Of a stretch of 55,868 nucleotides of DNA, positions 1 through 55,868 are shown piece after piece. The notes under the pieces were generated by a model. It did no database searches, was not told the DNA's origin, and saw only the letters and a program-made list of their open reading frames with translations. Location of the stretch: the IMG/VR virus record IMGVR_UViG_3300009081_000016, positions 1 to 55,868 of that record. The stretch is one strand, 5' to 3'. Positions within the stretch are counted from its first letter, which is position 1, and each line of letters begins with the position of its first letter. The stretch comes from a virus. Lineage: Duplodnaviria; Caudoviricetes. Both the position numbers and the translations under genes were made by a program.

Positions 1-123
1 ACCTCCGGAATATCCCCCCTTCTCCCGGTAAAGGGTAAAACAGGGGGTAGAAACGGTGCTCAAAACCCCTAAAATAACGTACCGCAGCGGCCCCAGAGGG
101 GGTTTTCACAGTAAAATTAGGGG
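1..123. repeat. Terminal direct repeat, left copy (assembly circularity; complete genome)
   Basis: 1-123 is identical to 55746-55868 (acctccggaa...attagggg). Confidence 0.97.
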
Positions 124-168
124 AAGGGTGGGGGTTACTTTGGGTAAGTTGCTCTAAAGAGGGAAAAT

Positions 169-230
169 ACAGTAAGTTAGGTGGGAAAAAGGCCCCTCTA
201 AGGCTAACCGTAATAAGAACAGTAAGTTAG
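169..230. repeat. ACAGTAAGTTAG direct repeat pair
   Basis: Identical 12-mers at 169-180 and 219-230; inverted partial copy cctaacttac at 55641-55650. Confidence 0.7.
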
Positions 231-835
231 CCCTGCTGACGTAAACGGGCCTTAACACGAGATTTCAGCCGGAAAAAGGAATGATAGTAGTCGTGACAAT
301 TGCTGCACACAACATATCCTGGACGACAAGAACACTCGATTCCCCATCGATGAAAGAAGGCTTCCCGATTACGTTCATCCAAATCGATGCTATCGGTAAG
401 GGGTGGCCGCACAAAAGCACCCATTTGTGGTTCGGGATGGGAAACTTGGGTTTGCGGTTCTTTCAGGATCTTCCCTCCCAATCCGAATAGCTGCTTAAGG
501 GTTCTCGTAGCTAAAGCTATTGTCACGAAATTATTGACTGTGCTTCCTTGTATAGTAGACTGGAGTGAAATTCCAATCCCCGTCAGTTGTGCCATAAAGT
601 CGGATTCAGCGAGAGGTTCATATCGTCGGGATGTTGCGGCAGGGGAGTAAAACTTAAAATACTCCACGGACGATTCGGAAACAGGATGTCCTCGATGAGA
701 CTCAGAAGCACAGATTCGGAGTTGCGGATATTCCTTATTTCTGTCTCTTCGAAAGTGGGTACAGTAGCATCCCTCACCTGCCCAAACCCAACCCAAAGAT
801 TCAGCCAATTCGATCGCTCGTTTTGTAGTCAACAT
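227..835 (-). CDS. Hypothetical protein, C-terminal Cys/His motif
   Basis: 202-aa ORF coupled to the upstream gene, AAGGA before ATG; CSC...CSNCH near the C-terminus. Confidence 0.6.
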   Translation of the reverse strand: MLTTKRAIELAESLGWVWAGEGCYCTHFRRDRNKEYPQLRICASESHRGHPVSESSVEYFKFYSPAATSRRYEPLAESDFMAQLTGIGISLQSTIQGSTVNNFVTIALATRTLKQLFGLGGKILKEPQTQVSHPEPQMGAFVRPPLTDSIDLDERNREAFFHRWGIECSCRPGYVVCSNCHDYYHSFFRLKSRVKARLRQQG

Positions 836-1475
836 TGGTGATTCCTTTAAGTGAAATAAACATCACCCAAAATCGTGTCTGGAGTATATTCTCCGAACGG
901 ACGGCGTGGTTTGATACGCAAAGAAAACCTCTTCCCCCCGTTACTCCTCCAAAGTGCAAGTAAACCATTTCCGGAGTCCATTGCTTGTAATGAGCGGGAG
1001 ATCCGAATTCATCGCAGTTCACTTCAAAGTACAATCGGCCACCAGGAATGAGAACACGGGATATTTCCGCAATCATCTTCTCGGGATTCGGTGTGTGATC
1101 GATAACGTTGATACATGCTACGTAGCTAAAGCTATTGTCACGAAATTCTTGCATATCCTCCCCGTCTCCCGTAAAGGTGCTGTGGAAATAAGGGAGGAGC
1201 TCGGGAAACAAGCATTTGTAGTCAGCAGCCAGGGGGTCTATGGAGATGATGCGCAAGTTAATTCGCAGTGCATTTTGCTGCTCCCTTGAGAATTCGAAGG
1301 GCGAAACCAAACCACATCCAATCTCCAATCCATGCCCCTGTTCGAATGAAAGAGAAGGAAATCGGGCAAAGAATTCGTGTAAATCTGCTCTTCGCATTTC
1401 CAAAAATCTTTCCTGACCTATCTGAGTATAGAGCTCCCGCCAGAAATTCAATTCAGCACTTTGCTGAGCGGTCAT
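801..1475 (-). CDS. Class I SAM-dependent methyltransferase (Methyltransf_11-like)
   Basis: Motif I LEIGCG, acidic IDP, GEDM..F.DNSFSYV.CINVIDH, EISRVLIPGG. Confidence 0.88.
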   Translation of the reverse strand: MTAQQSAELNFWRELYTQIGQERFLEMRRADLHEFFARFPSLSFEQGHGLEIGCGLVSPFEFSREQQNALRINLRIISIDPLAADYKCLFPELLPYFHSTFTGDGEDMQEFRDNSFSYVACINVIDHTPNPEKMIAEISRVLIPGGRLYFEVNCDEFGSPAHYKQWTPEMVYLHFGGVTGGRGFLCVSNHAVRSENILQTRFWVMFISLKGITNVDYKTSDRIG

Positions 1476-1777
1476 GGTATGTTAACTCCCTGAGGTTTGT
1501 TAGTGTGGATACACGAAATGAATTTGGCCCGTCTTTCTTCTTTTAGGCGAACGACACCCCCTTCTTTGGCATAGGAAGCACGATATATACGTGCAACATC
1601 CCTTGTATCGTATGATACGCACACAACTTCGTCGTATAGAAATTCTCTTCGAAAATAAACAGCGTCCGCCAGAGAACGAAAGAGATGTACGCATCTCTTT
1701 TCGAACGGTCTCACCCAACCATCGGCTTTTATGACCTCAAGATTCTTAGTGGCATGGTATCCGATTCGGGTGGCCAT
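1472..1777 (-). CDS. Small ADP-ribosyltransferase-fold protein (Tpt1/KptA C-terminal-like)
   Basis: GYHATK.LEVIKADG..RP..KRCVHL matches the YHxT...I...G..P..R..VHL pattern; start reassigned to ATG 1777 (TAATG coupling). Confidence 0.5.
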   Translation of the reverse strand: MATRIGYHATKNLEVIKADGWVRPFEKRCVHLFRSLADAVYFRREFLYDEVVCVSYDTRDVARIYRASYAKEGGVVRLKEERRAKFISCIHTNKPQGVNIP

Positions 1778-2370
1778 TATTCTATCCATCCCATTTTGCG
1801 GCGGATTGCCTGAATACAATTGAAACGACCGTTACGGGGTTCTTCGTCTCGTGTCCAATCTACGCAGAGCGATTCGGCAAACTCATAGAGCGCTTCGTTA
1901 GTACGCAGGGTGCTGGCACAAGCAAACAGAAAACCAATTTCGCTTTCGGTTTTGGCCTTGGATCGAAATTCCTCTTCGGGAGTTTTGAAGGTGGGGAATT
2001 CGACCAGCAGGTAATAAGTAACCAAAATGAATGCACCCTCGTGGCTGATAACCGGAACCGTTCTTACGCCTTGCGCATCGGGAGCGATACCGGAAAGAAA
2101 CTCGTTTACTTCGTCGGTGCTGATTAAGCGAAGGGACTCATCCGAAGGATGCTTCCGTCTTGTAAAATTCAAAAGCGCTGTCTTGTAGACCCGCCGAAGA
2201 ACGGTAAGACGGTCGTTGGATGTCTCGGGTGGCGTTCCGTAAAATCGGGAGATGGAACAGTTGGGTCCGTATGTCTGACGTGCTTGCACCAAGGCATGGG
2301 TTGGATCCGTTCCCTCTACCCAGCCAATCTGAAAGCCATCCTGAACAACTTTATAAGTCTGTTTCGACAT
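1777..2370 (-). CDS. Hypothetical protein
   Basis: ORF with GAGGAG before ATG 2370 (MSKQTYK). Confidence 0.7.
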   Translation of the reverse strand: MSKQTYKVVQDGFQIGWVEGTDPTHALVQARQTYGPNCSISRFYGTPPETSNDRLTVLRRVYKTALLNFTRRKHPSDESLRLISTDEVNEFLSGIAPDAQGVRTVPVISHEGAFILVTYYLLVEFPTFKTPEEEFRSKAKTESEIGFLFACASTLRTNEALYEFAESLCVDWTRDEEPRNGRFNCIQAIRRKMGWIE

Positions 2371-2557
2371 CGTTCTCTCCTCGTTTTTCTTTTGAGATGA
2401 CGCGATTGAATTCGGCCCAACGTGGAACGTAGAAATTGGTTCCTCCAAACAGTTCGATGAAGCGTTTTGTATTGTCCTTCCCAAAAGCTTCATAGTATAG
2501 AAATATGAGGGTGTCGGAGAACTCTTCCTTAATTACCTCTTCCCATTTCGTTGGCAA
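2351..2557 (-). CDS. Mor/C-family transcription activator-like small protein
   Basis: EAFGKDNTKRFIELFGGTNFYVP resembles the Mor FGG..IYIP motif; lacks an obvious full C-terminal HTH. Confidence 0.55.
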   Translation of the reverse strand: MPTKWEEVIKEEFSDTLIFLYYEAFGKDNTKRFIELFGGTNFYVPRWAEFNRVISKEKRGENDVETDL

Positions 2558-3227
2558 GTTCGATCCTCAGTTTTACGAGAACGTACTGATAGAGATTTAT
2601 AGCTTCGTCCCGTGTTTTGTTTCTAAAGAACGTCCTACGCAGGATTCTTATGACTTCCTTGCGGGTGCTCCCCACAAGTACAAATGTAGAAACCCAACGA
2701 CACAGAGCAGGATTCATTTTCCAAGAAATCTGAACAACGTTGTTGGCCACAAAGTCTTCGGTGAAATAAGGATTGAAAAACGGATCAGGCGTAATCTCGA
2801 AGGCTTCATTATCCTCTACGAGTCGTTGGTGGTGATATCGAGGAAACCCAATACGAAGTGCTTTCCAATAACCCAACATACGCAACCAAGGAACTATACG
2901 CCCACGGAACGGTTGGAATTTCATCAACTGACCTTCCAAAAAATACAGCAGAAGGTCATGAAGAACATCCTCAAAAGCATCCTCGATACCCATTTCCTGA
3001 ACTGCAAGAGCAACCATGTTCCGGATCGCCCGAGATATCCCTTGGACCAAAACCCCCGTAGATACCCCCGTTCGTTGGTAGCGGATTACCTCCTCGTACA
3101 GCCACTCCTCAAATTCGGCAGGTTCAAGCGTTTCAGGAACTGGGAGGTGTTTCCTCCGCAAACGCAGCATCTTCCTCGTTGGAAACGCTTGTTCGTCTTT
3201 GTTGTTTCCTCGGAGATTACGAGGCAT
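2529..3227 (-). CDS. Sigma70 region 2-like protein (start uncertain)
   Basis: FEDVLHDLLLYFLEG.LMKFQPFRGRIVPWL resembles the sigma region 2 ED..Q...KFDP.RG pattern. Confidence 0.5.
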   Translation of the reverse strand: MPRNLRGNNKDEQAFPTRKMLRLRRKHLPVPETLEPAEFEEWLYEEVIRYQRTGVSTGVLVQGISRAIRNMVALAVQEMGIEDAFEDVLHDLLLYFLEGQLMKFQPFRGRIVPWLRMLGYWKALRIGFPRYHHQRLVEDNEAFEITPDPFFNPYFTEDFVANNVVQISWKMNPALCRWVSTFVLVGSTRKEVIRILRRTFFRNKTRDEAINLYQYVLVKLRIELANEMGRGN

Positions 3228-3280
3228 TCTGTTTTCCTTCTGCAGCGACGACAGAACATGGTTCTGTATTTAGTGTTCAT
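3086..3280 (-). CDS. Small zinc-ribbon protein (DUF5679-like)
   Basis: MFCRRCRRKTE...TKTNKRFQRGRCCVCG two-CxxC pattern; overlaps the 5' end of 2529..3227. Confidence 0.55.
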   Translation of the reverse strand: MNTKYRTMFCRRCRRKTECLVISEETTKTNKRFQRGRCCVCGGNTSQFLKRLNLPNLRSGCTRR

Positions 3281-3282
3281 AC

Positions 3283-3495
3283 TTATTTGGTGGGCTTGAA
3301 GAACTTTTCAATCAACGAAAGGAAAGAAACATTCGATGCCATTCTTTTCATAGCACGAACCTTAACCGCTGCTGCTCGAATGTCCTGCTTCACCAGATAA
3401 AGACGGTGATTCTGGCGTCTCTCGATGTTCTCCTCCCCCCGCTTCTTCGAGAGACGGTTGTGCCGTCGGCGTTGTTCCGGAGACTGTTTCTTCAT
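3283..3495 (-). CDS. Small basic hypothetical protein
   Basis: TTAGGAG before ATG; Arg/Lys-rich 70 aa. Confidence 0.55.
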   Translation of the reverse strand: MKKQSPEQRRRHNRLSKKRGEENIERRQNHRLYLVKQDIRAAAVKVRAMKRMASNVSFLSLIEKFFKPTK

Positions 3496-3817
3496 TCTTC
3501 TCTCCTAAGGATTTGTGGATTCTGCTAACCATACCCAAACACACAGCCCGATATTCGACAGCTAACGTAGCCATCCTTTTAAGGTCTTCGAGGTTATTTC
3601 GGGCCTCCCCTATAACTCCCCCTTCCATCAATTGTGGTGTCCGCTGAGGAGTTGGAGGGTTTAGGGCGATCTCGATTTCTGACAGGAAACGCACGAAGGG
3701 AATCTCAGAAAAGGTTTTTCCTGTTGCGACGAGGAGTCCCTGTATCAAAGTAAACTCCTCGTCGGTTAGACGTCGGCCAATGGGGCGAGGGTGAAAGGGG
3801 GTAATTATCTTAGTCAT
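3362..3817 (-). CDS. Hypothetical protein
   Basis: GGAG before ATG 3817; coupled to the radical SAM gene. Confidence 0.55.
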   Translation of the reverse strand: MTKIITPFHPRPIGRRLTDEEFTLIQGLLVATGKTFSEIPFVRFLSEIEIALNPPTPQRTPQLMEGGVIGEARNNLEDLKRMATLAVEYRAVCLGMVSRIHKSLGEKNEETVSGTTPTAQPSLEEAGGGEHRETPESPSLSGEAGHSSSSG

Positions 3818-4730
3818 GAGTTTCTCCAAACGGATTGCGAACTAAGCCAACATACGCTCCTCCGGAGTAAGAGCACGCGGCGCAGGGGGAAATCTTAGAT
3901 CGTTCTTTCCGGTACAGAGTTTTCAAGATCGATAGATGGGTTTTCGAATACCAAATTTCCCGGAGACTGTACTCTTCCTCTGTTCCCAGAACGTTCTGTT
4001 CGCGCCAGTCCATACAGCAGATAAGGAATTTACCGGAATAGGTAATGGTGCATTCACGAAAAGGCCGAGTACACATCTTAGCCAACGGCGTAGTTGGTTG
4101 GGGATGACCCAATTCCCGGAGAACAATATTAGATACGTTTCCGGCGTAATTGTGAATTGTACGGGAGCGTCCTGCCTTTACCTTCAAAATGTCAGGAACC
4201 AAATTCAGAACCCGAAGCTTTTCGCCTTTTGGGTATCTCCTATAGGCACTGAATTCCCGGAAGTCGGAAATGGTTATGGTATTCAGTGGGTGGGAGAAGG
4301 AAAGAAGTTCCACCATTCGGTTGTAGGTGTTCCCGTAGCAATCGATGTTCAGAATGTTTATCCCCGATTCGATGATCTGAGTTATGAACGCAGGTTGGGA
4401 ACGAATGGTATCCCCGTTGGTAAACAGGGACATCTGAACAAGGGGGAGAACCTCCCGGAAAGTCTTAATCGCATCCAATAAATGAGGATGCATAAGCGGC
4501 TCCCCTCGCATGGCGAACTCTATTCGTCCTCGTTCATTCAGAACCCGAATCTGATGGGCCATTCGATAAGCCAATTCGAGACTCATGTTCCATTGGGGGG
4601 TAGAAGCAGGTTCGTATGCGGAGGGACAAAATCGGCAACCCCGATCACACCCTCGATGTAGTTCAATCTTGAACGTCGTTGGCCGCGCAATGAGGTTTTC
4701 ATACCGACGTGAAATGGATGACGGTGGCAA
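3810..4730 (-). CDS. Radical SAM protein with C-terminal SPASM/twitch domain
   Basis: CDRGCRFC (CxxxCxxC), RGEPLMHP, FTNG; C-terminal CTRPF...ICCMD...PCAAC; TTG start with AGGAG. Confidence 0.9.
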   Translation of the reverse strand: MPPSSISRRYENLIARPTTFKIELHRGCDRGCRFCPSAYEPASTPQWNMSLELAYRMAHQIRVLNERGRIEFAMRGEPLMHPHLLDAIKTFREVLPLVQMSLFTNGDTIRSQPAFITQIIESGINILNIDCYGNTYNRMVELLSFSHPLNTITISDFREFSAYRRYPKGEKLRVLNLVPDILKVKAGRSRTIHNYAGNVSNIVLRELGHPQPTTPLAKMCTRPFRECTITYSGKFLICCMDWREQNVLGTEEEYSLREIWYSKTHLSILKTLYRKERSKISPCAACSYSGGAYVGLVRNPFGETHD

Positions 4731-4736
4731 ATTCTC

Positions 4737-5177
4737 CTACCTTTCGTCGTTGGGAGACTGAACATCCTCACCGCTATATCCGTTGTCTATGGGTTCGTGT
4801 TTTGGATCTTCTGCCCCTTTGGTGGCTTTATCCTCTGCGCATTTTGCGGTGTGGGTGGTGTAGGAACCGTCGTCATATCCTACCATAACAAAAATCTCCA
4901 CATCCATCTTCGTTTTCAGGTAAGATATGCAGACGTCCCATATCCCATCTACCGGAAGTAGGAGAGGTTCATCCATACTGCGTGACACCGTACGTCCCAC
5001 GACCCGGTCGTCCACAACTACTTCGATTAGGACAATCTGCGGGACAGAGGTCGGGTCACGCGGATTCAGGTCTGCCTTCAATGGAACGGTTAGTTTATCA
5101 GAAAAGTTCGACGGATCACTCAGCTGTCGGAACACTTCATTCGGATCCGTTAGGTGTCTCACCATTGTGGTCTTCAT
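4737..5177 (-). CDS. Hypothetical protein
   Basis: ORF fills the gap in the operon; start uncertain. Confidence 0.55.
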   Translation of the reverse strand: MKTTMVRHLTDPNEVFRQLSDPSNFSDKLTVPLKADLNPRDPTSVPQIVLIEVVVDDRVVGRTVSRSMDEPLLLPVDGIWDVCISYLKTKMDVEIFVMVGYDDGSYTTHTAKCAEDKATKGAEDPKHEPIDNGYSGEDVQSPNDER

Positions 5178-5622
5178 TGTTTGGGCCTTTCGTTTCGTTT
5201 GATTCTCGGATTTGTATTCTACCGCTACGAACTCCAAATAGATTGTCGAAGGGGGAAGGAAATGTATTTTCCCAGGGGGAAGGTGGGATCTTCGTTATGT
5301 AGTTGCACCAGAAAACGTTATCCGTGCGTAGGTGGTTAAGAAAGTCCGTTGCAGGTTGCCGATCCAAAATTTCTTTGTAGGTATACCCCTTTAGGAAGGG
5401 GCATTTCGGATCTTTACACTGGAAAAAGTATTGCCCGTTTCGGTAGTTGTGGTTTCGAGTAGGAAAGTAGGTCGGCAATTGCGTTAGGCCCTTCTTTCCG
5501 CATTCCGGACACCGTAACGTCCCTGTGCCAATCAAGGCTCCCTGTAAGCGTTCCCTTTCCTTCTTTGCCAGCATGGGGTGGGTAAAAAAATCAATAAGAG
5601 CAGACAAAATAGAGCGCTTCAT
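5137..5622 (-). CDS. Zinc-ribbon protein
   Basis: CPECG...FFQCKDPKC C4 ribbon. Confidence 0.55.
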   Translation of the reverse strand: MKRSILSALIDFFTHPMLAKKERERLQGALIGTGTLRCPECGKKGLTQLPTYFPTRNHNYRNGQYFFQCKDPKCPFLKGYTYKEILDRQPATDFLNHLRTDNVFWCNYITKIPPSPWENTFPSPFDNLFGVRSGRIQIRESNETKGPNNEDHNGETPNGSE

Positions 5623-5626
5623 AATG

Positions 5627-6565
5627 CTACTCCAACCGCAATTTAGGTTCCTTAGGAACTTCTCCTGCTTTTATTAGGGCAGGATAAAGTGACAACAAGG
5701 GAGTGTATTTGGAGGAATAGGGTGTAGATACCAAGGGAGAATACCGAGCAAACAAATTTACGAAAGCGGCCTCCGAACGTTCCCGATACCCAGTAGAGCC
5801 CAATGAACTAAGCTTTTCTCCGATGACAGGCCACTCTACGTAGCACCCGCTATTACACAACAACTCCAACCCTCGAAGTTGCGCGCGCAAGCACCAGTCT
5901 ACATCCTGTATAGGTTTTCTGTTTCTCAAGAAGGGACCGATCTCCCGAAAAAGACTGTTATTGAGTATGAAGAAATTAGATAAGAGAACTGTCCTTCGAA
6001 TATACCGACGCCAGTCGTCAAGAGGATTGTATCCCTTCTCCATTAACTGAGATACTTCTAACGAAGTCTGAGTTCCGGTTATTTTGCATATTGTTCGAAA
6101 GAACTTGTGTCGCTGTACAAACTTGATACCGGCAACATGATCATTCTTGTCCATCAGGTGCAACATGAATAACAAATGTTCATAAAGCGGAGGGTTCATT
6201 TGAAGAGCGCCATCCCGATCCCGCATTCGAATATCATCGTCTGCGTGAAGCGTATATTTAAATCCAAACTTGTCCGAAATCCAAGCGGCGATGTTTCGGG
6301 CAGCAGATATCCCTATCGCCTTCTCGTAGTCTACATACGCAAAGATATTGAGATTTCTGCTCTCATCAAATAGATCCCCCTGTCCAACAAGACAAACGGG
6401 AAGTGTGGGCATCGTACGACTGCAGTCACGCAAAAAGCCTTCGATCCTGCGTGGCCGATTATAGCAAATAACTCCAATCATGCAGGACTGATCGGTTCTT
6501 AGCCGTTCGTTTATAAGAACTCTGCGAGGAGAGATGCCTTCGGACAAAGAAGTTGGAATTTTCAT
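5627..6565 (-). CDS. GT-A fold glycosyltransferase (GT2; possibly TAGT/JGT-like DNA glycosyltransferase)
   Basis: IGVICYNRP, GISAARN, LHADDDI (DxD), IQDVDWCLR; located among DNA metabolism genes. Confidence 0.75.
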   Translation of the reverse strand: MKIPTSLSEGISPRRVLINERLRTDQSCMIGVICYNRPRRIEGFLRDCSRTMPTLPVCLVGQGDLFDESRNLNIFAYVDYEKAIGISAARNIAAWISDKFGFKYTLHADDDIRMRDRDGALQMNPPLYEHLLFMLHLMDKNDHVAGIKFVQRHKFFRTICKITGTQTSLEVSQLMEKGYNPLDDWRRYIRRTVLLSNFFILNNSLFREIGPFLRNRKPIQDVDWCLRAQLRGLELLCNSGCYVEWPVIGEKLSSLGSTGYRERSEAAFVNLFARYSPLVSTPYSSKYTPLLSLYPALIKAGEVPKEPKLRLE

Positions 6566-6996
6566 TTCTGTTGCTCTATAAATCTTTTGGCCATCGAAAT
6601 AAATTGCCTAAAGTCTTCGGATGTTGGGGGACTCCAAATCTCCAACTCCACCCACTCGTATTCCTTACCGGGAGCCTTTATCTTGATCTGCTGAGGAACG
6701 GGGACACTAACGTATTTAGGTTTGTCCCCCGCGATTATTCCGCTTTCAACCAGCGCATCGTTGATCACCTTAACGTAGGAACCGTATACGTTATCAATGT
6801 CTAACTGATTTCTACGATAAAGCGTATACCGCAAAATGGCAAAGGAAAATAGCGGAGGTCGTCCAACGCGTATTCTTCGGCGAAGAAAGCCTTCAATCTT
6901 CCTTCGTGCTGACAATTTCAGACCAAAATGACCGCCGATTAGACGATTCAGTGGGGGCAGATCTTCCTGAATGATTATCTTCACGTAACGAAACAT
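6562..6996 (-). CDS. rusA: RusA-like Holliday junction resolvase
   Basis: LPPLN; RNQLDIDNV...KVINDALVESGIIAGD acidic motif. Confidence 0.75.
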   Translation of the reverse strand: MFRYVKIIIQEDLPPLNRLIGGHFGLKLSARRKIEGFLRRRIRVGRPPLFSFAILRYTLYRRNQLDIDNVYGSYVKVINDALVESGIIAGDKPKYVSVPVPQQIKIKAPGKEYEWVELEIWSPPTSEDFRQFISMAKRFIEQQK

Positions 6997-7390
6997 TAAC
7001 CGTTTCCCGTTCTATTAGTTTCAGCCCATCGACAAGAAGACCATCCCGAACTAAAGATTGAATGATCGTTCTATTCGGAGTTACGGACAAGATCTCGGGT
7101 ATGTCCTTCTCTTGAGCAAACTGGATCAGCGAAGTAAGATCGTACTCCCAAGAAGGAGTTGTCCGAATGGACACCGTTCCTCGAGTGGTTTTTACCGAGC
7201 GGCGGTCATCCTCTCGAAGGAGGGTTTGCAAAGACTCCCGTAGATAAGCCAGTTGCCATTCTACCTTTCGGGTTTCCCGAGAAATGAATTCTCGTGTTTC
7301 CCGAGAATACTGAACCAACTCCGCCTTCCGAACGTTGATCTGACGAATCTCATCGAGGATGTCGTCTACGGTGGACAGACTTATGGCCAT
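6893..7390 (-). CDS. Gam/Gp157-like coiled-coil DNA end-binding protein
   Basis: Coiled coil then RSVKTTRGTVSIRTT and PNRTIIQ...VDGLKLIERETV; start reassigned to ATG 7390. Confidence 0.6.
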   Translation of the reverse strand: MAISLSTVDDILDEIRQINVRKAELVQYSRETREFISRETRKVEWQLAYLRESLQTLLREDDRRSVKTTRGTVSIRTTPSWEYDLTSLIQFAQEKDIPEILSVTPNRTIIQSLVRDGLLVDGLKLIERETVNVSLREDNHSGRSAPTESSNRRSFWSEIVSTKED

Positions 7391-7595
7391 GGAATGCCTT
7401 TCTATTCCGAAATAATAAACGTATCTCCGCTCTCTTAAGCGAACGAATTGGAATGGGCCCAAATGTAGTTCCCATATCGTTACTCAGAAATACCAACTCC
7501 CGTTCCGGGGGTCTTGGAGGTGGGACAATAGCAACTATGGTGCACAGAGAATTGGCGTATACAACAAGGTCCCCTCTTTTAAAGTGGATTGGCAT
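7350..7595 (-). CDS. Small hypothetical protein (SH3/KOW-like start)
   Basis: FKRGDLVVY; coupled to neighbours. Confidence 0.5.
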   Translation of the reverse strand: MPIHFKRGDLVVYANSLCTIVAIVPPPRPPERELVFLSNDMGTTFGPIPIRSLKRAEIRLLFRNRKAFHGHKSVHRRRHPR

Positions 7596-8496
7596 CTTCC
7601 AACCCCCGAAAAGCTGAAACCCAAAACTTAAAGCGAGTCAGCATGGAAACAAACCTTCGTTCAATGAAATATTGACGAACCCAGTTCCAATCTATTTCTG
7701 GTTTGGAGTAATGGTGAAGAACGCTATCCAAGTCATCCGTATAGGGGAATAACGAAAGATCCGTTAGCATTCGAGCCATATTGCACACCGAGAGATTTGA
7801 ACGTACGATTGGTTCGTGATTAGCCAGATCGTTTATGTTATCATAGCGATTGGCCCAACGAGCAGCCGTTTTGGGGCCAACTCTAAATATCCCGGGAACG
7901 TCATCCCCCGAATCTCCCTTGAGAGACATGAACAGGGGTAGACGATCCTGCCGAACCCCAGCCAATTTCTTACTGTCGGCCGCAAACTTCCTGTAGTTGT
8001 CTAACGTAACCAAAGTATTGGTGTGTGTCAAAAGAACCTGAACGTTCTTACTCAGTAACTGGAGCCAATCGTGATCCACTGTGACCAAAACGAAATTGGA
8101 CTTCTCTTTCAGGGGAAATCGATTTACAATATAATATGCCAGATCGTCCGCCTCCATACCAACCCAACGAAGTTGGTATATTGGCATGCGTCTGAGGATC
8201 TCTTCGCACTCCCCAATCTGACGATACCGCTCCTGCTTCCGTAGCCTGTCGGCCTCGTCCTTGGGTTTTCTTCTACTCTTGTAACCAGAAAAGAGCCTCT
8301 TTCGGTACAACGTCTTAGCGGGAGAATCCCAGCAGACGAATACATGGGTAGGATCCATGGTCTCCACAGCCAGCTGTAGCAACTCTAAGGTGCCATAGAT
8401 ACCACTCACTCTCCGTCCGCTGGGATCCGTTAAATCAAGGACCATGTCCGCACGGTAGAGAAGAGGATTGCCGTCTACTACCATAATACGGTTCAT
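7579..8496 (-). CDS. 5'-3' exonuclease / flap endonuclease
   Basis: VVDGNPLLYR, WD, YKSRR, EADD, DHDWLQL, GDSGDDVPGIFRVGPKTA. Confidence 0.95.
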   Translation of the reverse strand: MNRIMVVDGNPLLYRADMVLDLTDPSGRRVSGIYGTLELLQLAVETMDPTHVFVCWDSPAKTLYRKRLFSGYKSRRKPKDEADRLRKQERYRQIGECEEILRRMPIYQLRWVGMEADDLAYYIVNRFPLKEKSNFVLVTVDHDWLQLLSKNVQVLLTHTNTLVTLDNYRKFAADSKKLAGVRQDRLPLFMSLKGDSGDDVPGIFRVGPKTAARWANRYDNINDLANHEPIVRSNLSVCNMARMLTDLSLFPYTDDLDSVLHHYSKPEIDWNWVRQYFIERRFVSMLTRFKFWVSAFRGLEDANPL

Positions 8497-8502
8497 TGAC
8501 TG

Positions 8503-9258
8503 TTATTCCTCAACCCGTTCTTTTCGGCGTTTGCCCTTTTCATTTTTCTCCCGCTTCCGGAGTAAATCCAAATCGGTGGCTTCGAGCAATTCGGCGAGTT
8601 CCTCGTAGGTTGGGGGCTTAACCACCTCCATAAGATCTACCCGCTGGCTGAGAAGTTCTTCGATTTCGTCTTCATCCCCCAACGAGGTTTGCTTCGGGGA
8701 AACTCTCGGGAAGTATTCTGATTCCATACCCGTGCCTTCCTTCTCGATAGTTACCCAACGACCTGTCTCAGGGTCTGTAAAGTCCCCAAATTCCGGATCG
8801 AGAAAGCACTTAACCAACTCCGTATGGACGGTTGAACCATAGGGCAGAACAACCACTCCCGTTCCCTCCACCAATGCGTTAGCAAAGTAGCGGGACTTGG
8901 AACGGAGACGCTTAGCAACGTGCTGATCGGAGTCGGAATCGGACTTGTATAGCTCCCGAACCTTTTCGCAAATGGGACAACGGTCCCCTGAAGTTAAACG
9001 GGGGCATGCGATGGTCGATTGTTCGGGACCAACCTTGTAATGGAATCCCGATTCGAAGTAAAAATCCCCGAACGGTTCCATGGAGGGAAGAATCCGAACG
9101 CGAGTCTTGCCTTCCGGAAACTTGAAAAAGGAAGTCTTCCCCCCTCTTTTTTTGCTCCGGTTCAGCGATTCTCGCATACGATCTTCCCGCTTCTTCTTAG
9201 CATCCGCAGTCGAAATGGTTCCAGAACCACCGGATCTATTCCGGGTCTTAATGGGCAT
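8503..9258 (-). CDS. Single-stranded DNA-binding protein (T4 gp32-like)
   Basis: RVRILP, FHY, CP...DRCPICE, RYFAN, GDFTDPETGR. Confidence 0.85.
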   Translation of the reverse strand: MPIKTRNRSGGSGTISTADAKKKREDRMRESLNRSKKRGGKTSFFKFPEGKTRVRILPSMEPFGDFYFESGFHYKVGPEQSTIACPRLTSGDRCPICEKVRELYKSDSDSDQHVAKRLRSKSRYFANALVEGTGVVVLPYGSTVHTELVKCFLDPEFGDFTDPETGRWVTIEKEGTGMESEYFPRVSPKQTSLGDEDEIEELLSQRVDLMEVVKPPTYEELAELLEATDLDLLRKREKNEKGKRRKERVEE

Positions 9259-9270
9259 CCGATCTCCCTT

Positions 9271-11694
9271 CTACAGTTTTTCCTGTGTTCCCCAAGAACT
9301 TCCAACGGCAAACTCGACCGGAGTCTTGACCTTTAGCCACGGTAGTTTGGGGTTTTCCATGATCTTTTTAGCGATTCCTAACGCCCGATTTTCTTCCCCT
9401 GGGTAGAGATCCATGAGAATCATATCGTGTATCAGATCGATAACCAATGATTGGAGTCCCTTTTCCCGGAAAGCCTCGGTTATACGCATAGAAGACAGGT
9501 CTGTGAGCATGCTGGCTGCGTTTTGTATTGGAGAATTAACAGCCTCCCGCTCCATAGATGATCTGTCTCGATCGTCTGAATGGGCGTAATTGGGAAACCA
9601 ACGTCGCGAACCGAAGGGGGACTCAACATAACCGTTCTTGATGATCTGTCGAACCACATGATCTCTAAACTCTCCTACTTCGGGATAAAGTTCGTTATAC
9701 CTTCTTAGAAAATCCCTCCAATACTTTATGGTCTTTCCGTGTTGTTCGTGCAATCCAATTTCGCTTTCCCCATACAGCACACCAAAATTAACTCGCTTGG
9801 CGTCACTGCGGATATTCTCCGCTACTGGTTCATCCGCAGGTATGGAGAAAACCTCCCGAGCAACGGCCTCGTGAATGTCACCCCCTGCCGAAAACACGGA
9901 CAACATATGTCGGCAGTTCGCTAATACCGCGAATATCCGTAACTCGATCTGACTATAGTCTCCCGAAGCAACCTTTCCATCCGGCCAACGCGAAATGAAT
10001 AGGGACTTAATATTGTACTCAGACCCCGAAGTGGACTTACGAGGGATGTTCTGTAGATTTGGTCCAGAGGACGACAGTCTTCCGGTCTCGGTATCGATGT
10101 TGAAATTGCTGTGGGCTAATCCATCTGACTTAACCCACTTTCGAACTGCGGTACCTGTATAGGTGGTAAGCAGCTTAACCAAAGTTGAACGTTCAACCAA
10201 ACCACGAGCAACAGGGTGATCGAATCGGGCGATTATGTCCTTCTCTGTTGAGGGCATCCCTGTTTCGGGGGTTACGTACGTTGTGTCCAATCCGCAATGA
10301 ACGTATAGAATCTCTCTTTTAACATTGGGAGATGCCCAAGCGCTCTTCTCCCCCAACTTCGTAGTTACCATTTTAGCTTTGGGGTGTAATCGTAAGAACG
10401 CCTCAACAGCCTTGGTCTTGCTAAGCTTTAAATCTATCGCCTGAATGGAGGCAAACAACTTGTTGGCCAACGCATCAGATGCCTGAAGATCAATCTTTGC
10501 ACCGTTCGATCTAACTGTCCTAAGATGGCCATTCAGAGGATGAAGAATTGTATGGTAGTAATCGGTCAACCCCTCTTTCTCCAAACGTGGAACGAACACC
10601 CGCTTCTTTAGAGTAAAAGTACAGACAGCGTCTGTTCCGTTGTAGACCGCCAGTTGTCTCCGGGAGGCGGAGGTCATAGATACCGATTTCTTCGGCGACT
10701 TAGACCTAACGCTCTCCTTGAAAACGGTCTTGTATCCAGCGTACTCAGGAAGATGAACAGCCACCATATAGGCCAAATCGTGCTTGGCGGATGCCGGATC
10801 GAGTACGTAGCTAAGAAGTTTTGTGTCCCAGACAAAATTGTTTACGGTAATTCCGACAACAACTTGCAGGTATAGAACATCGAAGTTTCCGTTCTGAGCA
10901 ATTATTTCACAGGGAAGGTCAAATACCTTTCGCCACACAGCAATATCGGATTCGGAATAAAAGCTAACCAACCCTATATCGTCTTCAGCACAGACCCCGA
11001 TGCACAGTATCTTGGCGTCCGTTGCCCATGGATCCTTGCCCGTAGTTTCAAGATCGAACGCAAACTCTTTCTTATCCCGTAGGTACCGTAATATTTCTTC
11101 CGGAGAAACGATATGAACTTCGGGAACCTTCATTTCGGCGGTGGTGCTTTCGTCGAACAGAACACTCATATCCTTTATGAACGTGTCCGTAAGTCGAGGA
11201 TCATAACCAATCGCCGCAGGATGGTACATCGGGAAGAAGGTTCTTCCTCCCTGAACGATCTTCCTTCCTCGCGCTTGTTTAATGGACTTGAGTCCAAGCA
11301 ATGCCTTGAGAGCGGTACCACCCAATGGAACTATTACTTTGGGGTCGGTTTCTTTTATCTCCTCCCCCAACCAACGCATACACGCTTTTATGTTCTTCGA
11401 ATCAGGAGTCGCATTTCCGGGAGGTCTGCAACGTACGGTGTTAGTGAAACGAACTGTTAGCTCCAGATCGTTGGCTCGTTCTACAAGACTCCGAAGACGT
11501 TTTCCGGAAGCACCCACAAAGGGTACGCCTTCGTCATCTTCCGTTGCTCCAGGGGCCTCCCCAACAAAGAGAATATCTGCATCGGCGGGACCATCGGGTC
11601 GAATGCAATTGCTACGACAATCGTGACACAGACTGCATCGATCGCATAGAAAAGACGCGGAATCCGACGGGACCCACCTATTTCCTTTTATCAT
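9271..11694 (-). CDS. polA: Family A DNA polymerase with N-terminal family-4 uracil-DNA glycosylase domain
   Basis: UDG: CDRC, FVGEAPG, FVGASG, NTVRCRPP, YHPAA. Exonuclease: FDLETTG, QNGNFD, YNGTD. Polymerase: DYSQIELR, AKRVNFGVLYG, IHD. Confidence 0.96.
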   Translation of the reverse strand: MIKGNRWVPSDSASFLCDRCSLCHDCRSNCIRPDGPADADILFVGEAPGATEDDEGVPFVGASGKRLRSLVERANDLELTVRFTNTVRCRPPGNATPDSKNIKACMRWLGEEIKETDPKVIVPLGGTALKALLGLKSIKQARGRKIVQGGRTFFPMYHPAAIGYDPRLTDTFIKDMSVLFDESTTAEMKVPEVHIVSPEEILRYLRDKKEFAFDLETTGKDPWATDAKILCIGVCAEDDIGLVSFYSESDIAVWRKVFDLPCEIIAQNGNFDVLYLQVVVGITVNNFVWDTKLLSYVLDPASAKHDLAYMVAVHLPEYAGYKTVFKESVRSKSPKKSVSMTSASRRQLAVYNGTDAVCTFTLKKRVFVPRLEKEGLTDYYHTILHPLNGHLRTVRSNGAKIDLQASDALANKLFASIQAIDLKLSKTKAVEAFLRLHPKAKMVTTKLGEKSAWASPNVKREILYVHCGLDTTYVTPETGMPSTEKDIIARFDHPVARGLVERSTLVKLLTTYTGTAVRKWVKSDGLAHSNFNIDTETGRLSSSGPNLQNIPRKSTSGSEYNIKSLFISRWPDGKVASGDYSQIELRIFAVLANCRHMLSVFSAGGDIHEAVAREVFSIPADEPVAENIRSDAKRVNFGVLYGESEIGLHEQHGKTIKYWRDFLRRYNELYPEVGEFRDHVVRQIIKNGYVESPFGSRRWFPNYAHSDDRDRSSMEREAVNSPIQNAASMLTDLSSMRITEAFREKGLQSLVIDLIHDMILMDLYPGEENRALGIAKKIMENPKLPWLKVKTPVEFAVGSSWGTQEKL

Positions 11695-12037
11695 CTATTC
11701 TAATCTCCCAGATTTCAAATGCAAGACTTCCTTGTGAATCGAGTTTGTTGGTCCAAAAGAACAGATTCAGCTTGGTAAGAGGATCTAATGACCCACAAAG
11801 GGCGTAAGCGTTCAAATCATTAGAGACCATAACGTCTCCGCCGTTGGCAACCAACATGAGTTCTGGTTCGGAATCCCCCGAAACAATCTGAAAGAAGTCA
11901 AATACAAGCGTTCGAATTTCCTTTCCGATAGTGAGTTCGATCCGCTTGCCGTTATTCTTCTGATTCCATTCGAGAAGCGGGAAGAAATGCACTCGAGCCG
12001 GATACCCCGAATTGTTTATTTCGGCGGGCAAGTTCAT
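11678..12037 (-). CDS. Hypothetical protein
   Basis: GGAGG before ATG 12037; overlaps both neighbours. Confidence 0.55.
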   Translation of the reverse strand: MNLPAEINNSGYPARVHFFPLLEWNQKNNGKRIELTIGKEIRTLVFDFFQIVSGDSEPELMLVANGGDVMVSNDLNAYALCGSLDPLTKLNLFFWTNKLDSQGSLAFEIWEIRIDDKRK

Positions 12038-13109
12038 GTGCTTTATCCTCCAATCGAATAAATAAACGTGCGTGCGCATTTGCTCCCAACTGTTCTGAGC
12101 CCAACCCATCCGCCGGGATCAGTTCCTCCTGAGGTCGATAGACGTAGCGCCGCTTGATCCGTCTATCCACCTGGCCCTCCAGCCCTGTGCAGTACTTGGA
12201 GAATTCGCATAGAGAATGTTCTATCGCTCGCACGTCCAAAGTAAGACTAAAGGGGGTTCCGGAAAAGAAACGTTGGAGGAGACACTCCTGGTTACGACAC
12301 AGATAGTAGATAAAATCTTCCGGGGTATCCAGAACTTGGGCAGCCTTATCAGTCAGATGCAAATTAATCATGGCGGAACCCAAAGGAGAGGTGGGCGGAG
12401 CAGGGGAAAATATCCTACGTAGGCCTCTCTTGGCCCCTGGCCCAGCGTTACACCAACTATCCTGTAAATAATCGGGAGTGAAACACCCAAACGGTGTGTA
12501 GGTCAAATCCGTAGCGATCTCGTACCCTATAAAACCACCTATCCCGGGCAGTTTACAGAGCGCCTCCCAGTAGTCTCGTAAATTGGGCTTGTCCAAAAGT
12601 ATATCATACAACCAAGGAAGAGAATTCGAAATTGTGCGAAGGCGTTTTACGGTCTCTCGAATCTTATTTGATCCTGGCCCTCCCGCCCGTATAATATAGG
12701 CTGAACCAAAAACAGGATCCGTATCCGCTATTTCTCGGAGACCCTCTTCGAAGCGTTTCCACCCAGCGGCACCCCAATTTTTGTTTACATAAGGATATCC
12801 CCATGGTAAATTCATGAGGGTCGTAGGACGGTTTATTAGGCGATACGCAATTATATTGAATACCAACTGGGCGTCGTAGGTTGGAGAGTACCTAATGATC
12901 TTTTCAAACAGCCAAACAGTTCCGCGATCGAGGTCTCGGAATACGTTGGTGAATCGATAGTCCCGAAGAATTGGATCATCCGTAAGAACGGTTTTGTGTT
13001 CGAGAAAACGCCGAACCCACATCTGATACCGTTCTTGAATCCAATACCAGAACAATCTCATGGCCACTGGGTTGATGGCCACAACGGTTTTCTTATTGGG
13101 AGTCGGCAT
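11952..13109 (-). CDS. aGPT-Pplase1 family (alpha-glutamyl/putrescinyl-thymine pathway, amino acid:DNA transferase-like)
   Basis: ER...RR...TDDPILRDYRFTNVFRDLDRG, HhH LPGIGGFIGYEIATDL, NAGPGAKRGL, IEHSLCEFSKY. Confidence 0.88.
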   Translation of the reverse strand: MPTPNKKTVVAINPVAMRLFWYWIQERYQMWVRRFLEHKTVLTDDPILRDYRFTNVFRDLDRGTVWLFEKIIRYSPTYDAQLVFNIIAYRLINRPTTLMNLPWGYPYVNKNWGAAGWKRFEEGLREIADTDPVFGSAYIIRAGGPGSNKIRETVKRLRTISNSLPWLYDILLDKPNLRDYWEALCKLPGIGGFIGYEIATDLTYTPFGCFTPDYLQDSWCNAGPGAKRGLRRIFSPAPPTSPLGSAMINLHLTDKAAQVLDTPEDFIYYLCRNQECLLQRFFSGTPFSLTLDVRAIEHSLCEFSKYCTGLEGQVDRRIKRRYVYRPQEELIPADGLGSEQLGANAHARLFIRLEDKAHELARRNKQFGVSGSSAFLPASRMESEE

Positions 13110-13596
13110 CTGATCTATCCCCTAATATGGAAATAACAGAAGTCAGTTCCCGGAGCAGATACGGGAGCAGCGCATGCGGATCGATGGGGGTGGGTTCTGG
13201 AACGATCCGCTCGTGGCGGTATTTTCTTACAGCCAGTTGTATGGCTTCGGCCAGACGATCTTCCACCAAACCGTTATCCGACTCGTTACCGGATCCACGT
13301 GAGGATGCTACGGCCCCGATCAAGGCGTATCCTGCGAGGTCAGTCCAAGGGTCTTCCTGGAGTGCAGATGGTGCGTGGGCAATACGCATGATCTTATCGA
13401 ATATTCTACCTAGTATAAAGGAGTCCCGCATTCGTTCGGGAGGAATTCCTTGGGGCCACAACAGAGAAAAGAATCGACCCACCACAAACGCACTACTTCC
13501 ATAGGAAGCATTTTTGTGGCCCAACAATTTTCCCAGAGAATCCCCCCGACTTAGAAATTCTTCGGATAGGGTCTTGAAGTTTTTAGGCTGGGCCAT
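13093..13596 (-). CDS. Nucleotide-modification-associated domain protein (Nmad1/DUF1599-like)
   Basis: KNASYGSS...RIFDKIMRI...EDPWTDLAGYALI; GGAG before ATG 13596. Confidence 0.7.
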   Translation of the reverse strand: MAQPKNFKTLSEEFLSRGDSLGKLLGHKNASYGSSAFVVGRFFSLLWPQGIPPERMRDSFILGRIFDKIMRIAHAPSALQEDPWTDLAGYALIGAVASSRGSGNESDNGLVEDRLAEAIQLAVRKYRHERIVPEPTPIDPHALLPYLLRELTSVISILGDRSDADSQ

Positions 13597-14320
13597 CGAA
13601 TAGACTCCCATTAAATATCTGAAGACGAATTTCCTGATACAAAGTTGTTTTAATTTCCATGGGTATTCTCCCTTTTTCATCATGAATAAAGGGAGCCAAG
13701 ATAAAACCACAAAGGGTTTCAAAGTTCGATCGGCCATTCCCGTCGGGTTTATCATTCCTGCAAAAAATACAGGGATTTAAACTGTCCTCGGGCAAACGCC
13801 GTGAGGCCAATTCTTCACACAAACTATTTGTGGTGATCTTCAAAACGTCAGCCATTTCCGGATCGGGGTTCCCTTTCTTCAGTTCCTGAGTGGCGTAAAG
13901 GTGCAGTTCGAGACGATCGAAGAACTTGACAACTCGAAACTCCAAACTGCTTAGACCCAAATCAGGGTGCGCCTCATTTACCCTATCCATGGAGGTGACT
14001 TCCGCCGAATACAGTTCTTCCCGAAATTTCTCGGAAGCAAAATTTTTGAAGGGATAGGGAATATCCCCTGAAAAGGCTTCAGGCCAATCGTGCTTAAGAA
14101 TACCACGAGATACTCTTACCTGATCCACACAAAAGCAGGGCCAAAACATTTCGTGCAGGAGCAGCGCAAATAACGTGTGCTCCGCTACGCTACGCTTCTC
14201 GTAGGTAAACATTAGACCGCAGTGGTTGATTCGCGATAACCGTTCATAGCTATTATATTTACGATGGCAAGGAATCGCGGCCTCTGTAAGTTGATACAGT
14301 CTATCATTGCTCTGGAACAT
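13583..14320 (-). CDS. HD-domain 5'-deoxynucleotidase (YfbR-like)
   Basis: SVAEHT, LKHDWPEAFSGDIPYPFK, VKFFDRLE; AAGGAG before ATG 14320. Confidence 0.88.
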   Translation of the reverse strand: MFQSNDRLYQLTEAAIPCHRKYNSYERLSRINHCGLMFTYEKRSVAEHTLFALLLHEMFWPCFCVDQVRVSRGILKHDWPEAFSGDIPYPFKNFASEKFREELYSAEVTSMDRVNEAHPDLGLSSLEFRVVKFFDRLELHLYATQELKKGNPDPEMADVLKITTNSLCEELASRRLPEDSLNPCIFCRNDKPDGNGRSNFETLCGFILAPFIHDEKGRIPMEIKTTLYQEIRLQIFNGSLFDGPA

Positions 14321-15425
14321 CGGATACACTCCTTGTGTTAGTCCAATCAACGTAGTGAGTCTGATTAGTCTTTATAACGGGAGATCGAATTCCGGCTAAT
14401 AGTTCTTGGACAGCCGCATTCTCCCCCCCTCTCCGCAATAGTTGGTGTATCTGAAATACCGAAACCCAGTCGTATAATTGCGCTGGAAATATTGACTCAA
14501 TGTCAACGGGGGTAAGTGGGTTGGGGCAATCGGGAACGCCCCCATCTCCCTGGGCCATCGCGCTGCCTACATTGTGCAAGCGCTCTACGTCCGATAAGCA
14601 AAGGGGTGAGGTAGACCCTCCGAATTCTCGAAGCGCAGCCGGGAACCAAAGTCCGCCAACGGGCATCCCGTTTTTCTCAAGAAGGTTTTTGGCCCGTTTC
14701 CAATGCCGTTCATAAAGATGTAAACAGCTAACGAAATGCGTATACTTGTGTGGGCGAACTTTCATTGTTCGAGTGGGGTCTTCCCGCATTATCATATCGG
14801 ATAGAACCTCCATCAACAATGACCACGTAAACAGATTGACGTTGCTGCCCCAAAGAATATCCATGGAACGCTGAAATATTTTCAGCGAGAGGAGAAAGTT
14901 TGGTTGCCCCCCGTTCCATTCGTCTGGTTCAAGAAGGACATGAAGAGCAAGATTGCAGGGAAGATCTTTAGTATGGCCCCGAGCGGTCAGATCGGCGGGA
15001 TGGGCTATCAATATAAATGCCTGGCGAGACAACGGATTATGGGCCAGCAAGTTGGCAACTTCCAGCAGTTGATCCGTCTTCATAATGTCTCCAATTGGGA
15101 ATGCTCTAATACGAGGACCGTATGCTGCCCTCCAAGCCTTACCGTTATCGCTGAAGTCCTCAGCCCGAGGAAGGTATACCTTCAACGAGGATATATAATT
15201 CTCGCCAAAAAGAACCCAACAGGCCTCGAACATGGTGGCCGCGAGACAGTCCCTACGATCCTGCAGATCCAGAACACGGAAGGAAGGTTCAGACAGCTGA
15301 ATAACCACGTCTTCCAATTCGAGAGACGCCTGATCTCGGCGTTCTATCTTCTTTCCTTCCTTGAATAACTTGGTCAGTCCGGCCAATAGAAAATCGCTGT
15401 TACCAACGGCGGTAATTAAATGCAT
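14304..15425 (-). CDS. Thymidylate synthase-family enzyme, probably dUMP hydroxymethylase
   Basis: AYGPR, DQL, SRQA, KDLPCN (catalytic Cys), QRSMDILWGSNVN (Asn at the dUMP-specificity position), LHLYERH; start reassigned to ATG 15425. Confidence 0.85.
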   Translation of the reverse strand: MHLITAVGNSDFLLAGLTKLFKEGKKIERRDQASLELEDVVIQLSEPSFRVLDLQDRRDCLAATMFEACWVLFGENYISSLKVYLPRAEDFSDNGKAWRAAYGPRIRAFPIGDIMKTDQLLEVANLLAHNPLSRQAFILIAHPADLTARGHTKDLPCNLALHVLLEPDEWNGGQPNFLLSLKIFQRSMDILWGSNVNLFTWSLLMEVLSDMIMREDPTRTMKVRPHKYTHFVSCLHLYERHWKRAKNLLEKNGMPVGGLWFPAALREFGGSTSPLCLSDVERLHNVGSAMAQGDGGVPDCPNPLTPVDIESIFPAQLYDWVSVFQIHQLLRRGGENAAVQELLAGIRSPVIKTNQTHYVDWTNTRSVSDVPEQ

Positions 15426-15458
15426 GGAAGAATCCTTTATCGAAATTTTACGGATACT

Positions 15459-15514
15459 AAAAAGACCCCAGGTGGTCGAATCCGGCATTAAGACTCGACC
15501 AACCTGGGGGGGTC
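15459..15514 (-). terminator. Long hairpin followed by U-tract (intrinsic terminator)
   Basis: Minus strand gacccc(ccc)aggttggtcga...tcgaccacctggggtc followed by ttttt. Confidence 0.7.
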
Positions 15515-15680
15515 ATTCGCGGTGGCTCGCCGCGACCTTAGGAGGACTTGACCCTTTAAATTAGGGGAAGGCAGAACGTCAATCTATCCCAGATAAGTGG
15601 CGCCATTCCCTATCCGGTATTCACTAAAAGCAATTACGCTTTCGGTCAATTATGTTCGGACTTCTACCGAAACCTTCCCC
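15459..15680 (-). ncRNA. Candidate structured sRNA carrying an anti-Shine-Dalgarno segment
   Basis: ggggaagg/ccttcccc closing stem (15673-15680 / 15564-15571), internal hairpins, unpaired aagtcctcctaagg (15549-15536), hairpin, terminator; no credible ORF. Confidence 0.5.
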
Positions 15681-15683
15681 GAG

Positions 15684-15778
15684 AACGGGAGGCGGGATTC
15701 GAACCCGCACGCACCATGATCAGTACAGAGGGGAAACGAAGAAAACCCTCTCGCGTCTACCATTTCCGCCACTCCCGT
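15684..15778 (-). tRNA. tRNA-Leu-like (class II) element with aberrant 15-nt anticodon loop; no encoded CCA
   Basis: ACGGGAG-TG-GCGGAAATGGTAGACGC-G-AGAGG[gttttcttcgtttcc]CCTCT-long variable arm-GCGGG TTCGAAT CCCGC-CTCCCGT-T. Confidence 0.8.
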
Positions 15779-15802
15779 TACCTACGCGATGGCCGGAACG
15801 AA

Positions 15803-16711
15803 TTATTCCGGGTCTTCCCAACCCGCCTTCTCGTTGATGGCGGTGATGATGCGGAGACGATTCACCTGACGGGTCTTGGACTCTTTCCATGTCACGCCCA
15901 TCTTCTTGGCGAACTTCTCGAGAGCCTCGTCGTCGGCGAGCTCGTCCTTCAGCATCTTCTTGAACTTCGCCTGGGTGATTTCCTCGTCATCGTCTCCGGA
16001 CTTTTTCTTCGGGGGTTTCTCCTCCGTACCGCCGTTCTCTTCACCCTTGGTTCGGTTCCGGATGTCCTTCTCGTCTACGTCCTTCAGGGCGACGGCGTCT
16101 TCCTCCTCTTCCCCCGCGATCAGAACGTGGAGTTTCTTCTTGATCTTGACGATCTTGGCTTTCACCCAGTTGTCGTCTTCATCCCGCACCCAGACCTTGT
16201 CGTCTTCCTCGAGATCATCGAGGTCGTCGATCTTCGTGCCCGGAGCGGCGGACTTCTTTTCCTTGGGGGGTTTGTCTTCCCCTTCATCCGCGTTCTTGCC
16301 CTTCTTGGGCTTGGCTTCCACGCCGACCGTAAGGGTCTCGGAGTCTTCATCCCAACCGAGAGCGCACGTACCGTTGTCCGCCAGCTGTTCTGAGATCTCT
16401 CCGATGGCCAACGCAACGGCGGCTACGAGGGCGGAGTCGAGTTCTTTTTTCTTTGTCATGGATTTGGTTTCCTGCGTAATGGTTTGCTTTTGGGGCTGAA
16501 CGAGAAAGATTGGAGAGTTTTTCTTGAGACCGCTCCCAACTTCAACTCCCTCGGATTCAATGTACTTCAAAAGTTGGGGGGAGAAGCCACGGGTGCTTCC
16601 ATAGTTACCCAGTGTGTAGTTGATCACCTGTTTGCGTGCCCGATCATCGGGACACAGTTCATCGAGTTCACTCAGGTTCAACTCGTCCATAAGTTTGCTT
16701 AGGTCATACAC
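15803..16711 (-). CDS. Highly charged K/E/D-rich protein with Tudor/SH3-like and C-terminal HeH-like segments; second in-frame start at 16459
   Basis: LEEDDKVWVRDEDDNWVKAKIVKI; C-terminal ALEKFAKKMGV...RLRIITAI; TTAGGAGG before GTG 16711. Confidence 0.7.
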   Translation of the reverse strand: MYDLSKLMDELNLSELDELCPDDRARKQVINYTLGNYGSTRGFSPQLLKYIESEGVEVGSGLKKNSPIFLVQPQKQTITQETKSMTKKKELDSALVAAVALAIGEISEQLADNGTCALGWDEDSETLTVGVEAKPKKGKNADEGEDKPPKEKKSAAPGTKIDDLDDLEEDDKVWVRDEDDNWVKAKIVKIKKKLHVLIAGEEEEDAVALKDVDEKDIRNRTKGEENGGTEEKPPKKKSGDDDEEITQAKFKKMLKDELADDEALEKFAKKMGVTWKESKTRQVNRLRIITAINEKAGWEDPE

Positions 16712-16720
16712 AAATCCCTC

Positions 16721-17284
16721 CTAAGGTTTAAAGCCTTCTGTCCCTTCATCCAGTGAAACGTTCCTGCCAAACCGTTGTTCATAGTCCTTTCTTAAACGCT
16801 TGAACGCTGCCCGTCTTTCCCGATTACTTTTTCCTACAATAGAAGTAAGAATAGACCAACGGAATCCCCCTATCCGGATCTCCATCAACAACTGCCGTCG
16901 TTCCGGATTTACAACCCCCCGCATAAAACGAGCAGCAACTAAGTTATCGGTGTCGAATGCAACTTCAAAAAGACGGTCAAGCAATTCGTCCTTATCGATG
17001 CCCACCAGTAGGTCGTCTTCAAAATCAGAAACAACCAAATCAATATCATCTTCTATAGACTGAAATCTATTACGCGTACGTAACGATCTTCGGTAATCCC
17101 TACAAGAATTTAGTATGATTTTACCCGCCATACGAAAGAAGTCATTCCCGTATTTCGTATAGGCATGCCATGAAGATATAAGAATGATCTGATAAAGTTC
17201 GGCCCAATCACTTCGAGCGTATGCTCGAGCGGCAGCCCGTAATCGGTGATCGTTCTCTGATAACCAAGTATCCCAACGCTTCAT
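16721..17284 (-). CDS. ECF-like sigma factor (region 2)
   Basis: RLRAAARAY...AELYQIILISSW...AGKIILNSCRDYRRS. Confidence 0.65.
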   Translation of the reverse strand: MKRWDTWLSENDHRLRAAARAYARSDWAELYQIILISSWHAYTKYGNDFFRMAGKIILNSCRDYRRSLRTRNRFQSIEDDIDLVVSDFEDDLLVGIDKDELLDRLFEVAFDTDNLVAARFMRGVVNPERRQLLMEIRIGGFRWSILTSIVGKSNRERRAAFKRLRKDYEQRFGRNVSLDEGTEGFKP

Positions 17285-17970
17285 TTTCCCCCCCCAAACC
17301 TTTTTCGTCTAATCGTAAGAATCTTTTCGGGAGAGGACTTCTTTGTAGAACGCGCCACTCTATTCCCCCGATCAAAGAATTTGGAGTAGAGGCGTTCAAG
17401 ACGTAGCGTATTATCATCGTCCGGAACTACGATTTCTTCCCCTCGCTTAATCGCGCTCCAAAAGGCTTTGGCTTCCTTCCTTTCCTCACTTCGCTTTGCT
17501 CGGCGCTCCTGCCGATCCAAACGTTCCTTCTTGATACGGGCGCAGGTTTCCCAAGCTGCGTCCACTTCGTCCATTGACAGGGTAGGAGCCACGGCGGGAC
17601 AGCGCTGAGCTATGTATTTGGGCTTAGTAATTCCGAACCATTCGGCAGACAGCAGACCTCTCTGATGCTTTAATTCAAGGAAGCCTATAAAGCGGCCATC
17701 CTCCAAAACTTGGTCACTGGAAACAGTCAGCAACTTTTCCGCGTGACCCACCCGTTCGAAGGTGCATATCCATCGGGGAACAGAGGGGTCCTCATCACCC
17801 ACCAAACGTTCCGTAAGTAACCATTTTGTGTGGTGCAACCCAATCGCAACCTTCTCCCACTCCGGACAACGATCCGGTTCAGCCAACTCCAGCGTAACGA
17901 CATCCCCTCGCCTGAGCCAGAGTATTTGTGCTCGAACGAGGAATAGCCCTTTCCTCTCGTACCAATTCAT
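17281..17970 (-). CDS. Hypothetical early protein
   Basis: TTAGGAGG RBS; 229 aa. Confidence 0.75.
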   Translation of the reverse strand: MNWYERKGLFLVRAQILWLRRGDVVTLELAEPDRCPEWEKVAIGLHHTKWLLTERLVGDEDPSVPRWICTFERVGHAEKLLTVSSDQVLEDGRFIGFLELKHQRGLLSAEWFGITKPKYIAQRCPAVAPTLSMDEVDAAWETCARIKKERLDRQERRAKRSEERKEAKAFWSAIKRGEEIVVPDDDNTLRLERLYSKFFDRGNRVARSTKKSSPEKILTIRRKRFGGGK

Positions 17971-17990
17971 AATGTCCTCCTAAGAAATAA

Positions 17991-18059
17991 ACAGAACTCC
18001 CCCCGTGGGTGGGGTTCCATTAGTCGGACTGGGGAAAATCCGATTCGGGGGGAGTCTGT
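17991..18059 (-). ncRNA. Structured intergenic element (multi-branch stem with C-rich loops)
   Basis: Outer stem acagactccccccg / cggggggagttctgt; inner tcgga-ttttccccag-tccga. Confidence 0.5.
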
Positions 18060-18083
18060 AATTGCAAGAGCCAATTTTGGGGT

Positions 18084-18659
18084 TTACCCTTCGAGGAGTT
18101 TCTCCAACAGGGAGATGATGCGACTCTGCTGCTTCTCGAGATTTTGAGTCGTCTCATATATCCGACGAACCGCTTCGTTCTTGCCCACACGTCCGGTCTT
18201 TTCTTCCTTGTTTTTCCCATAACCGAAGTGCTTCTTGAGGGCACCCAGCAGGAACATATGTTCTACCGACTCATTTCCGGTGGACTTTGGGCAGGGTATG
18301 GAGTTCTTCTCGCAGAGTTTACGCATCGCGGCGTTGCTCATAGCCTTTAGAGACTTTAGAGAAGGACGATCCCCTTCTTCCTGTTCTTCAACATCAGGAC
18401 GTTCCTTTTCAACAACCGCAGCCTTCTTTTTCTTCTTGTCTTTCTTGTCGGGAAGATGCATGTTCGTTTCTCCTTTCAAATTCCGTATGGTTCGTATTTC
18501 TTTTAGAAGCGGATTGTAACGTTCGGGCTGATGGTAGTCTTCGGCCCACCTCTCCCGTAGGTTGGGGGCAATGGCGGATTTCTGCAACGCTTTAACCTGC
18601 AGTGCTTCCTCCACCCGACGTGCCGCACGGTTCATCCGAGATTCGATCAATATCTTCAT
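18084..18659 (-). CDS. Lys-rich protein with HeH/Rho-N-like segment and C-terminal coiled coil; strong internal start at 18461
   Basis: SLKAMSNAAMRKLCEKNSI; AAAGGAG before ATG 18461; ATGA coupling at 18659. Confidence 0.65.
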   Translation of the reverse strand: MKILIESRMNRAARRVEEALQVKALQKSAIAPNLRERWAEDYHQPERYNPLLKEIRTIRNLKGETNMHLPDKKDKKKKKAAVVEKERPDVEEQEEGDRPSLKSLKAMSNAAMRKLCEKNSIPCPKSTGNESVEHMFLLGALKKHFGYGKNKEEKTGRVGKNEAVRRIYETTQNLEKQQSRIISLLEKLLEG

Positions 18660-18946
18660 GAGACTCTTGTAAGATCTCCCTGTGAGGAGACATTCCAAAC
18701 GGGATCGGCGCTGTTGGACGCCAAAAAGTTGTAGCCCGATTCCATTGTCCGAAGGATACTAACCATTTCGGGACGTGCCTTGCTTAAGGAACTCCTTTCA
18801 TACCACAACGTAGAACACCCGAAGTATTCCACCTCTTCGGAGGGGGGAACTCCCAAAATCTTTTGGGCTATCCATGAGTGAAAGAGGCGCAGGGTAATGT
18901 TGAAGAATCCTCGGTGGCTTGTTATGGCAACCAATTCGTAAGTCAT
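18656..18946 (-). CDS. Hypothetical early protein
   Basis: ATGA-coupled at both ends. Confidence 0.65.
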   Translation of the reverse strand: MTYELVAITSHRGFFNITLRLFHSWIAQKILGVPPSEEVEYFGCSTLWYERSSLSKARPEMVSILRTMESGYNFLASNSADPVWNVSSQGDLTRVS

Positions 18947-19359
18947 AGAGACGTCCCTTCCTTCGTCGGCGAAGAAAACTTTGAATCGCCGTCACAAATG
19001 TCGAGTAGAACACGCAGTTGCAAATTGGGGCGGTCACTCTCATATACCACAATCGGAACCTCAGACCAGTGGACATCGTCGGCGTCCCAATACCGCCGAG
19101 TGGTTCCCTCAACTTCCTGGAGGTATAGGGTATGGGTGTAGCGGGACATTGATATACCGCTTACCCGGAAACCCGCCTCCGTAGCCTTCTTATATAGGTA
19201 CTCAATCTGTCGGCATACGGTATGGTCTTCGTACGACTTCTCGTTTAACCTCCCGGCCAAGATAATCGCGTCCGGATCAGATCGGCAAGTGTACTCCTCC
19301 AAATCTCCAGGGATGCTGTACACGTTACGACCTCGGGCCTCGAACTTTTGATTGGACAT
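18943..19359 (-). CDS. Hypothetical early protein (downstream of hammerhead 1)
   Basis: TTAGGAGG RBS before ATG. Confidence 0.75.
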   Translation of the reverse strand: MSNQKFEARGRNVYSIPGDLEEYTCRSDPDAIILAGRLNEKSYEDHTVCRQIEYLYKKATEAGFRVSGISMSRYTHTLYLQEVEGTTRRYWDADDVHWSEVPIVVYESDRPNLQLRVLLDICDGDSKFSSPTKEGTSL

Positions 19360-19384
19360 AATAGAATCCTCCTAAAGTGTTCCC

Positions 19385-19463
19385 TGGCTTGCCATCATCG
19401 GTGCCTACGTAGCCAACGTAGACAGAAGAAAGAGGTGGTCACGGCACCTCTTTCGTTTCGGCA
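19385..19463 (-). ncRNA. Type II hammerhead ribozyme with pseudoknot (HHR-1)
   Basis: tgcc GAAA c gaaagaggtg-loop-cacctctttc t TC | tgtctacgt tggct acgtaggca CCGATGA t ggca agcca; loop I tggct pairs with 3' tail agcca. Confidence 0.85.
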
Positions 19464-19484
19464 TAGGGGAGGAAGAGAAAAGGA

Positions 19485-19799
19485 TCAGTCGGCGTTTGCC
19501 TTCAGTTCCTTGCGGTATTCCCGCACCTCGCGGACGGTGTCGGAAAGATAGGCAATCACGACCTTCGCGGACTGGTGCATCCGGCACTCGTTGCGCTTCG
19601 CATGAAACTTGATGGCCTTCTTCCAGTCGCCGGAATCAACCAAGCCGATTTCCGCCTTGTCCAGCGGATAGCGGTCTACCAGCTTGACGCGTTCGACGTT
19701 CTTTTCGGCTTTGGCTTTCTTCTTGGCTTTCTTCTTGCCGCCGTTGGAGGTTTCGTCTTCTTCGTGACGATGCTTTTTCGCTACTTTGATTTTCGCCAT
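19485..19799 (-). CDS. Small Lys-rich basic protein
   Basis: MAKIKVAKK...KKKAKKKAK; GGGAG before ATG 19799. Confidence 0.75.
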   Translation of the reverse strand: MAKIKVAKKHRHEEDETSNGGKKKAKKKAKAEKNVERVKLVDRYPLDKAEIGLVDSGDWKKAIKFHAKRNECRMHQSAKVVIAYLSDTVREVREYRKELKANAD

Positions 19800-19856
19800 G
19801 ATCGGATCTCCCATGATTTGGGTTTGTGGTTTTCCGTAATAACGGAGGGTATTGTT

Positions 19857-20276
19857 TTAGGCGTGCAACAGACCACCGCCAGTAGCGGCAGTATCAGACA
19901 TAACTTCAGGTATCTTGATCGCGACCTCCTTCGGAGAGGCCTGAACCTTCCAAGTGAGCAGACCCCAAACGGAGAGTTCGCTGCCTTCTGTCTCGGACGT
20001 TACCTGAATTCCGTAGGCTTCGGCCACCGTGGCCGCAGGATCAAAACCTGTGTATTCGTGCTCGATTGCCTTGCGGATCTTGGTGGAACTGAGCGAAGTA
20101 GGAATGCCTTCGTGGCCCTCGATCGTGGATGTAAAACCGCTTATCAGTTCCTTAAACGTAAGATCGGCATCGAGCGAAACAGAGAATAGCGATTCTCCCG
20201 GTCGGTTGTGGTGGTCGGTAAGATTATCGGCCCCACAAACGTCAATTTGTTTGAATGAACAGCCATAGGTTGGCAT
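19857..20276 (-). CDS. Hypothetical early protein
   Basis: CCTTAGGAGGACTT-ATG leader. Confidence 0.75.
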   Translation of the reverse strand: MPTYGCSFKQIDVCGADNLTDHHNRPGESLFSVSLDADLTFKELISGFTSTIEGHEGIPTSLSSTKIRKAIEHEYTGFDPAATVAEAYGIQVTSETEGSELSVWGLLTWKVQASPKEVAIKIPEVMSDTAATGGGLLHA

Positions 20277-20300
20277 AAGTCCTCCTAAGGATTGTTAAAC

Positions 20301-20714
20301 CTAAATCACAGTTCGCGGGTGTATCAGGTGATTGTCTTGGATCTGGTGGTGGAGAAACACTGTGTGAGAACCGTCTCCGGTAATAGGGAGGTAGATGTCC
20401 AACGAGTCCATGGAAGCATCCATTTCGTCGGTGTATCGATAGTAGTCCAGATCCCGAAACGACCCTCCCCACTCGAGCATAAGTTCGGAAGTGTTTTGCG
20501 AGTGCAGATAGACACGAACCAATTCTCCCAAACAAGTAACGGTCAGCTGGTAGGCGGAATCCCAAACTTGCATAATAAAACCGTTGGGGGAGCGTCCAGT
20601 GAGCGGCAAATTAATCACCCGCAAAGCGGGGGAGAAGGATCCATGAGTGAACGATCGTTTCAGAATCTTCTTGAAATCGTTCACCGTCTTGGGTTTGGGC
20701 AGTACCTTAATCAT
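20301..20714 (-). CDS. Hypothetical early protein
   Basis: AAAGGAG RBS; ATGA coupling. Confidence 0.7.
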   Translation of the reverse strand: MIKVLPKPKTVNDFKKILKRSFTHGSFSPALRVINLPLTGRSPNGFIMQVWDSAYQLTVTCLGELVRVYLHSQNTSELMLEWGGSFRDLDYYRYTDEMDASMDSLDIYLPITGDGSHTVFLHHQIQDNHLIHPRTVI

Positions 20715-21295
20715 CGGTAGCTCCTTTCAACAAAGGAAACAAAGCCGAAGAAGAAAACGACGTCCTCCGTCGGTTCCTTATCGTTTGGATCGTCTTTCGC
20801 CAACAGAACCTGCCCAACGTTTGGATCGAGTGCCAACCAATCGGTAATGGCGTGTTCCGCCTCATCCAATTCGATCCCTGCCTCCAGAGCAGAAACCATC
20901 AACGCATCGTTATTGGAGAGAAGCGATTCTACCATCTCTCGTTGCGTGGTATTATTGTTCAGATAGATGAAACTGAATCCAGGGAGTTCTACCGAAGGAA
21001 ACTGCGAGATGGGGCTAATCCCCAGCGTAACGAAGACAACCCTTCGGGGAGGTCTCCCGAAGATAATTGGTTTCGTACCATCGCAGAGGTTGTTTCCGAT
21101 GATCGAAAGGTTGCATAAATAATTGGTAACGGTTTTGAAGGATGGGTCGTTACGGATGACCCGGTCTTCCTCAACGTAGACTATGTTCGGTTCGCTATCT
21201 TGGGGGAGGTCCCCCAAAACATAACCACCAATCTCTGGTCTCCACAAGCAGCCATTCTCGGTCAACCAGTTTTTTACTTGTCGGGAAGTAAGCAT
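20711..21295 (-). CDS. Hypothetical early protein (downstream of hammerhead 2)
   Basis: TTAGGAGG RBS; first gene after the large non-coding region. Confidence 0.75.
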   Translation of the reverse strand: MLTSRQVKNWLTENGCLWRPEIGGYVLGDLPQDSEPNIVYVEEDRVIRNDPSFKTVTNYLCNLSIIGNNLCDGTKPIIFGRPPRRVVFVTLGISPISQFPSVELPGFSFIYLNNNTTQREMVESLLSNNDALMVSALEAGIELDEAEHAITDWLALDPNVGQVLLAKDDPNDKEPTEDVVFFFGFVSFVERSYR

Positions 21296-21326
21296 GACAG
21301 AATCCTCCTAAGGAGTTGAAACCGTG

Positions 21327-21405
21327 GGCTTGTCATCATCGGTGTGTAGGGAGCCACCCTAACACAGAACGCCAGGTTGCGGGAACAATACCTGGCGTTT
21401 TCGAC
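21327..21405 (-). ncRNA. Type II hammerhead ribozyme with pseudoknot (HHR-2)
   Basis: gtc GAAA acgccaggt-loop-acctggcgt TC | tgtgt(t)aggg tggct ccctacaca CCGATGA t gac aagcc. Confidence 0.88.
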
Positions 21406-22020
21406 GTCGAAAAGGTAGCGGCCGACATCTCGCTTCCGGTCGTGGGCTGATTACCTGTGAACTCCAGTTTTAAACCAGAACAAACCGTTTTCTGAACAGA
21501 CCTTTCGCGTCCCATTGAATTCGCCCACTCCCTCCGCAAGTTTCTCAACTTGGGGTCGGCTAATGAGGGCATGAGAAAGAGCAAGGCGTGGTTTTCGCGA
21601 TAACCGCGAGAGACGCTACCGGGATTCAGCGGCACAGACGGGGGTCCCTTTCCAAAGGGGGTCAACCGTCGTCATGTCAGAGAACCGTAACCTTTACGCA
21701 TTCAATTTACAAAGAAAAAACCGCTTTCGCAAGAACTTTCTGGGGTTTCTTAGGGCTACTAAGTTAAGCAAAACCGGAAACTTAGGGGTAAAAGCACCTG
21801 AAAAGGAGAGGCGTAACAACCCCCCTTTGGGCCCCTTTTCGGGGGGTATTAAGTTACGCAAAAAAAGAAAGTTAGCCAAAATCGTCCTTTAAAGCCTCTT
21901 CAGGGCGTCCCCAGCTGGGGGGGTATAAAACCCCTAACGGCCGGAATACCCCCCGTAGACGACCCCCCAGGAGGGTAAAACCCCCGATAACGGGGTCTTC
22001 ATGAAGTAAAACGTCTGAAA

Positions 22021-22108
22021 AGGGGGGGTTGCTCACCCCCCTATAATATGTATTATCTATTATATAGAGTTATACATATTTAAGAATAGCTAACGCTATT
22101 CTTAAATA
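22021..22108. other. Candidate replication origin: AT-rich tract with tandem inverted repeats
   Basis: Perfect 14-bp IR tatttaagaatagc-taac-gctattcttaaata (22077-22108), aatatgtat/atacatatt IR, agggggg/cccccct; immediately downstream of primase. Confidence 0.5.
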
Positions 22109-22119
22109 GCTCTCGCGTC

Positions 22120-23031
22120 TTACGACGGCGAGAGCCTAAGACGAAGAGAGGAAATTCTGGAAAGGGTTTTAGCCGAAGAAATTTGTGTAACGAGTTGTGC
22201 TATATCCGAACTTCCGGGATCCTTTCCTGGGCATTCCGCGATACGTACAGAAGAGGCTCCTCGATTCTTAAGTTGTTCTCCCAACCAAATAGAGTCTCTA
22301 AGAGCATCTTGGTCCAAGCAGATAATAAATTCTTTTCTGGGAAAAGTGGAAACCAGAAGATCCAACTGTGCCCCACTGGGTCTCTTCCCTAAAAGACCCA
22401 CAAAGTGGGGGAACACACAATCGAAGGCTCCTTCCACTAAAACCGGAACAAGCGGGTGTAGATACACAGCTGCCTGTAGATTATAAAGCGCTCGATCCTT
22501 GCTCATCTTGGGGTTTAGGTACTTTGGTTCAAGACCGGATACAATGGATCGGGCGGTGTGATAAACCAAATTATTCTGGTCATCGAAGCAGGGGAGTATA
22601 ACACGGTTGTACAATCGGCGATTGAACGAATACCCAACCCTCCGATCAGCGATCATCTCGTCTGTCCACCCCCGAATGTGCAGATAGTTCCGAACTCGCT
22701 CTGCATATCGTAACTCCCCCTCTTTCTGCTTCCCCAATTCGGTAAAGCCTGCTATTGCTACGTCTGGTGATGTCTCTTTCGTTTCTTGTTGCCGAGTTTT
22801 TTCGTGGACATAGATGCTGCCGTCGTATTCCCGGAGCATCTTAGAAAGCGTTGTAGAGTATCCACAACGGAAACAATGGCACACGCCTAAGTCATCATTT
22901 ATAGAAAGGTGGAAACTCGTATCGGGGCTAAGACCCCTAAGAGTACAGAATGGGCAGCTAACGCCATACTCTGTTCCATTCTTCCCGCTACTCTCCTTAT
23001 ACATCCCAAACTTTCTGAGATATTCCTTCAC
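22120..23031 (-). CDS. DNA primase (CHC2 zinc finger + TOPRIM)
   Basis: CPFC...H...CHCFRCG, RVILP, PKYLNP, VLVEGAFD, CLDQD. Confidence 0.93.
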   Translation of the reverse strand: MKEYLRKFGMYKESSGKNGTEYGVSCPFCTLRGLSPDTSFHLSINDDLGVCHCFRCGYSTTLSKMLREYDGSIYVHEKTRQQETKETSPDVAIAGFTELGKQKEGELRYAERVRNYLHIRGWTDEMIADRRVGYSFNRRLYNRVILPCFDDQNNLVYHTARSIVSGLEPKYLNPKMSKDRALYNLQAAVYLHPLVPVLVEGAFDCVFPHFVGLLGKRPSGAQLDLLVSTFPRKEFIICLDQDALRDSIWLGEQLKNRGASSVRIAECPGKDPGSSDIAQLVTQISSAKTLSRISSLRLRLSPS

Positions 23032-24284
23032 GATTGAATCTCCCGGATTGTTCGAGTATGGGTTATTTCCATCGGAACTGAAATCCCCCGTTTGGTATTT
23101 CGACTATAGGTCACAAATAACCGCATTAGATCCCTGCGGAGTTCCTGATCAGTTTGGTTTATGGACATAACGAAGTCGGCGGTAGCAATCTTTCTGAAGT
23201 CTTCGGCAACATCCGTTCCCTCCACAAGTGCTGCGCCTACACTGTCTTTATTTGTTTGACTGGCTGTCCAAAGAGGAATCTGTAGTTCCACAGCCAGCCC
23301 TCGCAAGCCAACATAAATATCATTAAGATTATGTCTTGGATCCTTATAATGCTTTTCTGGCGCCATCAGATCGGCGTAATCTACAATTACCAATCCAACC
23401 TTCTTGTTGTTTTGGGCCTCCCATGATAACAGAAACTGCCGCAAGGAATTTACGGTAGGATGACCGGAAGGATATTGCTTGAACGTTACCGGAGATTTAA
23501 CCACCCGTCCAACGCTGCTTACTCGATCTTTTACTTCCTGGGGAAACTCTCTGGTCTCATCGAACTCTCGTCCCGACAATAATGCATCCAACCTTGCGGC
23601 CAGAATGAGTTCGGCCACTTCCATCGAAAAGTAAACAGAAGGGGTACGGGTCAGGAGCGCTCCCAATATTAGATGCAATAGAAGCTGTGTCTTGTTGCTT
23701 TTAGGAGGAGCGATTATGAGACCCAATTCCCCACAACCCAAACCCCCACGAAGAACCTTGTTGATCGAGGGCCATGGAGTGGGGACTTGGGGGGGTAACT
23801 CTACCATACGACTTTCTCTCCCATGTATATCGAAGTAGGACAACCCCAACTCCCGCTCTTCCCGGTGCAGATCGAAGGCTGAATCTACGTCCCGTCTTAT
23901 CTGTTCGTAATCTCCAGCCTCCAGATGGTCTATGCAACGCGATAATGTTTCTCGAAGAGAACGGGAGAAGATGAATTCAGTAAGCAGTTCATCAACTTCA
24001 GCGGAAGTCATGTCAACTTCAGTCTCTTCAATGAGACCTAACTCTAACAAGCATCCGGATTGTATGGTACTGGGAAGTGCCTGTATTCTCTCCGCAAGGT
24101 ATCCCACACTTGGTCTTTCTCGGCCTCTGACCTTACAATCAGAAATCAGGGATAGTAATTGTGCTCGATAAGGATTGTCCATAAAATAGGTGGGCAGCAG
24201 GTGGGTAACGTAGGAATTGAAGAACCGTTCATCCACGATCAGTTGCTGCAGGATGTACCGCTCGAATTGCTCACTTATCTTCAT
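23028..24284 (-). CDS. dnaB: Replicative DnaB-like helicase
   Basis: GGLGCGELGLIIAPPKSNKT (Walker A variant), YFSME, IVDYADL, WTASQ, ADFV, SRN. Confidence 0.93.
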   Translation of the reverse strand: MKISEQFERYILQQLIVDERFFNSYVTHLLPTYFMDNPYRAQLLSLISDCKVRGRERPSVGYLAERIQALPSTIQSGCLLELGLIEETEVDMTSAEVDELLTEFIFSRSLRETLSRCIDHLEAGDYEQIRRDVDSAFDLHREERELGLSYFDIHGRESRMVELPPQVPTPWPSINKVLRGGLGCGELGLIIAPPKSNKTQLLLHLILGALLTRTPSVYFSMEVAELILAARLDALLSGREFDETREFPQEVKDRVSSVGRVVKSPVTFKQYPSGHPTVNSLRQFLLSWEAQNNKKVGLVIVDYADLMAPEKHYKDPRHNLNDIYVGLRGLAVELQIPLWTASQTNKDSVGAALVEGTDVAEDFRKIATADFVMSINQTDQELRRDLMRLFVTYSRNTKRGISVPMEITHTRTIREIQS

Positions 24285-24717
24285 GTGTTGTTACAATGTT
24301 TAAATCTCGATACTGAATAAATCGAGTTTGGGTTTGGGGGGAAAGCTGATTCCAGAGAACATTCAGAACATACAGAGGGTTTTCTCCGAAGGAGCTAACA
24401 ACGGATCGAAGCCACGCAATTTCTGCATCCAGTCTGTTTCCGTTTGCCGCAGGTTTTCGGGTGTGTACGACTTCGTTCATGATGTCAAGGCGAAAATATA
24501 AGGCTGCGTTCCATTTCTCTGAGGGCCTTAACGCCTTTAGGTATTCACCTACAGACAATTTACGGAGGAGTAATTCCATAACCACGTTACGAAAGACGGT
24601 GTAGTTTCTCTGTTTTCCCAAGGGAGAGTTTATGTTCAGATACCAACGACCAGTAATAGAATGCACCAAAATTGTAAATCTACGAACACGTATTTCGTTT
24701 GTTATATCGTGTGACAT
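24271..24717 (-). CDS. Hypothetical protein (possible helicase loader)
   Basis: ORF between SF2 helicase and DnaB; function inferred from position only. Confidence 0.6.
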   Translation of the reverse strand: MSHDITNEIRVRRFTILVHSITGRWYLNINSPLGKQRNYTVFRNVVMELLLRKLSVGEYLKALRPSEKWNAALYFRLDIMNEVVHTRKPAANGNRLDAEIAWLRSVVSSFGENPLYVLNVLWNQLSPQTQTRFIQYRDLNIVTTHEDK

Positions 24718-26105
24718 ATTTCTGCCTTGTGAAAGCGCTCCCTTATCATGTTGAATCGTTTCTCAGAATGTTCTTTAAGATAGGGAACATCGAACATAAA
24801 GTCGTGTATATGAACGACGTTTTCCCCTCCGCTCTTTTTCCGTTGGCCACGAGCAATGCTCTGAACAAATTTTATGGGACTCTCTAAGCCACCCCCCAAT
24901 GTAATCTGACGAATCTCTGGAACGTTGATTCCGGATTCGAGTATCGAACTGCTAACCAAAATCGAATATCGTCCTTGCTGAAAGTCTCGAAAACGGTGGT
25001 CTCTAACAGCTTCGGAAGTTCCTCCGTGCACGAATTTGGATCCAGAAAGACCCCTACAAATTGCTCTGCCTTGTTCTATGTTATTTATAAGAACGAGCCT
25101 CTGTAATTGCGGATAGGCGCGAGTGCAGTTGCGGATCAGGCAATGCATGAAGGGCGACTTATGCAGATAGTAGTCGTAATAATCCTGCCACGTTACCAAA
25201 GAAGGGAGCGTTCCATAGACCACTCTGGGAACAGAGATAGCGTGGTATATTACTCGAGCAATGGAACCTTCTTCGGTAGGTTCTTCCTGATCTAATCTAT
25301 AACGAAGAGGTCCCAACATTCCAATCAGTCTCCAGTTTCTCGCTCTATCATATTCAAGAGGAGTTGCGCTGAGACCCCAGCGGTAAAGAGCGTTGGTCAA
25401 CTGATTGAATACTCTTTGGTAGGTATCGGCTCCCCCCTTATGACACTCGTCAACGACCACACAATAGACCTGGCTGAGATAGTCTGTAAGCCTCCTATCC
25501 CATATCCGTGCGGCCAGAAGCTGAACATTGGATATTGTAATTCGGTTTATGTCGTAGCGTTCGCCATCTATTGTTCCCACCAAAGCGGGATCTACCCCCC
25601 GCGTGACTAATCGTTTAGCCCACTCTTCCCTTATTTCGTTGGTGTGAACCACAATCAATACATCCCCCAAATTAACCACACTTTTGATGGCCGCGATGGT
25701 CAATTCAGTCTTTCCTACTGCTCCGGGAATCTCTATGATCCCCCGCTCCTTTTCAATTAAGAAGCGACCTGCTGTTATCTGCTCCTTCCGTAAAGTAATA
25801 GTCTCATTTGGACCAATCAAAGTCTTTTCCAACGGGGGAACAGCTTCGTTCATCCGGACTCGCCTGTCTAAAAGTTCGACAGGTATTTCATCCTCCCGAC
25901 ACAACCGTCGAATCATGGGGATCAGTCCTGAAGGAACACAGTTACCTTGGAGAAAACAAAAGGTTCCAGACCATTTCTTCTCCCGGAAGAGATGTGTGAA
26001 CGCCGATCCCTCAATGGGAACAGTTAGAACTTGTCGCAACCACAACTCCTCCATTGGTGAGGAGTAATCTATCGTGGCCACGTTATTTCTTAGGTATATT
26101 TTCAT
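24702..26105 (-). CDS. Superfamily 2 DExH helicase (UvsW-like)
   Basis: LRKEQ, AVGKT, VVDECH, LSATP, ESGINVP, QSIARGQR. Confidence 0.93.
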   Translation of the reverse strand: MKIYLRNNVATIDYSSPMEELWLRQVLTVPIEGSAFTHLFREKKWSGTFCFLQGNCVPSGLIPMIRRLCREDEIPVELLDRRVRMNEAVPPLEKTLIGPNETITLRKEQITAGRFLIEKERGIIEIPGAVGKTELTIAAIKSVVNLGDVLIVVHTNEIREEWAKRLVTRGVDPALVGTIDGERYDINRITISNVQLLAARIWDRRLTDYLSQVYCVVVDECHKGGADTYQRVFNQLTNALYRWGLSATPLEYDRARNWRLIGMLGPLRYRLDQEEPTEEGSIARVIYHAISVPRVVYGTLPSLVTWQDYYDYYLHKSPFMHCLIRNCTRAYPQLQRLVLINNIEQGRAICRGLSGSKFVHGGTSEAVRDHRFRDFQQGRYSILVSSSILESGINVPEIRQITLGGGLESPIKFVQSIARGQRKKSGGENVVHIHDFMFDVPYLKEHSEKRFNMIRERFHKAEICHTI

Positions 26106-26107
26106 AG

Positions 26108-26133
26108 AAAAAGAAGTCCCCTGTTGGGGGACT
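26108..26133 (-). terminator. Intrinsic terminator at the end of the late operon
   Basis: agtcccc-caaca-ggggact followed by tcttttt. Confidence 0.7.
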
Positions 26134-26163
26134 ATGGTTGATTGTTATTTGGGCAGAATCTTT

Positions 26164-26517
26164 TCAGGCGGGTGAGGGAGAACTTTCGTTTGTGGGTGTA
26201 CTGTTTTCGACAGTGCCTTTCTGCACAATTTCTTCGGCAGAGATGCCAAAGGTTTGGGCGGTGGAGAACAGCATCCGGAGTGCCCCTTCCGCGATCGTAA
26301 GGGCAGTTTCAGCGTCCCGCAATTTGACACGGGAGTTTTCCACATCCCGAAGAGCGGCGGTCTTCTGTGTTTGGATGTTGGAAAATTGCTCTCGAAGATA
26401 CTTCTGTAAACTGCTCTTATCGAGAGGGGGTGGAGCATCTCCGAAGAGACGAATTCTTCCTCCAGGAGAGGTCGGTACGCCTGAAGGGATTTCGGGTGGG
26501 ATCTTTGATTGACTCAT
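26164..26517 (-). CDS. Small coiled-coil protein
   Basis: Heptad-rich LREQFSNIQ...AEGALRML. Confidence 0.65.
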   Translation of the reverse strand: MSQSKIPPEIPSGVPTSPGGRIRLFGDAPPPLDKSSLQKYLREQFSNIQTQKTAALRDVENSRVKLRDAETALTIAEGALRMLFSTAQTFGISAEEIVQKGTVENSTPTNESSPSPA

Positions 26518-26654
26518 GGTTTTAGCCTATTTTAGGGGGGGTTTTCACTTAGTGAAACGTTCGAAGATTAAAAACGAGTCAGACGACTAAAAACAGCTGC
26601 GTTGGGGCCTTAAACGGTGCCCAAAAAGTTTATACCCTGCTTTGTTTCAAAAAA

Positions 26655-28223
26655 CTAAGCTTCAACAAGAACACAGATGTGTCCCGCTACATCCCCTGTT
26701 GTAGCAAGAACCAAAGCCTCTCCTGCGGCTGTTTCAAGCAAATGAGAGGATACTTGACCCACAGCAACTAAGGGAATATTAGCGGCTAAATACATAATAC
26801 CTGAAATAGCAGTTGTAGCTCTTTTGAACTGTACTTGAATAGCCTCCTTTGCAACAAGAACATAACTAACCACCTTGATCTTTTTATCTGTTACACCCGC
26901 AAGGATGGTTATGTCTGAGCTACCTGAAATTGAGAGGAATTGTACATCGGAAGATCTCCCCTGAAGAGTGGCTACTGTCCCACGCCCTGCTGTGTCCACC
27001 TGAATGTTTCGAGCATCTCCCGCACTGTCTACACCTGATATTGGAAGAGAAAAAGAGGGGACATCTGATCCGGGGGTTGATACAGGAATAAACTGTGCAT
27101 TGTTAGCAGTATCTTTTCCAAGAACAGGAATTCCATAAGCAGGGGTACTCACTAAGGCATTTCCCTGCGTCACTAAATCCAGTGGATAGCCTGTATCGTT
27201 GTCTACAATTTTTACGCTCCCCGACACAATGGCCGCACGAGCATTTACCCAAAGTGCCCCATAGTCATCTGTAATAAGGGGGATATAGTCAAACTCGTCC
27301 CCTGCTAAAGCAGTGCAGTCTTTGTTTCTAACTGCCAAAGCCATCACCCCAACGTCCCCAGATGTATGAGCCGCGTCCTCTGCCTTCCCTAAATTGGTTG
27401 CTGCTACACCGGGGACAATAGCACTTACCCCCACAGTTCCATCTACTGTAATAGTATTTCCACCGTCTTGAATGGTTACAGTTCCTGTAATACCGGGGAG
27501 AGAAGATACAGCTACAGTTCCATCTACAGTTATTGTATTTCCCCCATCTTGAACAATTAACCCGCTTCCCGCAGCCGTTACCAAGACAGAATAGTCTGCG
27601 GCCAATTGTAAAGCTCCGTAACCGTCTGCGCCAACAGAGTATCCCCCTATTGGAACAAAATAAAGATTAATATTATCGTCCTGATAGAGAGTCAGATCAT
27701 GTGTTCCATCCGTGAGCCTAACCCTTCCAATATAGTTTGTGGTAGCCTCAGCACGGATGGATAAATGACCAGAGGAGCTTATTTTAGAGTGATAGACATT
27801 TCCAGAATAGTCCGTTCCTAATAACATAACCCCATAGGGGGTACCTGTTCCAGCACTTTGATATTCTCTTGGACCCGGATAGGAGGATACAGCTACTGAT
27901 CCATCTACTGTAATGGTGTTTCCACCATCAGCAATGTTAACATTCCATGCCCCACTTTGAGTCGCAGCGACTGTTCCATCTACTGTAATGGTATTTCCGC
28001 CATCTTGGATGGTCACAGTTCCCGTAATGCTGGGGAGAGAGAGAACGTCTATCTGAAGATGCCCTGCTGCATCTGTTAAAATCAACTGTGCTTGTGACCC
28101 GTCTGACCCCATTAATAGAGGAGAGTAGGGAGTACCCACAATCTCCACACCAGCGGGGTGAAGGGTCAGGCTGTGTACATCATTTGTTGCATGGATGTAG
28201 ACGTCAGTTGGATCGAAGCTCAT
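26655..28223 (-). CDS. Tail fibre/spike-like protein with internal repeats
   Basis: Four DGGNTITVDG(T/S)V repeats; G/T/V-rich; distal end of the tail operon. Confidence 0.65.
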   Translation of the reverse strand: MSFDPTDVYIHATNDVHSLTLHPAGVEIVGTPYSPLLMGSDGSQAQLILTDAAGHLQIDVLSLPSITGTVTIQDGGNTITVDGTVAATQSGAWNVNIADGGNTITVDGSVAVSSYPGPREYQSAGTGTPYGVMLLGTDYSGNVYHSKISSSGHLSIRAEATTNYIGRVRLTDGTHDLTLYQDDNINLYFVPIGGYSVGADGYGALQLAADYSVLVTAAGSGLIVQDGGNTITVDGTVAVSSLPGITGTVTIQDGGNTITVDGTVGVSAIVPGVAATNLGKAEDAAHTSGDVGVMALAVRNKDCTALAGDEFDYIPLITDDYGALWVNARAAIVSGSVKIVDNDTGYPLDLVTQGNALVSTPAYGIPVLGKDTANNAQFIPVSTPGSDVPSFSLPISGVDSAGDARNIQVDTAGRGTVATLQGRSSDVQFLSISGSSDITILAGVTDKKIKVVSYVLVAKEAIQVQFKRATTAISGIMYLAANIPLVAVGQVSSHLLETAAGEALVLATTGDVAGHICVLVEA

Positions 28224-28747
28224 ACGACGGCCTCTCCGGTTAGCATGGAGTAGTAGTCTACTGAAGCTGCGGTATTGTTGATGATGTTAAGAGTTACTGT
28301 GGTTGAATCTTCAATTACAATTGGATTGGGGAACGACCACAGACCGTTTCTTTCAACGTTATGGATTCTCCACTTCAGAGTTTTAGCTACTCCTCCGTCT
28401 GGAGTGAAGGTCAACGTAATTGTTGCATCCCCATCTCCATAAACGTAGAACCCCCGAAGCTTGAAGGAGGTCATACTTTGAGAGATAACATTACTGTTCC
28501 CCGCCCCAGCAATACTGTTGGGGTTGGTTCCAAAGTAAACTACTGCGTCAGCCACGTCTCCTCCTGTTCCACCTCCGTGTGCAGCAATGTAATCCAACAC
28601 ATCTTGAGCGAGTGCAGCAAGAGGTAGGGGTCTTGACCATTTATCCAATCGCACCTTACCCTGTCCGTTGACGTCCAAACCCAGTATTTCGTGCGAGAGG
28701 GACTTAACACCAACACTTCTATCCGGTACGGGGGGGTTTGTAGACAT
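28220..28747 (-). CDS. Virion structural protein (tail region)
   Basis: Beta-rich, coupled within the tail operon. Confidence 0.6.
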   Translation of the reverse strand: MSTNPPVPDRSVGVKSLSHEILGLDVNGQGKVRLDKWSRPLPLAALAQDVLDYIAAHGGGTGGDVADAVVYFGTNPNSIAGAGNSNVISQSMTSFKLRGFYVYGDGDATITLTFTPDGGVAKTLKWRIHNVERNGLWSFPNPIVIEDSTTVTLNIINNTAASVDYYSMLTGEAVV

Positions 28748-28748
28748 C

Positions 28749-30083
28749 CTACTGCACCTGTAACGTTAGATTAGCGTAGAGCGTAAGTACGTTACTGCCA
28801 TCTGGCTTTACATGTACCGTGAACTCTTGTGGCTCTATATAGGTACTAGGGATCACGAGTTCGGATGACGTATACCATGCCGCATCCCCACTCTTAACTA
28901 CCAATGCTCCCTGAACCCCGGAGGTAACGTGCTCCAAGACAACGTCAGCTTGACCGCTACCTGCAACGTTACCGTAAACCAACAGACGTATTCTTTGAAA
29001 GGATTCCGAGGTTGGGTCAAGCCACACACGGGCGACAATTGTTAGTGTGCCGGAACTCTGAGTCCAAGAAGACAACGTTGGGGTCGCCCCAGGAGTTAGT
29101 GCACCGGACGCAGCCAATGTTGGGTTTGTCCAGATGGTGCGCCACAATTCTGTGACTGCGGGATACTGTAGATGCCACAACACACCCAACTTCGAATCCA
29201 GCTCCAGCAGTGCGCTCTTCAGGGCGGATGCTGAATTTGCGGAAACCCGACTCAGAAATACGGAACCGGTATAATCGAAATCTCCCGTGTGGTATTTAGT
29301 AACGACTTCGTACCACTTGCTGTCCGGAGCGTAAATTTCTACAGCACCCCAAGTACCACTTCCAGAGGGGGAGGTGTCGAATTGAATATCCGCGCCATTT
29401 CCGTTTCCGGAGATGCCGGAAGCGTCGAACATAAGAGGGCCAGCATTCGCCCCGCTGGCTACACCTGTTATTCCCCCACCTGTGATGACTCCGGTACTGG
29501 AATTACGCCACGTATTCACTTCCGTTTCGGTGTAATACCGTCCATCGTGGGTATGGTATGCCGAAGCGTCAATGACCACCGAAGGGCCACAAACAGCAAC
29601 CAACGCAGCGTTGGTTATCGAAGATAGAGTGCTCTGAAGAGCGGTAATGGCCGTAGCGTTGGCCTTTACGGTCTCCGTTGTTCGGCCGGATCCCGCTATT
29701 TCCGCAAGAGCACCTTCCACTGTCGTAGCCGTATATCGCCCTCCGGAATCCTTTATCCCAATTCGTTCCGCCCCAGCAGTTCCGGATAGGGATCCGGTAT
29801 CCCCCAACTGAGTGGTCGAGGTCGCGTCGGCTCCCGAAATCCACTCGTCGGTTAGTTCATCCTGCGGAGAACCGGAAACCACGATGGTGTATTGGTTTGT
29901 TTCCGGGATGGTGATTCTGTAGCAGCCACTCCCTACTGGATCCTCTGTTGCCGTAGAAATTGTAGAGCCAGCTGAGCGGCCATTGATGGGAGCAGACCCA
30001 TATTTCAACGTAACCGTTGGACTGGTTGTATCTACTGCACCAGTGAGAGGCGCACAGATAACAACCCACTTGTAAGACGCCAT
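28749..30083 (-). CDS. Tail fibre protein
   Basis: GAERIGIKD, TVEGALAE, HTHDGRYYTETEV fibre motifs. Confidence 0.75.
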   Translation of the reverse strand: MASYKWVVICAPLTGAVDTTSPTVTLKYGSAPINGRSAGSTISTATEDPVGSGCYRITIPETNQYTIVVSGSPQDELTDEWISGADATSTTQLGDTGSLSGTAGAERIGIKDSGGRYTATTVEGALAEIAGSGRTTETVKANATAITALQSTLSSITNAALVAVCGPSVVIDASAYHTHDGRYYTETEVNTWRNSSTGVITGGGITGVASGANAGPLMFDASGISGNGNGADIQFDTSPSGSGTWGAVEIYAPDSKWYEVVTKYHTGDFDYTGSVFLSRVSANSASALKSALLELDSKLGVLWHLQYPAVTELWRTIWTNPTLAASGALTPGATPTLSSWTQSSGTLTIVARVWLDPTSESFQRIRLLVYGNVAGSGQADVVLEHVTSGVQGALVVKSGDAAWYTSSELVIPSTYIEPQEFTVHVKPDGSNVLTLYANLTLQVQ

Positions 30084-30096
30084 CTAATCTACCTCC

Positions 30097-30627
30097 TCAA
30101 CAAAGGCTAACAACATTTGAAGCGGGTGAAGTAACTTGTTTCCTTCGAGCGGGCATCTGGAGCCACCGAGTCCCTGATTTTCCGGAACGACACAAACGCA
30201 GATTGTCACGATCGGGGACTTTGGAGATTAAGTATGCTGCTTCGTAGTCCAAAACAACACGGGCAACGCTGCTGTTCTTTGGATCCTCCGGTTCGATAAT
30301 AGAGTTTTCCGTTAATTGCATGGTGTAGCATATTAACGGTTCATCTGCATAAGGCCATACCACCACGCAGTCAGCGATACTGAACGCAGCGAACACATCC
30401 TCCAAGGTTTCCGCATCAGTTATTATATAGGTCAGTGTCAGGTTAGGCCGAATTCCGGCCCGTTCATTATTCCTAACCCTACGTACGGACGTAAAGGCTT
30501 CGCATTCAGGGACATACCGTAGAGCACGGTTGGTGGGTGCTGGAAGAGAAAGAGTAAGGTCTCCTCCTGAGGTGGAGGACCGCCACTTTACCTTAACGCC
30601 CCCAGTTCCAAAAGAATCAAAACTCAT
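30097..30627 (-). CDS. Tail tip protein (Dit-like, uncertain)
   Basis: Position and size in the tail operon. Confidence 0.5.
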   Translation of the reverse strand: MSFDSFGTGGVKVKWRSSTSGGDLTLSLPAPTNRALRYVPECEAFTSVRRVRNNERAGIRPNLTLTYIITDAETLEDVFAAFSIADCVVVWPYADEPLICYTMQLTENSIIEPEDPKNSSVARVVLDYEAAYLISKVPDRDNLRLCRSGKSGTRWLQMPARRKQVTSPASNVVSLC

Positions 30628-32978
30628 TGGGATATCCTTCTTTCAGTGTCTCTAAGCCGATCGGTAACTATAGTTGAGGTCTGACCCTGACGAGAAATCT
30701 TTCGAACCAAAAGCAACTCCGGAATCTCGGGAACCCATAGCCCATCCCCGACTTTCAATGCAAGAGCCCAAGTGGGAACGTGCGAACCAACCATCGGGAT
30801 GTCTATCTCCACCGACCCCAATATGAGACGAAAATAATCGTTGTAATAATAGTAATCCACCTTGTTTCGATACGATTCCGGTAGACCCGTAAGGAGAGGA
30901 AAGTTTATTTCCGGTATGTCCTCTTTGGAGGCATAGTTCTCGTCCTTAATGCGTATATCGCTAATGGAGAGGGGATCTACAGAATAGACGGATGTGGGAT
31001 AGGGAGGAGACACTCTCGAGCGGAATCCAACGGCTATATTTGAGGGGCCTCGATCCTCCACAACGGGAACGGAGTTGGTTAACTTCGATATCAGTTCTAT
31101 CACATCCGTTGCTCGTGCGTTTTCAAATGCGTAACATAAACGGTCGAAGAATATATCTCCCGAATAAATCAGCGCCTCCCCCATACGTTGGTATGTTCCA
31201 ACTGTTTCGGGGGGAAGATTTTCCCAAGGTTGATCAAAATACAGCCACTCTCTCCCCCCCTGTCTCCCGTTCAGATCAGGGGATGTTTCGCAGAAAAACC
31301 GAGGGGACCCCAAAAATAAACCAAAATTATTGGGCGGAAGTATCCACGGCGGAGGAGTGCTGGGGCGTCCATTGCTATCCGTAAGAGGTTTTTTACCCCA
31401 TGCTCTCAATAACTTTTCGTTGTCTTCCCATCTCCAATCCTGTCCCAGAGTAAATTCACTGTTGTTATTTATTCTAATCCCAACCGGGATGTGTGCCGCT
31501 GTTTCCTTGACATCGAATAGATCTCCCGATGTTGTATTTAGGCCCTTCATGTGCAAAGCAATTTCGGACACCCAACTGAACACCTGAGAGGTACCTTCTC
31601 GTTCAACATATCTTCGAGACTGGAACCACCCAAAATATACGATATTCGAGGCTGAGGGATCCTTAAAGCCCACAAAGGCAAACATGGAACCATCCGGGTG
31701 TTCGGAGGCATATAGATCTGGGTGTGCGTGCCGATCTACTTCAACAGAACTCCACAGGTTGTTTGGTAGTCGAGACCAATTGCTGGTGTTTCCACTTTCG
31801 TACGCCAAATAACTATAGGGAGGGTTGTCAAATTGGTAGGTGGCTATCTGAGTTAGTTCCACTACGTTTACAAGTTCGTATACCGTTACTTCCCACTGGT
31901 CTTTCCACACAAAAACCAAGACACGATGCAGGGGAGCGCTGCCTGATAGCAGCATTCCGACGTGCCATACTCCCGTAGATACTGCAACTGCACCTCGCTT
32001 AACCACCAGACTGGGAACCGAACCAGAACGAAGAAACGTTGGCCACTTATTTCGTCCGCACAACCTCAAATATGTATTTACTCCCTCAAGAGCATCATCC
32101 AGCATCTGATCCAGACTCACAAAGGGCAACCCTCTTGTACCCCAAACGCGCCATCCCGGGATCGACACCCCGTTATACCCTCCGGAAATTGGACGGTAAT
32201 AGAGGGGTCCCTCTGTAATTCGTCTCGTTCCCGTATAGCTGTCGAATATGTTAACTCGATCCAACACAGCGTCATCTCCGGGGAGCAACCGTCCTGGGGC
32301 GTAGTACGTATCTGGTTCGACATACGTAATAACATCCCTCTTCATGTTCTCCAACCGTGTTGTATATTCCTCCTCTGTTTCCGTATCTTCCTTTGTTGGT
32401 ATGGGGATCTCCGGAGGTATTCGTCTGTCCGTACGTCGAAAAAGTTCGAATGTCCGATTTGGGCGATCTGAATCTATGTACGTGGAACACTTACCCAGAA
32501 GACAGATTCGAAGTACCGCCGAAAAGTTACAGCAATTCACGGTAGTCTTCATAAACCTGCCAATTCGGGGGCGAGTAGAAATTCCATCGGCTTCAATATA
32601 ACCGTACATAACTCGCGCTTCTTCCCAGGTACCTGAAATGAGGCAGCGCCTATAGATTTCAACTCGGGAATCGTAGGTCAGACGGCATTGACCTAAACCC
32701 TCTATCGTTATTCCAACCCTCCAATCCCCCCGCAATTCCAAGGACACAGAGGAAGCGTAGAAGGTGAAGAGTCCATCCTCTTCCTCTGTTCCATCCACAA
32801 TCCCCTGCTCGGACAAGTCGATGCTTACCCAAGAAGAAATATCGAAGAAGGGGAACAGAGTCTCGACTCCGCTAACAGCGTCCACACAAAGTACGTCTGC
32901 AAGAACTCGAAAGTGCTGACTGAGCGCTGTGTTCATCCTAACCTGCCAACTTTCTACTATTACGTTTTCTCTTTCCAA
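30624..32978 (-). CDS. Large tail tip/baseplate hub protein
   Basis: Follows tape measure; C-terminal LKVGDGL...VRKIS hub-like pattern. Confidence 0.6.
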   Translation of the reverse strand: MERENVIVESWQVRMNTALSQHFRVLADVLCVDAVSGVETLFPFFDISSWVSIDLSEQGIVDGTEEEDGLFTFYASSVSLELRGDWRVGITIEGLGQCRLTYDSRVEIYRRCLISGTWEEARVMYGYIEADGISTRPRIGRFMKTTVNCCNFSAVLRICLLGKCSTYIDSDRPNRTFELFRRTDRRIPPEIPIPTKEDTETEEEYTTRLENMKRDVITYVEPDTYYAPGRLLPGDDAVLDRVNIFDSYTGTRRITEGPLYYRPISGGYNGVSIPGWRVWGTRGLPFVSLDQMLDDALEGVNTYLRLCGRNKWPTFLRSGSVPSLVVKRGAVAVSTGVWHVGMLLSGSAPLHRVLVFVWKDQWEVTVYELVNVVELTQIATYQFDNPPYSYLAYESGNTSNWSRLPNNLWSSVEVDRHAHPDLYASEHPDGSMFAFVGFKDPSASNIVYFGWFQSRRYVEREGTSQVFSWVSEIALHMKGLNTTSGDLFDVKETAAHIPVGIRINNNSEFTLGQDWRWEDNEKLLRAWGKKPLTDSNGRPSTPPPWILPPNNFGLFLGSPRFFCETSPDLNGRQGGREWLYFDQPWENLPPETVGTYQRMGEALIYSGDIFFDRLCYAFENARATDVIELISKLTNSVPVVEDRGPSNIAVGFRSRVSPPYPTSVYSVDPLSISDIRIKDENYASKEDIPEINFPLLTGLPESYRNKVDYYYYNDYFRLILGSVEIDIPMVGSHVPTWALALKVGDGLWVPEIPELLLVRKISRQGQTSTIVTDRLRDTERRISQ

Positions 32979-35900
32979 CCTCAGTTGTTATTGATAACCC
33001 CTCGGCAGTCGCCCTCTCTGATATCCGAACATGCGTTTCGGGCTGATTTTTAAGATCCGAACGTAGGTTTCTTATCTCCCGTACAACGAGAAGACTTGAA
33101 TCTTGGCTGTTTCTCTGAATTCGGTAAGTCTCCCCCATCGAAACAGCAATTTGTCTCCGTACCGAAGACATGATGTCCGCACCCGAATTGATGTATTCCA
33201 AAGCAGGCCGATTAATCGCTGTTCCGTGGGGATTAACAACGTATTCCCCATCTGTTACCTTTATAACTTTCTCTCCTGAAGCCTGAACGTACCCACCTGA
33301 ATGGAAGATACCAAAGGGGATCCCCAAAAAGGCCAGAGGGAGAGTTAGCCATCCCAAAACTCCCATACCCGCTTCGGCGCCCATGACCGCCAGTTTTGAT
33401 TTCTTAGCCACTGTGGAAGCCTGATCCGCCGTTGTTTCTGCCGTGGTGGCGCCAGTTCTCCCTATAGCAGCACCGATTACCGCAGGAGTAATGGCAACAC
33501 CCCCAGCGTCCGCTGCAGTTTTGCCAACTTGAGCAGCTGTTGAAGACATGGTTGCGGCAGTCTCCTGACGAATACTGTGCAACCTCAGAATCGAAGTTAG
33601 TTGTTTAGTTATAACACCTCGTCTATCGGCGTTTTCCCGGACTTCGGTGCTGAAAAGATAGGCAGCTGTCTCCTCCGCGAGGCGTGACAGAATTGCATTT
33701 GTAAAACTACGCCATATCCGTTCTCGTCTTTCCTTACCCGTCATTTCGATATCACCGAAACTCTGAACGGTGTCCATATACACACTGCGAACTGCCTGCA
33801 AATTATTTATCTTCAGAGAGTTTTCCTGCTCCCACATCTCTATTCGTTTGGAATTTTCCTCCCGGAGTCCTTCTGTTATCTGACGTTCTATGGAAACGAG
33901 TTGGGCAGCATATTCCCAATAACGATTTTCCCCCTCCTTGGTAGTTCGATCTACCCACTTTAGTTGTTCCTGTAGATATTTACGTTGATCCTCCAACGCA
34001 GAGCGAGAAACTTCGGCGCGATTTCGGAGTTGGGATTCCCGGTTTTTTCTTTCCGTTTCCCGTTCCTTTTCTGCCGCTTGGTCGTTCATTACACTTACGG
34101 CCGTATTTACCTGTCCTTGTAGCTTTTCGGCCTCCTTAATTAGTCCCCCCTTCCTAAGTTCTTTTATTTTTGCATCCTGTTCAGACGCCCATTGCAGTAT
34201 ACGTATTCTCTCTTGTTCGCCTTCATCCTTAGTAATTGCTATCTGCAATTCCCAAGACATCTCCCGTGCCTTATCCAAAATTTTGGGGTCAATCGGTGAT
34301 CTCTTTTCTACAGGAGGTTTGGGCATTCCTTTTGCTTCGATTTCCGAAATACTCTTTTCAATAGCCAAAAGCTTTTCCCGTTTTTTGTACGTATCCTCCG
34401 CAAACTTTTGCAAATCAGACCAATACTTTATTGCTTCCTGCATTGTTTTCAAGTCTTCAACATCGGCTCCGGGAGAAGAAAGAATTCCTCGTTGCACCTC
34501 TCTGAGCCTCTTTATTGTATTTCCGTACTCCAGTTGAAACTCATCGAGTGCTGCTTTTGCGGTATCGATGTTAGAAGACGCTAGTGTTTCAATCAACTGA
34601 GAATACTGAGGCGCTTCTACCGTGTCCCCAATTCGTGCAGACAACCAATCCGTAAACTCTCCAATAGTCTTCTGGGCTCGCCGAGTTCCCGCTGGGATAT
34701 CCTTAAACGGCTGTAATAATACACCCTCCAGTCCAGCGGCTTCCTTCTCCAGATCGGCAACGGTAAAGGAAGAAACTTCTTTATCCAAATCCGCAATGGT
34801 ATTCTTAAGCCGAGTATAGGCTTCGTCCAGATTATCTACACCCCCAACCAGATCTGGGACCAACCGTGTAAGATCGGAAAGAAGTTCTCCTAACTGCTTC
34901 TGTCCTTCTGCAGTCTTTCTTCCCTCTTCATAGAGCGTTATATATTGACGGGCCAGATTGAGCGCCTGTTCTCGGAATGTTCTAAAGGACTCTTCCCCCC
35001 GAGAAGCCTCCTCCCGGAGTTCCCGTTCTTGGTCGGTTGCGCTTTCGGCGGATGACGTAAAATCCTCCATGGCAGAGGAGGTAAGTCCAACAATGGAAAA
35101 GATGGAAGTAAAGGCAATAACGGCCCAACCGATAGGCCCGAGTTTCAACCACAGTAAATCAAAGCGTCGGGTTAGGAGGAGAACTGCGGCACTAATAGCC
35201 GTAAATGCTAAGATTCCGATATGAACGGCCTTAGGAATCTTTTCTCCCAGCATTAGACCTAACGCTGAAGCTACAAGAATAAGTCCACCAACGGTTGCCT
35301 TGTACCGAAGAGCGGACATTGCTGCCTTGTCGGCAGTTAGAGCCGTAAGTCCCCAAGCCACGACACCCTTGTACAGAGCAGAAGTAAATCTAACCACCAC
35401 TGCGTAAACGAAGAAATTCTCTATGGCCTTGGGATGCTTTACCAACCAGGTAACAATCTGTACAACAAAACCGACAACCCTTCCCAGCGAACGGCCCAAA
35501 GTCTCGAACACCTGATTCAAATCGGCATTCTTCATTCCTTCTTTGTAAAACTGAGTAAGGGATACGATAATGAGAGAGAAGGCTTTCTGTAGGTGGGTGC
35601 CCAACTGAACCTTGAACTCTTCCTGATAGCGCTCCAACGAAGTGAGTTGCTTCCCAGCCTTGGTCATGGAGGCTTCGTAGGTTCCGGTAATGCGCGATCC
35701 GGCCACCAACACTTCGTTCAGAGCAATCTGTTGCTTTTCCTGCGACGTTATCTGTTCAGCAGATTTTCCCTGGGCCTTCCCATATCGTGCATAGGCGCGC
35801 TCCAAATCTACAATGATTCCGTAGGTTCTTAGAACCCTTGGCATCAGGGTTACAATTCCATGAATCATACCCTGCAAGGTTTCGCTGGAATTCTGATTTG

Positions 35901-36393
35901 CAATTACCGCCGCATCCTGGGCCACTCGAGCAACCTTAGCCACCTGACGAAGATCCAATCCCGCTTGTATGAATCGAGTCGTAGCTTCGTTAGCAACAAT
36001 TTGGGTGATGCCTAAATTCTCAACAGCCTTCGTGTACTTTCGTACTTCCTCCGCCGAGTAACCCGCAGTCTTTCCAACCTGCTCGGATACGACTTCAAGG
36101 ACTTCGACTCGCGCAGCGAGATAAGTTATGTCCCGAAGAAACCCGTATATTTTGCTAACCGCAAATGCGCCAACAACGAGGCCCGATAGTCTCCGGAGGG
36201 GATCGGCCACCGCGACAGTAGCATCGTGTACCTTCTTGGTTGCCGTTACTACCTTATTGAACTCCTGAGTCCACCGATTAACGGTGTTCTTAACATCGTT
36301 CTCGGCGTGCTTAAGAGCCTGTTGCACCTGCAGAAGATTACCTCCAATGGTAACTTCCACACCATGCAACTGATTGTAGGTGACCTCACTCAT
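32938..36393 (-). CDS. Tape measure protein
   Basis: 1151 aa, alpha-helical/coiled coil with hydrophobic segments, FHSGGYV...DGEYVVN near the C-terminus. Confidence 0.92.
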   Translation of the reverse strand: MSEVTYNQLHGVEVTIGGNLLQVQQALKHAENDVKNTVNRWTQEFNKVVTATKKVHDATVAVADPLRRLSGLVVGAFAVSKIYGFLRDITYLAARVEVLEVVSEQVGKTAGYSAEEVRKYTKAVENLGITQIVANEATTRFIQAGLDLRQVAKVARVAQDAAVIANQNSSETLQGMIHGIVTLMPRVLRTYGIIVDLERAYARYGKAQGKSAEQITSQEKQQIALNEVLVAGSRITGTYEASMTKAGKQLTSLERYQEEFKVQLGTHLQKAFSLIIVSLTQFYKEGMKNADLNQVFETLGRSLGRVVGFVVQIVTWLVKHPKAIENFFVYAVVVRFTSALYKGVVAWGLTALTADKAAMSALRYKATVGGLILVASALGLMLGEKIPKAVHIGILAFTAISAAVLLLTRRFDLLWLKLGPIGWAVIAFTSIFSIVGLTSSAMEDFTSSAESATDQERELREEASRGEESFRTFREQALNLARQYITLYEEGRKTAEGQKQLGELLSDLTRLVPDLVGGVDNLDEAYTRLKNTIADLDKEVSSFTVADLEKEAAGLEGVLLQPFKDIPAGTRRAQKTIGEFTDWLSARIGDTVEAPQYSQLIETLASSNIDTAKAALDEFQLEYGNTIKRLREVQRGILSSPGADVEDLKTMQEAIKYWSDLQKFAEDTYKKREKLLAIEKSISEIEAKGMPKPPVEKRSPIDPKILDKAREMSWELQIAITKDEGEQERIRILQWASEQDAKIKELRKGGLIKEAEKLQGQVNTAVSVMNDQAAEKERETERKNRESQLRNRAEVSRSALEDQRKYLQEQLKWVDRTTKEGENRYWEYAAQLVSIERQITEGLREENSKRIEMWEQENSLKINNLQAVRSVYMDTVQSFGDIEMTGKERRERIWRSFTNAILSRLAEETAAYLFSTEVRENADRRGVITKQLTSILRLHSIRQETAATMSSTAAQVGKTAADAGGVAITPAVIGAAIGRTGATTAETTADQASTVAKKSKLAVMGAEAGMGVLGWLTLPLAFLGIPFGIFHSGGYVQASGEKVIKVTDGEYVVNPHGTAINRPALEYINSGADIMSSVRRQIAVSMGETYRIQRNSQDSSLLVVREIRNLRSDLKNQPETHVRISERATAEGLSITTEVGKRKRNSRKLAG

Positions 36394-36719
36394 GTTTTTA
36401 CCTGACGAATTTCCATTCCGGTCTTTTCCGCAAAACTGCGTATGGACAAATCACTATCAATTTCCTTTTCTTCCATAGTAGACTGCGGATCTCGCATTTC
36501 AATGGCCTTCTCTATCCGACGAAGATTCTCCTCCAACTCGTCTACGTCCTCCGCTCCGTGACAACGGGCCACAAATATTCGATCGGCAATTACGTCCCGT
36601 GTACGTCTTAGATTCTCAAGTTGTTGAGAACGTAACAGCCGCAGGGCATCTACGAGGGTGAAATACCAACGGATATAACACACCGATTCGGGTTGCCCCT
36701 TGGATAATTCGAATATCAA
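36390..36719 (-). CDS. Tail assembly chaperone, frameshift extension (gpT-like)
   Basis: This -1 frame is open from the T7 slippery site at 36842-36836 through to 36390. Confidence 0.8.
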   Translation of the reverse strand: MIFELSKGQPESVCYIRWYFTLVDALRLLRSQQLENLRRTRDVIADRIFVARCHGAEDVDELEENLRRIEKAIEMRDPQSTMEEKEIDSDLSIRSFAEKTGMEIRQVKT

Positions 36720-37159
36720 ATCCCCCCATCCGAAGGCGGCTGTTCCGGAGTTGCTGCCATCGTCGGCGCCATCCCCTGCAACGTCGTGGAGAAGTCCGCA
36801 ATTCCGGAGGCGAGTTTGCTCGCGTCGTTGCAGGTAAAAAAATCCTTGATCACTCCCAATGCAATGTCGATGGTCAGATTGTTTTGGATGAACGCAAGAG
36901 TCTCTTCGAAGTTGCGTGTGTCAAGTCGAGCTCCCTGTTCCACGAGAACAATAGATATCGCCCGACTTATCAATTTGCGCTTGAACAGTTCAAGAACCAA
37001 CGCCTGAACTCCGCTCTCTTCCAGATTACGGGCCTGTCGAACTGTTTGGGAAGGAAGATCGGCCATCAGTTCCCCAAGTGCCTCCAGTTGTCCCAGAGTC
37101 AGTTCTTTCTGATAAAAGGTCTTGTCTCCAACTCGGTAAGTAAAGTCACGGTTCTCCAT
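36716..37159 (-). CDS. Tail assembly chaperone (gpG-like)
   Basis: Between tail tube and TMP; IKDFF encoded by GAT TTT TTT. Confidence 0.85.
   Translation of the reverse strand: MENRDFTYRVGDKTFYQKELTLGQLEALGELMADLPSQTVRQARNLEESGVQALVLELFKRKLISRAISIVLVEQGARLDTRNFEETLAFIQNNLTIDIALGVIKDFFTCNDASKLASGIADFSTTLQGMAPTMAATPEQPPSDGGI
36836..36842 (-). promoter_or_regulatory. Programmed -1 ribosomal frameshift slippery site (T TTT TTT)
   Basis: In-frame X XXY YYZ heptamer; -1 frame reads FYLQRREQTRLRN...WGDLIFELSK without a stop. Confidence 0.85.
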
Positions 37160-37196
37160 GACGAGCCTCGATTGTTAGGTGTACGTTGTGGGGTGG

Positions 37197-37736
37197 TTAC
37201 ACTTCTTCTTCGATGTAGCCGAGAACTTCGCTCGAGGAACTCTCCGGCAGGAGGTTGAACTCGACGCTGAATTTCCTCTCCTCTTTCTTTTGGAAAGGGA
37301 GATCGAGACCGTTCCCCGGCATCGCTTTCAGGCACTTCACGCGCCAGTTCTTGGCCGTGTTGCTGGTCTTCGGACAAATGTACTCGAGATAGCAGAACAA
37401 AGGGTCCTGCTTCCCACCGAAAGAAATTCTTTGGTAGGTGGGTTGGGAATAAATTCCCGTCGAGGGCTTCAGGCCCAGAGCGATCGCGAGTGAACGGAGG
37501 CTTTGTTCGATGATGTCGATCGTCAACTTGCCTTCTTCTCCGATCATGATGTGGGTCACCGGAGACATCGCCTGATCGCATTCGATCGGTTTCATCTCCT
37601 GCTTGTAGGTCAACTTCATACCGGAGGTCGCTCCGACTTCCACCGCATTAGCGGCCAATTCACCGTCGGAAGTTACCGCGATCTTCAGATACCCTGCGCC
37701 CAATTCGAGTTTCGAGGTGGTGTAGGTTCCAGCCAT
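37197..37736 (-). CDS. Major tail (tube) protein
   Basis: LELGAG...VGATSGMKLTY...IECDQ; GAGGA before ATG 37736. Confidence 0.85.
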   Translation of the reverse strand: MAGTYTTSKLELGAGYLKIAVTSDGELAANAVEVGATSGMKLTYKQEMKPIECDQAMSPVTHIMIGEEGKLTIDIIEQSLRSLAIALGLKPSTGIYSQPTYQRISFGGKQDPLFCYLEYICPKTSNTAKNWRVKCLKAMPGNGLDLPFQKKEERKFSVEFNLLPESSSSEVLGYIEEEV

Positions 37737-37749
37737 CTTTCTTTGTTCC

Positions 37750-38142
37750 TCAGGATGAAAGAGTGGTAAGAGAAAAGGTACAGGAAAAAAACTGTTTTGC
37801 GGTCTCGGACTCTCCCTCATATGTTGGAGCAGAAACAGCGGTACATACAATCTTGTAATCGTTATACGCTGTTGGTGCCGGAAATTCGTAGTTATGTAGG
37901 GTAGAGTAGACCAATTCGATTGCTTGTCTTGCACCGTCGTTTGTATCGTGGTGCACGAGCACCTTCATTGCAACCATCTTGATGGGAAACTCTTCATCTC
38001 CCGGAAATGGCTGAACGACTGCGGCAAGACCTGATTGATTTGCCGGCAAGTTTAGCTTACAGCAACTGGCCGATGCGCTCAGAGTTTTCAAGATGGAATC
38101 CACCGTTACTCGCATCAGTTCGCTAAGATCTTTGTCCGGCAT
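37750..38142 (-). CDS. Tail terminator / tail completion protein
   Basis: Position before the tube; ends FSCTFSL. Confidence 0.65.
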   Translation of the reverse strand: MPDKDLSELMRVTVDSILKTLSASASCCKLNLPANQSGLAAVVQPFPGDEEFPIKMVAMKVLVHHDTNDGARQAIELVYSTLHNYEFPAPTAYNDYKIVCTAVSAPTYEGESETAKQFFSCTFSLTTLSS

Positions 38143-38144
38143 AA

Positions 38145-38708
38145 TTATTTTGCCTCCACACGTTTTCCTTCACCAGAAGTTCCAGTTCCGCGTTTCGCCC
38201 ATGTCTGAAGGTAGGCACGGTAGCGCTCTATGTTTGCGGCCAAGGCTCGGCTTAAAAATTTTGGTCCAATCTGCCCCGCGAATGATCGGGCCTTCCCCGT
38301 CTTTGGATTAACAGCTGTATTAGCTTGCTGAGAATACTTACCCAACTTGTAGGTCCCCTCGTGCACCTTCTCTGCATAGGGAGTATAGAATCCCACTGTA
38401 AATGATAATTTGTCTACTGTTGTTCCCTTCCCCAAACGCCGTATTAGATTGGGGTCCGGTACCTTCTTGGCCTGAACGCGATGTCTACCAACCTTCTTCA
38501 TCCCAAACACCGACCTATTTCCTGGAGAAAAGGCAACGTTGCCACTCCCTCTCAAAGTACCTTCTTTTATGGGGGTAAACGTGACCGCCTTCCGGAGAAG
38601 GTCTTCGGAGCATCGATAAAGAACCTCAGCGGCCTCTCCTCGAAGTTCCCGCATAATACTGCCTACCTTTAGGCGCCCATCTCTCCCTGCAAATGCTACT
38701 ATCTTCAT
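38145..38708 (-). CDS. HK97 gp10-like neck protein
   Basis: TPIKEGTLRGS, VGFYTPYAEKVHEG, GPKFLSRA. Confidence 0.8.
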   Translation of the reverse strand: MKIVAFAGRDGRLKVGSIMRELRGEAAEVLYRCSEDLLRKAVTFTPIKEGTLRGSGNVAFSPGNRSVFGMKKVGRHRVQAKKVPDPNLIRRLGKGTTVDKLSFTVGFYTPYAEKVHEGTYKLGKYSQQANTAVNPKTGKARSFAGQIGPKFLSRALAANIERYRAYLQTWAKRGTGTSGEGKRVEAK

Positions 38709-39076
38709 TGTGCGCTGTTTACATCCCGTAGAACCAATGTCTGCATTGAAACAGAATTGGTGAGTGCGTTTGCTTTTGACCGTTCAATAACTGCATATTC
38801 CCCAATAAGAACGGAGGAACTGCGATTGTAGACACGCAAATGGTCTCCGATGTCTATGGAGAGGGAACCATCAGCCATCAGGACTAAATCACCCTGATCC
38901 CCCACCGAAAAACCTGCTTTAAACAAGTTCCGCTCTGAGCGTCTCCCCAAGTAATATATTGGGAAAGTGGCCCACGTATAGGAACTGGTTCCCGAAGTTC
39001 CCAAGACCTTTGTGGCCAAACAGAATTTACTGTCGGCTGTAATAGATAGAAGAGTCACGCAGCCTCTGCTTTCCAT
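38705..39076 (-). CDS. Head closure protein (putative)
   Basis: IDIGDHL...EYAVI; position in the neck module. Confidence 0.55.
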   Translation of the reverse strand: MESRGCVTLLSITADSKFCLATKVLGTSGTSSYTWATFPIYYLGRRSERNLFKAGFSVGDQGDLVLMADGSLSIDIGDHLRVYNRSSSVLIGEYAVIERSKANALTNSVSMQTLVLRDVNSAQ

Positions 39077-39960
39077 TTGGTATCGAAGGGGAAGGTGTCT
39101 GAATCAAATTTTGATTCCCCGATTTCCTGTTTATTTGCCAATTCCACAATGAAAGGCAATTCAACGTGCAAACAATTTGGGTGTAATGGACAACCCTCAT
39201 TGGGAAGTATACTGAGCGGGGGATAGACCCCATCACTTTTACCGATGCAGAAAACTTTTCCTTCGAGAGGAGCACAAATATCGCACTTGCTCCCGTGAAG
39301 GCTAATCATAACGTATTCAATCCCGTTGCTGACCAATCGAGTTTCAGTTCCTCGAGAATGGGCAACTCTCATCTGAGTACGGGCCAGCAACTCTGCATAG
39401 GTATTAAGTTTTAAATTCTTCTCCCCAACTTTTATCCAACCGCCAACAGCCCTTGCGGCCAACCGTTCCTCTATTCTGGAACTGACCAACGTTCTCGATT
39501 CTCCCAGCGTAATTCCCTGAGCGATTTCTCGGAGCACCGCTCGCTTCTCGGGAGTCGCTTGCTTCATTCGAGATACAAAATTCAGGAGCGACCCCTCGTA
39601 TAGCCGAATCCCTTCATTTATGTTTCTTCTCATCGCGTCAACCACAACAGCTATAGCTCCAGCATGCGGCTGAACAAACAACGAGGAAACAGGGGTAATA
39701 CCCAACAGGCGTAAACGTTCCTCCGCAAAGGTAGCACCCCGTTGAAACATTGGGGGGATCTCATAATTCATCCAGCGCTCCCCTTCCCGTTGGATGGCGC
39801 GCAACTCATCCCGAAAGTGTTTTGCCATCAACGTAAGACGACCAACGTCTTCTATGGGAGCGTTGCGCAGCTGATTTCTGATGTCAAGCAATACCCGTTC
39901 GTAGTAGGAAGCGAACAGACGAGACTTGACTATCACATACTCTGAATCGTAGCTAACCAC
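39055..39960 (-). CDS. Minor capsid / head morphogenesis protein (MuF/SPP1 gp7-like)
   Basis: YAELLART, HGSKCDICAPLEGKVF, PLHPNCLH. Confidence 0.85.
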   Translation of the reverse strand: MVSYDSEYVIVKSRLFASYYERVLLDIRNQLRNAPIEDVGRLTLMAKHFRDELRAIQREGERWMNYEIPPMFQRGATFAEERLRLLGITPVSSLFVQPHAGAIAVVVDAMRRNINEGIRLYEGSLLNFVSRMKQATPEKRAVLREIAQGITLGESRTLVSSRIEERLAARAVGGWIKVGEKNLKLNTYAELLARTQMRVAHSRGTETRLVSNGIEYVMISLHGSKCDICAPLEGKVFCIGKSDGVYPPLSILPNEGCPLHPNCLHVELPFIVELANKQEIGESKFDSDTFPFDTKWKAEAA

Positions 39961-40501
39961 GATCGGCTCGCGCTCCGCGCAGCAACCATTTCGAAATAAC
40001 CATCATAACCTGAGGCGCAATATCTGACATCGCGGAGACGCGACCGCCGTATTGTTCGCTCATTCCGGGCATCGAAATCCCTGATACGCCCTCGTTCTGT
40101 AACCGAACTCGCGGAGAAGCTTCCCCCAAAGTATCGTTTCCCAGGATATAGTTAGCTTGCTCCAAACAAGCCTCCCGAATTTCCTTTGGGATTATCAGAA
40201 CGCTCGAATCGTCGTAGCTATACGGAAGAGCGTTGTCTCCACTCCAACTATCGGTTCGGGGGAATTGTAATGGCTGATAAGCAGCGTTCCCTTCCGCGTA
40301 ATTGGCATACTTCTCCCCTCTCCAACGTAGCCTGTCAAGCTGCCGCGTTGCTTCGATGAGCGCTGCTCTCTTCTTGTCCGCATCCGTGGTGGCTGTCCAA
40401 GCACTGTCCGGTCGGGAAGCAAAGTAGGCAGTTGCCTCCGTTTCCCCAACGTAACTGTTTGCGTTGTTGGCACCTGCGGTTGCTACAATGGTTAGACTCA
40501 C
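39953..40501 (-). CDS. Head-tail adaptor (DnaT-like N-terminus)
   Basis: ANSYV...A.AYF..R..W, AALIEATRQLD, QPLQFPR, IPKEIREAC. Confidence 0.8.
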   Translation of the reverse strand: MSLTIVATAGANNANSYVGETEATAYFASRPDSAWTATTDADKKRAALIEATRQLDRLRWRGEKYANYAEGNAAYQPLQFPRTDSWSGDNALPYSYDDSSVLIIPKEIREACLEQANYILGNDTLGEASPRVRLQNEGVSGISMPGMSEQYGGRVSAMSDIAPQVMMVISKWLLRGARADRG

Positions 40502-40902
40502 TCTTCCTCCTCCCCAACGGGTTTTATGTTCAATTCAGCCCAACGAGCCTTCTCCGTACGGTACGCCAGGAGTTGCTCGGCATCCTTTATAGTAAAGTTC
40601 TCGTATCCTGCTGTACTCTCTGCAACAGCCAACCACTCTTGAACGTTTTCGGGTTGATCTTCTTCATCCGCCGCATACATAGAAATCAGTCTCTCATAGG
40701 GTTCATACTCCGGAAATTCGACCAGAACCGGAAGTACGTTGGCTAACTCTCCCGCGTTGCCGCTCTCCAATTGTCCGCCCGTGTTCAATATGGCGGCAAT
40801 CATCTCCTGATTTTCGGGGACGTTTGCTATCCGATGCGTTTTCCCAGAGGCGGGAATCCGGATAACTACATAGTCCTGCTTTGAACTTCTTTTCTTGGTC
40901 AC
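40498..40902 (-). CDS. Hypothetical protein (head module)
   Basis: GTG-start ORF coupled to the adaptor. Confidence 0.65.
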   Translation of the reverse strand: MTKKRSSKQDYVVIRIPASGKTHRIANVPENQEMIAAILNTGGQLESGNAGELANVLPVLVEFPEYEPYERLISMYAADEEDQPENVQEWLAVAESTAGYENFTIKDAEQLLAYRTEKARWAELNIKPVGEEEE

Positions 40903-40911
40903 GGTTTTAAT

Positions 40912-42018
40912 TCATCGGTATAACCGATGTTCTCCGAGTTTGGTTCGTGAAGACACCGACAAGAATTGTTTCAGCACCTCTTCCACAGAAATTTCGTGCA
41001 TACAGACACTGGCAACATCCTCCATGTTCATTTGATTGCAATAGAAGTTTCTACTCTTCAATAAATAACAAGGGCGTTTACAACGATCCGGACGAAGCAG
41101 TTGAATCGCGTGACCGTCATGATAATGTTTCTCCAACAACGTTTTACCATTCGTTTCACCATATAGACCAAAAGTCGTAACACCCAAGCCAGCGGCCATG
41201 TAGGTCAAACCAGAGTCCACACCTATAAAGGCATCCAAATGCGCGAGGTGAGCTACCGCTACTTCGAGTGGCACATTACTAATTCCGGGTATACCATCTA
41301 ATATTTCCTTTGCATCGAAGGTAACTACAAAATAACCTGCTCTCTGAAGTGCCTTGGCCAATTGAAACCACCGATGATAACTCCAGTCTCTCCACCGTTC
41401 GGTAGATCGGAGACCAATCCCAACAACCTTTCTACCAGAAGGGAAAGGATTATCGATGGGGTGGGTTAAAACAATTTCGGGGCAGCGGACAGGAACGTTT
41501 AGTTCCATATCTCGATAGAAGGTTTCAACACGAGACAATTCCACGCTTCCGGGAGTTGTTTTTAAAGTCGCATGTTTTCCCTGTTCGTATTCCATACAAG
41601 GACATAAAAGGTCGTGGTATTCGTGTACAAGACTAAGACGATCTGCCAAGTGTATGAGAATGTGCCCATGAGACGATAAATATTCATCTCCGTCTAACAG
41701 TTCTACATTCAGAGTGGATAAATGCTCAAGAAAAATTCGGTGGGCAGTGAGTACGCACACAGTGACAGGAGCATAAAATCCGTAGAGGGAGCGCCACTCA
41801 AGAATCTTGTCTTCGACCGCTGGCAACATATGGATGATGTCGCCAATCCCTCCCCCGCACCGTTCTATCCACAGTCTTTTTGGGGGTGGAGCATCATTGT
41901 TGTACAAATGACGATCCGAAACCAATATCGTAAACTCTTTTCGGAGATGCGGAAACATTGACTCCCAGTTTTCAGGAAGCCACAATCTCCGACCGGAGGG
42001 ATTCATTACCATTGTCAT
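40912..42018 (-). CDS. GT9 (heptosyltransferase-like, GT-B) glycosyltransferase
   Basis: GGIGDIIHMLP, RDWSYHRWFQLA, FIGVDSGLTYMAAGLG.TTFGLYG; AGGGAG before ATG 42018. Confidence 0.88.
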   Translation of the reverse strand: MTMVMNPSGRRLWLPENWESMFPHLRKEFTILVSDRHLYNNDAPPPKRLWIERCGGGIGDIIHMLPAVEDKILEWRSLYGFYAPVTVCVLTAHRIFLEHLSTLNVELLDGDEYLSSHGHILIHLADRLSLVHEYHDLLCPCMEYEQGKHATLKTTPGSVELSRVETFYRDMELNVPVRCPEIVLTHPIDNPFPSGRKVVGIGLRSTERWRDWSYHRWFQLAKALQRAGYFVVTFDAKEILDGIPGISNVPLEVAVAHLAHLDAFIGVDSGLTYMAAGLGVTTFGLYGETNGKTLLEKHYHDGHAIQLLRPDRCKRPCYLLKSRNFYCNQMNMEDVASVCMHEISVEEVLKQFLSVSSRTKLGEHRLYR

Positions 42019-42087
42019 CTTTATTCTCCCTAACGAGCGGGGGGAGGGGAAACATCCCGGGAGAATGATCCCCTCCCCCAAACGGAG

Positions 42088-43002
42088 TTAGCTCAGCAGC
42101 GCCGAACGGAAGTCCACCAAGCATTCCGGGCGCATCGTCTTGACGCCAAACAAAATGTCCAGCGTGATCTGATAGCCCAAAACGTTGATGTTGTAACCGT
42201 AGAGAATCCGCAGAACGATGTTTTCAAACATCGTGTAGTATGCGGCAACTCCGGTCTTCGGATCCGGCAACGGCAGAGGCCGCGTGGCCAACGTAATGGC
42301 CGCCGGATGGAACATAAGGTTGTGCAGAATTCCGGGAGATCCCGCTTCTTCCGCAATTCTCGGATCCTCGTAGCAACCGAAGCCATGGATTCTTCCCATC
42401 AGTCCTTCCGGAATGGTGGAATAACCCAGCTTGGAGGCTTCCGTGAATCGCTCGATCTGCAGAAGCTTCTCGAAATCCTGACACACGAAAACACGCCCCG
42501 TCTTCGGAATCTGAGAAGTATTCAACTTCCGACGTCCCGACAAGACGTTCGCTTCCGTAATGTTCGTGGAGCCGTTCCCCACAACGTGGGTCGCATACGC
42601 CCACTGGGCAGCGATAACAGCCTCCACGGCAGTGACCAGGGCAACGGCCGATTCTCGGATATAACCGTCCATAACGGCGACATTGGATTGCGCTGCAAGA
42701 ATGTCTTCCACGATGAAGGAGGATTCTTTGTGGTATGCCAGCGAGACATCCACCTTATCCCCTTCGGTATTCTGCAGCGTTACCGTCTTGCCGACTTCCT
42801 TGTCATTGGCGGTCATCGTACCGAATTTCGGCACATGAATGGTTGCGCCCTTGGTCTGAATCTCGTCCTCGTAATCACGATTTACCAACCGGACCAACGC
42901 TGCGGCGTCAAAGAACGAGGCAATAGCCCGCGACGCCCAAAGTTCCGGGATGAAGTCTTCGTGATTTGAAGAGTTGATCGTAGTCGTTGCAGTTCCAGCC
43001 AA
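42088..43002 (-). CDS. Major capsid protein (HK97 fold, P22-coat-like)
   Basis: FIPELWA, VNRDYE.EI..KG.TIHVP, DILFGVK; follows scaffold; TTG start with AAGGAG. Confidence 0.9.
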   Translation of the reverse strand: MAGTATTTINSSNHEDFIPELWASRAIASFFDAAALVRLVNRDYEDEIQTKGATIHVPKFGTMTANDKEVGKTVTLQNTEGDKVDVSLAYHKESSFIVEDILAAQSNVAVMDGYIRESAVALVTAVEAVIAAQWAYATHVVGNGSTNITEANVLSGRRKLNTSQIPKTGRVFVCQDFEKLLQIERFTEASKLGYSTIPEGLMGRIHGFGCYEDPRIAEEAGSPGILHNLMFHPAAITLATRPLPLPDPKTGVAAYYTMFENIVLRILYGYNINVLGYQITLDILFGVKTMRPECLVDFRSALLS

Positions 43003-43078
43003 AGTACTTTACTCCTTGTGATAGTTTGGGTAACCAAAAACAGTTAGGCCCAAACCCACGGAGGTGTGTTCCCAAGCG

Positions 43079-43834
43079 CTACTTCTTGGCGCCTCTCTGG
43101 ATCAACACACTGATCTGATCCCAGTTCTTCCTTACAAAGGCAGGATCGGCCAATTGCTCTCGAGTAATCGTGCTCCCATCACCGAGAGAACCGCTCTGAA
43201 AATTGCCACCTTGTCCGGGGACAACCATCCCGCGAACGAGATTTGGGTTTTCAGTTAGGTACGTCTTGACCCCGTCTTCTACGGAAACTGGAACGGCGAC
43301 CCCATCCTTTCCCTTTCCCGGCATGGTCAGCTTGAACTGCGGGGGTTTTCCTTCCTCCGTAATCTCTTCGATCTGAATCGTATCGAAAAGCAAGGTGACC
43401 ACCTGCTCGGGACGATAGGCATCGTTCTTTATCGCCGCGTCACTCAACGCACGGCGAATAGTTTCGGAATTGTGGAGACCCTTCCACCGTTCGGCTTCCT
43501 TCTTTGCGGAGCCAAGAGCAACGTTATGTTGCTCTTTCAGAGTCAACAAGGCACGCTGGTGTTTTTCCTCCACCGACATCCCCTGTTCCTCCAACTCGCG
43601 GAGCCGTGTCTTAGCCTTCTCCAATTCCTCAGTCGTGAGTTTGGTTTTTGTACCCTCATTGGTCAACTGACCAAGGGTATTTTTAAGTTGCTGTTGGAGT
43701 TCAGTTACCTTCTGATCTCGCGTTTGGGCTCCCTTTCCGTAGGCCTCGTCATACAACTTCTGTTGGTCGGGTGTAAGATCCTTCCAGTTGTCCGGACGGA
43801 GTTCTTCAGGGAGTTTAATTTTGTCCTCAGCCAT
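43079..43834 (-). CDS. Capsid scaffolding protein
   Basis: Coiled coil, ENPNLV..PGQGG; directly upstream of MCP; GAGG before ATG 43834. Confidence 0.8.
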   Translation of the reverse strand: MAEDKIKLPEELRPDNWKDLTPDQQKLYDEAYGKGAQTRDQKVTELQQQLKNTLGQLTNEGTKTKLTTEELEKAKTRLRELEEQGMSVEEKHQRALLTLKEQHNVALGSAKKEAERWKGLHNSETIRRALSDAAIKNDAYRPEQVVTLLFDTIQIEEITEEGKPPQFKLTMPGKGKDGVAVPVSVEDGVKTYLTENPNLVRGMVVPGQGGNFQSGSLGDGSTITREQLADPAFVRKNWDQISVLIQRGAKK

Positions 43835-43910
43835 CTTGCTATCCTCAAGATGTGTTAATTGTTTCACTCCGACGATAGCTGTCCTCTATCGCAGAGACTA
43901 CCGCGATCCG

Positions 43911-44204
43911 TCACGAAATGGGAACGTAGTCGGGGACGACTGCCTTGGCCGCCTCGATCAGTTCATCCAGAACCTTGTCGTCCCACTCGGACGGAGACGC
44001 CACAATGGCCGCACGAAGTTCTTTCTCGAAGTCCAGAATTGTACGGCACGTCGACTTCAGAATCTTATCGCCGAGTTCTCCGTCCACGAGGGACTTCTCA
44101 ACCGCAACGATCACCTTGTCCAACTGCCCCACGACGAGTTCGAGCAGGGCATTTCCCTTCTCCTTCGAGAAAAGGGTAGTCAGTACGTTCTTCAGAATTT
44201 CCAT
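43911..44204 (-). CDS. Small helical protein (holin-like WDDK motif, uncertain)
   Basis: AAGGAG RBS; SPSEWDDKVLDEL. Confidence 0.6.
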   Translation of the reverse strand: MEILKNVLTTLFSKEKGNALLELVVGQLDKVIVAVEKSLVDGELGDKILKSTCRTILDFEKELRAAIVASPSEWDDKVLDELIEAAKAVVPDYVPIS

Positions 44205-44272
44205 GACAGTTCTCCTTGGTTTGGGCCTATCCGCAGCATAAACACTGATGCTGCGTTCTTACTCAGCTATTC

Positions 44273-46726
44273 CTATCTCTTCTGAATTATATAGCCCTGC
44301 ATGTAGATGCGCGGTCTTTTTGCTTCTACGCCTTCACTTGAATTGAAATACACATATCGGGTTGCGGCTGGATACTCTGGGGAAAGTACGGCAAGACCAA
44401 AGTTCTTCGTAGAGTCCGCTACCATTTCGTTAATCGCATATCCTAATCCTCCAAACCATACCACTCCTGTATCTGACGCGCTTATAACCTGTGTTCCATA
44501 ATTCTGTGATCCATAACGAGGATCACACCATACATCATTAGGGGCATCATACCCTGTCCAGTTCCAACACACCTCGGTTGCAGTGGCGACATTGGACGTT
44601 CCGTATCCATCTCCCTCTTTCCATAAACAGTTTGTGACATGAACTTCGATGAGGGGCGTCCCGACCACCTTGAAAATATAGCCACCAAACTTTGCATCAT
44701 TGATAACAATTCCTCGGTTATGCAACAGTGCAAAACTATTATAGAAAAATCCTATGTACTGTGCGGGGCCAGTTGTTGAGTACCCAACAGTAATTGAATC
44801 CCTCGCCCCCCATTCAGAGGTAGGGGCAGAGGATGCAATGTGGGCATCCTCCGAGAAATACATCGTCGTGTCCCAGTAGACACGCTGAGAGTCAGAGTGT
44901 AGGGCAACTATGTAGTAACCCGAATATGATAAACTTGGCCAGTTAGCCAGTTGAACATTCTGCCGTGAGCTAAATGCCGCGCTCCGATTAGACGTAGAAT
45001 CCGACTTCTTAATAATAAGGCCGAAATTTGTGAGGGGGTCATTTACAAGCGATTGCACCAAGGACGTAATTGTCCATGAGTACCGATTGGTATCATTTGC
45101 AATTGCAACTGTATCATTTGCGTTCCCACTACACATCGTATTCATTGGGCGATCCCACAAACTATGACCGCGATCTATGGTGTCTCCAGTCACGGACAAT
45201 GAATCAAATTTTGACCATCCTCTCCAGTCCCAGCAAGCCCCAGCAGTATCAATAGCTCCCATTTGGGTGCCCTCCACCCAATCTGATGCTGCCTTAAACA
45301 CGCTCACGTTGGTAGGATCTGTTACGGATACAGCACTTGCACCAAATAAACCCTCTGTAATAACGATACAACAGTCTTCATAAGCCAATGGGAAATATAC
45401 CTGACTCTGCATAGTATCAGAGTTAACACCCGCATAGAGAGCAGTGCTGATACCATAATTACGAGTAGTGTAATTCTTGCTAATGTGGGCATCAGCCGTA
45501 GGTGAAGCCGTTGCAGCAAAGGGGATAAACTTTACGCTGTCTGACAACTCTACCGTGAAGGGTGCAGAAGTATCGCACAAGAAATGATGGGCAGCACTCA
45601 TGAGCCGAATACGAGCACTATCTGCACTCACCGAGGGTTTCCACAGATACACCCCGTTATTCGGAGTGCTCTGCGTGATGAGTTCCCAATTCCCCGATGG
45701 GTAATTCCGATCCCACTCGATACGCACATGACCCGCAAAATTAGCTGTACTCCACTTGATCGTGTCCTCGTTGGCAACGTAGATTGTTGCACCACTACCA
45801 GGTTTCGTAAGTGCAAACAACGTGGAAGGATGAATTCCAACCAATGCCCGATTTAATTCTGGAATGGAGTCGGCGGGAAGGTTGTTAACATACCACCATC
45901 CCGTCCGATCCGCATGATTTATCTCTAACCCATAATTAAAATGTAGTTGGTTTCTACCGTTATAGACTCGCCAACCATCACATACTACTGCATGGTCGTT
46001 AATACGATATAGTATGGGACGACCCAAATTAAGCTGCGCTTGCAATATTTCAAACCAAGCGGTTGAGTCATAATCACTGCGTAGTAAACGACGTGCTCCG
46101 CTTGCATAGCCAAAATGTCTGTTAATTACTTTCCCCGCCAAACTATCCCACATCGCCCCTGCGTAGGAGGACGACCTTATGGTGCCATAGTCCATTTCTA
46201 TGGCTACGCCAATTTCGTAACACAACTCTGCAACGGCGGCTCTCTGGTCAGCGGAGGCTATGGCTGTTAAATCGCCTGTTCCCCATATGTTGTATCTTCC
46301 GAGTATCTCCTCCCAATCATACTCATCCGAGAAGGTTGCTGATAAGTTCTGTCCCTCAGTCTCACCCGCACCCGTACTATCCCCATCCCAAGCGTAGGTA
46401 TGCGATCCAAAACCACTGGCAGGATATTGCCAATACTCCATAATCATCCCAAGTGCTGTGGCTACACAACCCGCTCTACAGCGTGTGCCACCAACCCCCG
46501 TCGGACAATCCTCGTTCCACGGTGAATATTGATCCCAATATATGTCCCCTAATAACGGTTTAACTTGACTCTTAACTGGAGCCGGTTCTGGATCGGAAAT
46601 GATATTACCCGCTGTTCGCTTCGTTGGGTTTTCGCCCCACCGAATTCGCGCCCAATCCCAATCAGTGTCTTGAGCAAAAGACACCGACTGAAAAAGAACA
46701 AAGAGAAGTAAAAATACTCTAATCAT
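44273..46726 (-). CDS. Secreted peptidase C10 (streptopain/SpeB-like) with Ig-like and two DNRLRE-like domains
   Basis: Signal peptide (MIRVFLLL...VSFA-Q); WDQYSPWN, AGCVATA (Cys), AELCYEIGVAIEMDYG, HAVVCDG (His), HFNYG; DAHI...NYG/EWG...F.S.(Q/E)...P repeated twice. Confidence 0.88.
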   Translation of the reverse strand: MIRVFLLLFVLFQSVSFAQDTDWDWARIRWGENPTKRTAGNIISDPEPAPVKSQVKPLLGDIYWDQYSPWNEDCPTGVGGTRCRAGCVATALGMIMEYWQYPASGFGSHTYAWDGDSTGAGETEGQNLSATFSDEYDWEEILGRYNIWGTGDLTAIASADQRAAVAELCYEIGVAIEMDYGTIRSSSYAGAMWDSLAGKVINRHFGYASGARRLLRSDYDSTAWFEILQAQLNLGRPILYRINDHAVVCDGWRVYNGRNQLHFNYGLEINHADRTGWWYVNNLPADSIPELNRALVGIHPSTLFALTKPGSGATIYVANEDTIKWSTANFAGHVRIEWDRNYPSGNWELITQSTPNNGVYLWKPSVSADSARIRLMSAAHHFLCDTSAPFTVELSDSVKFIPFAATASPTADAHISKNYTTRNYGISTALYAGVNSDTMQSQVYFPLAYEDCCIVITEGLFGASAVSVTDPTNVSVFKAASDWVEGTQMGAIDTAGACWDWRGWSKFDSLSVTGDTIDRGHSLWDRPMNTMCSGNANDTVAIANDTNRYSWTITSLVQSLVNDPLTNFGLIIKKSDSTSNRSAAFSSRQNVQLANWPSLSYSGYYIVALHSDSQRVYWDTTMYFSEDAHIASSAPTSEWGARDSITVGYSTTGPAQYIGFFYNSFALLHNRGIVINDAKFGGYIFKVVGTPLIEVHVTNCLWKEGDGYGTSNVATATEVCWNWTGYDAPNDVWCDPRYGSQNYGTQVISASDTGVVWFGGLGYAINEMVADSTKNFGLAVLSPEYPAATRYVYFNSSEGVEAKRPRIYMQGYIIQKR

Positions 46727-47190
46727 TGAACTGCTCCAGTATGCACTTCAAACTTAGGAGGATTACTAATCGGAGCTACCCACAGACAGTCTGCACGAAA
46801 CGGTACCCAAAAGGACGTACCGGGTGCCATAGTAATTGGTGACCCGCAGGAAGGGACGAGTCGAATCATGTAGGTAGAAGTGGTATCGGTGTTTCTCATA
46901 ACAAACCCCGACTGGGTTCCGGTGTTGGAATTCGATAACTTCATTCCCCTTCCCTCTTCGGGGATTCCCATCAAGGTATCAACTTTCATGGAATCAAATA
47001 CCGCACCCGTAAGCCCAAGAGGGCGGTATCTGTTTGCTACTTTATCCAACCCGTATTGAACGGAAACAGGATTTCCGTTGTCATCAATGGGCGTTATCGC
47101 TCCGGTGTTGCTGGGTTGCGCTATGGCATTCGACAAGCCGAAAACAACCAGAAACACAACCATAATGCGGAAAATGATTTGGGTTCTCAT
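46723..47190 (-). CDS. Signal-peptide-bearing hypothetical protein
   Basis: MRTQIIFRIMVVFLVVFGLSNAIA-Q. Confidence 0.7.
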   Translation of the reverse strand: MRTQIIFRIMVVFLVVFGLSNAIAQPSNTGAITPIDDNGNPVSVQYGLDKVANRYRPLGLTGAVFDSMKVDTLMGIPEEGRGMKLSNSNTGTQSGFVMRNTDTTSTYMIRLVPSCGSPITMAPGTSFWVPFRADCLWVAPISNPPKFEVHTGAVQ

Positions 47191-47196
47191 TTTGTT

Positions 47197-48657
47197 CTAC
47201 TCCTCGGGAGTTGAGTGAGGGGGTGGCAAAACAATGGATAACTCAGGGAGAGACTTTATCTCTTCCCCAATAGTTTTCATATCAGAAGTGGACGCATCAG
47301 GGAGCGCACGTCCGGCTATCTTCATCTTTGTTAGGTAAGAGAAGTGCGAACCTAAACGTAATTCCTCCAAAGACATTGCGTCAGCCAACTCAGCGGAAAA
47401 ACTTCGAGGATCAAATTCTTTGGGGTATTGCGCTTTCCATAAACCCTCCCCCGACTTTACCCCCATAAATTTGGATACCGAAGCGGAGAGATTCATTTCC
47501 CCCTCTTCCATGAGAGAAGCAGCGCTGGATAACGCAGCATTTGTGTCCTCGAAATCTATTTCCTTCCCTAATGCGGTGGCGTACACTTCATTAGGATTTG
47601 CGCCGCGAGAGGGGAGAGTGGCCATACGATACATTTCCTGTATCCCAACATGGATCCATTCCATGATCAGTTTGGCCTGAGAAGCATCCGGGGAGATGTA
47701 CTGAGGAGGAAACGGTGTATTCTTTGGATACGTCCATATCTTCGACACCCCCATGATCTGGTTGTTTACTTCGGTTTCCTCCGCTCCAACCACCAATTGG
47801 GAGAAGGTTTGTTCGTACATAATGGTATCCACCAGAGAACACCAATTGTATACCGAACGAGCTAAGATGGAGATGTCCGATATAAGACTGGGGGGTTCCT
47901 CACCACCCAAGGCTCTCCCGTGAGAAAATTCCACATAGGGCACAACACCCCAAGTATTTTCGCCTTCCTCTACCAAAATTAGCGGTTCTTCCTCGCTTTT
48001 GTTCTTGTCACGTCGGAATATGCTAAAGGAATCTCGAGTCCAGAGCTGATACCGAGTCTCCGATTTCCTTTCAATGTTGGGATTTTTATCGTCGCTCCAT
48101 TCATAGGAAAAGAATACCCAGTTGAATTCGCTGTTTCGATCCCGCGACCAGTCCAAAAGCTGGGTAGGCTTGATAAGGGTGAGCCGAGGGAGAAGAGAGT
48201 TGGATACCACCCCCGTAATTATTTTAGGTTCATTTCCGCCCTCGGGACCCCGTATAAGAACACCGACGCGGCCAAAAACACGGGTTAGAGAAGCAATTCG
48301 AGACATGAATACGGCCAGATCAGTCCCTTCGCCATCACAGTTTTTAGCGAAGGAAGAATAACGTTCTTCCTGAGCAGAGTCGACTGCAGTGCGCAGGAGA
48401 GCACGTCCATTTGTGTACTTGGTGTAGGTCTCGACTATGGCCTTAACAAAGTTGAGATAGTACGAACGCTTCCGCCGTGATTCATAGTCGGATGACGATT
48501 CGAATCGGTGGTTAAACAGCATCAACTCTCCTCCTCTGGAAATGGAGGAACCACCGATTTTAGTAGCAGTATATTTATCCCCACCGTCGTAGGCCAGTTC
48601 ATAGAACTGCCATTGGTTATAATTTGCGGTGAAGTTTGGGTGCTTGCGTATCTTCAT
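47197..48657 (-). CDS. Portal protein
   Basis: 486 aa right after TerL; RFES..DY..R..RSYYLNFVK, WGVVP, YISPD. Confidence 0.9.
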   Translation of the reverse strand: MKIRKHPNFTANYNQWQFYELAYDGGDKYTATKIGGSSISRGGELMLFNHRFESSSDYESRRKRSYYLNFVKAIVETYTKYTNGRALLRTAVDSAQEERYSSFAKNCDGEGTDLAVFMSRIASLTRVFGRVGVLIRGPEGGNEPKIITGVVSNSLLPRLTLIKPTQLLDWSRDRNSEFNWVFFSYEWSDDKNPNIERKSETRYQLWTRDSFSIFRRDKNKSEEEPLILVEEGENTWGVVPYVEFSHGRALGGEEPPSLISDISILARSVYNWCSLVDTIMYEQTFSQLVVGAEETEVNNQIMGVSKIWTYPKNTPFPPQYISPDASQAKLIMEWIHVGIQEMYRMATLPSRGANPNEVYATALGKEIDFEDTNAALSSAASLMEEGEMNLSASVSKFMGVKSGEGLWKAQYPKEFDPRSFSAELADAMSLEELRLGSHFSYLTKMKIAGRALPDASTSDMKTIGEEIKSLPELSIVLPPPHSTPEE

Positions 48658-48658
48658 C

Positions 48659-50233
48659 CTACCATCCCACTTGTTTGAAAGGTTTCTTCTTCCGCAATTG
48701 CCAGGCTATGGCCAAAGCGAGAACCAAATCATCATTACTACCCGACTGGGCTTCTACCTTCCCACTTGGTTTCTCTACGAAGGTCAAACATTCCCGCAAC
48801 TGTATCACGTCATGAATAGTAACATAACCATTTAATATCGCATCGGCAAGATCGTCCAACATAATAGGACGACTCTTTCCATCCGTTGACCAACCAGGAC
48901 GAGTTTCGTTCTTTCGGGCAATTTCATCGTAGGAAGTGTAATGATAGATATAACGCTGTGGAACGTGCTCCGCTTCCATCAGAGCGAGAAGCACAGCATG
49001 ACCGTGATTATTGCGCTCTATTCCCCAAAGAACATCCCCGTATATATGAATAGAATGGGCGATCTGACGCGCAAACATCCGAGGGCCAAAACGGCTGTGA
49101 ATTACGGCAACCTCTTCACCTGTCTCCTTATCAAGAATTGCCCCAGCATCGTAATCCCCACCGGATATTCCTTCCGCCGTATCGCCGCCACCAACGTATG
49201 ATCTTCCGGGAACGGGTAATGTATAAACTCTCCAACCTAAAGGTATAGCCGTCCCGTTGGACCAATGCTTCAGTGGCTGCTTCTTCTCAGTAGAATCCAA
49301 TCGTGCCTGAATTCGCCTAACATCGAAGAAGGGTCTCCCGCTGTGAAGAAAGGCTTCCACATCGTCAACCGGAAATTCCTGCGGAAACTTCGCGCGACTC
49401 GTAGACATCGCGGCCCTCTTAACGCGACGCCACTTAATTTGCTCCAGGGTCAGATTGTACTTCTTTATCAGAGCCTTTTCTTCCCGCGTAAGATAATCCG
49501 GACTTTCTGGGTCCAACAACCTTTCTTTTTCCCCCTTCAACAACGGAAGACTGCACTTTGAATCGCCATACCAAGGAAAGAAATGAGGTTTGTATCCTCC
49601 CAATCCAGTTGCTGCTTCTCTCCATCGCGCGAAGAAGTCGTTGTATCCATTAGCCGTTGTTTCGATGGAGATCTCTCCCGTCAACATAGGAACGCACGGC
49701 TCCAACGCTGCCCACGAATCGGTGGGCAACGGCCAATAGGCATACTCTGAACAGTGAAGAAAGTGAACCACTCCGCTTCGACCCAAGCTCTGTGCTTCTG
49801 TAATGTTTTTTCCTGCCGTCGTTATACTAACCCGACTGTTCAATTCAGGAAAAGTCAGTTCCGTTCTGTTGTTCAGTCCAACTTTAGGTCGTAGTTCGTT
49901 GGGTATCGAGTGGAACATAATCTTTAAGTGCTCAAACAAACCATTTGCACTTTCGCCTTCGTGCGTTACAATTAAAGCAACATACCCCTCTCGCGTACAC
50001 ACCCGAGCGAGCGCCTGTCCTAATTTCAGAGAGGAAAACCCCTGACGACGAGCCTTCAATATCAGATCGCGCTTGGTTCTGTTTTCCCAATAAAGTTCCT
50101 GTACGTTGTTGAAAAGAAACGGAACCATACCCCCGGATTCAGACCGAATGTCAAGAAGCGTCTCGATAAAATACCGCTCGTCCTGAAACAGGCTATCTGT
50201 CAAGTCATAATTACTTTTTGGAAAGGCAACCAT
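48659..50233 (-). CDS. terL: Terminase large subunit
   Basis: ILKARRQGFS, LHCSEYAYW, IETTANG, GGDTAEG..DY, IERNNHG, DDLVLALAIA; start reassigned to ATG 50233 (TAATG). Confidence 0.96.
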   Translation of the reverse strand: MVAFPKSNYDLTDSLFQDERYFIETLLDIRSESGGMVPFLFNNVQELYWENRTKRDLILKARRQGFSSLKLGQALARVCTREGYVALIVTHEGESANGLFEHLKIMFHSIPNELRPKVGLNNRTELTFPELNSRVSITTAGKNITEAQSLGRSGVVHFLHCSEYAYWPLPTDSWAALEPCVPMLTGEISIETTANGYNDFFARWREAATGLGGYKPHFFPWYGDSKCSLPLLKGEKERLLDPESPDYLTREEKALIKKYNLTLEQIKWRRVKRAAMSTSRAKFPQEFPVDDVEAFLHSGRPFFDVRRIQARLDSTEKKQPLKHWSNGTAIPLGWRVYTLPVPGRSYVGGGDTAEGISGGDYDAGAILDKETGEEVAVIHSRFGPRMFARQIAHSIHIYGDVLWGIERNNHGHAVLLALMEAEHVPQRYIYHYTSYDEIARKNETRPGWSTDGKSRPIMLDDLADAILNGYVTIHDVIQLRECLTFVEKPSGKVEAQSGSNDDLVLALAIAWQLRKKKPFKQVGW

Positions 50234-50601
50234 TATTTTACTTTGCTGTCTATGGACTTGACTTTTTCCAGAACCAAAGTAACGTTGGTTTCTGTTCGGT
50301 TGTGACAACCACGTGCTTCTGTCGTCCACCCACTAAATTCGGAATGCATGGCCGCTGTCTCGAAATGTAATCGTTCGAGGGTAGCGATCTGCTGCCGCAT
50401 AAGATTCACTTGTTCTTCGGACGTCTTTTGAAAGGCCTCAACCAGAGTCTGAGCTACGACATTGGCATCATTTGTTTTTCGGTTCACGAGAGGCCTGACG
50501 ACCCAGGCGAAGATACCAAATACGACAAAGGTAGCAAATACTACTATCACACCTCCTTCAAGAAGGCGTTGAATAATGGTGGGTTCAAGCACTGGTTCCA
50601 T
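50233..50601 (-). CDS. Membrane-anchored coiled-coil protein (holin-like)
   Basis: One N-terminal TM (GGVIVVFATFVVFGIFAWVV) then coiled coil. Confidence 0.6.
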   Translation of the reverse strand: MEPVLEPTIIQRLLEGGVIVVFATFVVFGIFAWVVRPLVNRKTNDANVVAQTLVEAFQKTSEEQVNLMRQQIATLERLHFETAAMHSEFSGWTTEARGCHNRTETNVTLVLEKVKSIDSKVK

Positions 50602-50625
50602 GGAATAAATCCCTGTTAAATTTTT

Positions 50626-50698
50626 TCGCGGAGCGGGGGACGAGGCCCAAGGAGAACCGTGACCTTACTCCCACCCACAAGACTCCCCCACCCCGCGA
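50626..50698 (-). ncRNA. Structured intergenic RNA with exposed anti-RBS sequence
   Basis: 15-bp stem tcgcggggtggggga/tcccccgctccgcga with two G-U pairs on the minus strand; inner ggag-taaggtcacggtt-ctcc. Confidence 0.55.
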
Positions 50699-50707
50699 TG
50701 AATCAAA

Positions 50708-50992
50708 TTACTTCTTCGGAGGTTTGGGCTTCCCGCCTCCGCTACCTTTCTTACCGCCACCGCATCGGGCCATCTTCTGGATCACCTCCTCCCGAATATA
50801 GGGGATACTATAACACGGCATGTATACCGTATCTCGAGGTTCACCACAAACGAAGATAACAACAGGTTCCCACCGAATCGAATCTCCCAGAGTAACCAAT
50901 TCCGTACTGTCGTTAACGGTAACTTGCCCGGCACGCAACGTTATCGACATCAACAAAAACGGAATAACTTTAAAGAGTAGGCGGAGGCCCAT
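50708..50992 (-). CDS. Small signal-peptide protein; contains in-frame 21-aa mini-ORF (50708..50773) with its own strong RBS
   Basis: AAGGAG before ATG 50992; GGAGGTGA before ATG 50773 (MARCGGGKKGSGGGKPKPPKK). Confidence 0.55.
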   Translation of the reverse strand: MGLRLLFKVIPFLLMSITLRAGQVTVNDSTELVTLGDSIRWEPVVIFVCGEPRDTVYMPCYSIPYIREEVIQKMARCGGGKKGSGGGKPKPPKK

Positions 50993-51713
50993 CGAACCTG
51001 CTCCTTCCTTCGGTGCTCTGTCCCTGCACATGAATGAGACGTATCGAACAACAGAAGTTTTTCCTCCCAAGTCTCTCGGCCTCCGCGCAAATCCAACGAT
51101 CGCTGGCCATATATGGATGGCCTATCTTCATGTACCCGATCTGTTCCAGAAGGTCCTTCGAGTAAAAGTGAAACGCCCCAGTGTTCCATTCCACACTTCT
51201 CATTTCCGGAAACTGATCTGTCCATCGCTCACACTGGTTCAGATGATTCGAATGGCCGATTCCCCCTGCGTGATCGATCAGTGCATCGTCTCCGGTCAAG
51301 ACCGCTCCCATTACTCCGATAAGGGGTTCGTTCTCCCGATAGCAACGAAGTGCTCGGGCCATCCAACCTTCCTGAACGTCGCCGTAACAATCGGGATTCA
51401 TTCCTATGATGTAAGGACCCCCCGCCAAGGTGAGACCCCCGTTCATAGAATTTCCGTACCCGTCCGTTCCTTCTACTGGAACCCAAAACAGGTTCCGATC
51501 GTTCCAGACCATTGTTACTGGCGCAACATTGGAGGAAAATTCGCCCAACAAAATGTTCATAGCACCCACATGATTGGGCGAACTGTGATTGTCTACAACA
51601 ACCAAGTCGAAGTTGGTGTGACCACCATTCTTCAACCCTCTAAGAAACCGAGGAAGAACGTGACTGGAGTTGTGGGTGAGAGTTACAACCGTTATGTGCA
51701 AGGGATCTGTCAT
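50970..51713 (-). CDS. GT2 glycosyltransferase
   Basis: VVTLTHN, VVVDNHS, MNGG, MNPD, DRWIC; ATGA-coupled start 51713. Confidence 0.9.
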   Translation of the reverse strand: MTDPLHITVVTLTHNSSHVLPRFLRGLKNGGHTNFDLVVVDNHSSPNHVGAMNILLGEFSSNVAPVTMVWNDRNLFWVPVEGTDGYGNSMNGGLTLAGGPYIIGMNPDCYGDVQEGWMARALRCYRENEPLIGVMGAVLTGDDALIDHAGGIGHSNHLNQCERWTDQFPEMRSVEWNTGAFHFYSKDLLEQIGYMKIGHPYMASDRWICAEAERLGRKNFCCSIRLIHVQGQSTEGRSRFDGPPPTL

Positions 51714-52495
51714 AGTTTTACGGCCCTTTCGCAGTGACGACAAATTACCAAGCCACCATACAAACACGCTTGTCTCACCGCATTCTTGATGGGGCCTTCG
51801 TATATTTCAGAATAGGTCTGGGAAAATAGATTTCCCAGAACGTGTCTCCGGCCGTAATCCATACAGCATAGAATAACGTCGCCGTTGGGCAAAAGAACGT
51901 TTTGGTCGAAGCGTAAAGAGGCGTAGGAACAACGGATTCCCCCCTCCCGAAGAGTTACTGGCAACAGGGGATTGGTTCCCGCTCGTGAGATCATACTGTC
52001 TTCGATCCAACGATCTTCCGGATACGAATTGAGGAGCCGCTCTCGGATTCGCAGGTTAGGTTGTCCAACGCTCACATAATAGGTTGGGGTAAGCCTCGTT
52101 CCCTTCCGAAAGAGTTCGTTTAAATCCAACCAACGTTGCTCATCGTAAACAAAGGTCGTTCCACCAGGAACATGGACTACGATTTCCCGGAATTCCAGAT
52201 CCCGAAGCATCATTACGTCCCGCTCTCGTAGACCAACCAACGTGGTATACAGAACCATCGTTCGACGCTGCTGCCCTGTGTGAACCATCATGTCGGCCGC
52301 TTCGGGATTCAGAAAGGGTTCGCACATCCCCGAAAAGTCAATCTGAACATCCGGAGGAACTTTGTCTAAGGCCGCAACAAAGTTTTCAAGAGAAAGAACT
52401 CTTTCCCCTTCGTAGTTCAACATCAGCTGCTCCTGCGGGCAATAGGAGCAACCATTGGAGCAGCCAATTTGCGTGGTTATCTCTAAGGTTCTCAT
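51710..52495 (-). CDS. Radical SAM protein with SPASM/twitch domain
   Basis: CSNGCSYC, FSGMCEPFLNP, LPNGDVILCCMD, ICRHC. Confidence 0.9.
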   Translation of the reverse strand: MRTLEITTQIGCSNGCSYCPQEQLMLNYEGERVLSLENFVAALDKVPPDVQIDFSGMCEPFLNPEAADMMVHTGQQRRTMVLYTTLVGLRERDVMMLRDLEFREIVVHVPGGTTFVYDEQRWLDLNELFRKGTRLTPTYYVSVGQPNLRIRERLLNSYPEDRWIEDSMISRAGTNPLLPVTLREGGIRCSYASLRFDQNVLLPNGDVILCCMDYGRRHVLGNLFSQTYSEIYEGPIKNAVRQACLYGGLVICRHCERAVKL

Positions 52496-53232
52496 AGTGG
52501 CCTCTTAGGAAACGCCCGAATACGCTCTTCGCTCTTCTGGAGATGGTGATAATCGGATCCCCAATCATAGGCATCATATACATATGTTACATTGGGGTTA
52601 AACACCACCTCTTCTGGTTCACACTGCTCAGCCATTTCATACATCGTAGCCTGATCTTCCGCCAGGAAGGTGAAAGTCTCCGGTCGCATATTCTGCCATA
52701 GCCCATAACGGAACGTCCGCATGTGCGACATAAGCCAAGGGTGCTTCCGGTAGTCTCGCGTCTCCTTCACTTCGATAGAGTAGGCCGCGCAATGACCAAC
52801 ACGGTCAGTTCCATGAAATCGATACTGACCGTATATGATCTTGGCTTGTGGCAGCGCCTTATACAGATCAGCGTACAGATCCACCACTTGCGGATGGGCC
52901 AGATAGTCGTCTCCGTCCAAATTAAGAATCACGGTATTCGGATGGATCTGATAACACGCAAACGCACGTTGTCGGTTTGCATGCAGCAACATCGTACGGG
53001 ATTCGTTCCGTAACAGAGTAAACGGAACCCGATCTTGATTAGCGATAAGGTCACGGGCCTTCTGATACGTTTCGTCCGTAGAGCAGTCGTCCGTTAGCAG
53101 AAGGGTGAAGTCTTGGTTGGTCTGCTCAAAAACGGAGTTTAGACACCGCTCTATTTTATCCGCAAAGTTCCATGCCACGATGGAAATGATGAACGGAGTT
53201 TTAATCAGTGCAGCTTCGGCTCTCATGTCCAC
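52492..53232 (-). CDS. GT2 glycosyltransferase
   Basis: CLNSVFEQT, TDDCSTD, LDGDD, SHMRTF, ED. Confidence 0.92.
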   Translation of the reverse strand: MDMRAEAALIKTPFIISIVAWNFADKIERCLNSVFEQTNQDFTLLLTDDCSTDETYQKARDLIANQDRVPFTLLRNESRTMLLHANRQRAFACYQIHPNTVILNLDGDDYLAHPQVVDLYADLYKALPQAKIIYGQYRFHGTDRVGHCAAYSIEVKETRDYRKHPWLMSHMRTFRYGLWQNMRPETFTFLAEDQATMYEMAEQCEPEEVVFNPNVTYVYDAYDWGSDYHHLQKSEERIRAFPKRPL

Positions 53233-53858
53233 AACTCCCGAACCTTCACCAAGACTTTGTCCACTATACCGATCTTGGGTTGGTTCAAGTCGCAGAATTT
53301 ACGAGCGAAGTGATAGTCCGGAGTATCCCCCCCACCGAACATGATCTGATGTTTCTGGATCAGTGGCCAGCGAAACAGACCATTCGGTGTTCCAAAGTCA
53401 CAACGAGTTGGGATCGTATCGAGATTTCGGGGCACGGCTTCGCCGTTCAGCAGCATGCGACTGACAACCAGATCGAAATCTTCCTCCACTGCCTTGGCCA
53501 CCATTTCCGAGATCCAACTTGGTGCGTAGCCATCATCATCGTCGGCGAATGCAACGTAATCTATCTGAGGCTTGAACATCGAAACCTGAAACATCATTTC
53601 ATTTCGGACAAAGGATCCAGTGTCACGATGCGGTCCGGAATCGAACTGGAACAGGTTAAAAGTACCCGCCTTTCTTCCCTCTCTGGAGTTGATCAAATCC
53701 GCAAGTAGCATCTTCTTCTCCGTCGAGAGTGTCCCGTCTTCCCCCAAAAAGAGATGCAAGAGGGGATAATCCTGCTTTACCAGTTGCAGAAGAGAACCAC
53801 GACTCTCTTCCGGTGGCCGGATCGTGGGTACCAAAACCGCAACTCGGGGGGTGTTCAT
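53223..53858 (-). CDS. GT2 glycosyltransferase
   Basis: VAVLVPT, GEDG, VRN, YVAFADDDD, PDY; ATGA-coupled start 53858. Confidence 0.88.
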   Translation of the reverse strand: MNTPRVAVLVPTIRPPEESRGSLLQLVKQDYPLLHLFLGEDGTLSTEKKMLLADLINSREGRKAGTFNLFQFDSGPHRDTGSFVRNEMMFQVSMFKPQIDYVAFADDDDGYAPSWISEMVAKAVEEDFDLVVSRMLLNGEAVPRNLDTIPTRCDFGTPNGLFRWPLIQKHQIMFGGGDTPDYHFARKFCDLNQPKIGIVDKVLVKVRELWT

Positions 53859-54400
53859 ATTGCGGCTCCTTCCTCCCGGCAGTATGGAACAGGGGGTTCC
53901 AGTCCCTGTACCCAAAGCGCTCCGTTCTCGATCTCCGTATTATCCGGGAGAAGGGCCAGCGTGTTCTGGAACGCCTCGAACAGCGAAGAACCTGAGCCAC
54001 CGTAATGGCGGTATTCCCGGACAACGGAATCTCCCGACTTAACGTCTTGGAGCAAATTTAGGTGCACTTCGTATCGTTCCGTCTCATTTCCCGGCTCAAT
54101 CACGAACTGGGTGGGGACTTGTTTCTTGATCAGCTCTTCGATGATCACTCTCCAATCCCCATCGGTTCGGAGAGCGTCCAGTTCCTCTCGCCAGTCTTCG
54201 GAAGGCTTGGGGATCTGGAGATTGTTGAGGGTAGCCCATTCCTCGAGAGCAGCGAGAAGAGGACAGCAGTCGCGGGAACTACCAACGGTGATGGATTTCT
54301 CCCGAGTGGTTAGCCAAGCCACTAATCCCAGCAGTGCTCCGTACAGCATTCTGTCCACGGGCGGACTGAGTTCGGTGTTCTGTTCTTTAGACATGGTCAC
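53855..54400 (-). CDS. Hypothetical protein
   Basis: AAGGA before GTG/ATG; coupled to GT2. Confidence 0.65.
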   Translation of the reverse strand: MTMSKEQNTELSPPVDRMLYGALLGLVAWLTTREKSITVGSSRDCCPLLAALEEWATLNNLQIPKPSEDWREELDALRTDGDWRVIIEELIKKQVPTQFVIEPGNETERYEVHLNLLQDVKSGDSVVREYRHYGGSGSSLFEAFQNTLALLPDNTEIENGALWVQGLEPPVPYCREEGAAI

Positions 54401-54408
54401 GGTTTTCC

Positions 54409-55143
54409 TTAGTTAGGACTCGGTAGTGGGATAACGGCATAGTCTTCTTCGGCGTTCTGAATTTCCGGCCGGGACGTTTCGGATATGATGTTTGCATCGG
54501 TAGTCAGTCCTCGTTCCATTCGGCGCTTCTTGATCAGTTCGTCGAAAGAGTGATGTACTTCGGTTTTCTCGATGAAGGTTCCGGCCTCCTGCCCGATCTG
54601 TTTGAGAAGATTGGCAGCAGTCTGTATGTCTTTCTCGACTACGATGTGATGATTCCGGGTCTGTTGGAGACGTCCGTGTTTGTTGTATTTTGGCTGCCCA
54701 TGCTCATCGAGGAGCGTTTCCATCCATTCCAGAACCTTGGTAGGAGTCGGCGTAATCTCGCCGTAAAGTTTAATGAGCTCTTCGATGCGGACTCGGGCGT
54801 GAGCAAGGGGGATGCTTTCCAAATCTCGTACGAAAATTTTGCGGTGCTCGACGTATTGCTGCCATAGTTCTTTCCAGAATTGCTCTTTTCGCTGAAGCTT
54901 CATTCCAGGATCAGCGGATAGCTTGGCTAACCAGCGAGCAATCTTGTCGTAGGAGTTCGGATGAAGGGGAAAGTGGAACTGATTCTCGAAAAGCTGAAGC
55001 GTTTCGTTCTTGGGTCGGAAGGTGGACATGCAAAGAACGACGAAGAGATAGTGCCGGAAGGAGAGTTTCTTCTGGGGTACTTCGGTATTAGGAGAGAAAT
55101 TTGCGTAATTCGTTTGAGGGGGGAAGGGCCCCATTAGCGCCAT
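54409..55143 (-). CDS. Putative terminase small subunit (DUF2280-like)
   Basis: HRKIF..LESIPLAHARVRIEEL...AANLLKQIGQEAGTF; first gene of the late operon; start reassigned from 55506 to about 55143. Confidence 0.6.
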   Translation of the reverse strand: MALMGPFPPQTNYANFSPNTEVPQKKLSFRHYLFVVLCMSTFRPKNETLQLFENQFHFPLHPNSYDKIARWLAKLSADPGMKLQRKEQFWKELWQQYVEHRKIFVRDLESIPLAHARVRIEELIKLYGEITPTPTKVLEWMETLLDEHGQPKYNKHGRLQQTRNHHIVVEKDIQTAANLLKQIGQEAGTFIEKTEVHHSFDELIKKRRMERGLTTDANIISETSRPEIQNAEEDYAVIPLPSPN

Positions 55144-55285
55144 AGTCGCTTTTTTTCCCGAGTCTTCCTGAACGTTCACACCAAACGAGAATGATGGCGC
55201 ATTGCCAGGCAGAGGAGCAGAATGAACATTGCTGGTAGAGCACTTAGAGCCTGATAGACGAGGTGAGCCATCCCCATACGTGCTG

Positions 55286-55411
55286 TAACTCTCCCCACTA
55301 ACTCTCCCACTCTCTCTTACTCTACCTAACTCTTCTACTCTACCTCTCTTTCCTGCTTGCGAAGCAAGCTCTACCTCTACTCTACTCTCCTTCACCTTAC
55401 CCTTCTTCTTA
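55286..55411. repeat. Pyrimidine-rich ACTCT repeat tracts flanking a small palindrome
   Basis: Eight ACTCT copies; G-free 55286-55354 and 55369-55411; gcttgc-gaa-gcaagc at 55355-55369. Confidence 0.75.
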
Positions 55412-55745
55412 GGTAGATACTTGATACGCTCAGTCTCGCTACTCGCAGAATGGCGTATCGCTCTCCTATCATCCAGTATCACTTGCTTACCAACAACGAT
55501 TCGCATAACAGGTTAGCCTCCGGCAGTCGGGTTTACACTTACTTATGTCACTTCCCACCCACTCGCGCGCAGAAGTAACTTAAAGTAACTTGACGCCACA
55601 TAACGTGGCGTATGCTCATAGTATAGGGGGGTACCAACGACCTAACTTACCTAATACCCATGAAAACAAACGCAATCAGCAGACCAACAACAAAACTAAG
55701 AAAACCGGAAAGGCAACGATCAGATGCGTTAAATGCTGACATAAA

Positions 55746-55868
55746 ACCTCCGGAATATCCCCCCTTCTCCCGGTAAAGGGTAAAACAGGGGGTAGAAACG
55801 GTGCTCAAAACCCCTAAAATAACGTACCGCAGCGGCCCCAGAGGGGGTTTTCACAGTAAAATTAGGGG
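55746..55868. repeat. Terminal direct repeat, right copy
   Basis: Identical to 1-123. Confidence 0.97.

What the first reader, a model, noticed from the sequence alone, without database searches (positions are those of the whole stretch)
11952..15425. Thymine hypermodification cassette lacking a recognisable 5hmU DNA kinase
Seen: contiguous TS-family enzyme (Asn specificity residue implies dUMP), HD nucleotidase, Nmad1-like and aGPT-Pplase1 genes directly before the polymerase. Established: in phiW-14/SP10/ViI/M6 pathways the transferase needs 5hmU pre-activated by a P-loop 5-HMUDK kinase. I found no P-loop kinase among the ORFs, nor a dCMP deaminase or dNMP kinase. Inference: a non-homologous activator (e.g. 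11678..12037), activation at nucleotide level, or different chemistry.
Basis: partly seen in the sequence, partly recalled or inferred. Interest (0 to 1): 0.75.

Follow-up and report, generated by a model that had tools for sequence, protein, structure and literature searches.

The report
Kinase-less thymine hypermodification genes in a phage
A complete phage genome carries genes for replacing thymine with a modified base but lacks the kinase and transferase of the known pathway, and many other phages share this kinase-free gene set, which pairs the same helical enzyme with sugar-adding enzymes.

Summary
The window is a complete 55,868-bp phage genome with a 123-bp terminal repeat. On the minus strand a coupled operon encodes a TS-family enzyme with the dUMP-hydroxymethylase signature, an HD nucleotidase, a helical protein, a PF18723 protein (old name aGPT-Pplase1, current Pfam name HMUDK_hel), a small ORF and a UDG-exo-PolA. 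No 5-hmdU DNA kinase (PF18748) turns up by ORF scans, six-frame search or Walker-A scan.

The transferase shown to need that kinase (PF18724, AADT) is also absent. PF18723 is not a kinase domain. It is a distant AADT homologue that keeps the Glu/Cys catalytic motif. In SP10 it is fused to the kinase.

Kinase-less PF18723 phages are common. In 39 large IMG/VR records, 8 have the kinase and 21 have a TAGT glycosyltransferase, never both. PhiJL001 and LuckyBarnes are kinase-less too. A radical-SAM/SPASM gene of the window (3810-4730) is the homologue of one that lies beside PF18723 in 21 related loci. The window also has a weak TAGT-like GT-A enzyme.

Best reading: a kinase-independent 5hmU-derived pathway, probably ending in a glycosylated base. 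The activation step is unresolved. A 2026 paper noted kinase-less Pplase1 in other phages.

The parts
14304..15488 (-). TS-family enzyme, read as a dUMP hydroxymethylase (394 aa; alternative start at 15425)
   Evidence: PF00303 1.3e-17 and phrog_3676 9.5e-44. The best PDB sequence hit is the CMP 5-hydroxymethylase MilA 5b6d at 7.9e-12, against 4.1e-7 for the best true TS. All NCBIfam TS equivalogs fall far below cut-off (44.7 vs 327 bits). The Cys lies in DLPCN and Asn occupies the specificity position. The PCN and IWG signature is shared with the SN1 (M6-like) enzyme.
13583..14350 (-). HD-domain phosphohydrolase, YfbR-like 5'-deoxynucleotidase family (likely start 14320)
   Evidence: PF12917 1.6e-9 at 38.1 bits, over the 25.9 cut-off, and PF13023 8.6e-6. 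The same two families hit the HD proteins of SN1 and PhiJL001 next to their TS genes. A ribosome site precedes ATG 14320.
13093..13596 (-). 167-aa all-helical protein of a widespread uncharacterised phage domain family, distantly DUF6378-like (longest ORF runs to 13755)
   Evidence: 1737 relatives at E<=0.001 in the representatives search; the conserved domain is residues 11-105. Alignment A2 gives 12 invariant residues. 10 of 49 family members hit DUF6378 (best 5.5e-5) and 1 of 49 hits DUF1599 at 0.21. The AF2 model has pLDDT 85.9 with six helices and no strand. No clear PDB match; best Z 7.2.
11952..13109 (-). PF18723 protein (aGPT-Pplase clade 1, current Pfam name HMUDK_hel), 385 aa, with a unique C-terminal tail of about 65 aa
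   Evidence: PF18723 1e-46, 160 bits. All 23 invariant residues of alignment A1 are kept, including E297 H298 C301 E302 K305. The model's top structural match is the AADT PaMx11 gp46, 8z2n, Z 10.1, rmsd 4.2, 233 residues. hhalign against an AADT profile gives probability 79% and E 1.6e-5, with EHSLC aligned to ETvLC.
11678..12109 (-). Small ORF (59-143 aa depending on start), unknown function, overlapping the tail of the PF18723 gene
   Evidence: No Pfam, PHROG or NCBIfam family and no relative in 83 loci. The codon-usage score in its frame is 0.16 downstream of 11951, similar to real genes.
9271..11694 (-). DNA polymerase with N-terminal uracil-DNA glycosylase and 3'-5' exonuclease domains (807 aa)
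   Evidence: PF03167 UDG 1.9e-29 (residues 34-168), PF01612 6.1e-13, PF00476 2e-76. UDG-PolA fusions are reported in phages with T-modified genomes (PMC13697223, abstract and passages).
5627..6565 (-). GT-A fold glycosyltransferase, weakly TAGT-like (312 aa)
   Evidence: PF20691 TAGT 2e-5 at 25.1 bits, under the 27.5 cut-off; 23 bits in the six-frame search. ESM Atlas feature scores 0.97-0.98 and TM 0.63-0.71 to GT2 clusters. A DDD motif lies at residues 109-111. My own TAGT HMM built from related loci did not hit it at 1e-4.
3810..4730 (-). Radical SAM / SPASM enzyme, homologue of the one encoded beside PF18723 in related phage contigs
   Evidence: PF04055 1.4e-9 and PF13186 1.9e-8. CX3CX2C at residue 28. 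tblastn hits in 16 loci, best 5.6e-35 at 28% identity. By HMM it occurs in 21 other loci, always next to PF18723.
801..1475 (-). SAM-dependent methyltransferase; possible tailoring enzyme, membership in the pathway unproven
   Evidence: PF08241 1.6e-12 and phrog_22502 1.7e-9. It lies in the same island as the GT and radical SAM genes.
51710..53915 (-). Second radical SAM/SPASM gene plus two GT2 glycosyltransferases; joins the left-end island across the terminal repeat; link to DNA modification unproven
   Evidence: PF04055/PF13186 at 51710-52495, PF00535 9.9e-14 at 52492-53232 and 2.8e-5 at 53223-53915.

Best explanation
The phage builds a 5-hydroxymethyluracil-derived thymine replacement by a route that uses neither the 5-hmdU DNA kinase nor the clade-2 amino-acid:DNA transferase.

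Before replication (inferred from family assignments): the TS-family enzyme converts dUMP to 5hm-dUMP and host kinases raise it to the triphosphate. The HD nucleotidase, and perhaps the helical 167-aa protein, drain competing dTMP/dTTP/dUTP. The UDG-exo-PolA incorporates 5hmdU and removes uracil.

After replication (inferred): the PF18723 enzyme flips the base out, as its homologue gp46 does. Cys301 attacks C6, with Glu297/His298 in the metal-binding position, which makes the C5 methylene reactive. The TAGT-like GT-A glycosyltransferase and the radical SAM/SPASM enzyme, and possibly the further GT2, methyltransferase and second radical SAM genes, finish a glycosylated base.

Shown: gene content, absence of the kinase and AADT, homology and motif conservation, and the recurrent PF18723-TAGT-radical SAM-TS gene set. 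Not shown: any chemistry, the order of steps, and how the hydroxymethyl group is made to leave.
For: - Complete genome without PF18748 or PF18724.
- Hydroxymethylase-type TS with Asn. Its nearest cultured relatives are the TS homologues of ViI-like phages, about 30% identical.
- The PF18723 protein keeps all 23 invariant residues.
- Its model's best structural match is the AADT gp46, Z 10.1.
- The profile-profile alignment places its EHSLC on the Glu243/Thr244/Cys247 positions of gp46 (residue roles from PMC11472151, passages).
- I chose the 39 IMG/VR records of at least 30 kb from the 80 best loci. Of these, the kinase is in 8, AADT in 9 and TAGT in 21, with no record holding TAGT together with kinase or AADT. 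7 of the 10 records at least 90% complete lack the kinase.
- In 84 loci, 14 have the kinase and 51 have TAGT, with overlap 0.
- PhiJL001 and LuckyBarnes are complete cultured-phage genomes with PF18723 + TAGT + TS and no kinase.
- Homologues of the window's radical SAM lie directly beside PF18723 in 21 loci, 16 of them as PF18723-TAGT-rSAM-TS.
- TS genes beside PF18723 carry Asn in 68 of 70 cases, so these clusters work on uracil, not cytosine.
Against: - The window's glycosyltransferase scores below the TAGT gathering cut-off, and my locus-derived TAGT HMM missed it.
- The GT and radical SAM genes lie 5.4-7.2 kb from the PF18723 gene, behind replication genes, not in one operon as in the relatives.
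- In the Pplase1 tree the window sits on a long branch near both radical-SAM-adjacent and kinase-bearing members.
- In SP10 and YungSlug, PF18723 goes with the kinase and without AADT. That suggests clade 1 normally acts on a phosphorylated base.
- The several glycosyltransferases could serve virion or host-surface glycosylation instead.
- No modified nucleoside has been measured for this phage or, in the papers I could search, for PhiJL001 or LuckyBarnes.
Confidence: 0.55

Rival explanations
1. A non-homologous activator is hidden among the unassigned ORFs. It would phosphorylate or otherwise activate 5hmU in DNA for the PF18723 enzyme.
For: PF18723 is fused to the kinase in SP10 gp186 and adjacent to it in YungSlug and SN1, so the enzyme may need an activated substrate. 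Many window ORFs have no family. The ORF 11678-12109 looks coding.
Against: No Walker A motif in any unassigned ORF of suitable size. No kinase, ATP-grasp or nucleotidyltransferase family among 65 ORFs. The protein in the kinase's syntenic position is modelled as all-helical. None of the unassigned window ORFs recurs in the 83 related loci, whereas kinase-less PF18723 genomes are common. A shared hidden activator should recur.
Confidence: 0.1
2. The glycosyltransferase is itself the activator. TAGT-type enzymes put a sugar, or a sugar phosphate, on the 5hmU hydroxyl, and PF18723 then works on that adduct. On this view TAGT replaces the kinase rather than the final transferase.
For: The kinase and TAGT are mutually exclusive among PF18723 genomes: 0 of 39 records and 0 of 84 loci. 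The chance of zero overlap if independent is 7e-4 and 3e-7, ignoring relatedness. The two classes interleave on the Pplase1 tree, so partners were swapped repeatedly.
Against: The same exclusivity follows if TAGT replaces AADT as an alternative end-product enzyme. AADT and TAGT are also exclusive. Five loci and the window pair PF18723 with radical SAM but have no clear TAGT. From general chemistry, a glycoside is a poor leaving group. Contigs are related, so the probabilities are overstated.
Confidence: 0.15
3. The side chain is built at the nucleotide level and incorporated as a modified dNTP, or a host kinase does the activation, so no phage DNA kinase is needed.
For: SP-15 makes dihydroxypentyl-dUTP before incorporation. 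I saw only the title of Walker & Mandel 1978 in the reference list of PMC5977210. The phage has its own polymerase.
Against: PF18723 has the helix-hairpin-helix glycosylase-like fold and is a homologue of a DNA base-flipping enzyme. No nucleotide-sugar or nucleotide-tailoring enzymes are recognisable beside the TS gene.
Confidence: 0.1
4. The DNA carries only plain 5hmU, or ordinary T. PF18723 would have another role, such as a glycosylase-like repair or anti-defence function, and the glycosyltransferases would serve the virion or the host surface.
For: Clade 1 was dispensable in the M6 reconstitution (PMC8989533). A GT9 gene sits among capsid genes. Nothing is measured.
Against: The Cys/Glu motif of a C5-modifying enzyme is invariant in 42 of 42 aligned family members, including this one. 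PF18723 is tightly linked to TS, TAGT and radical SAM genes in dozens of loci. For the ordinary-T version: the TS is far from true TS equivalogs and closest to hydroxymethylases.
Confidence: 0.1

Closest known systems
M6 / PaMx11 / ViI / PhiW-14 thymidine hypermodification pathway (dUMP hydroxymethylase, 5-HMUDK, AADT, tailoring enzymes)
   Same: TS-family hydroxymethylase next to an HD phosphohydrolase and a PF18723 gene just upstream of the polymerase. SN1, an M6 relative, has the same neighbours. A radical SAM enzyme is present, as in M6.
   Different: No 5-HMUDK and no AADT anywhere in a complete genome. No PLP enzyme, Nmad5 or dCMP deaminase. Glycosyltransferases are present instead.
SP10 gp186 (kinase fused to PF18723) and Bacillus phage YungSlug (kinase + PF18723, no AADT)
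   Same: The same PF18723 domain, with TS nearby.
   Different: In those phages the domain is fused to or beside PF18748, and it is the only Pplase-type enzyme in the genome. The window has the domain alone, with a unique C-terminal tail.
PhiJL001 and Brevibacterium phage LuckyBarnes; IMG/VR contigs with PF18723-TAGT-(radical SAM)-TS operons
   Same: PF18723 + TS with Asn + GT-A glycosyltransferase, without kinase or AADT. The window's radical SAM is a homologue of the operon's.
   Different: In those genomes the genes are adjacent and TAGT scores well above its cut-off. In the window the GT is only weakly TAGT-like and the genes are spread over about 10 kb. Identity is low (PF18723 at most 36%).
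PaMx11 gp46 (PUGT, PDB 8Z2M/8Z2N), the solved clade-2 AADT
   Same: Best structural match of the PF18723 model (Z 10.1). The E-x-x-x-C motif and the helix-hairpin-helix segment align.
   Different: About 9% identity. No HMM-to-sequence match to any PDB chain. The metal ligand Thr244 is His298 here. Substrate and leaving group are unknown.
SP15-like phages (YerA41, SP-15, RP13, EP_H11, IME92) with a glycosylated linker on thymine and UDG-fused PolA
   Same: UDG-PolA fusion. Pplase1 was reported without a detectable kinase in RP13, EP_H11 and IME92 (PMC13697223, passages). Several glycosyltransferases are present.
   Different: Those are large phages whose polymerases carry three big insertions, and the paper reports that they encode dCTP deaminase. 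The window is a 56-kb genome with a compact 807-aa polymerase and no deaminase. I did not compare the sequences directly.

Membership tests
5-HMUDK/AADT thymidine hypermodification pathway | P-loop 5-hmdU DNA kinase (PF18748) | tested here: not met
   0 matches at E<=10 in the six-frame search. No kinase family in 65 ORFs. SN1 kinase protein gave no match. Positive control SN1 scored 65.2 bits.
5-HMUDK/AADT thymidine hypermodification pathway | Clade-2 amino-acid:DNA transferase (PF18724) | tested here: not met
   0 matches at E<=10. Positive control SN1 scored 160 bits.
5-HMUDK/AADT thymidine hypermodification pathway | dUMP hydroxymethylase supplying 5hmdU | tested here: met
   Sequence-level evidence only: TS fold, Cys, Asn, PCN/IWG signature, and closest PDB hit a hydroxymethylase. 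Activity not measured.
PF18723 (aGPT-Pplase clade 1 / HMUDK_hel) | HMM match over the gathering cut-off across the whole domain | tested here: met
   160 bits against a cut-off of 25; profile positions 4-272 of 281.
PF18723 (aGPT-Pplase clade 1 / HMUDK_hel) | Invariant residues, including the IEHSLCE motif | tested here: met
   All 23 invariant columns of the 42-sequence alignment are kept.
PF18723 (aGPT-Pplase clade 1 / HMUDK_hel) | Fusion or adjacency to the kinase domain, which gave the family its current name | tested here: not met
   Stand-alone here. Fused in SP10 gp186. Most relatives are also stand-alone.
Kinase-less PF18723-TAGT-radical SAM-TS gene set (described here from IMG/VR loci) | PF18723 with TS (Asn), and no kinase or AADT | tested here: met
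Kinase-less PF18723-TAGT-radical SAM-TS gene set (described here from IMG/VR loci) | TAGT-family glycosyltransferase (PF20691) over the cut-off | tested here: inconclusive
   25.1 and 23 bits against a cut-off of 27.5. The GT-A fold is supported. My own TAGT HMM gave no hit.
Kinase-less PF18723-TAGT-radical SAM-TS gene set (described here from IMG/VR loci) | Homologue of the operon's radical SAM/SPASM enzyme | tested here: met
   tblastn 5.6e-35 at 28% over 295 aa; 16 loci by tblastn and 21 by HMM.
Kinase-less PF18723-TAGT-radical SAM-TS gene set (described here from IMG/VR loci) | Genes adjacent in one operon | tested here: not met
   The GT and radical SAM genes lie 5.4-7.2 kb downstream of PF18723, beyond the PolA, SSB, FEN, Gam-like and RusA-like genes.
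   No match for the protein at E<=10. 1 of 49 relatives matches at E 0.21, while 10 of 49 match DUF6378. The ESM Atlas gave DUF6378 and DUF1599 only as sub-0.9 leads.
UDG-fused A-family polymerases of T-modified phages | N-terminal UDG domain on an exo+pol PolA | tested here: met
   PF03167 1.9e-29, PF01612 and PF00476.
UDG-fused A-family polymerases of T-modified phages | The three large insertions of the SP15-like subgroup | not tested
   At 807 aa it looks too short for them, but no alignment to YerA41 or phiLo polymerases was made.

The most novel reading that the evidence does not exclude
PF18723 enzymes define a second, kinase-independent route of thymidine hypermodification. The Cys/Glu active site would make unphosphorylated 5hmU reactive, either directly or after TAGT glycosylation. 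A radical SAM/SPASM partner and glycosyltransferases would then build a linker-plus-glycan base. The kinase+AADT module and the TAGT (+/- radical SAM) module would be interchangeable partners of the same core enzyme, and this phage would be a scattered, multi-glycosyltransferase version of the second route.
Probability: 0.3. Interest if true: 0.8.

Novelty: new variant of a known kind. Interest (0 to 1): 0.6.

Why it matters
All reconstituted thymidine hypermodification pathways start with phosphorylation of 5hmU in DNA. The clade-1 Pplase has no assigned activity even though it is the most widely shared gene of these clusters.

This genome, together with the survey made here, shows that clade 1 occurs more often without the kinase than with it in the sampled relatives, and that it then travels with TAGT glycosyltransferases and a radical SAM/SPASM enzyme.

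That gives a concrete, testable handle on two open points: what clade 1 does, and how phages such as RP13, PhiJL001 and LuckyBarnes modify thymine without a kinase. Two of these phages are cultured, so the prediction can be checked by nucleoside LC-MS without needing this uncultured virus.

New DNA-modifying transferases and glycosylated bases also matter for restriction evasion and as labelling tools.

Tried and rejected
- Megablast of the cassette against 50,697 phage records: no match.
- The search for related loci with the single PF18723 protein: none. It worked with the alignment.
- Word-based homologue searches of the 167-aa protein and of the GT returned only the proteins themselves.
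- PDB sequence search with the PF18723 profile: 0 hits at E<=10. With the A2 profile only chance-level hits.
- Foldseek on both models gave nothing at E<=0.001. VIA-wide on the 167-aa model gave only helical-hairpin matches, Z at most 7.2, so no fold assignment is made.
- 0 of 31 close relatives of the 167-aa protein hit any relevant Pfam family at 1e-3.
- The promoter/terminator scan was uninformative: 8 promoter-like sites against 14.9 expected.
- I considered whether the 'HMUDK_hel' hit refutes the finding and rejected that. GenBank names the same orthologues either 'aGPT-Pplase1' or '5-hmdU DNA kinase helical domain', the match covers a helical domain without a P-loop, and the separate kinase family PF18748 is absent.
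- I considered whether the TAGT-class clusters act on 5hmC and rejected that, because 68 of 70 neighbouring TS genes carry Asn.
- The Pplase1 tree did not separate kinase and TAGT classes, so it cannot say which state is ancestral. It used a midpoint root and FastTree only.
- Iyer et al. 2013 (NAR 41:7635), which defined these families, is not held. It may already describe TAGT-Pplase linkage.
- No supplements were read.
- Literature searches for the PF18723-TAGT-radical SAM set found no description. They cover only open-access PMC and bioRxiv.

Full report
**What is there**

The window is a whole virus record. It is 55,868 bp, IMG/VR classes it as having direct terminal repeats, and CheckV rates it 100% complete. 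The exact terminal repeat is 123 bp. Absence of a gene from the window is therefore absence from the genome as assembled. Nearly all genes lie on the minus strand.

- a TS-family protein (15488 or 15425 to 14304; PF00303 1.3e-17);
- an HD/YfbR-like phosphohydrolase (14350 or 14320 to 13583; 38.1 bits against a cut-off of 25.9);
- an ORF without a family (13755 or 13596 to 13093);
- a 385-aa protein matching PF18723 at 1e-46 (13109-11952);
- a small ORF (12109-11678);
- an 807-aa polymerase with UDG, 3'-5' exonuclease and PolA domains (11694-9271).

GGAG-type sites precede the ATGs at 14320, 13596, 13109 and 11694, and neighbouring genes overlap by 14-17 nt. This looks like one translationally coupled operon.

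**The name trap**

Pfam now calls PF18723 'HMUDK_hel: 5-hmdU DNA kinase, helical domain'. This is the family formerly called aGPT-Pplase clade 1. Orthologues in M6-like phages carry either name in GenBank, and the SN1 gene annotated 'aGPT-Pplase1' hits PF18723 at 1e-55.

The kinase proper is a separate family, PF18748. The clade-2 enzyme, now ADDT/AADT, is PF18724.

The Pfam name probably comes from fusions. SP10 gp186 (637 aa) has PF18748 at residues 35-193 and PF18723 at 313-598. That agrees with the 'domain fusion' footnote in Table 3 of PMC5889632 (passages).

**Is the kinase really missing?**

Yes, as far as sequence methods reach.
- Pfam hmmscan over 65 ORFs of at least 45 aa found no kinase family. 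A repeat of 15 unassigned ORFs at E<=10 added nothing.
- NCBIfam and PHROGs added nothing kinase-like.
- A six-frame search of the genome with PF18748 gave 0 matches at E<=10.
- The SN1 kinase protein gave 0 matches.
- A Walker-A regex found no motif in an unassigned ORF of kinase size.
- The same PF18748 search finds the SN1 kinase at 65.2 bits.

dCMP deaminase (PF00383), thymidylate kinase (PF02223) and Nmad5 (PF18757) are also absent at E<=1.

One caveat applies. In relatives, 5 of 8 PF18748 matches were below the gathering score. Divergent kinases therefore exist, and a very divergent one could escape.

**The premise needs correcting**

The enzyme shown to need 5-PmdU is the clade-2 AADT: M6 gp51, ViI gp247 and PaMx11 gp46. 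In M6 lysate reconstitution, gp54 plus gp51 sufficed, and leaving out gp55 (which, by synteny with SN1, is the clade-1 gene) did not matter (PMC8989533, passages). PF18724 is absent from the window at E<=10. The enzyme that demonstrably needs the kinase is therefore not there either.

**What the clade-1 protein looks like**

- It keeps all 23 residues that are invariant in an alignment with 41 relatives, including E297, H298, C301, E302 and K305 in the motif IEHSLCE.
- Its nearest relatives are at most 36% identical, and it has a unique tail of about 65 residues.
- An AlphaFold model (mean pLDDT 74.0, pTM 0.74) has PaMx11 gp46 as its best structural match by VIA-align: 8z2n, Z 10.1, rmsd 4.2 Å, 233 residues. 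Next come the DUF2419 queuine salvage enzyme (Z 9.4) and helix-hairpin-helix glycosylases (Z 8.8 or lower).
- Foldseek alone was weak: E 0.15, probability 0.97 for 8z2m. For helical proteins a Z of 10 is not decisive.
- A profile-profile comparison of 85 clade-1 rows with 14 AADT rows gave probability 79%, E 1.6e-5 and 202 aligned columns. It places EHSLC on the ETvLC of AADT, and the GIGGF..YE segment on AADT's GFGPW..FK.
- In gp46, Glu243 and Thr244 hold the metal and Cys247 attacks C6 (PMC11472151, passages).
- The only sub-threshold PF18724 hit in PhiJL001 falls inside its clade-1 gene gp19.

I conclude that clade 1 is a true, distant homologue of AADT with an intact nucleophile site. It probably works like AADT, by base flipping, thiolate addition at C6 and chemistry at the C5 methylene.

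**Does clade 1 work with the kinase elsewhere?**

Yes. SP10, the classic alpha-glutamylthymine phage, has no PF18724 at E<=1, and its only Pplase-type domain is clade 1, fused to the kinase. Bacillus phage YungSlug likewise has PF18748, PF18723 and TS in one cluster and no PF18724. By inference, clade 1 is the transferase there and uses the phosphorylated base.

**How unusual is the kinase-less state?**

It is not unusual. From 577 confirmed IMG/VR relatives the tool kept the best 80 loci.

Whole-record searches gave:

| Family | Records of 39 | Over cut-off |
|---|---|---|
| PF18748 (kinase) | 8 | 3 |
| PF18724 (AADT) | 9 | 9 |
| PF20691 (TAGT) | 21 | 21 |
| None of the three | 9 | - |

- All 8 kinase-bearing records also hold AADT, which occurs in one further record; none of these 9 holds TAGT.
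- Among the 10 records at least 90% complete, 3 have the kinase, 6 have TAGT and 1 has none of the three families.

With HMMs that I built from the loci, over 83 loci plus the window, 14 have the kinase, 13 have AADT and 51 have TAGT. Kinase and TAGT overlap in 0, and kinase and AADT overlap in 13. If the genes were independent, zero overlap would have probability 7e-4 (39 records) and 3e-7 (84 loci). These numbers ignore relatedness and are overstated. However, the two classes interleave on a Pplase1 tree.

Two cultured, completely sequenced phages are kinase-less with PF18723 + TAGT + TS. These are PhiJL001 (TAGT 2.7e-53) and LuckyBarnes (two TAGT genes).

In print, PMC13697223 (passages) states that RP13, EP_H11 and IME92 carry aGPT-Pplase1 while the kinase 'could not be detected'.

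**The wider gene set in the window**

The radical SAM/SPASM gene at 3810-4730 has tblastn hits in 16 related loci, the best at 5.6e-35 and 28% identity. By HMM it has homologues in 21 loci, always directly beside the clade-1 gene. Sixteen of these have the order PF18723-TAGT-radical SAM-TS (often with HD further on), and five have radical SAM-PF18723 without TAGT. None occurs together with the kinase. Among cultured phages only six Campylobacter phages have a relative, at about 24% identity, annotated BtrN.

The 312-aa protein at 5627-6565 hits TAGT just under the cut-off: 25.1 bits and 2e-5 by hmmscan, and 23 bits in the six-frame search. It is GT-A/GT2-like by the ESM Atlas, with feature scores 0.97-0.98 and TM 0.63-0.71, and it has a DDD motif.

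Because of the terminal repeat, genes 6565..227 and 55506..51710 are neighbours. Together they form an island holding this GT, the radical SAM, a SAM methyltransferase (801-1475), two GT2 genes (52492-53915) and a second, only distantly similar radical SAM/SPASM (51710-52495). Whether the last four act on DNA is unknown.

**The TS-family enzyme**

- Its best PDB sequence hits are the CMP 5-hydroxymethylase MilA (7.9e-12), ahead of true TS (4.1e-7).
- Every NCBIfam TS equivalog is far below its cut-off (44.7 against 327 bits).
- The catalytic Cys lies in DLPCN. In QRSMDILWGSNVN the last Asn aligns with the TS base-specificity position, where MilA has Asp. The numbering Asn177 for E. coli TS is recalled, not from a call.
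- Among 70 TS genes next to clade-1 genes, 68 carry Asn, 1 carries Asp and 1 is cut off. All classes share the PCN and IWG signature with the SN1 enzyme.
- The nearest cultured relatives are TS homologues of ViI-like phages, about 30% identical.

This supports dUMP hydroxymethylase. It also shows that the TAGT-class clusters work on uracil rather than cytosine.

**The other operon members**

Taken from Met54, the 167-aa protein belongs to a large phage domain family. There are 1737 representatives at E<=0.001, and the conserved core is residues 11-105, with 12 invariant residues.

It is not Nmad1 by HMM. 10 of 49 members weakly hit DUF6378, and 1 of 49 hits DUF1599 at 0.21. The ESM Atlas gave the same two families only as leads below 0.9.

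Its model (pLDDT 85.9) is six helices with no strand and has no clear PDB match. It is therefore not a P-loop or other alpha/beta kinase fold. A role in nucleotide-pool control is only a guess. The analogy is the helical dTTPase/dUTPase of phage SH-Ab 15599 (PMC13458397, passages).

The small ORF 11678-12109 scores as coding downstream of 11951 (0.16, like real genes). It has no family and no relatives.

**Verdict**

The most likely reading (about 0.55) is a kinase-independent, 5hmU-derived pathway of the PF18723/TAGT/radical SAM type, probably ending in a glycosylated base. The window is a divergent, spatially scattered member of that type.

The activation step is unresolved. The options are direct Cys-driven loss of the hydroxyl, prior glycosylation, a hidden activator, or chemistry at the nucleotide level. 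The last has a precedent: SP-15 makes its modified base as a triphosphate (title seen in the reference list of PMC5977210).

The kinase-less state has been noted in print for other phages. In searches I found no description of the PF18723-TAGT-radical SAM-TS set or of its exclusivity with the kinase. Iyer et al. 2013 was not available and may bear on this.

Noticed in passing
window 44273-46726 (-): An 817-aa protein in the structural module has a Peptidase C10 (streptopain-type cysteine protease) domain at 7.4e-42 and a weak CBM96 hit. That is unusual for a virion or tail-region gene.
   Followed up: no
window 40912-42081 (-): A GT9 (heptosyltransferase-like) glycosyltransferase (PF01075 7.6e-11; TIGR02193 1e-8) sits between a DnaT_2-like head-tail gene and the P22-type coat protein gene (42088-43002). 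It might glycosylate the virion.
   Followed up: no
window 51710-53915 (-) and 227-6565 (-): Across the 123-bp terminal repeat these two ends form one island: two radical SAM/SPASM genes (only about 25% alike), three GT-A/GT2 glycosyltransferases and a SAM methyltransferase.
   Followed up: partly
IMG/VR loci L006-L085; records G001-G039: Among genomes with a PF18723 gene, the kinase+AADT pair and TAGT never co-occur (0 of 39 records, 0 of 84 loci). A radical SAM/SPASM gene sits next to PF18723 in 21 loci, never with the kinase.
   Followed up: yes
L086 (Bacillus phage YungSlug) 3402-3932: A Tad2-like (Thoeris anti-defence 2) domain protein (PF11195 1.1e-13) is encoded directly upstream of the PF18723 gene, two genes downstream of the kinase.
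   Followed up: no
records G017, G018, G020 (loci L042, L044, L046): The weak PF18748 matches in these three related records each contain one TGA and one TAG inside the match. Possible explanations are a broken kinase gene, two genes or an alternative code.
   Followed up: no
window 16721-17284 (-): A 187-aa ORF upstream of the cassette has a weak ECF sigma-70 hit (TIGR02937 1.6e-4, below cut-off). It may be a phage sigma factor.
   Followed up: no
window 11952-12109: The PF18723 gene's unique C-terminal tail overlaps the next ORF by up to 158 nt, and both frames score as coding there (0.07 vs 0.08). Relatives of the PF18723 protein end near residue 320.
   Followed up: partly

Follow-up and report, generated by a model that had tools for sequence, protein, structure and literature searches.

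To our knowledge, descriptions of small RNAs in virulent phages are few. [quoted passage not shown] One report lists band C and band D as small virulent-phage RNAs whose function has been unknown since the 1970s, and it describes PAK_P3 sRNA2 as an abundant small RNA, likewise from a virulent phage, that is intergenic between two phage tRNA genes (PMC4933390). Occlusion of an RBS by a phage RNA is known from c4 of P1/P7, which is reported to be excised from a longer transcript by RNase P and to use a loop to occlude an RBS in trans (PMC5320573, PMC12197685). [quoted passage not shown]

Here, we analyzed a non-coding segment of a phage genome that resembles each of these systems in part. The window, by which we mean the whole stretch of DNA that was analyzed, is 55,868 bp long and has a G+C content of 48.7%; its 123-bp direct terminal repeat and estimated completeness of 100 mark it as a complete phage record. 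An earlier, sequence-only reading of the window had proposed that a minus-strand RNA near 15.5 kb is antisense to the RBSs of five genes. The segment and the gene that adjoins it are composed of the following features.

15684..15778, minus strand: tRNA-Leu-like element (called by ARAGORN; Rfam tRNA model, 39.5 bits against a gathering score of 29)
15459-15682, minus strand: non-coding 3' trailer of ~225 nt, between the tRNA-like gene and the end of the terminator
15564..15680, minus strand: domain 1 of the trailer, a five-way junction of 117 nt (8-bp closing helix 15680-15673/15571-15564 and four hairpins)
15510..15554, minus strand: domain 2 of the trailer, a loose three-way junction (6-bp closing helix, 3-bp mini-hairpin, and GC hairpin 15534-15518)
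15536..15549 (read 15549-15536), minus strand: anti-RBS 14-mer, AAGTCCTCCTAAGG, which complements CCUUAGGAGGA-type leaders
15459..15509, minus strand: intrinsic terminator (44-nt hairpin 15509-15466 and U-tract UCUUUUU 15465-15459)

The trailer fits the layout of a tRNA 3' trailer (3'ETS), lying directly 3' of a tRNA-like gene and running to an intrinsic terminator. It shares with 3'ETS-leuZ a position between the last tRNA of a unit and a Rho-independent terminator as well as a base-pairing action, which for the trailer is proposed; 3'ETS-leuZ differs in being bacterial, in being released by RNase E and dependent on Hfq, and in sponging the sRNAs RyhB and RybB rather than pairing with mRNA RBSs. 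Like c4, the trailer is a phage RNA that would be released by a tRNA-processing enzyme and would then cover an RBS. The trailer differs from c4 in having one pairing segment where c4 has two loops, in its length (~225 nt against ~77 nt), and in having five candidate targets with a common RBS where c4 has one immunity gene. It also adjoins a complete tRNA-like gene, in a genome in which we saw no lysogeny or immunity genes (58 ORFs scanned against PHROGs). The C4 antisense RNA model gave no match in an Rfam search at E <= 10 or at the gathering score, which places the trailer outside that Rfam family. PAK_P3 sRNA2 differs from the trailer in carrying a T-loop-like 11-mer, and neither it nor T4 band C and band D has an established function or is known to act as an anti-RBS (PMC4933390). 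No sequence or Rfam relation of the trailer to these RNAs was found in Rfam or among 50,697 phage records.

Minus-strand ORFs cover 92% of the genome, and we kept 64 ORFs of at least 45 codons. The sense-strand non-coding gaps total 4,339 nt (~4.3 kb), or ~4% of both-strand sequence. The genes are arranged as follows.

~50 to 26 kb, minus strand, in transcription order: terminase, portal, head, and tail genes
26 to 22 kb, minus strand: helicases and primase
21.7 to 15.8 kb, minus strand: ORFan block of 11 ORFs without a PHROG match
14304-15425, minus strand: thymidylate-synthase-like (TS-like) gene, the first gene after the trailer
Past the TS-like gene: HD phosphohydrolase, 5-hmdU DNA kinase (PF18723, E 1e-46), DNA polymerase, SSB, and exonuclease

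The five candidate targets had been called early genes. We found no support for this timing. On the map, the block is flanked by the primase/helicase genes on one side and the nucleotide-metabolism/polymerase genes on the other. The block itself is poorly matched to known families: zero PHROG families were assigned to its 11 ORFs, a Pfam search with 13 block ORFs gave only two sub-threshold matches (PUA_4 and Myosin_N, both on one ORF), and an Atlas search with two of the target proteins gave no usable match. The 302-aa ORF adjoining the tRNA-like gene found no homologue but itself among 3,604 candidates. Among the 58 ORFs compared with PHROGs, we recognized no integrase, repressor, or RNA polymerase. 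The genome has no GC-skew inflection and hence no sign of a replication origin. A promoter scan returned nothing within the trailer region, and a promoter motif search based on 9-mer enrichment in the gaps returned only C-run/G-run motifs, none of them usable for the trailer region.

The tRNA-Leu-like element retains its acceptor stem, D arm, long variable arm, and T arm intact. It departs from a canonical tRNA in its anticodon loop, which is 13 nt long rather than 7, and CCA is not encoded; ARAGORN called the element either as Glu(ttc) with a mismatched stem or as Lys(ttt) with a 6-nt "intron." A 25-nt stretch of the acceptor and D arms is identical to a stretch overlapping the first 25 nt of a genomic tRNA-Leu(UAG); the match is to one actinobacterial tRNA-Leu and is too thin for naming a host. 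The sequence-only reading had missed this gene directly upstream of the segment, and its presence alters the route by which the RNA would be produced. The tRNA-like gene lies just 24 nt from the stop codon of gene 15803..16711, and the segment starts directly after the discriminator base of the element, which makes it the element's 3' trailer. RNase P and RNase Z-type activity require just the acceptor and T arms. We consider it likely that the tRNA-like element serves RNase P/RNase Z as a processing signal, through which the trailer would be released, and its aberrant anticodon loop suggests that it is kept for processing rather than for decoding.

We then folded the trailer and its parts. 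The minimum free energy (MFE) of the whole trailer was -94.1 kcal/mol (z -4.29), and none of 200 shuffles was as good; the plus strand of the same region gave -87.6 kcal/mol (z -3.56). Domain 1 had an MFE of -43.9 kcal/mol (z -3.73), equaled by one shuffle in 200, and the palindrome GGCGCC (15604-15599) is found in one of its hairpin loops. The five-way junction may have a part in stability or protein binding. Domain 2 is weakly structured (z -0.76) and contains the anti-RBS in its 3-bp mini-hairpin, beside the GC hairpin 15534-15518. The terminator hairpin (-31.2 kcal/mol, z -6.43) was the strongest of the genome in a scan of both strands for a hairpin followed by a T-run, with the runner-up at -20.6 kcal/mol. 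A separate pattern-based terminator scan did not list it; we would guess that the bulges in its stem do not fit the pattern of that scan.

These data bear out two statements of the sequence-only reading. The motif was said to lie between hairpins and just before a terminator, and it does: it is enclosed by the 6-bp closing helix of domain 2, the GC hairpin follows it, and the terminator hairpin starts 26 nt downstream of it on the minus strand. The RNA was also said to be an end-of-operon RNA, and a structured, non-coding minus-strand segment indeed ends the ORFan-block unit, capped by the strongest terminator. Our confidence is high that this operon truly ends in a structured tRNA-trailer RNA with a terminator cap.

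The anti-RBS is complementary to the leaders of five genes, all of them in the ORFan block. The energies given here are predictions of the pairing model described below.

16717..16727, minus strand: RBS of gene 15803..16711, 11-nt complement, predicted -12.2 kcal/mol
17974..17984, minus strand: RBS of gene 17281..17970, 11-nt complement, predicted -14.9 kcal/mol
19367..19375, minus strand: RBS of gene 18943..19359, 9-nt complement, predicted -10.4 kcal/mol
20277..20290, minus strand: RBS and spacer of gene 19857..20276, 14/14 complement reaching position -1, predicted -14.8 kcal/mol
21303..21313, minus strand: RBS of gene 20711..21295, 11-nt complement, predicted -10.5 kcal/mol

Every coordinate and complement length previously reported for these pairings (14, 11, 11, 11, and 9 nt to the five leaders) was correct. 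CUGANGA is the core motif of the hammerhead ribozyme. Two of the targets had been described as hammerhead-led; this description was not borne out, as we found no Rfam hammerhead at E <= 10 in 14500-22500, and the CUGANGA core was present in none of six leader stretches. The 8-mer TTAGGAGG occurs nine times in the genome, five times on the minus strand, where the copies are exactly the RBSs of the five leaders (16.7 to 21.3 kb), and four times on the plus strand. One of the plus-strand copies is at 15538, so that the minus-strand trailer RNA carries its complement. The anti-RBS complement covers the columns that are common or nearly common to the five leaders (CCTTAGGAGGA plus Y and T). When the SDs of the 64 genes were ranked by strength, 6 of the 10 strongest fell in the ORFan block.

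Two of the checks that had been suggested for the proposal, namely the accessibility of the segment and its ranking against the start regions of the phage, gave results in its favor. The predicted cost of opening was 3.1 kcal/mol for the anti-RBS 14-mer and 2.2 kcal/mol for its 8-nt core. The cost stayed at 2.2-3.1 kcal/mol on extending the RNA upstream through the tRNA-like gene by up to ~320 nt (to 16000), and it climbed to 5.8 kcal/mol once the nearest target RBS (16717-16727) was included, because the anti-RBS and that RBS pair in cis. For the ranking, we scored 64 start regions (each from -40 to +20) with a home-made approximation in place of IntaRNA, which adds the opening energies of both partners to the hybrid energy of an 18-nt window. 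The five TTAGGAGG leaders took ranks 1 to 5 of the 64 start regions, and rank 6 was at -9.2 kcal/mol. Folding of whole-length duplexes had produced long spurious hybrids and was replaced by the 18-nt windows with opening energies.

Taken with the predicted pairing, the position and form of the trailer make a role as an anti-RBS repressor plausible, and we propose it tentatively, as a reading with somewhat less than an even chance of being right. The minus-strand transcription unit of the ORFan block (~22.0 to 15.46 kb) would end at the trailer terminator, and cuts by RNase P and an RNase Z-type activity at the tRNA-like element would release the ~225-nt trailer from the polycistronic transcript. 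Its 3' end would be shielded by the terminator hairpin, such that the trailer would outlive the mRNA. Its exposed CCUCCUAAGG-type segment would then pair with the extended CCUUAGGAGGA RBSs of five genes of the same operon, either in trans or, before processing, in cis. Such pairing would occlude the SD (up to position -1 for gene 19857..20276) and compete with 30S binding, and translation of the five genes would fall as the trailer accumulates, which would amount to delayed negative feedback built into the operon. Two features of the trailer speak against repression: the stoichiometry is unfavorable, with one trailer per five targets on each transcript, and domain 1 has no role in the anti-RBS model. 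The combined picture of a decoding-dead tRNA-Leu mimic and a stable RNA that would imitate the ribosomal anti-SD for the operon's private CCUUAGGAGGA RBS, giving a lytic-type phage a self-timed translational shut-off, is a possible one, which we think less likely than not.

If the trailer does act in this way, it would join a tRNA-trailer base-pairing RNA to RBS occlusion of the c4 type, which would be a new combination of known principles, and it would offer a model of operon-autonomous translational timing that is simple and can be tested. It would also be a counterpart of T4 RegA/RegB made from a tRNA trailer; RegA and RegB are proteins, whereas the trailer is an RNA. The tRNA-Leu-like element would then be a tRNA gene retained for RNA processing and not for decoding.

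The trailer could instead be a structural module at the end of the operon, consisting of a processing site, a stabilizing fold, and a terminator that insulates the operon from the thymidine-modification and replication genes ahead, with the complementarity to the RBSs being fortuitous. The terminator and domain 1 account for most of the folding signal of the trailer, in agreement with such a module. We used 16 other sense-strand gaps (113-473 nt) as a natural null for the pairing energies, and their best values ranged from -9.7 to -15.9 kcal/mol. Three of the 16 reached -15.1 to -15.9 kcal/mol against some start region, compared to -14.9 kcal/mol for the trailer's best; therefore, energy alone does not single out the trailer. 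In half of the gaps (8 of 16), the best pairing was that of C-runs with the G-run RBS of gene 16721..17284, and CCUCC is common in the gaps, occurring 10 times in 4,339 nt. Both the equal energies and the frequency of CCUCC count against repression and in favor of fortuitous complementarity. What distinguishes the trailer, on the pairing model, is a single seed predicted to match five RBSs.

We also built a 17-column profile of the RBS module from the five leaders. It scored the plus-strand site at 15534-15550 at 17.6 bits, which makes this the best non-training match of the genome by ~5 bits (the next, at 46750, scored 12.8 bits), a result that counts against chance. On the other side, 7 of 100 first-order Markov genomes held an equally good profile site on either strand. 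The excess over chance is thus modest, unless placement within the ~4.3 kb of sense-strand non-coding sequence is counted too. Matching length by itself does not exceed chance: there were 34 inverted pairs of at least 14 nt, and among the 25 matches listed, six were exact 14-mers elsewhere, which agrees with the caution in the sequence-only reading that ~6 chance matches of 14 nt are expected and that the evidence is placement rather than length. The motif CCUCCUAA has four sense-strand copies, compared to ~0.7-0.9 expected from base composition; the three copies other than that of the trailer lie inside genes, which again favors coincidence. One of the CCUCCUAA copies, at 46754, is complementary at 12 of 12 positions to the leader of gene 20711..21295 and has no obvious role.

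Because 7 of 100 random genomes and 3 of 16 gaps do as well as the trailer, chance is a serious rival. Against it stand the placement of the site in the ~4% of sequence that is sense-strand non-coding and its location within a junction that is accessible and has a terminator right after it, in the operon of all five leaders. We regard the structural module with fortuitous complementarity as possible, with our expectation leaning the other way. If the anti-RBS is non-functional, the trailer would serve as a warning that anti-SD complementarity with good predicted energies comes easily in phage non-coding RNA.

A less probable explanation, and in our view an unlikely one, is that the plus-strand copy is an orphan RBS cassette, that is, a functionless scar left by recombination or template switching between duplicated RBS modules. 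The leaders of genes 18943..19359 and 20711..21295 have ~45 nt in common, running from upstream through the RBS, which implies that leader modules have been copied within the ORFan block. In addition, the plus-strand copy looks like a full RBS, yet it leads only to TTG ACC CTT TAA (15548-15559), as had been read before, and hence to an ORF of just three codons. However, similarity to the best-matching leader, that of gene 19857..20276, ends exactly at the borders of the RBS block, with no flank in common. Such sharp borders would fit selection for pairing better than they would fit a duplication scar. The terminator and its U-tract function on the minus strand only, and non-coding sequence is scarce in a genome so fully occupied by minus-strand ORFs, both of which also argue against a scar.

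The segment could also be read as a cis-acting riboswitch or attenuator leader for the TS-like gene and the other thymidine-hypermodification genes, with domain 1 as the aptamer and the terminator as the switch. A multi-helix junction of ~120 nt and, behind it, a terminator precede the start codon of gene 14304..15425 by only 34 nt. This arrangement has the appearance of such a leader, and that gene belongs to a nucleotide-modification (thymidine-hypermodification) cluster. However, the trailer is not covered by any Rfam family at E <= 10, whichever strand is searched, and when the 3' strand of the terminator was withheld, its 5' strand found no strong alternative partner and thus no antiterminator. 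The tRNA-like gene directly upstream suits a trailer better than a leader. We consider a riboswitch very unlikely.

We think it more improbable still that TTAGGAGG(A) is a DNA-level site for protein binding or recombination that works in either orientation, with 15536-15549 and 20277-20290 flanking an invertible 4.7-kb segment or marking operators. The abundance of the 8-mer is in keeping with this idea, since its nine copies compare to ~1.7 expected on both strands (2 x 55868 / 4^8). The five minus-strand copies, however, are placed like SDs, each 4-8 nt before a start codon. No joints or inversions were found in the four public runs compared over 14300-21800, and the scan of 58 ORFs against PHROGs turned up no recombinase. 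Finally, despite the perfect SD-like motif on the plus strand, a mini-ORF or antisense transcript encoded there can be dismissed as next to impossible: just 2 nt lie between the SD and the TTG, the ORF consists of the three codons given above, no T-run follows the plus-strand hairpin, the promoter scan was empty in the region, and 92% of the genome is taken up by 64 minus-strand ORFs.

We searched for relatives of the trailer that would allow the anti-RBS reading to be examined by covariation. A blastn search of the trailer against 50,697 phage records returned only 26-28-nt matches to tRNA T arms, in 186 records, and a 21-mer of the trailer was not found in IMG/VR. Three proteins scanned singly against IMG/VR (TS-like protein, DNA polymerase, and 302-aa ORFan) found no relatives, nor did a search of metagenome contigs with the TS-like protein, whose closest homologues have 38-40% identity. 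Among 80 distant TS-like loci (25-39% identity), blastn and nhmmer detected no trailer homologue, with the best E value (0.76) on the T arm. A pattern of T-loop, 133-163 nt, and anti-RBS had no occurrence in IMG/VR and eight in metagenome contigs, all of them tRNAs of no relation that carry the motifs by chance. Within the collections searched, the phage is an orphan, and this shortage of relatives for covariation weighs against repression.

Parts of 13000-22000 were present in 12 public runs, two of which, X9 and X12 from a wetland study, are metatranscriptome libraries. The strains in these runs are near-identical to the genome, with one G>A difference (19274) in 7.5 kb. A contig of the DNA run X4 that spans 14810-15604, and with it the 3' two-thirds of the trailer (15459-15604), showed no differences; without variants in this part, covariation cannot be read from these strains. 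Coverage of the region was complete in X4 (30 of 30 bins) and very uneven in the metatranscriptome X9 (17 of 30). No contig of X9 or X12 lies on 15304-15554, the interval with the anti-RBS and the terminator, and contig holes of this kind carry no weight. One X9 contig of 151 nt (depth 27.2, no mismatch) covers 15565-15715, which comprises the 3' part of the tRNA-like element and domain 1, and it is one of the four deepest X9 pieces among the matches listed. Contigs reveal no strand, ends, or level, and DNA may contaminate RNA libraries; read within these bounds, the X9 contig is a hint that the junction between the tRNA-like element and the trailer occurs in RNA.

Genes 18943..19359 and 20711..21295 have leaders with approximately 45 nt in common (19357-19410 and 21293-21345, minus strand), a stretch that includes both the RBS and the spacer. 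Leader modules are duplicated inside the ORFan block, the run of 11 minus-strand ORFs in which five genes share an extended RBS (here, the RBS module). Outside the block, we found a near-copy of this module, a plus-strand copy of TTAGGAGG and a second sequence complementary to one of these leaders:

3489-3512, minus strand: sixth near-copy of the RBS module (CCTTAGGAGA, 5 nt, ATG)
23701-23840, plus strand: TTAGGAGG, 7 nt, ATG and a 40-codon ORF
46753-46765, minus strand: second sense-strand anti-RBS (12/12 complementarity with the gene 20711..21295 leader)

The ORF headed by the near-copy has 70 codons and overlaps with ORF 3362..3829, which is longer; the gene call at this locus may need revising. 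The copy at 23701-23840, the sole plus-strand copy of TTAGGAGG with gene-like spacing, probably reflects chance, as does its 40-codon ORF, which is antisense to the DnaB-like helicase gene. The second anti-RBS lies within the end of gene 46723..47190, approximately 30 nt ahead of the start of gene 44273..46726 (817 aa).

The features bordering the ORFan block are as follows:

21666-22119, minus strand: 454-nt non-coding region upstream of the block
15684-15778, minus strand: tRNA-Leu-like gene (anticodon loop of 13 nt, long variable arm)
15599-15604, minus strand: GGCGCC palindrome in an 11-nt hairpin loop of domain 1 of the non-coding trailer behind the tRNA-Leu-like gene

In addition to an AT-rich stretch, the upstream region contains a terminator-like hairpin that carries C/G runs (approximately 22045-22015) and several more G-run/C-run hairpins; its Rfam matches are weak and sub-threshold only (His_leader, CssrA). 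This region is likely the boundary and promoter region of the transcription unit ending at 15459. Within the tRNA-Leu-like gene, the 5' part has 25 nt identical to one actinobacterial tRNA-Leu(UAG), the discriminator position is U, and CCA is not encoded. The product is probably unable to decode, and the gene may serve as an RNA-processing signal. The GGCGCC loop could allow the trailer RNA to dimerize through a loop-loop (kissing) interaction.

All four public runs compared with 14300-21800 include contigs that match 15926-15963 alone (38 nt of gene 15803..16711), with both flanks unrelated; the sole such contig listed, from metatranscriptome library X12, has 5 mismatches. These matches probably represent a short look-alike from another abundant organism.

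Elsewhere in the genome, we identified a three-gene cluster of thymidine-hypermodification type and a repeated intergenic motif:

11952-15425, minus strand: the cluster, comprising the next three entries
14304-15425, minus strand: thymidylate-synthase/dUMP-hydroxymethylase-like protein
13583-14350, minus strand: HD/YfbR-like phosphohydrolase
11952-13109, minus strand: 5-hmdU DNA kinase (PF18723, E 1e-46)
95-109, 26534-26548 and 55840-55854, plus-strand coordinates: three copies of the intergenic motif

The thymidylate-synthase-like product extends approximately 110 aa at its C terminus past the Pfam domain, and the phage DNA probably carries base modification. Read on the minus strand, the intergenic motif is GTGAAAACCCCC(C/T)CT. 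Copies are present in the terminal repeat and ahead of the 26.1-kb helicase gene; candidate functions for the motif are a phage promoter or a signal connected with packaging.

Follow-up and report, generated by a model that had tools for sequence, protein, structure and literature searches.

Ten small phage genes in one transcription unit, probably punctuated by two type II hammerhead ribozymes

Introduction

Type II hammerhead ribozymes in which loop I and the 3′ tail form a pseudoknot, and whose stem II can have as little as 2 bp, have been described by Perreault et al. (2011, PMC3088659). In that report clustered hammerheads flank prophage genes, an arrangement that was read as processing of the transcript into gene-length mRNAs. 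The same source states that a viroid U4C variant is still functional and that U4C considerably lowers activity in vitro, and under its curation rule any change in the core led to rejection (PMC3088659). As for antisense control, RNase P cuts the C4 RNA of phages P1 and P7 from a longer transcript, and C4 occludes a ribosome-binding site (PMC5320573).

Here we analyze a stretch of DNA (the window) that represents a whole phage genome of 55.9 kb, with every gene on the minus strand. A sequence-only reading had listed six RNA elements in one part of it, all of which are present, and had assembled them into an RNA-only control circuit, with the remark that no described phage system combining these parts was known to it. 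Prophage transcripts in which several hammerheads flank genes have been on record since 2011 (PMC3088659). Our own reading, to which we assign a probability of roughly 0.6, is that ten small genes make up one phage transcription unit in this part and that its RNA is punctuated by two type II hammerhead ribozymes. The terms "first gene" and "early operon", used for it previously, are assumptions and not observations.

The transcription unit and its genes

The protein-coding blocks, and the region that precedes them, are as follows:

21407-22119, minus strand: non-coding region preceding the operon (sequence reading)
19485-21295, minus strand: genes 1-4 (194, 137, 139 and 109 aa), lying between the hammerheads (ORFs)
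15803-19359, minus strand: genes 5-10, the block downstream of HHR-1 (ORFs)
16721-17284, minus strand: gene 9, probable ECF-type sigma factor (Atlas score; homologue profile against PDB chains)

Pfam and PHROG searches returned no family for genes 1-4, and none for genes 5-10 at the thresholds applied. The non-coding region carries a terminator-like hairpin after the primase gene (about 22018-22045), hairpins with G/C runs, and a 15-nt word that a word count found twice (21757-21771 and 21847-21861); ordered 10-11-mers are common to this region and to 55868-55507, and a scan for sigma-70-like sites gave none in it. The same phage recovered from other samples showed a single-base difference only.

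Gene 9 obtained an Atlas score of 0.96, with 19 of 30 matches in the Sigma70_r2 set, and has five homologues of 30-41% identity. When the homologue profile (six sequences) was compared with PDB chains, sigma factors accounted for 10 of the 11 matches listed, the best being SigE chains (E 2.2e-4, positions 3-154); a Pfam search with gene 9 gave no match, and the single-sequence structure model had a pLDDT of 46. The product is thus probably an ECF-type sigma factor, and its presence inside the operon argues against control by RNA only, as had been claimed.

Two type II hammerheads precede the gene blocks

The 18-nt word CACCGATGATGRCAAGCC occurs in two minus-strand copies, at 21327-21344 and 19386-19403; the chance expectation is 0.02, and none of 100 shuffles yielded two matches. 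An Rfam search of the window reported no hammerhead at gathering level or at E≤10, even with 150-nt pieces, and both copies lie below the RF02276 gathering cut-off (37 bits) and below every Rfam reporting level. A covariance model (R1) was then built from 17 Rfam-positive relatives, with the window sequence excluded, and was run with filters off. Two full-length matches were obtained, at 19382-19463 (25.5 bits, E 2.8e-5) and at 21323-21406 (25.3 bits, E 3.2e-5), the remaining eight of the ten listed window matches having E values of at least 1.7. With R1 E values of about 3e-5, the earlier claim that both elements are hammerheads is upheld, in that they fall within a known self-cleaving family.

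21323-21406, minus strand: HHR-2, type II hammerhead (R1, sequence reading, fold)
19382-19463, minus strand: HHR-1, type II hammerhead (R1, sequence reading, fold)

In the R1 alignments of both copies three helices surround the core, stems I and III being closed by loops and stem II being open; GAAA precedes stem III, and U and then C (C17) follow it. In HHR-2, stem II is formed by GUC (21405-21403) paired with GAC (21334-21332), G12-A14 correspond to 21402-21400, stem III (10 bp) to 21399-21368 and C17 to 21367. Stem I (21366-21343) carries the loop UGGCU (21356-21352), the core C3-A9 (21342-21336) has a C at position 4 and is followed by an extra U (21335), and the tail AGCC (21330-21327) forms a 4-bp pseudoknot with loop I. 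In HHR-1, whose minimum-energy fold is a three-way junction, stem II pairs 19463-19460 with 19393-19390, G12-A14 lie at 19459-19457, stem III spans 19456-19426 (12 positions) and C17 is 19425. Its stem I (19424-19402) has the same UGGCU loop (19415-19411), its core (19401-19395) also has a C at position 4 with an extra U (19394), and its tail (19389-19385) forms a 5-bp pseudoknot with loop I. The stem III of HHR-1 contains one C-U mismatch, at 15.2-16.2, adjoining A15.1-U16.1, where HHR-2 has an A-U pair. The core-adjacent pairs 1.1-2.1, 10.1-11.1 and 15.1-16.1 are intact in both copies (U-A, G-C and A-U), and the middle pair of stem II covaries between them (A-U versus G-C). With respect to the core consensus C3 U4 G5 A6 N7 G8 A9, both copies fit at six positions, C4 being the deviation and the extra U following A9. 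The predicted C17 positions coincide with the cleavage sites proposed earlier (21367/21366 and 19425/19424), and units that start with a 5′-OH and a hairpin, also proposed, are what the predicted cleavage would be expected to produce.

When 20 relatives were compared with Rfam, 15 matched RF02276 at E≤1 and 12 were at or above the 37-bit cut-off. Two RF02276-positive relatives, L010 (38.7 bits) and L013 (37.1 bits), share the exact 18-mer CACCGATGATGRCAAGCC of the window. In a 29-row alignment, which was fitted to the model, 98.5% of 393 cells were paired versus 74.5% in shuffles; changes on both sides were seen in 10 of the 14 pairs, and the covariation score was reached by none of 500 shuffles. 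The window copies are the weakest R1 rows (25 bits, versus 25.4-81 bits for the other 27). Loop I and the tail pair over at least 4 bp in 45 of the 48 elements, through 24 different helix words. The mean helix length was 4.52, whereas permuted tails gave 3.71 and, over 200 permutations, at most 4.125. The canonical-U4 form of CACCGATGATGRCAAGCC was found in 50 viral stretches, 40 of them with R1 matches, and one contig carries U4 and C4 hammerhead copies in tandem. C4 was also found in relatives above the Rfam cut-off. Judged from these sequences, U4C is a natural variant, and the two window elements are slightly unusual new members of the known type II hammerhead family.

An alternative that we consider unlikely, and that survives better than those discussed below, is that both elements are decayed copies that do not cut, stem III serving to terminate transcription or to protect a 3′ end, and stem I to protect a 5′ end. 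The U4C core, the extra U and the mismatch beside the core of HHR-1 are consistent with decay, as are the low model scores and a stem III of 10-12 bp, compared with 4-6 bp in most relatives; moreover, the stem III of HHR-1 was also picked up as terminator-like in a terminator scan. A 383-nt RNA-library contig (21204-21586, depth 22.4) spans the HHR-2 site, and neither here nor over the 3′ end of the tRNA-like element described below do the contigs show a sign of cutting, although these are contigs only and the library may contain DNA. However, both copies retain every other core position, A15.1-U16.1, C17, all three stems and the pseudoknot. Their stem sequences diverge while pairing is kept, and independent viral contigs passing the Rfam search also carry the U4C and extra-U forms.

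Each hammerhead ends 35-40 nt from the next start codon. Among 44 distinct relatives, 39 have a Shine-Dalgarno (SD) sequence, a start codon and an ORF within 90 nt, at 22-39 nt in 37 of these 39, but many of the relatives come from one phage group, so that these counts are not independent.

The tRNA-like element and the 3′ tail

Beyond the hammerheads, the following structured elements were identified:

17991-18059, minus strand: branched G/C-rich intergenic hairpin followed by a U-rich run (fold z -3.6)
15684-15778, minus strand: tRNA-like element (Rfam tRNA, ARAGORN)
15556-15683, minus strand: structured non-coding stretch after the tRNA-like element, predicted four-way junction (fold z -2.1)
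15510-15554, minus strand: three-way junction holding the anti-SD word (15536-15549) (predicted fold)
15459-15509, minus strand: intrinsic terminator, a long G/C-rich hairpin followed by UCUUUUU (fold)

The multi-branch element listed earlier at 17991-18059 is a predicted fold, and neither an Rfam family nor an R1 hammerhead call was obtained for it; it is possibly a leaky terminator or a stabilising hairpin.

The tRNA-like element scored 39.5 bits with RF00005 (cut-off 29). It has a 7-bp acceptor stem, a Leu-type D arm, a long variable arm and a canonical T arm, and all four stems are fully paired in the ARAGORN intron-mode drawing. Its anticodon loop comprises 13 nt on a 6-bp stem, instead of seven bases, no CCA is encoded, and the base following the acceptor stem is a U. 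The tRNA identity is unreliable, since ARAGORN calls Glu(ttc) on a mismatched stem and, in intron mode, Lys(ttt) with a 6-nt "intron". The 18-mer of the D arm overlaps 35 ARAGORN tRNAs in 60 viral loci, and 30 of these 35 are tRNA-Leu. The cloverleaf of the proposed tRNA mimic is sound, and the 13-nt loop, which offers no readable anticodon, points to a non-decoding fold. Most likely it would act as a handle for RNase P/Z or another tRNA-binding factor.

The structured stretch at 15556-15683 matched no family in an Rfam search. A further RNA-library contig (15565-15715; again a contig only, from a library that may contain DNA) covers part of this stretch and crosses the predicted 3′ end of the tRNA-like element. 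The terminator claimed earlier is confirmed by a strong hairpin with a U-run at 15459-15509 (fold z -4.7 for 15459-15580, the terminator region); a simple terminator scan did not list this hairpin, and its predicted stem is bulged.

The start of the next gene is most likely at 15425, since the longer ORF is matched by PHROG and Pfam only from residue 22-43 onwards. This leaves only about 35 nt after the terminator, with no room for a promoter, so that the downstream genes need read-through or an upstream promoter. It could then be supposed that 15459-15683 belongs to the genes for nucleotide metabolism and replication that come next, as their leader or attenuator, with a promoter within the structured RNA and the terminator as a regulated stop; the gene for the probable phage sigma factor lies just upstream. 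We hold this to be improbable: a sigma-70 scan of 15459-15683 gave no promoter-like site, no alternative antiterminator pairing was seen by eye, a search for shared intergenic motifs of the kind expected of a phage promoter gave none in the region, and the RNA-library contig connects the region to the tRNA-like element.

Complementarity between the 3′ tail and the operon leaders

The word TCCTCCTAAGG (RNA sense, 15546-15536) is the exact complement of CCTTAGGAGGA, which with at most one mismatch is found at five start sites of the operon; seven of its nine window matches are on the coding strand.

20277-20290, minus strand: gene-3 leader, extended SD, 14-nt perfect complement of 15536-15549 (inverted-repeat listing)
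21303-21313, 19367-19377, 17975-17985 and 16716-16726, minus strand: SD word with at most one mismatch in the other leaders (word match)

On this complementarity a timer had been built, in which the transcript cuts itself, the tail is freed behind the tRNA-like fold, and its anti-SD shuts translation from the five leaders at an early-to-middle switch. The exact 11-nt match to an operon-specific SD word, extended to 14 nt in the gene-3 leader, speaks for it, as do the duplex energies, which are -21.6 to -25.3 kcal/mol with the five leaders and -7.1 to -18.1 kcal/mol with six other starts. The anti-SD word lies in the junction just before the terminator, as in 3′-end-derived small RNAs, there is RNA-library coverage of 15565-15715, and C4 RNA of phages P1/P7 offers a precedent (PMC5320573). 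On the other hand, an evidently fortuitous 13-nt perfect inverted repeat exists inside coding sequence in the same 6.9 kb, for which the estimated chance expectation of a 14-mer inverted pair is about 0.09, and the RNA strand holds about 20 copies of TCCTCC. In the predicted fold 6 of the 11 anti-SD bases are paired in a small hairpin, CCU being paired with AGG (unpaired probability 0.05-0.22) and the CCUA between them being open, and the mean openness of the 11-mer ranks 59 among 215 windows. Furthermore, the sole contig over the 3′ end of the tRNA-like element bridges that end, and the probable sigma factor of the operon offers an ordinary protein switch. The complementarity of 11-14 nt to the operon leaders is real, but comparable repeats arise by chance and half of the word is paired, so that a timer resting on this one match is very improbable.

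Very improbable, too, is an RNA autoregulatory unit in which slow variant hammerheads, with stem III doubling as a terminator-like hairpin, release mRNA blocks, the non-decoding Leu-type tRNA fold acts as a handle for processing that would free a 3′ RNA, and the junction-held anti-SD of the latter titrates five operon-specific extended SD leaders and, alongside the sigma factor, closes the early phase.

Discussion

The hammerheads, the tRNA-like fold and the terminator are separate elements of known kinds, and their integration into a feedback circuit is unsupported. Under the preferred reading, that of a transcription unit punctuated by two hammerheads, we infer that each ribozyme would cut after its own C17 in vivo. 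The upstream piece would then carry the long stem III hairpin and a 2′,3′-cyclic phosphate at its 3′ end, and the downstream piece would begin with a 5′-OH, the stem I hairpin and the pseudoknot shortly before a start codon. The transcript would be divided into a leader, genes 1-4, and genes 5-10 plus the tail, so that cutting might uncouple the stability and translation of the blocks, like a natural insulator before each ribosome-binding site. Both ribozymes probably cut slowly or only in part, given their U4C core and, for HHR-1, the additional mismatch beside the core. The unit closes with the non-decoding tRNA-like fold, the structured tail and the strong terminator.

The nearest precedent for the feedback idea is the C4 RNA of P1/P7, which is excised at a tRNA-like RNase P site (PMC5320573). 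In the window the putative antisense word follows a full cloverleaf and lies at the 3′ end, and both its processing and its pairing would be hypothetical; comparison of the window with the Rfam C4 family gave no sequence or structure match.

Functional trailers are also found behind bacterial tRNA genes, e.g. the 3′ external transcribed spacer of leuZ, and small RNAs derive from 3′ ends. The tail described here is similar in having a structured RNA placed between a Leu-type tRNA fold and a terminator, where it could act by base pairing. However, the leuZ-type trailers lie in real host tRNA operons and act on small RNAs, whereas the tRNA in the window is predicted to be non-decoding and the putative partner would be the operon's own leaders.

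RiboJ is an engineered ribozyme insulator that is placed ahead of a ribosome-binding site. The window elements, if self-cleaving, share with it a hammerhead and hairpin directly before the SD, an arrangement that strips upstream RNA context; RiboJ is synthetic, whereas the position of the window hammerheads suggests a natural role of this kind.

The closest likeness is to the type II hammerheads of phages and prophages (RF02276; PMC3088659), with which the window copies have in common a 3-4-bp open stem II, a pseudoknot formed by loop I with the 3′ tail, and the occurrence of several copies flanking genes in one transcript, each just before a ribosome-binding site. The order of parts is also that of RF02276: GAAA, stem III hairpin, UC cut site, stem I hairpin and core strand. 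The window copies differ from it by C4 and the extra U after A9, as do a minority of relatives, by a stem III of 10-12 bp, by the cut-site triplet UUC instead of GUC and, in HHR-1, by the C-U mismatch at 15.2-16.2.

Two variant type II hammerheads in the operon

An 18-nt word was found twice on the coding strand of the window, against 0.02 occurrences expected. The two copies belong to elements of the same build:

21323-21406, minus strand, HHR-2, the hammerhead before gene 1 of the operon
19382-19463, minus strand, HHR-1, the hammerhead between genes 4 and 5

From 5′ to 3′, the layout of both copies is:

3-4-nt strand; GAAA; long hairpin; U-C; hairpin with loop UGGCU
C-A; CCGAUGA plus U; complement of the first strand; AAGCC

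A type II hammerhead is built in this way, with stem II open, stems III and I closed, and the tail paired with loop I. Rfam, run on the whole window at gathering level, returned only a tRNA and found no hammerhead, and a search of 9 kb at E<=10, together with four short pieces, also gave the tRNA only. A covariance model (R1) was trained on 17 hammerhead relatives, with the window and every extra-U copy left out, and was scanned over both window strands with the filters off. As observed with this model, full-length matches were obtained at 19382-19463 (25.5 bits, E 2.8e-5) and 21323-21406 (25.3 bits, E 3.2e-5); the remaining eight matches listed had E>=1.7. The E-values of R1 are rough, but the drop from 25 to 9 bits was clear. 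The breaks at 21367 and 19425 that had been predicted from the sequence were identical to the positions of C17, the cut-site base, in the two matches. Both elements are best filed as new variants within the type II hammerhead family. In practice, two genuine-looking type II hammerheads were missed wholly by Rfam and recovered cleanly by a model of the subgroup with C at core position 4 (C4), which suggests that the variant-core hammerheads of phages are probably under-counted.

The exact 18-mer was present in 18 viral-contig stretches, four of which had the same layout (L010, L013, L014 and L017), and a gapped-pattern search for relatives gave at least 120 matches. When 20 of these loci were analyzed with Rfam, RF02276 was detected at E<=1 in 15 of them and nothing in the other five; the 37-bit cut-off was reached by 12 of the 20, including L010 (38.7 bits) and L013 (37.1 bits). 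When 29 matches were aligned by fitting to R1, pairing was seen in 98.5% of 393 cells, compared with 74.5% in shuffles. Both-sided changes were observed in 10 of the 14 pairs, and slid registers came nowhere near. These counts are biased in favour of the structure to which the alignment was fitted. HHR-1 and HHR-2 have different stem sequences that still pair; in stem II, the middle pair is A-U in one copy and G-C in the other. The helix between loop I and the tail had 4 bp or more in 45 of the 48 elements and was built from 24 different helix words, with a mean length of 4.52 vs 3.71 when the tails were permuted. Separately, some viral contigs among loci L220-L269 carried three or four copies of one hammerhead subtype (e.g., L231, L232 and L260; L234, L241 and L263), mostly spaced 1-3 kb apart, and two of the L241 copies lay ~240 nt apart.

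Both window copies depart from the consensus: core position 4 is C, not U, and A9 is followed by an additional U. They have UUC as the cut-site triplet and 10-12 bp in stem III, vs 4-6 bp in most relatives, and in HHR-1 the pair 15.2-16.2 is a C-U mismatch. The U4 form of the 18-mer was found in 50 viral stretches, with R1 matches in 40 of them (41 matches in total), and extra-U copies were found in five records, each with one or two R1 matches. C4 and the extra U are natural variants and not damage specific to the window phage. One viral locus, L014, carries near-identical type II hammerheads at 546-614 and 1006-1074, ~460 nt apart; core position 4 is U in one copy and C in the other, and this pair offers a natural comparison for the effect of the U-to-C change at position 4 (U4C).

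Genome and gene order

With 55,868 bases and a terminal repeat of 123 bases, the window represents a complete virus record, and the minus strand carries all of its credible genes. In order of transcription, these are arranged as follows:

Genes without assigned function
Terminase, portal, head and tail genes
26105-22120, minus strand, helicases and primase
Non-coding region, 0.7 kb
21295-15803, minus strand, operon of ten small genes
tRNA-like element, then a non-coding tail
Thymidylate-synthase-like, HD-domain and 5-hmdU DNA kinase genes; DNA polymerase fused to a uracil-DNA-glycosylase-like domain

At the thresholds used, none of the ten operon genes had a Pfam or PHROG family, and to call this block early is an assumption. 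The region upstream of it (21407-22119) is non-coding, with a terminator-like hairpin, runs of G/C hairpins and a 15-nt word that occurs twice (21757-21771 and 21847-21861). It has several 10-11-mers in common with the genome-end region 55507-55868, and the two may be related regulatory regions. Downstream of the operon, 9271-15425 (minus strand) holds apparent DNA hypermodification genes, including the thymidylate-synthase-like enzyme and the HD-domain protein, a 5-hmdU DNA kinase domain (PF18723) and a family A polymerase whose glycosylase-like domain is N-terminal. For the synthase-like gene, 15425 is a more likely start than the ATG at 15488, which falls inside the terminator. In addition, a 522-aa gene without assigned function contains four copies of a 71-nt repeat at 27433-28040 (63-87% identity to the reference copy), which suggests that its protein has a repeated module like those of tail fibres.

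The phage is otherwise an orphan. No match was obtained by blastn of 6.1 kb of the window with GenBank phages, by searching viral and metagenome contigs with the thymidylate-synthase-like protein, or by tblastn of the window proteins with all the fetched hammerhead loci. The best non-self protein matches of the synthase-like protein had 34-41% identity, and the top identity of the DNA polymerase was 29.9%. The same phage was detected in near-identical form in runs from nine studies; a single base differed among the runs compared, too little to inform on covariation.

The tRNA-like element and other folded elements

With the Rfam tRNA model, the element at 15684-15778 scored 39.5 bits, and all four of its stems (acceptor, D, anticodon and T) are fully paired. 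"tRNA mimic", as it had been called, is a fair name. Its Leu-type body is intact and its anticodon loop has 13 bases; the identities assigned by ARAGORN are not credible. The look-alike is a small puzzle in itself. The D-arm 18-mer was found in 60 viral loci: 35 had overlapping ARAGORN tRNAs, 30 of them tRNA-Leu, and the other 25 had no tRNA call there. Some of these 25 (within L139-L198) showed, by eye, a matching acceptor and T arm, but with the D and T arms separated by a long insertion; they may be further Leu-type tRNA-like elements of non-canonical form, or tRNAs with introns. The complement of the 13-nt loop was not enriched as a target word (6 matches vs 3.26 expected; 9 of 100 shuffles were as high). 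A host tRNA origin was discarded, since the T-arm plus acceptor 24-mer matched no host-like tRNA in the genome collection. Its sole occurrence there (L212, 201-224) was in a contig of a Limnocylindrales MAG, and ARAGORN found no tRNA or tmRNA in the 424 nt of that contig that were analyzed.

Next to the tRNA-like element, 15556-15683 is predicted to form a four-way junction (z -2.1) without an Rfam family, and the proposed terminator at 15459-15509 is convincing from its fold. The multi-branch element proposed at 17991-18059 folds stably and has a U-rich run after it, but nothing beyond that: it has no Rfam family, and a third hammerhead there was rejected, as R1 gave no match. One RNA-library contig terminates at 18049, in the G/C stem of this branched hairpin, with adapter-like letters attached; either the end of a fragment or an artefact may account for this.

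Gene 9, the anti-SD word and the proposed circuit

The sequence-only reading had joined the hammerheads, the tRNA mimic and an anti-SD tail into an RNA-only timer for the early-to-middle switch, which, if true, would be notable. Its observations largely hold, but the integrated circuit is speculative. Gene 9 (16721-17284, minus strand, 187 aa) probably encodes, from sequence comparisons, an ECF-type sigma factor. It had an Atlas feature score of 0.96, with 19 of 30 matches belonging to the Sigma70_r2 set, and five full-length homologues (30-41% identity) among 1.84 billion representatives. When the profile of these homologues was compared with PDB chains, sigma factors made up 10 of the 11 matches listed, the best being SigE (E 2.2e-4). 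Against this assignment, neither Pfam nor PHROG gave a family for gene 9, and its single-sequence structure model was too poor for a structure search. A sigma factor would be the ordinary means for such an operon to switch the phage programme, and its probable presence inside the operon weakens the claim that control is by RNA only.

The feedback part of the timer is speculation, with one complementarity to support it. The extended SD word of the operon leaders occurs, with at most one mismatch, at seven coding-strand sites, of which the operon holds five, and its exact complement is at 15536-15546; with the gene-3 leader the complementarity reaches 14 nt. The predicted duplexes were stronger for the five operon leaders (-21.6 to -25.3 kcal/mol) than for six other starts (-7.1 to -18.1 kcal/mol). 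However, about 0.09 14-mer pairs are expected in 6.9 kb by our own estimate, the repeat search also found two coding stretches that form a perfect inverted repeat of 13 nt, and TCCTCC is common on the RNA strand. Furthermore, 6 of the 11 bases of the anti-SD word are paired in a mini-hairpin in the predicted fold, and its openness ranks 59 of 215. An action on the operon leaders is suggestive only. The idea of a restriction site was dropped, because CCTNAGG was not enriched (12 vs 14.6 expected).

Expected cleavage and comparison with known phage hammerheads

Two RNA libraries, from wetland metatranscriptomes, cover pieces of the region as contigs, in which RNA ends are not visible; stretches outside these contigs are uninformative. 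The contig 21204-21586 spans the HHR-2 cut site, and the contig 15565-15715 runs over the tRNA-like element at its 3′ end. No processing is seen in either contig, nor do they exclude it. A U4C variant is reported by Perreault et al. (PMC3088659) to be much weaker in vitro, yet sufficient for viroid infectivity, and for this reason the window hammerheads are expected to cleave, slowly or partially. Cleavage would leave the upstream RNA with the stem III hairpin at its 3′ end, and the downstream RNA with a 5′-OH and the stem I hairpin plus pseudoknot directly before the ribosome-binding site. An SD, a start codon and an open frame were found within 90 nt downstream in 39 of 44 distinct well-formed relatives, many of them from one phage group, and in 37 of the 39 the distance was 22-39 nt; in the window it is 40 and 35 nt. 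If cutting does occur, the long stem III and a site 35-40 nt before the start codon would make a convenient natural test of how cleavage affects the stability and translation of phage mRNA. Just upstream of HHR-1, a C/U-rich run (19466-19480, minus strand) is a candidate for pairing with the SD of gene 5, from which cleavage would separate it; in the predicted fold, part of this run extends stem II instead.

The curation described in PMC3088659 excluded any change in the hammerhead core, and the same source reports stems II of down to two pairs and describes the type II pseudoknot. It also describes several hammerheads that flank prophage genes, with the proposal that long phage transcripts are processed to gene-length mRNAs. 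The self-cleavage proposed for the operon is therefore plausible but not new, as it was already described for phages in 2011, and the arrangement in the window is of a known kind.

Follow-up and report, generated by a model that had tools for sequence, protein, structure and literature searches.

The window analysed here, the whole stretch of DNA, covers a virus record of 55,868 bp that is complete and carries direct terminal repeats, from a phage recovered from soil and sediment samples. PHROG matches to terminase, portal, major head and tape-measure proteins identify it as a tailed phage, and its replication genes encode a DnaB-like helicase, a DnaG-like primase, a gp32-like SSB, a 5'-3' exonuclease and a family-A polymerase fused to a UDG domain. 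The genome also encodes a thymidine-hypermodification kit, comprising a thymidylate-synthase-like protein, an HD phosphohydrolase, a 5-hmdU DNA kinase, two radical-SAM/SPASM proteins and a methyltransferase, together with a weak match to a TET-associated glycosyltransferase that falls below the Pfam cut-off. Judging from this gene content, the phage DNA probably carries hypermodified thymidines. Nearly all phage genes lie on the minus strand.

A tRNA-Leu-like element lies in a ~320-nt non-coding stretch that has a block of small unknown genes on one side and the DNA-modification and replication block on the other. It shares the strand of all its neighbours (Table 1) and is the sole tRNA-like gene that ARAGORN and Rfam find in this phage. 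The gene upstream encodes a K/E/D-rich protein of 302 aa for which the ESM Atlas returned only a sub-threshold lead (0.81). The thymidylate-synthase-like gene downstream is the first of the nucleotide-modification and replication block; its true start is probably the ATG at 15425, because the database form of the protein (P0001) has 373 aa. No sigma-70-like promoter was found on either strand in 15200-16200.

Table 1. Features of the tRNA-Leu-like element and its surroundings, in the order of the minus strand (positions in the window).
Feature	Position	Strand	Description
Upstream gene, 302 aa	15803..16711	-	K/E/D-rich; no family by Pfam or PHROG; TAA stop 15805-15803
Spacer, 302-aa gene stop to element 5' end	15779..15802	-	24 nt
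tRNA-Leu-like element	15684..15778	-	95 nt; Rfam RF00005 39.5 bits, ARAGORN, stems read from sequence
Acceptor stem	15778-15772 / 15691-15685	-	ACGGGAG/CUCCCGU, 7/7 Watson-Crick
D arm	15769-15753	-	GCG-GAAAUGGUAGA-CGC
Anticodon arm	15751-15727	-	AGAGGG-UUUUCUUCGUUUC-CCCUCU, 25 nt
Anticodon stem	15751-15746 / 15732-15727	-	6 bp, AGAGGG/CCCUCU
Anticodon loop	15745->15733	-	13 nt, UUUUCUUCGUUUC
Variable arm	15726-15711	-	GUACU-GAUCAU-GGUGC; 5 pairs including 2 G-U
T arm	15708-15692	-	GCGGG-UUCGAAU-CCCGC
Discriminator	15684	-	U; followed by CUC instead of CCA
Domain 1, multi-branched	15564..15680	-	predicted fold; closed by GGGGAAGG/CCUUCCCC
Domain 2	15511..15554	-	predicted fold; contains anti-Shine-Dalgarno-like UCAAGUCCUCCUAAGG (15551->15536)
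Long G+C-rich hairpin and U-run	15509-15466; UCUUUUU 15465-15459	-	predicted fold and sequence; likely intrinsic terminator
Thymidylate-synthase-like gene	14304..15488	-	PF00303 E = 1.3e-17; PHROG thymidylate synthase

The element is real, and it lies on the minus strand, which the original prediction, made from the sequence alone, had left unstated. Its match to the Rfam tRNA family (RF00005) exceeds the cut-off of 29 bits and goes beyond chance (E = 5.3e-7 over 451 nt and 1.6e-8 in another run), although a 14-nt insertion has to be placed in the anticodon loop to align it; a default Rfam gathering pass over the whole window does not list it. Most of the anatomy was as had been described. The acceptor stem is perfect, with A1-U72 as its first pair and a possible eighth pair (A15779-U15684), and the Leu-type D arm (a 3-bp stem with an 11-nt loop), long variable arm, TTCGAAT T loop, 25-nt anticodon arm and lack of an encoded CCA can all be read from the sequence. 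The one correction concerns the anticodon loop, reported as 15 nt, a length obtained when 5 bp of the stem are counted; with the actual 6-bp stem, the loop has 13 nt, as does the loop string quoted in the original prediction. It is made up of 12 pyrimidines out of 13 and contains no A. All 26 stem pairs are intact, 24 of them Watson-Crick and two G-U, both in the variable arm. The bases of the tertiary and elbow contacts are likewise in place: U8 (followed by G9), A14, G18G19, U54-U55-C56 within the UUCGAAU loop, A58, the G53-C61 pair and the A15/U48 pair. The 20-nt D-arm string recurs in seven type-II tRNAs of the genome collection, three of which ARAGORN calls Leu. The element thus combines the D arm and long variable arm of a tRNA-Leu with neither the A73 discriminator nor a Leu anticodon, and it is a phage tRNA-like or aberrant tRNA gene, of a known kind but in variant form.

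Run with default settings, ARAGORN labels the element tRNA-Glu(ttc). This label is an artefact of a forced stem, in which GAGGG is paired with CGUUU at the cost of one mismatch and two G-U pairs while the true 3' strand is pushed into a giant variable arm. With introns allowed, the same program calls tRNA-Lys(ttt) with a 6-nt 'intron' (tcttcg) at 36/37, a call that would suit a working decoder, from which a mini-intron of 6 nt is removed to yield Lys-UUU or in which the expanded loop serves frameshifting or quadruplet reading. We consider such a decoder very unlikely. After removal of the predicted intron the loop reads UUUUUUC, with U at position 37, and nowhere do the 13 nt present the arrangement of a decoding loop, in which 7 nt with U33 and a purine at position 37 frame a three-nucleotide anticodon. 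Since UUUUCUUCGUUUC lacks any A, no Leu anticodon can be read from it. The discriminator is U, whereas A73 is essential for bacterial LeuRS; no synthetase rule that we know of fits a Leu-type body with U73, and the phage genes are read through under the standard code with no suppressor needed. On these grounds the element can hardly be a codon reader, and the anatomy gives good support to the original claim that it does not decode. We know of no bacterial mechanism that would excise a 6-nt insert; group I introns span hundreds of nucleotides, bulge-helix-bulge splicing is archaeal or eukaryal, and known expanded anticodon loops comprise 8-9 nt. A precedent on the side of the decoder comes from Lak megaphages, some tRNAs of which are described as carrying 'enigmatic introns' (PMC6784885). 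As outlined in that source, the Lak tRNAs resemble the element in being oversized phage tRNA genes that standard bacterial callers cannot classify; the insert of the element differs from the Lak introns in being 6 nt long and in leaving no credible anticodon loop when removed.

Several other identities were considered and rejected. Neither the ARAGORN tmRNA search nor Rfam gave a tmRNA match. With its long variable arm, 6-bp anticodon stem and possible eighth acceptor pair, the element resembles tRNA-Sec, but its 3-bp D stem with an 11-nt loop and the lack of UCA in the anticodon loop argue against this assignment. A group I or bulge-helix-bulge intron was discarded on the excess of only 6 nt, on the placement of the ARAGORN 'intron' at 36/37 where such introns would sit at 37/38, and on an E-value scan of 15500-15950 that returned no Rfam intron family, and an attP remnant on the complete cloverleaf and the lack of an integrase among the phage proteins searched with Pfam and PHROG. 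T-box and riboswitch readings were rejected as well, as was a YrlA or Y RNA, no TROVE (Ro60) match being found among 59 proteins searched with Pfam and 55 searched with PHROGs.

An expanded loop in a single record could also reflect an assembly or sequencing artefact that inflated a normal 7-nt loop, and hypermodified thymidines, which are probable in this phage, can disturb some sequencing chemistries. In one search, 12 public runs were found to contain part of 15300-16000, and four of them were compared: X1, possibly the source sample; X4, from soil (2024); X5, from freshwater sediment (2017); and X10, a metatranscriptomic library from the same study as X4. Logan contigs carry the element in X1 (as part of a 55,775-nt contig covering the whole stretch), X4 (15640-15825) and X5 (15566-15981), in each case with 0 differences and 0 gaps. 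Because these independently built contigs from three runs with three study codes are identical over the element, an assembly error is excluded at contig level; the feared error that would restore a 7-nt loop was not seen in any of them, and we give the artefact next to no chance of being right. Pieces at 15926-15963 in X4, X5 and X10 showed 4-5 differences and loose ends and were set aside as belonging to other organisms.

The locus is also represented in RNA-derived data. Run X10 contains a 151-nt contig (15565-15715) identical to the window (0 differences) that runs across the 3' end of the element, covering 32 nt of the tRNA-like part and the 119 nt that follow. This is a contig from which molecule ends, strand and expression level cannot be read, in an RNA library that may contain DNA; it shows the presence of the locus in that library and gives a weak hint that molecules uncut at the 3' border of the element exist. 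X10 has no contigs on 15300-15564 or 15716-15923, a gap that carries no evidential weight.

Beyond the element, the minus strand is predicted to fold strongly. RNAfold assigns the 229 nt from 15683 to 15455 a free energy of -94.1 kcal/mol, against -70.0 +/- 4.7 for shuffled sequences (z = -5.09; 0 of 200 shuffles as good). The predicted structure has two domains followed by a long hairpin and U-run (Table 1), which together are likely to form an intrinsic terminator; a simple terminator scan missed this hairpin because it exceeds the loop and stem limits of the scan. The stretch UCAAGUCCUCCUAAGG in domain 2 is similar to the anti-Shine-Dalgarno end of 16S rRNA. Over 14 nt it is perfectly complementary to the ribosome-binding site of the minus-strand gene starting at 20276, and it is nearly complementary to the site of another gene, which starts at 17970. 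Allowing up to 2 mismatches, the 14-mer has 3 matches in the phage, itself included, where 0.54 are expected, and 1 of 100 shuffles reached 3. Such pairing is a lead, since the match largely mirrors the strong Shine-Dalgarno consensus of the phage, UAGGAGGA. No Rfam family was detected in the leader RNA at E <= 10 (15500-15950), and no second copy of it within the window.

This arrangement leads us to a tentative preferred reading, in which the element is a non-decoding, tRNA-Leu-derived module that acts as a processing or stability handle. We favour it because the element lies between two gene blocks, shows no sigma-70-like promoter of its own in 15200-16200, and is followed by an RNA that folds strongly and ends in a likely terminator. 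Recognition by RNase P, RNase Z and the CCA-adding enzyme depends on the elbow and the acceptor/T stack, both intact here, whereas the ribosome and most synthetases read the tRNA parts that the element has lost. Under the handle reading, the element would be transcribed from upstream as part of the non-coding stretch, and cleavage by RNase P at 15778/15779 would leave the upstream mRNA with an end 24 nt past its stop codon; the same cut would give the downstream terminator-ended RNA a base-paired, protected 5' end, with a possible gain in stability. The original prediction had gone further and proposed a processing tag that releases a downstream sRNA. The layout agrees with that proposal (a position 24 nt past a stop codon, no promoter, a structured RNA with z = -5.09, a terminator hairpin), but the X10 contig, spanning the 3' junction, argues against efficient release by RNase Z, and the module may instead remain attached to the downstream RNA. 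The handle reading leaves the 13-nt pyrimidine loop unexplained, and a handle needs no such loop. The preference of the energy model for a non-cloverleaf fold, described below, also counts against it. On its side are the precedents of plant mitochondrial t-elements (PMC1920247) and of the RNase P-matured P1 C4 and P4 CI RNAs, and the many tRNA-shaped genes with intact scaffolds in IMG/VR (below), whose kinship with the element is putative.

To place the element in a wider context, we searched for relatives of both the element and the phage. A blastn search with 15600-15860 gave no match in 50,697 phage records, and IMG/VR protein scans with the two flanking genes and PolA, each used singly, returned no relative of the phage. 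An exact 25-nt pattern covering the D arm and stem matched nothing in IMG/VR, and a D-arm/T-arm pattern nothing in metagenome contigs. The thymidylate-synthase-like protein has a best non-self relative at 38% identity in a search of 5.8 billion proteins, with relatives overall at or below 39%. An alignment-based IMG/VR scan yielded 80 loci with a thymidylate-synthase-like gene; none has a tRNA upstream of that gene, the five tRNAs that ARAGORN finds (in 4 of the 80) are all ordinary, and neither nhmmer nor blastn detected similarity to the leader RNA. The five best complete records with this gene contain no tRNA, and they also lack the portal and the 302-aa protein of the present phage; they share the module only and are not genome-wide kin, so the absence of the element there is uninformative. 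With no relative of the phage or the element found, there is no covariation and no sign of selection to read.

A looser pattern in IMG/VR, combining a Leu-type D arm and a canonical T arm with an over-long stretch of 42-62 nt between them, matched at least 120 stretches, 80 of which were read as loci. Among these 80 listed loci, the acceptor stem is a perfect 7-bp helix in 65 and the T stem is complete (5/5) in 74, with 35 different acceptor stems and 63 distinct central regions; 64 have A as the discriminator, and eight encode CCA. ARAGORN at default settings reports a tRNA at the site in 17 of the 80, with a Leu anticodon in only four. Of 20 loci submitted to Rfam, 15 match its tRNA model at the site (32.6-48.7 bits), always with large insertions, and no ribozyme family was detected among the 20. 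The largest subfamily has a fixed 25-nt 5' scaffold present in at least 123 stretches. In the 80 subfamily loci read there are 71 distinct elements, with hypervariable cores of 23 to more than 100 nt; ARAGORN names a tRNA in eight of the 71 and Leu in none. Nine of these 80 loci hold two or three copies of the element, and 52 have at least one ARAGORN gene within 2 kb (the element itself counted if called), 25 of them at least two, up to 15. Across 27 loci (351 possible pairs, flanks shorter than 150 nt being skipped), the flanks were alike in only 2 compared pairs. A blastn search of one family member against cultured phages gave generic T-arm matches only. Non-canonical tRNA-shaped genes on a Leu scaffold are thus common in phages, and they clearly keep the scaffold. 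In our literature search, neither a phage tRNA with so large a loop nor such a Leu-scaffold family was found described, which is not proof of absence.

Like the element, members of this family have a Leu-type D arm, a canonical T arm, an intact 7-bp acceptor, usually no CCA and a non-canonical centre, and the largest subfamily shares A1-U72 with it. The family differs in the prevalence of A73, where the element has U, and in cores that often lack an anticodon-like hairpin, which in the element is clean. The subfamily scaffold (5' 25-mer, T arm, CCTGACT acceptor and A73) is not that of the element, which has ACGGGAG/CTCCCGT and a T discriminator. At sequence level the two have in common only the generic Leu D arm and T loop, and their kinship is putative.

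The family nonetheless bears on two further readings of the locus. In the first, a tRNA scaffold presents a functional pyrimidine loop, either as an antisense seed against purine-rich sites or as a protein-binding site, with the body providing folding, processing and stability. The non-random composition of the loop is consistent with this, as is the resemblance of the IMG/VR family, with one fixed Leu scaffold and hypervariable cores, to a scaffold with cargo, though only to the extent that the putative kinship holds. The phage genome shows no enrichment for complements of the loop, however (6 matches at 2 mismatches or fewer where 3.3 are expected, a number equalled by 9 of 100 shuffles), and just one non-self match lies on the transcribed strand; we rate a functional loop as improbable. 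In the second, more elaborate reading, the element would be the 5' module of a composite regulatory RNA of ~320 nt, a non-chargeable scaffold matured by RNase P that stabilises the structured RNA, while the anti-Shine-Dalgarno stretch would pair with the ribosome-binding sites of middle genes (the perfect 14-nt complement at 20276 among them), and the whole would be one case of an undescribed phage habit of using tRNA-Leu scaffolds to carry non-decoding cargo, as in the IMG/VR family. This proposal is speculative, and we grant it a small chance.

Decay offers a simpler account: the phage would have acquired a type-II Leu-like tRNA that was then disabled by insertions in the loop and a change of discriminator, and that is functionless and not yet deleted. 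We hold this to be somewhat unlikely when taken by itself, and nearly as likely as the handle reading. Consistent with decay, the element occurs once in a phage that is itself an orphan, no conserved counterpart of it was found, its anticodon loop has no plausible anticodon frame, and U73 stands in place of the A73 expected for tRNA-Leu; aberrant tRNA-shaped genes are, moreover, common in phage contigs. Nor does the thermodynamic model prefer the cloverleaf. Under nearest-neighbour energies a non-cloverleaf fold, in which D-loop nucleotides 12-19 (GGAAAUGG) pair with loop nucleotides 40-47 (UCGUUUCC), is favoured by 3 kcal/mol (-38.9 vs -35.9 kcal/mol). Real tRNAs, too, often fold as non-cloverleaf structures in energy models, and we therefore give this alternative fold little weight. 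Against decay stands the restriction of the damage to the loop, with every stem pair and tertiary-contact base intact. No single simple duplication converts a 7-nt loop into UUUUCUUCGUUUC, which implies that some time has elapsed without damage to the stems, and a loop this rich in pyrimidines is unlike a random insertion. The locus is represented in an RNA library, and dead DNA is usually lost from compact phage genomes. The original argument that intact stems speak against decay is therefore a fair one, the stems being indeed intact, but a weak one, there being no diverged copy in which selection would show.

The original prediction had named a decoy as its second option, and a candidate decoy or inhibitor would engage a host factor that targets tRNAs, for instance an anticodon nuclease, some other defence that cleaves tRNAs, or an enzyme that binds them, with the body recruiting the factor and the U-rich loop trapping it. 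The intact body and the U-rich single-stranded loop would suit this role. Any decoy would nevertheless have to compete with a very large tRNA pool, and no tRNA-repair or other tRNA-related enzyme was found among the phage proteins with Pfam and PHROG, so that we regard it as a long shot, if a slightly better one than the functional loop. As far as the published accounts cited here describe, phage tRNAs can counter tRNA-targeting defences through changes in the anticodon loop or through tRNA supply (PMC10264068, PMC11555353), and several tRNA-cutting defences are on record (PMC13056530, PMC12445682, PMC12851939).

The usual accounts of phage tRNA genes invoke codon supply and, lately, escape from tRNA-cutting defences. 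A phage gene with a perfect tRNA body that cannot decode points to a third role for this shape: a handle through which proteins are recruited or an RNA is processed or stabilised. Together with the Leu-scaffold genes of IMG/VR, the element suggests a class of genes overlooked or wrongly labelled by standard tRNA callers, as the 'tRNA-Glu' label illustrates; if it is only a decaying tRNA, phage annotations with calls of this sort should be checked. What tRNA-like stable RNAs do in phages is a question dating from species 1 and 2 of T4, which an orphan element of an uncultured phage cannot settle alone, and the pattern seen across the IMG/VR class offers the more promising lead.

Among known systems, the nearest in anatomy are the type-II tRNA-Leu genes of bacteria and phages (RF00005), with which the element shares a 7-bp acceptor, an identical 20-nt D arm, a long variable arm, a canonical T arm and a score above the cut-off, and from which it differs in its 13-nt loop, lack of a Leu anticodon, 6-bp anticodon stem, U discriminator and A1-U72 pair. 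The rnaC and rnaD genes of T4 (species 1 and 2; 139 and 119 nt), annotated beside the tRNA cluster, encode tRNA-like non-decoders, as does the element; the T arm of rnaC reads GGTTCGAATCC. They show no sequence similarity to the element and no full cloverleaf with a Leu D arm, and they sit in a tRNA array whereas the element is solitary. The bacterial Y RNA YrlA has a long Ro-binding stem in place of the anticodon stem, and its gene adjoins rsr (Ro60). Described as a non-coding mimic of the tRNA elbow found in bacteria and some phages (PMC4201824), it shares the elbow with the element, as far as that source outlines it, and differs from it in that no Ro60/TROVE protein was found in this phage.

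Closer in layout are tRNA-shaped processing signals, among them MALAT1 mascRNA and the tRNA-miRNA units of MHV68. Plant mitochondrial t-elements are likewise presented as tRNA-shaped, non-decoding processing signals (PMC1920247). In all of these, a non-decoding tRNA shape lies in a longer transcript beside another RNA and is cut by tRNA-processing enzymes; the layout of the element would fit this pattern, with both the longer transcript and its cleavage putative. These systems are eukaryal or organellar, whereas the element belongs to a phage and the X10 contig bridges its 3' junction. Within phages, the P1 C4 and P4 CI RNAs are regulators matured by RNase P through a tRNA-like fold. Those RNAs mimic the acceptor/T stack only, whereas the element is a complete cloverleaf upstream of a candidate RNA.

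Searches of IMG/VR for phage tRNA-shaped genes revealed a large family (loci L089-L168 and L210-L289) in which a Leu-type scaffold is fixed and the core, the central region between the D and T arms, is hypervariable, ranging from 23 to more than 100 nt in length. The 25-nt 5' scaffold occurs in at least 123 IMG/VR stretches, and the matches listed comprise 71 distinct elements in 80 loci. ARAGORN assigned a tRNA name to 8 of these 71 elements, in no case Leu. Frequently the elements are located close to tRNA clusters, and some loci contain two to three copies, and their flanks are unrelated in most cases. Literature searches returned no published description of a Leu-scaffold family with hypervariable cores.

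Several individual loci of this family present additional features. In L109, L111, L124, L154 and L161, a second tRNA-like gene of 127-128 nt, with a 42-nt insert, is located ~190 nt from the first. ARAGORN, with introns allowed, labels this second gene SeC(tca), and in L109, the one locus of the five on which Rfam was run, it scores 39.2 bits against the Rfam tRNA model. Loci L110 and L158 have a common upstream flank (109 nt, 92% identity) that reaches the tRNA-like scaffold, with no relatedness from the core onward or further downstream, as if the tRNA-like element marked a recombination boundary. In L094, a partial tmRNA match (564-672, minus strand; 31 bits) that runs off the end of the locus adjoins a Leu-scaffold element.

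Energy modeling of the tRNA-like element in the window identified an alternative to the cloverleaf, in which the D-loop segment GGAAAUGG (tRNA nt 12-19; 15767-15760, minus strand) can base-pair at 8 positions with UCGUUUCC, a segment of the expanded loop and stem (tRNA nt 40-47; 15739-15732, minus strand). The model favors this fold over the cloverleaf by 3 kcal/mol, with pair probabilities of 0.79-0.99, and the predicted pairing could reflect either chance or a conformational switch.

The tRNA-like element is followed by a non-coding stretch, a candidate leader RNA, that is predicted to fold far more strongly than its shuffled counterparts (z = -5.09), with a terminator-like hairpin at its 3' end. 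Comparison with Rfam gave no matching family for this leader, and nothing similar was detected upstream of other thymidylate-synthase-like genes. An anti-Shine-Dalgarno-like stretch within it is a perfect 14-nt complement to the ribosome-binding site (20277-20290, minus strand) of the gene starting at 20276, and complements 12 of 14 positions at the ribosome-binding site (17970-17983, minus strand) of the gene starting at 17970. The stretch may act as a translational regulator, or it may be a mere echo of the strong Shine-Dalgarno consensus of this phage.

Features of the phage genome outside the tRNA-like element.
Feature	Position	Strand	Remarks
Candidate thymidine-hypermodification toolkit	227-15488, 51710-53915		
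Non-coding stretch (leader RNA), 229 nt	15455-15683	-	3' of tRNA-like element; fold compared with shuffles
Anti-Shine-Dalgarno-like stretch	15536-15551	-	within leader RNA; complementarity to ribosome-binding sites
817-aa protein with Peptidase_C10 (streptopain-family) domain	44273-46726	-	E = 7.4e-42

The candidate toolkit encodes a thymidylate-synthase-like protein, an HD phosphohydrolase, a 5-hmdU DNA kinase, a PolA-UDG fusion, two radical-SAM/SPASM proteins, one methyltransferase and two GT2 glycosyltransferases, and includes a weak match, below the Pfam cut-off, to TET-associated glycosyltransferases. The Peptidase_C10 protein is flanked by the portal and scaffold genes, an unusual presence in a head module.

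The Leu-type D arm of the window element was also encountered in the genome collection, where four of seven pattern matches (L082, L083, L084 and L088, in bacterial metagenome-assembled genomes) are type-II tRNAs with non-Leu anticodons. Those in Gemmatimonadota carry Pro CGG, Pro UGG and Gly GCC anticodons, and the one in Pseudomonadota carries UUA, the anticodon for the stop codon UAA. All four genes may represent recoding or mistranslating tRNAs.

Follow-up and report, generated by a model that had tools for sequence, protein, structure and literature searches.

Type II hammerhead ribozymes of phages (Rfam family RF02276) are built around an open stem II, a GAAA strand, an A15.1-U16.1 pair and C17, together with the core positions C3 and G5-A9, a short stem II and a pseudoknot of at least 4 bp between loop I and the 3' tail; in the pseudoknotted class this last contact is required for fast cleavage (Perreault 2011, PMC3088659). 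In prophages, multiple hammerheads flank genes or short gene blocks, and it was suggested that long phage transcripts are processed in this way to gene- or operon-length mRNAs (Perreault 2011, PMC3088659). Three type II hammerheads of Desulfovibrio vulgaris, situated near phage-like genes, were detected in the cleaved form in total cellular RNA, from which the cleavage products were captured (Olzog et al. 2021, PMC8782182); their cores are not described as variant in the sections of that paper considered here, and they are likened to the elements presented below by description, not by sequence.

Changes in the catalytic core have been described in several settings. A viroid hammerhead with cytosine in place of uridine at position 4 (U4C) is reported to be considerably less active in vitro, yet to retain sufficient activity in vivo to sustain infection (Ambros and Flores 1998, cited by PMC3088659). 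The natural A6C variant found in an intergenic hammerhead of phage Bcep176 performs poorly with Mg2+ and well with Mn2+ (Naghdi et al. 2020, PMC7151607; Perreault 2011), which shows that phage core variants can function with altered properties. In a comprehensive mutagenesis of a type III hammerhead, co-transcriptional activity was low when one or two positions of the CUGA U-turn were mutated, with a C:G swap as the only rescue (PMC9901934), and U4C may therefore be severely impaired. In our literature search, neither a U4C variant reported for type II hammerheads or for those of phages nor cleavage data for a C4 type II hammerhead came up; the figures and supplements of Perreault 2011, which lay outside this search, might include C4.

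In this study, a predicted C4 hammerhead (HHR-1) was analysed within the window, which comprises an entire virus record (55,868 bp, 55.9 kb) with direct terminal repeats and in which all ORFs of at least 300 aa lie on the minus strand. The features of HHR-1, of a second copy (HHR-2) and of their surroundings are given below; R1 denotes a covariance model built from six canonical U4 type II hammerheads, taken from other viral contigs only (alignment A2).

19382..19464, minus strand: HHR-1, full element resembling a type II hammerhead, C4 (U4C) core (sequence, fold, R1 match)
19463-19460, minus strand: stem II, 3' strand, UGCC (direct reading)
19459-19456, minus strand: core GAAA, i.e. G12, A13 and A14 (19459-19457) followed by A15.1 (19456) (reading, R1 alignment)
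19456 and 19426, minus strand: pair A15.1-U16.1 (reading, R1 alignment)
19455 and 19427, minus strand: mismatch, C15.2 opposite U16.2 (reading, R1 alignment)
19454-19445 and 19437-19428, minus strand: stem III, GAAAGAGGUG and CACCUCUUUC, with loop CCGUGAC (19444-19438)
19425, minus strand: C17; predicted scissile bond 19425/19424, triplet UUC (reading, R1 alignment)
19424-19416 and 19410-19402, minus strand: stem I, UGUCUACGU and ACGUAGGCA, with loop UGGCU (19415-19411)
19401-19395, minus strand: core C3 C4 G5 A6 U7 G8 A9, with C4 at 19400
19394, minus strand: extra U after the core
19393-19390, minus strand: stem II, 5' strand, GGCA
19389-19385, minus strand: 3' tail AGCCA, forming the predicted pseudoknot with the complementary loop I (UGGCU)
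19374-19363, minus strand: ribosome-binding site UAGGAGGAUUCU, followed by the ATG (19359-19357) of a 138-aa ORF
19485..21295, minus strand: four small ORFs (194, 137, 139 and 109 aa) between the two elements
21310-21299, minus strand: ribosome-binding site UAGGAGGAUUCU, followed by the ATG (21295-21293) of a 194-aa ORF
21323..21407, minus strand: HHR-2, a further copy, likewise with C4 in the core (descriptor scan, sequence, R1 match)

The original prediction of a type II topology with stems I, III and II of 9, 10 and 4 bp, respectively, agrees with the minus-strand reading in all parts, and the CCGAUGA core, the extra U and the C15.2/U16.2 mismatch are each present in the sequence. The proposed 5-bp pseudoknot between loop I and the 3' tail has its counterpart in the UGGCU/AGCCA complementarity, and a cut after C19425 would, as foreseen, leave a 65-nt leader (19424-19360) upstream of the start codon at 19359. 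The extra U before stem II had been listed as a peculiarity; it is there, but is no oddity of HHR-1, being common to at least 52 canonical relatives, for which it was fixed in the search pattern. The loop and tail of the pseudoknot recur in 52 canonical relatives, likewise as fixed parts of the pattern. Energy minimisation of 19470..19380 yields this three-way junction as well, at -35.2 kcal/mol (z -3.70), an energy that was matched by one of 200 shuffles.

A three-way junction with loop-closed stems I and III and an open stem II was recovered by folding, by the descriptor scan and in the R1 alignment. Six of the seven positions of the core strand C3-U4-G5-A6-N7-G8-A9 fit, position 4 being C in both HHR-1 and HHR-2, while G12-A13-A14, the A15.1-U16.1 pair and H17 (here C17) are present in HHR-1 and have equivalents in HHR-2. 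A loop I/3' tail pseudoknot of at least 4 bp is predicted for both copies from complementarity of the strands. The window copies carry the open and short stem II, the GAAA strand, A15.1-U16.1, C17, C3 and G5-A9 and the loop I/tail contact described for phage type II hammerheads (RF02276; PMC3088659), and they also share with them the phage context and the occurrence in several copies flanking genes. They differ from the members of RF02276 in having C4 and a stem III that is longer, in both copies, than in most relatives, to which HHR-1 adds the C15.2/U16.2 mismatch; moreover, neither reaches a reportable Rfam score. The single core substitution is the same as in the viroid U4C hammerhead (via PMC3088659), although the latter processes a replicating circular RNA, whereas the window copies are placed in mRNA leaders of a DNA phage. 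Like C4, the A6C change of Bcep176 (PMC7151607) is a natural single-nucleotide core variant of an intergenic phage hammerhead, but at position 6 instead of 4.

The family membership of HHR-1 was assessed with two kinds of covariance model. A search with the Rfam 15 Hammerhead_II model (RF02276, gathering score 37 bits), which had been proposed as a check of the prediction, was negative: neither window copy was reported, no Rfam hammerhead was found across the whole window at the gathering score or at E<=1, and Hammerhead_II gave no match at E<=10 on the 261 nt around HHR-1 (19300-19560). The same model was applied to relatives of identical architecture. Four canonical ones were above the threshold (L041, 52.4 bits; L092, 40.4; L093, 39.3; L083, 38.6), four further matches were below it, and no match was obtained in 4 of the 10 relatives' loci scanned, namely the canonical-core L021, L034 and L016 and the C4 copy L114. 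Since canonical relatives are missed as well, the failure in the window reflects a limit of sensitivity towards this subfamily and is not counter-evidence on membership.

With R1 (filters off), HHR-1 (19464..19382) was matched over the full length with 58.0 bits (E about 6e-13, rough calibration) and HHR-2 (21407..21323), also over the full length, with 55.1 bits, while the third-best match in the whole window had 14.1 bits. Both scores fall within the range of the canonical members (43.9-87.5 bits), and in both alignments position 4 is the sole core difference. On the strength of this full-length match within the canonical range, HHR-1 is clearly homologous, at the level of sequence, to the pseudoknotted type II hammerheads of phages, and the proposal of a type II hammerhead with a U4C core is borne out as far as sequence analysis reaches. 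An alignment of 22 canonical relatives made with MAFFT (A1) was structurally misaligned and was set aside in favour of A2. The descriptor scan of both window strands revealed no canonical CUGANGA hammerhead, and nothing in the phage collection matched 18900-19900 when distant DNA similarity was searched for. Other candidates were rejected: CCGATGAT at 16643-16650 and 20710-20717 (minus strand) is within coding sequence and has no hammerhead around it, and a descriptor match at 13681..13556 has weak stems spread over 126 nt and no R1 match.

HHR-2 is located 1.9 kb upstream of HHR-1, on the same strand. Its descriptor match (21405..21332) has the core CCGAUGA-U, with C4 at 21341, a predicted cut between 21367 and 21366, a 3-bp stem II and a 4-bp pseudoknot (loop UGGCU, tail AGCC). 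The stem sequences of the two copies are different and the stem I loop UGGCU is identical. In both, UAGGAGGAUUCU and then ATG stand 11-16 nt past the end of the model match; the exact motif occurs in the window only at these two places, one behind each hammerhead copy, and none of 100 shuffles reached three matches to it at up to one mismatch. Because of the identical ribosome-binding site, the two copies are probably, by their sequence, one duplicated cassette composed of a ribozyme and a ribosome-binding site, and they do not constitute independent evidence. The upstream flank of HHR-2 contains a palindrome, UUUUCGACGUCGAAAA, which shares nucleotides with stem II and the GAAA core and could form at the expense of the active structure.

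The placement of HHR-1 in an mRNA leader, part of the original prediction, was confirmed. The element sits in a 125-nt gap between the co-directional ORFs 19814..19485 (109 aa) and 19359..18943 (138 aa), directly ahead of the ATG at 19359; it begins 20 nt past the stop codon of the former ORF, and its R1 match ends 22 nt ahead of the start codon of the latter. Upstream of HHR-1 are a primase-like gene (22120-23031), a DnaB-like helicase gene and another helicase gene, and downstream of it genes for thymidylate synthase and a family A DNA polymerase. PHROGs and Pfam assigned no family to the 138-aa ORF or to the four-ORF block, a protein search with the product of the 194-aa ORF found no relatives, and no sigma-70-like promoter was found in 18800-21800. 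About 700 nt separate the primase-like gene from HHR-2 (21408-22119, minus strand), and this stretch contains only short ORFs (109, 61 and 54 aa), of which the 109-aa ORF would stop at a UGA within the HHR-2 ribozyme core.

The position ahead of an ORF was compared among relatives. The next ORF starts within 60 nt in 43 of 48 U4 copies and in all 13 C4 copies, which barely exceeds the 74% of random coding-strand positions. More distinctive is a start at 10-31 nt, observed in 39 of 48 U4 and 13 of 13 C4 copies as against 33% of random coding-strand window positions, and a Shine-Dalgarno-like motif was present in 24/48 and 11/13 copies, respectively, compared with 19% at random.

The recurrence of C4 was then examined in other viruses and in metagenomes. 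Judged by the relatives collected, the extra U, the short stem II, the UGGCU loop and the AGCC tail of HHR-1 are traits of a subfamily and only C4 is unusual, the generality of these traits (extra U, 3-5-bp stem II, UGGCU loop, (A)AGCC tail) being limited to matches of search patterns in which they were fixed. The 15.2/16.2 mismatch is a second deviation of HHR-1; C15.2 as such occurs in 50 of 56 aligned relatives. A first scan of viral contigs, with a pattern consisting of loop I, a core with Y4, the extra U and the tail, gave at least 84 U4 and at least 36 C4 pattern matches. Among the matches listed, 24 with U4 and one real C4 (L114) conformed to the full hammerhead descriptor, and the canonical U4 relatives listed resemble the window elements apart from position 4.

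Complete scans of the viral contigs were performed with one pattern in which a single core position was varied and with validation by R1, the window's own record being left out. The results were as follows:

Position U4 (canonical): 53 pattern matches, 52 validated by R1
Non-U at position 4: 5 pattern matches, 4 validated, all of them C; the A4 match was a chance hit
G5 changed: 0 pattern matches, 0 validated
A6 changed: 5 pattern matches, 0 validated

The absence of validated A6 variants (0/5) in the sub-architecture of the window copies is a further difference from Bcep176. In one complete phage (G003), a C4 copy at 53801..53730 and a canonical U4 copy at 56224..56153 lie 2.4 kb apart, each just ahead of a ribosome-binding site. 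The locus L344 (G003:C1:56153-56224, minus strand) is a canonical U4 type II hammerhead that does not have the extra U, and its pseudoknot covaries (loop GGCCU, tail AGGCC).

A C4-specific pattern yielded 47 loci in metagenome contigs and 30 in species genomes. R1 scored 13 of the metagenome loci at 50.1-73.9 bits, and all other reported R1 matches over the 77 loci were at or below 23.3 bits; none of the 30 matches from the genome collection was a hammerhead by R1. Three of the 13 metagenome loci are on the same contigs as viral records. In total, 16 distinct C4 sequences were obtained, two from the window and 14 from 13 other viral or metagenome contigs, and the G+C content of the set ranges from 0.49 to 0.73. 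They form at least 9 groups whose nearest out-of-group neighbours are mostly U4 sequences (by pairwise identity over about 70 columns, not by phylogeny). In 15 C4 sequences, 98.6% of the alignment cells in stems are standard pairs, both sides changed in 16 of 19 pairs and the covariation score was 0.926, against 0.209 for shuffles (none of 500 reached the observed value) and at most 0.132 for slid partners. These figures are somewhat inflated by the fitting of the alignment to the model and by the close kinship of some sequences. Although GAAA, A15.1-U16.1 and C17 were not among the positions searched for, every C4 copy retains them. Taken from these alignments, the evidence points to continued selection on the fold and on the catalytic core after the U-to-C change.

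We propose, at a probability of roughly two in three (about 0.65), that both elements are homologous type II hammerheads which cut themselves after C17 and process polycistronic phage mRNA. Each element would fold and cut after C17 (19425 in HHR-1, 21367 in HHR-2) while the replication or early-middle region is transcribed, and the polycistronic transcript would be split. On the upstream side of each cut, the RNA would finish with the long stem III hairpin and bear a 2',3'-cyclic phosphate; on the downstream side, it would start at the foot of the stem I hairpin, carry a 5'-OH and have a strong ribosome-binding site within about 40-50 nt of this end. Ends of this kind protect bacterial mRNAs. 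The four-gene block and the next gene would be uncoupled from their neighbours and would have defined, hairpin-protected ends. Given the behaviour of the type III U-turn mutants and the loss of activity of the viroid U4C hammerhead in vitro, the C4 copies are probably slower than their U4 relatives and could be inactive.

RNA-library contigs (two wetland metatranscriptome runs of one study) cover parts of the stretch. One stops at 19408 and another at 21346, which lie 16 nt and 20 nt 3' of the predicted cuts in HHR-1 and HHR-2, respectively, and a third (21204-21500) spans HHR-2 uncut; as contigs can neither show RNA ends nor exclude DNA carry-over, these data count neither for nor against cleavage.

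The uncut contig is, with the same reservation, among the observations that would suit a different interpretation, according to which the elements are catalytically dead descendants of a hammerhead whose fold was kept as an insulator or stabiliser of the leader, or as a protein-binding site for translational control. U4 belongs to the most conserved core positions, the type III U-turn mutants had low activity (PMC9901934), and a location directly ahead of a ribosome-binding site fits a translational operator. Such a descendant, however, would have no need of G12, A13, A14, A15.1-U16.1, C17, G5, A6, G8 and A9, which are kept in the 16 distinct C4 sequences despite diverging stems, even if positions 3-9 were fixed by the search pattern and make up part of this count. 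Nor would the lack of G5 or A6 changes be expected if catalysis were irrelevant. With the core kept, the stems covarying and G5/A6 variants unseen, continued selection is indicated and a dead relic is hard to reconcile with it; we regard loss of catalysis as unlikely, though well short of negligible.

Much less probable is the idea that the chief role of stem III and the U-rich run behind it is intrinsic termination for the upstream gene, to which the likeness to a hammerhead would be secondary. A simple scan does flag 19454..19428 (10 pairs, 5 of them G-C, tail TTCTGTCTAC), and the length of stem III in both window copies would be in keeping with it. The stem III of HHR-2 was not flagged by the same scan, though, and the U-rich tail of HHR-1 is weak and is at the same time part of stem I, whose 5' strand it forms. 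Nor would a terminator account for the pseudoknot, stems I and II and the conserved core; as a primary function it is very improbable.

The original prediction also included control of HHR-1 in trans, with the stem III loop pairing to the apical loop of a hairpin at 50626-50698 and so governing cleavage or folding. The complementarity exists: CCGUGACC faces GGUCACGG at 50664..50657, which shares the transcribed strand with HHR-1 and belongs to the apical part of a long, stable hairpin (50698..50626). But the minus strand contains a single GGUCACGG, and about one is to be expected there by chance (over both strands, the 8-mer had 5 matches, compared with a mean of 1.99 in shuffles), HHR-2 has an unrelated stem III loop, and stem III loops vary freely among the relatives. 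The 8-nt match therefore stands as an observation at chance frequency, it lends no support to control in trans, and we consider such control exceedingly improbable. The hairpin at 50626-50698 (minus strand; -41.2 kcal/mol, z -3.29) occupies the gap between ORFs 51070..50708 and 50601..50233, and, being trailed by A6 and not by a U-run, it is not a classical terminator on the transcribed strand.

A chance resemblance to hammerheads, in line with which Rfam gives no match, is effectively refuted by two R1 matches with E-values of about 1e-12 in 56 kb, next to a following match of 14.1 bits.

Within the reading as self-cutting, mRNA-processing hammerheads, the role of C4 itself can be viewed in two ways. 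U4 gives its N3-H to the U-turn, and cytosine has no N3-H unless it is protonated, so that C4 hammerheads could be conditional or slow ribozymes. That C4 is a tuned state of this kind, conditional or deliberately slow, and not a tolerated defect, appears to us quite unlikely. If it were true, pH, a particular metal, as Mn2+ in the case of A6C, or the time after transcription would govern the cutting, and the phage would gain a processing timer or sensor for the genes downstream of its C4 hammerheads.

In HHR-1, pairing is predicted between the pyrimidine-rich 5' flank UCCUUUUCUCUUCCUCCCCU (19465-19484, minus strand) and the purine-rich 3' flank (19363-19384). The resulting long-range helix would cover part of the ribosome-binding site, enclose the ribozyme and overlap the pseudoknot tail. 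Masking of the ribosome-binding site was rejected as a general mechanism, as HHR-2 has no equivalent of the pairing predicted in HHR-1.

Type II hammerheads of phages are already well known and the class is not new. What is added here is the natural recurrence of U4C, found in 4 of 56 validated viral-contig copies, in two copies in the window and in more from metagenomes, which the standard Rfam model overlooks. That C4 recurs with the fold and the remaining core kept, while G5 and A6 changes are unseen, suggests from the sequences compared that C4 is the one U-turn substitution which evolution tolerates or uses in this type II architecture. The C4 copies make up a cheap test set for the buffering of core mutations by tertiary stabilisation, and they allow one to ask whether natural core variants encode an altered rate, metal or pH dependence, as in the case of A6C. 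The C4/U4 pair of phage G003 is natural material for a side-by-side comparison.

Two further features of the window deserve mention. At 15683-15779 (minus strand) there is an unusually long tRNA-like gene of 96 nt, called tRNA-Glu (anticodon ttc) by ARAGORN and matched weakly in Rfam as tRNA-Sec-like (27.6 bits, gathering score 47). An 817-aa ORF at 44273-46726 (minus strand) matches Peptidase_C10 strongly (E 7e-42) and also has a weak CBM96-like stretch, an unusual cargo for the structural/late region of a phage.
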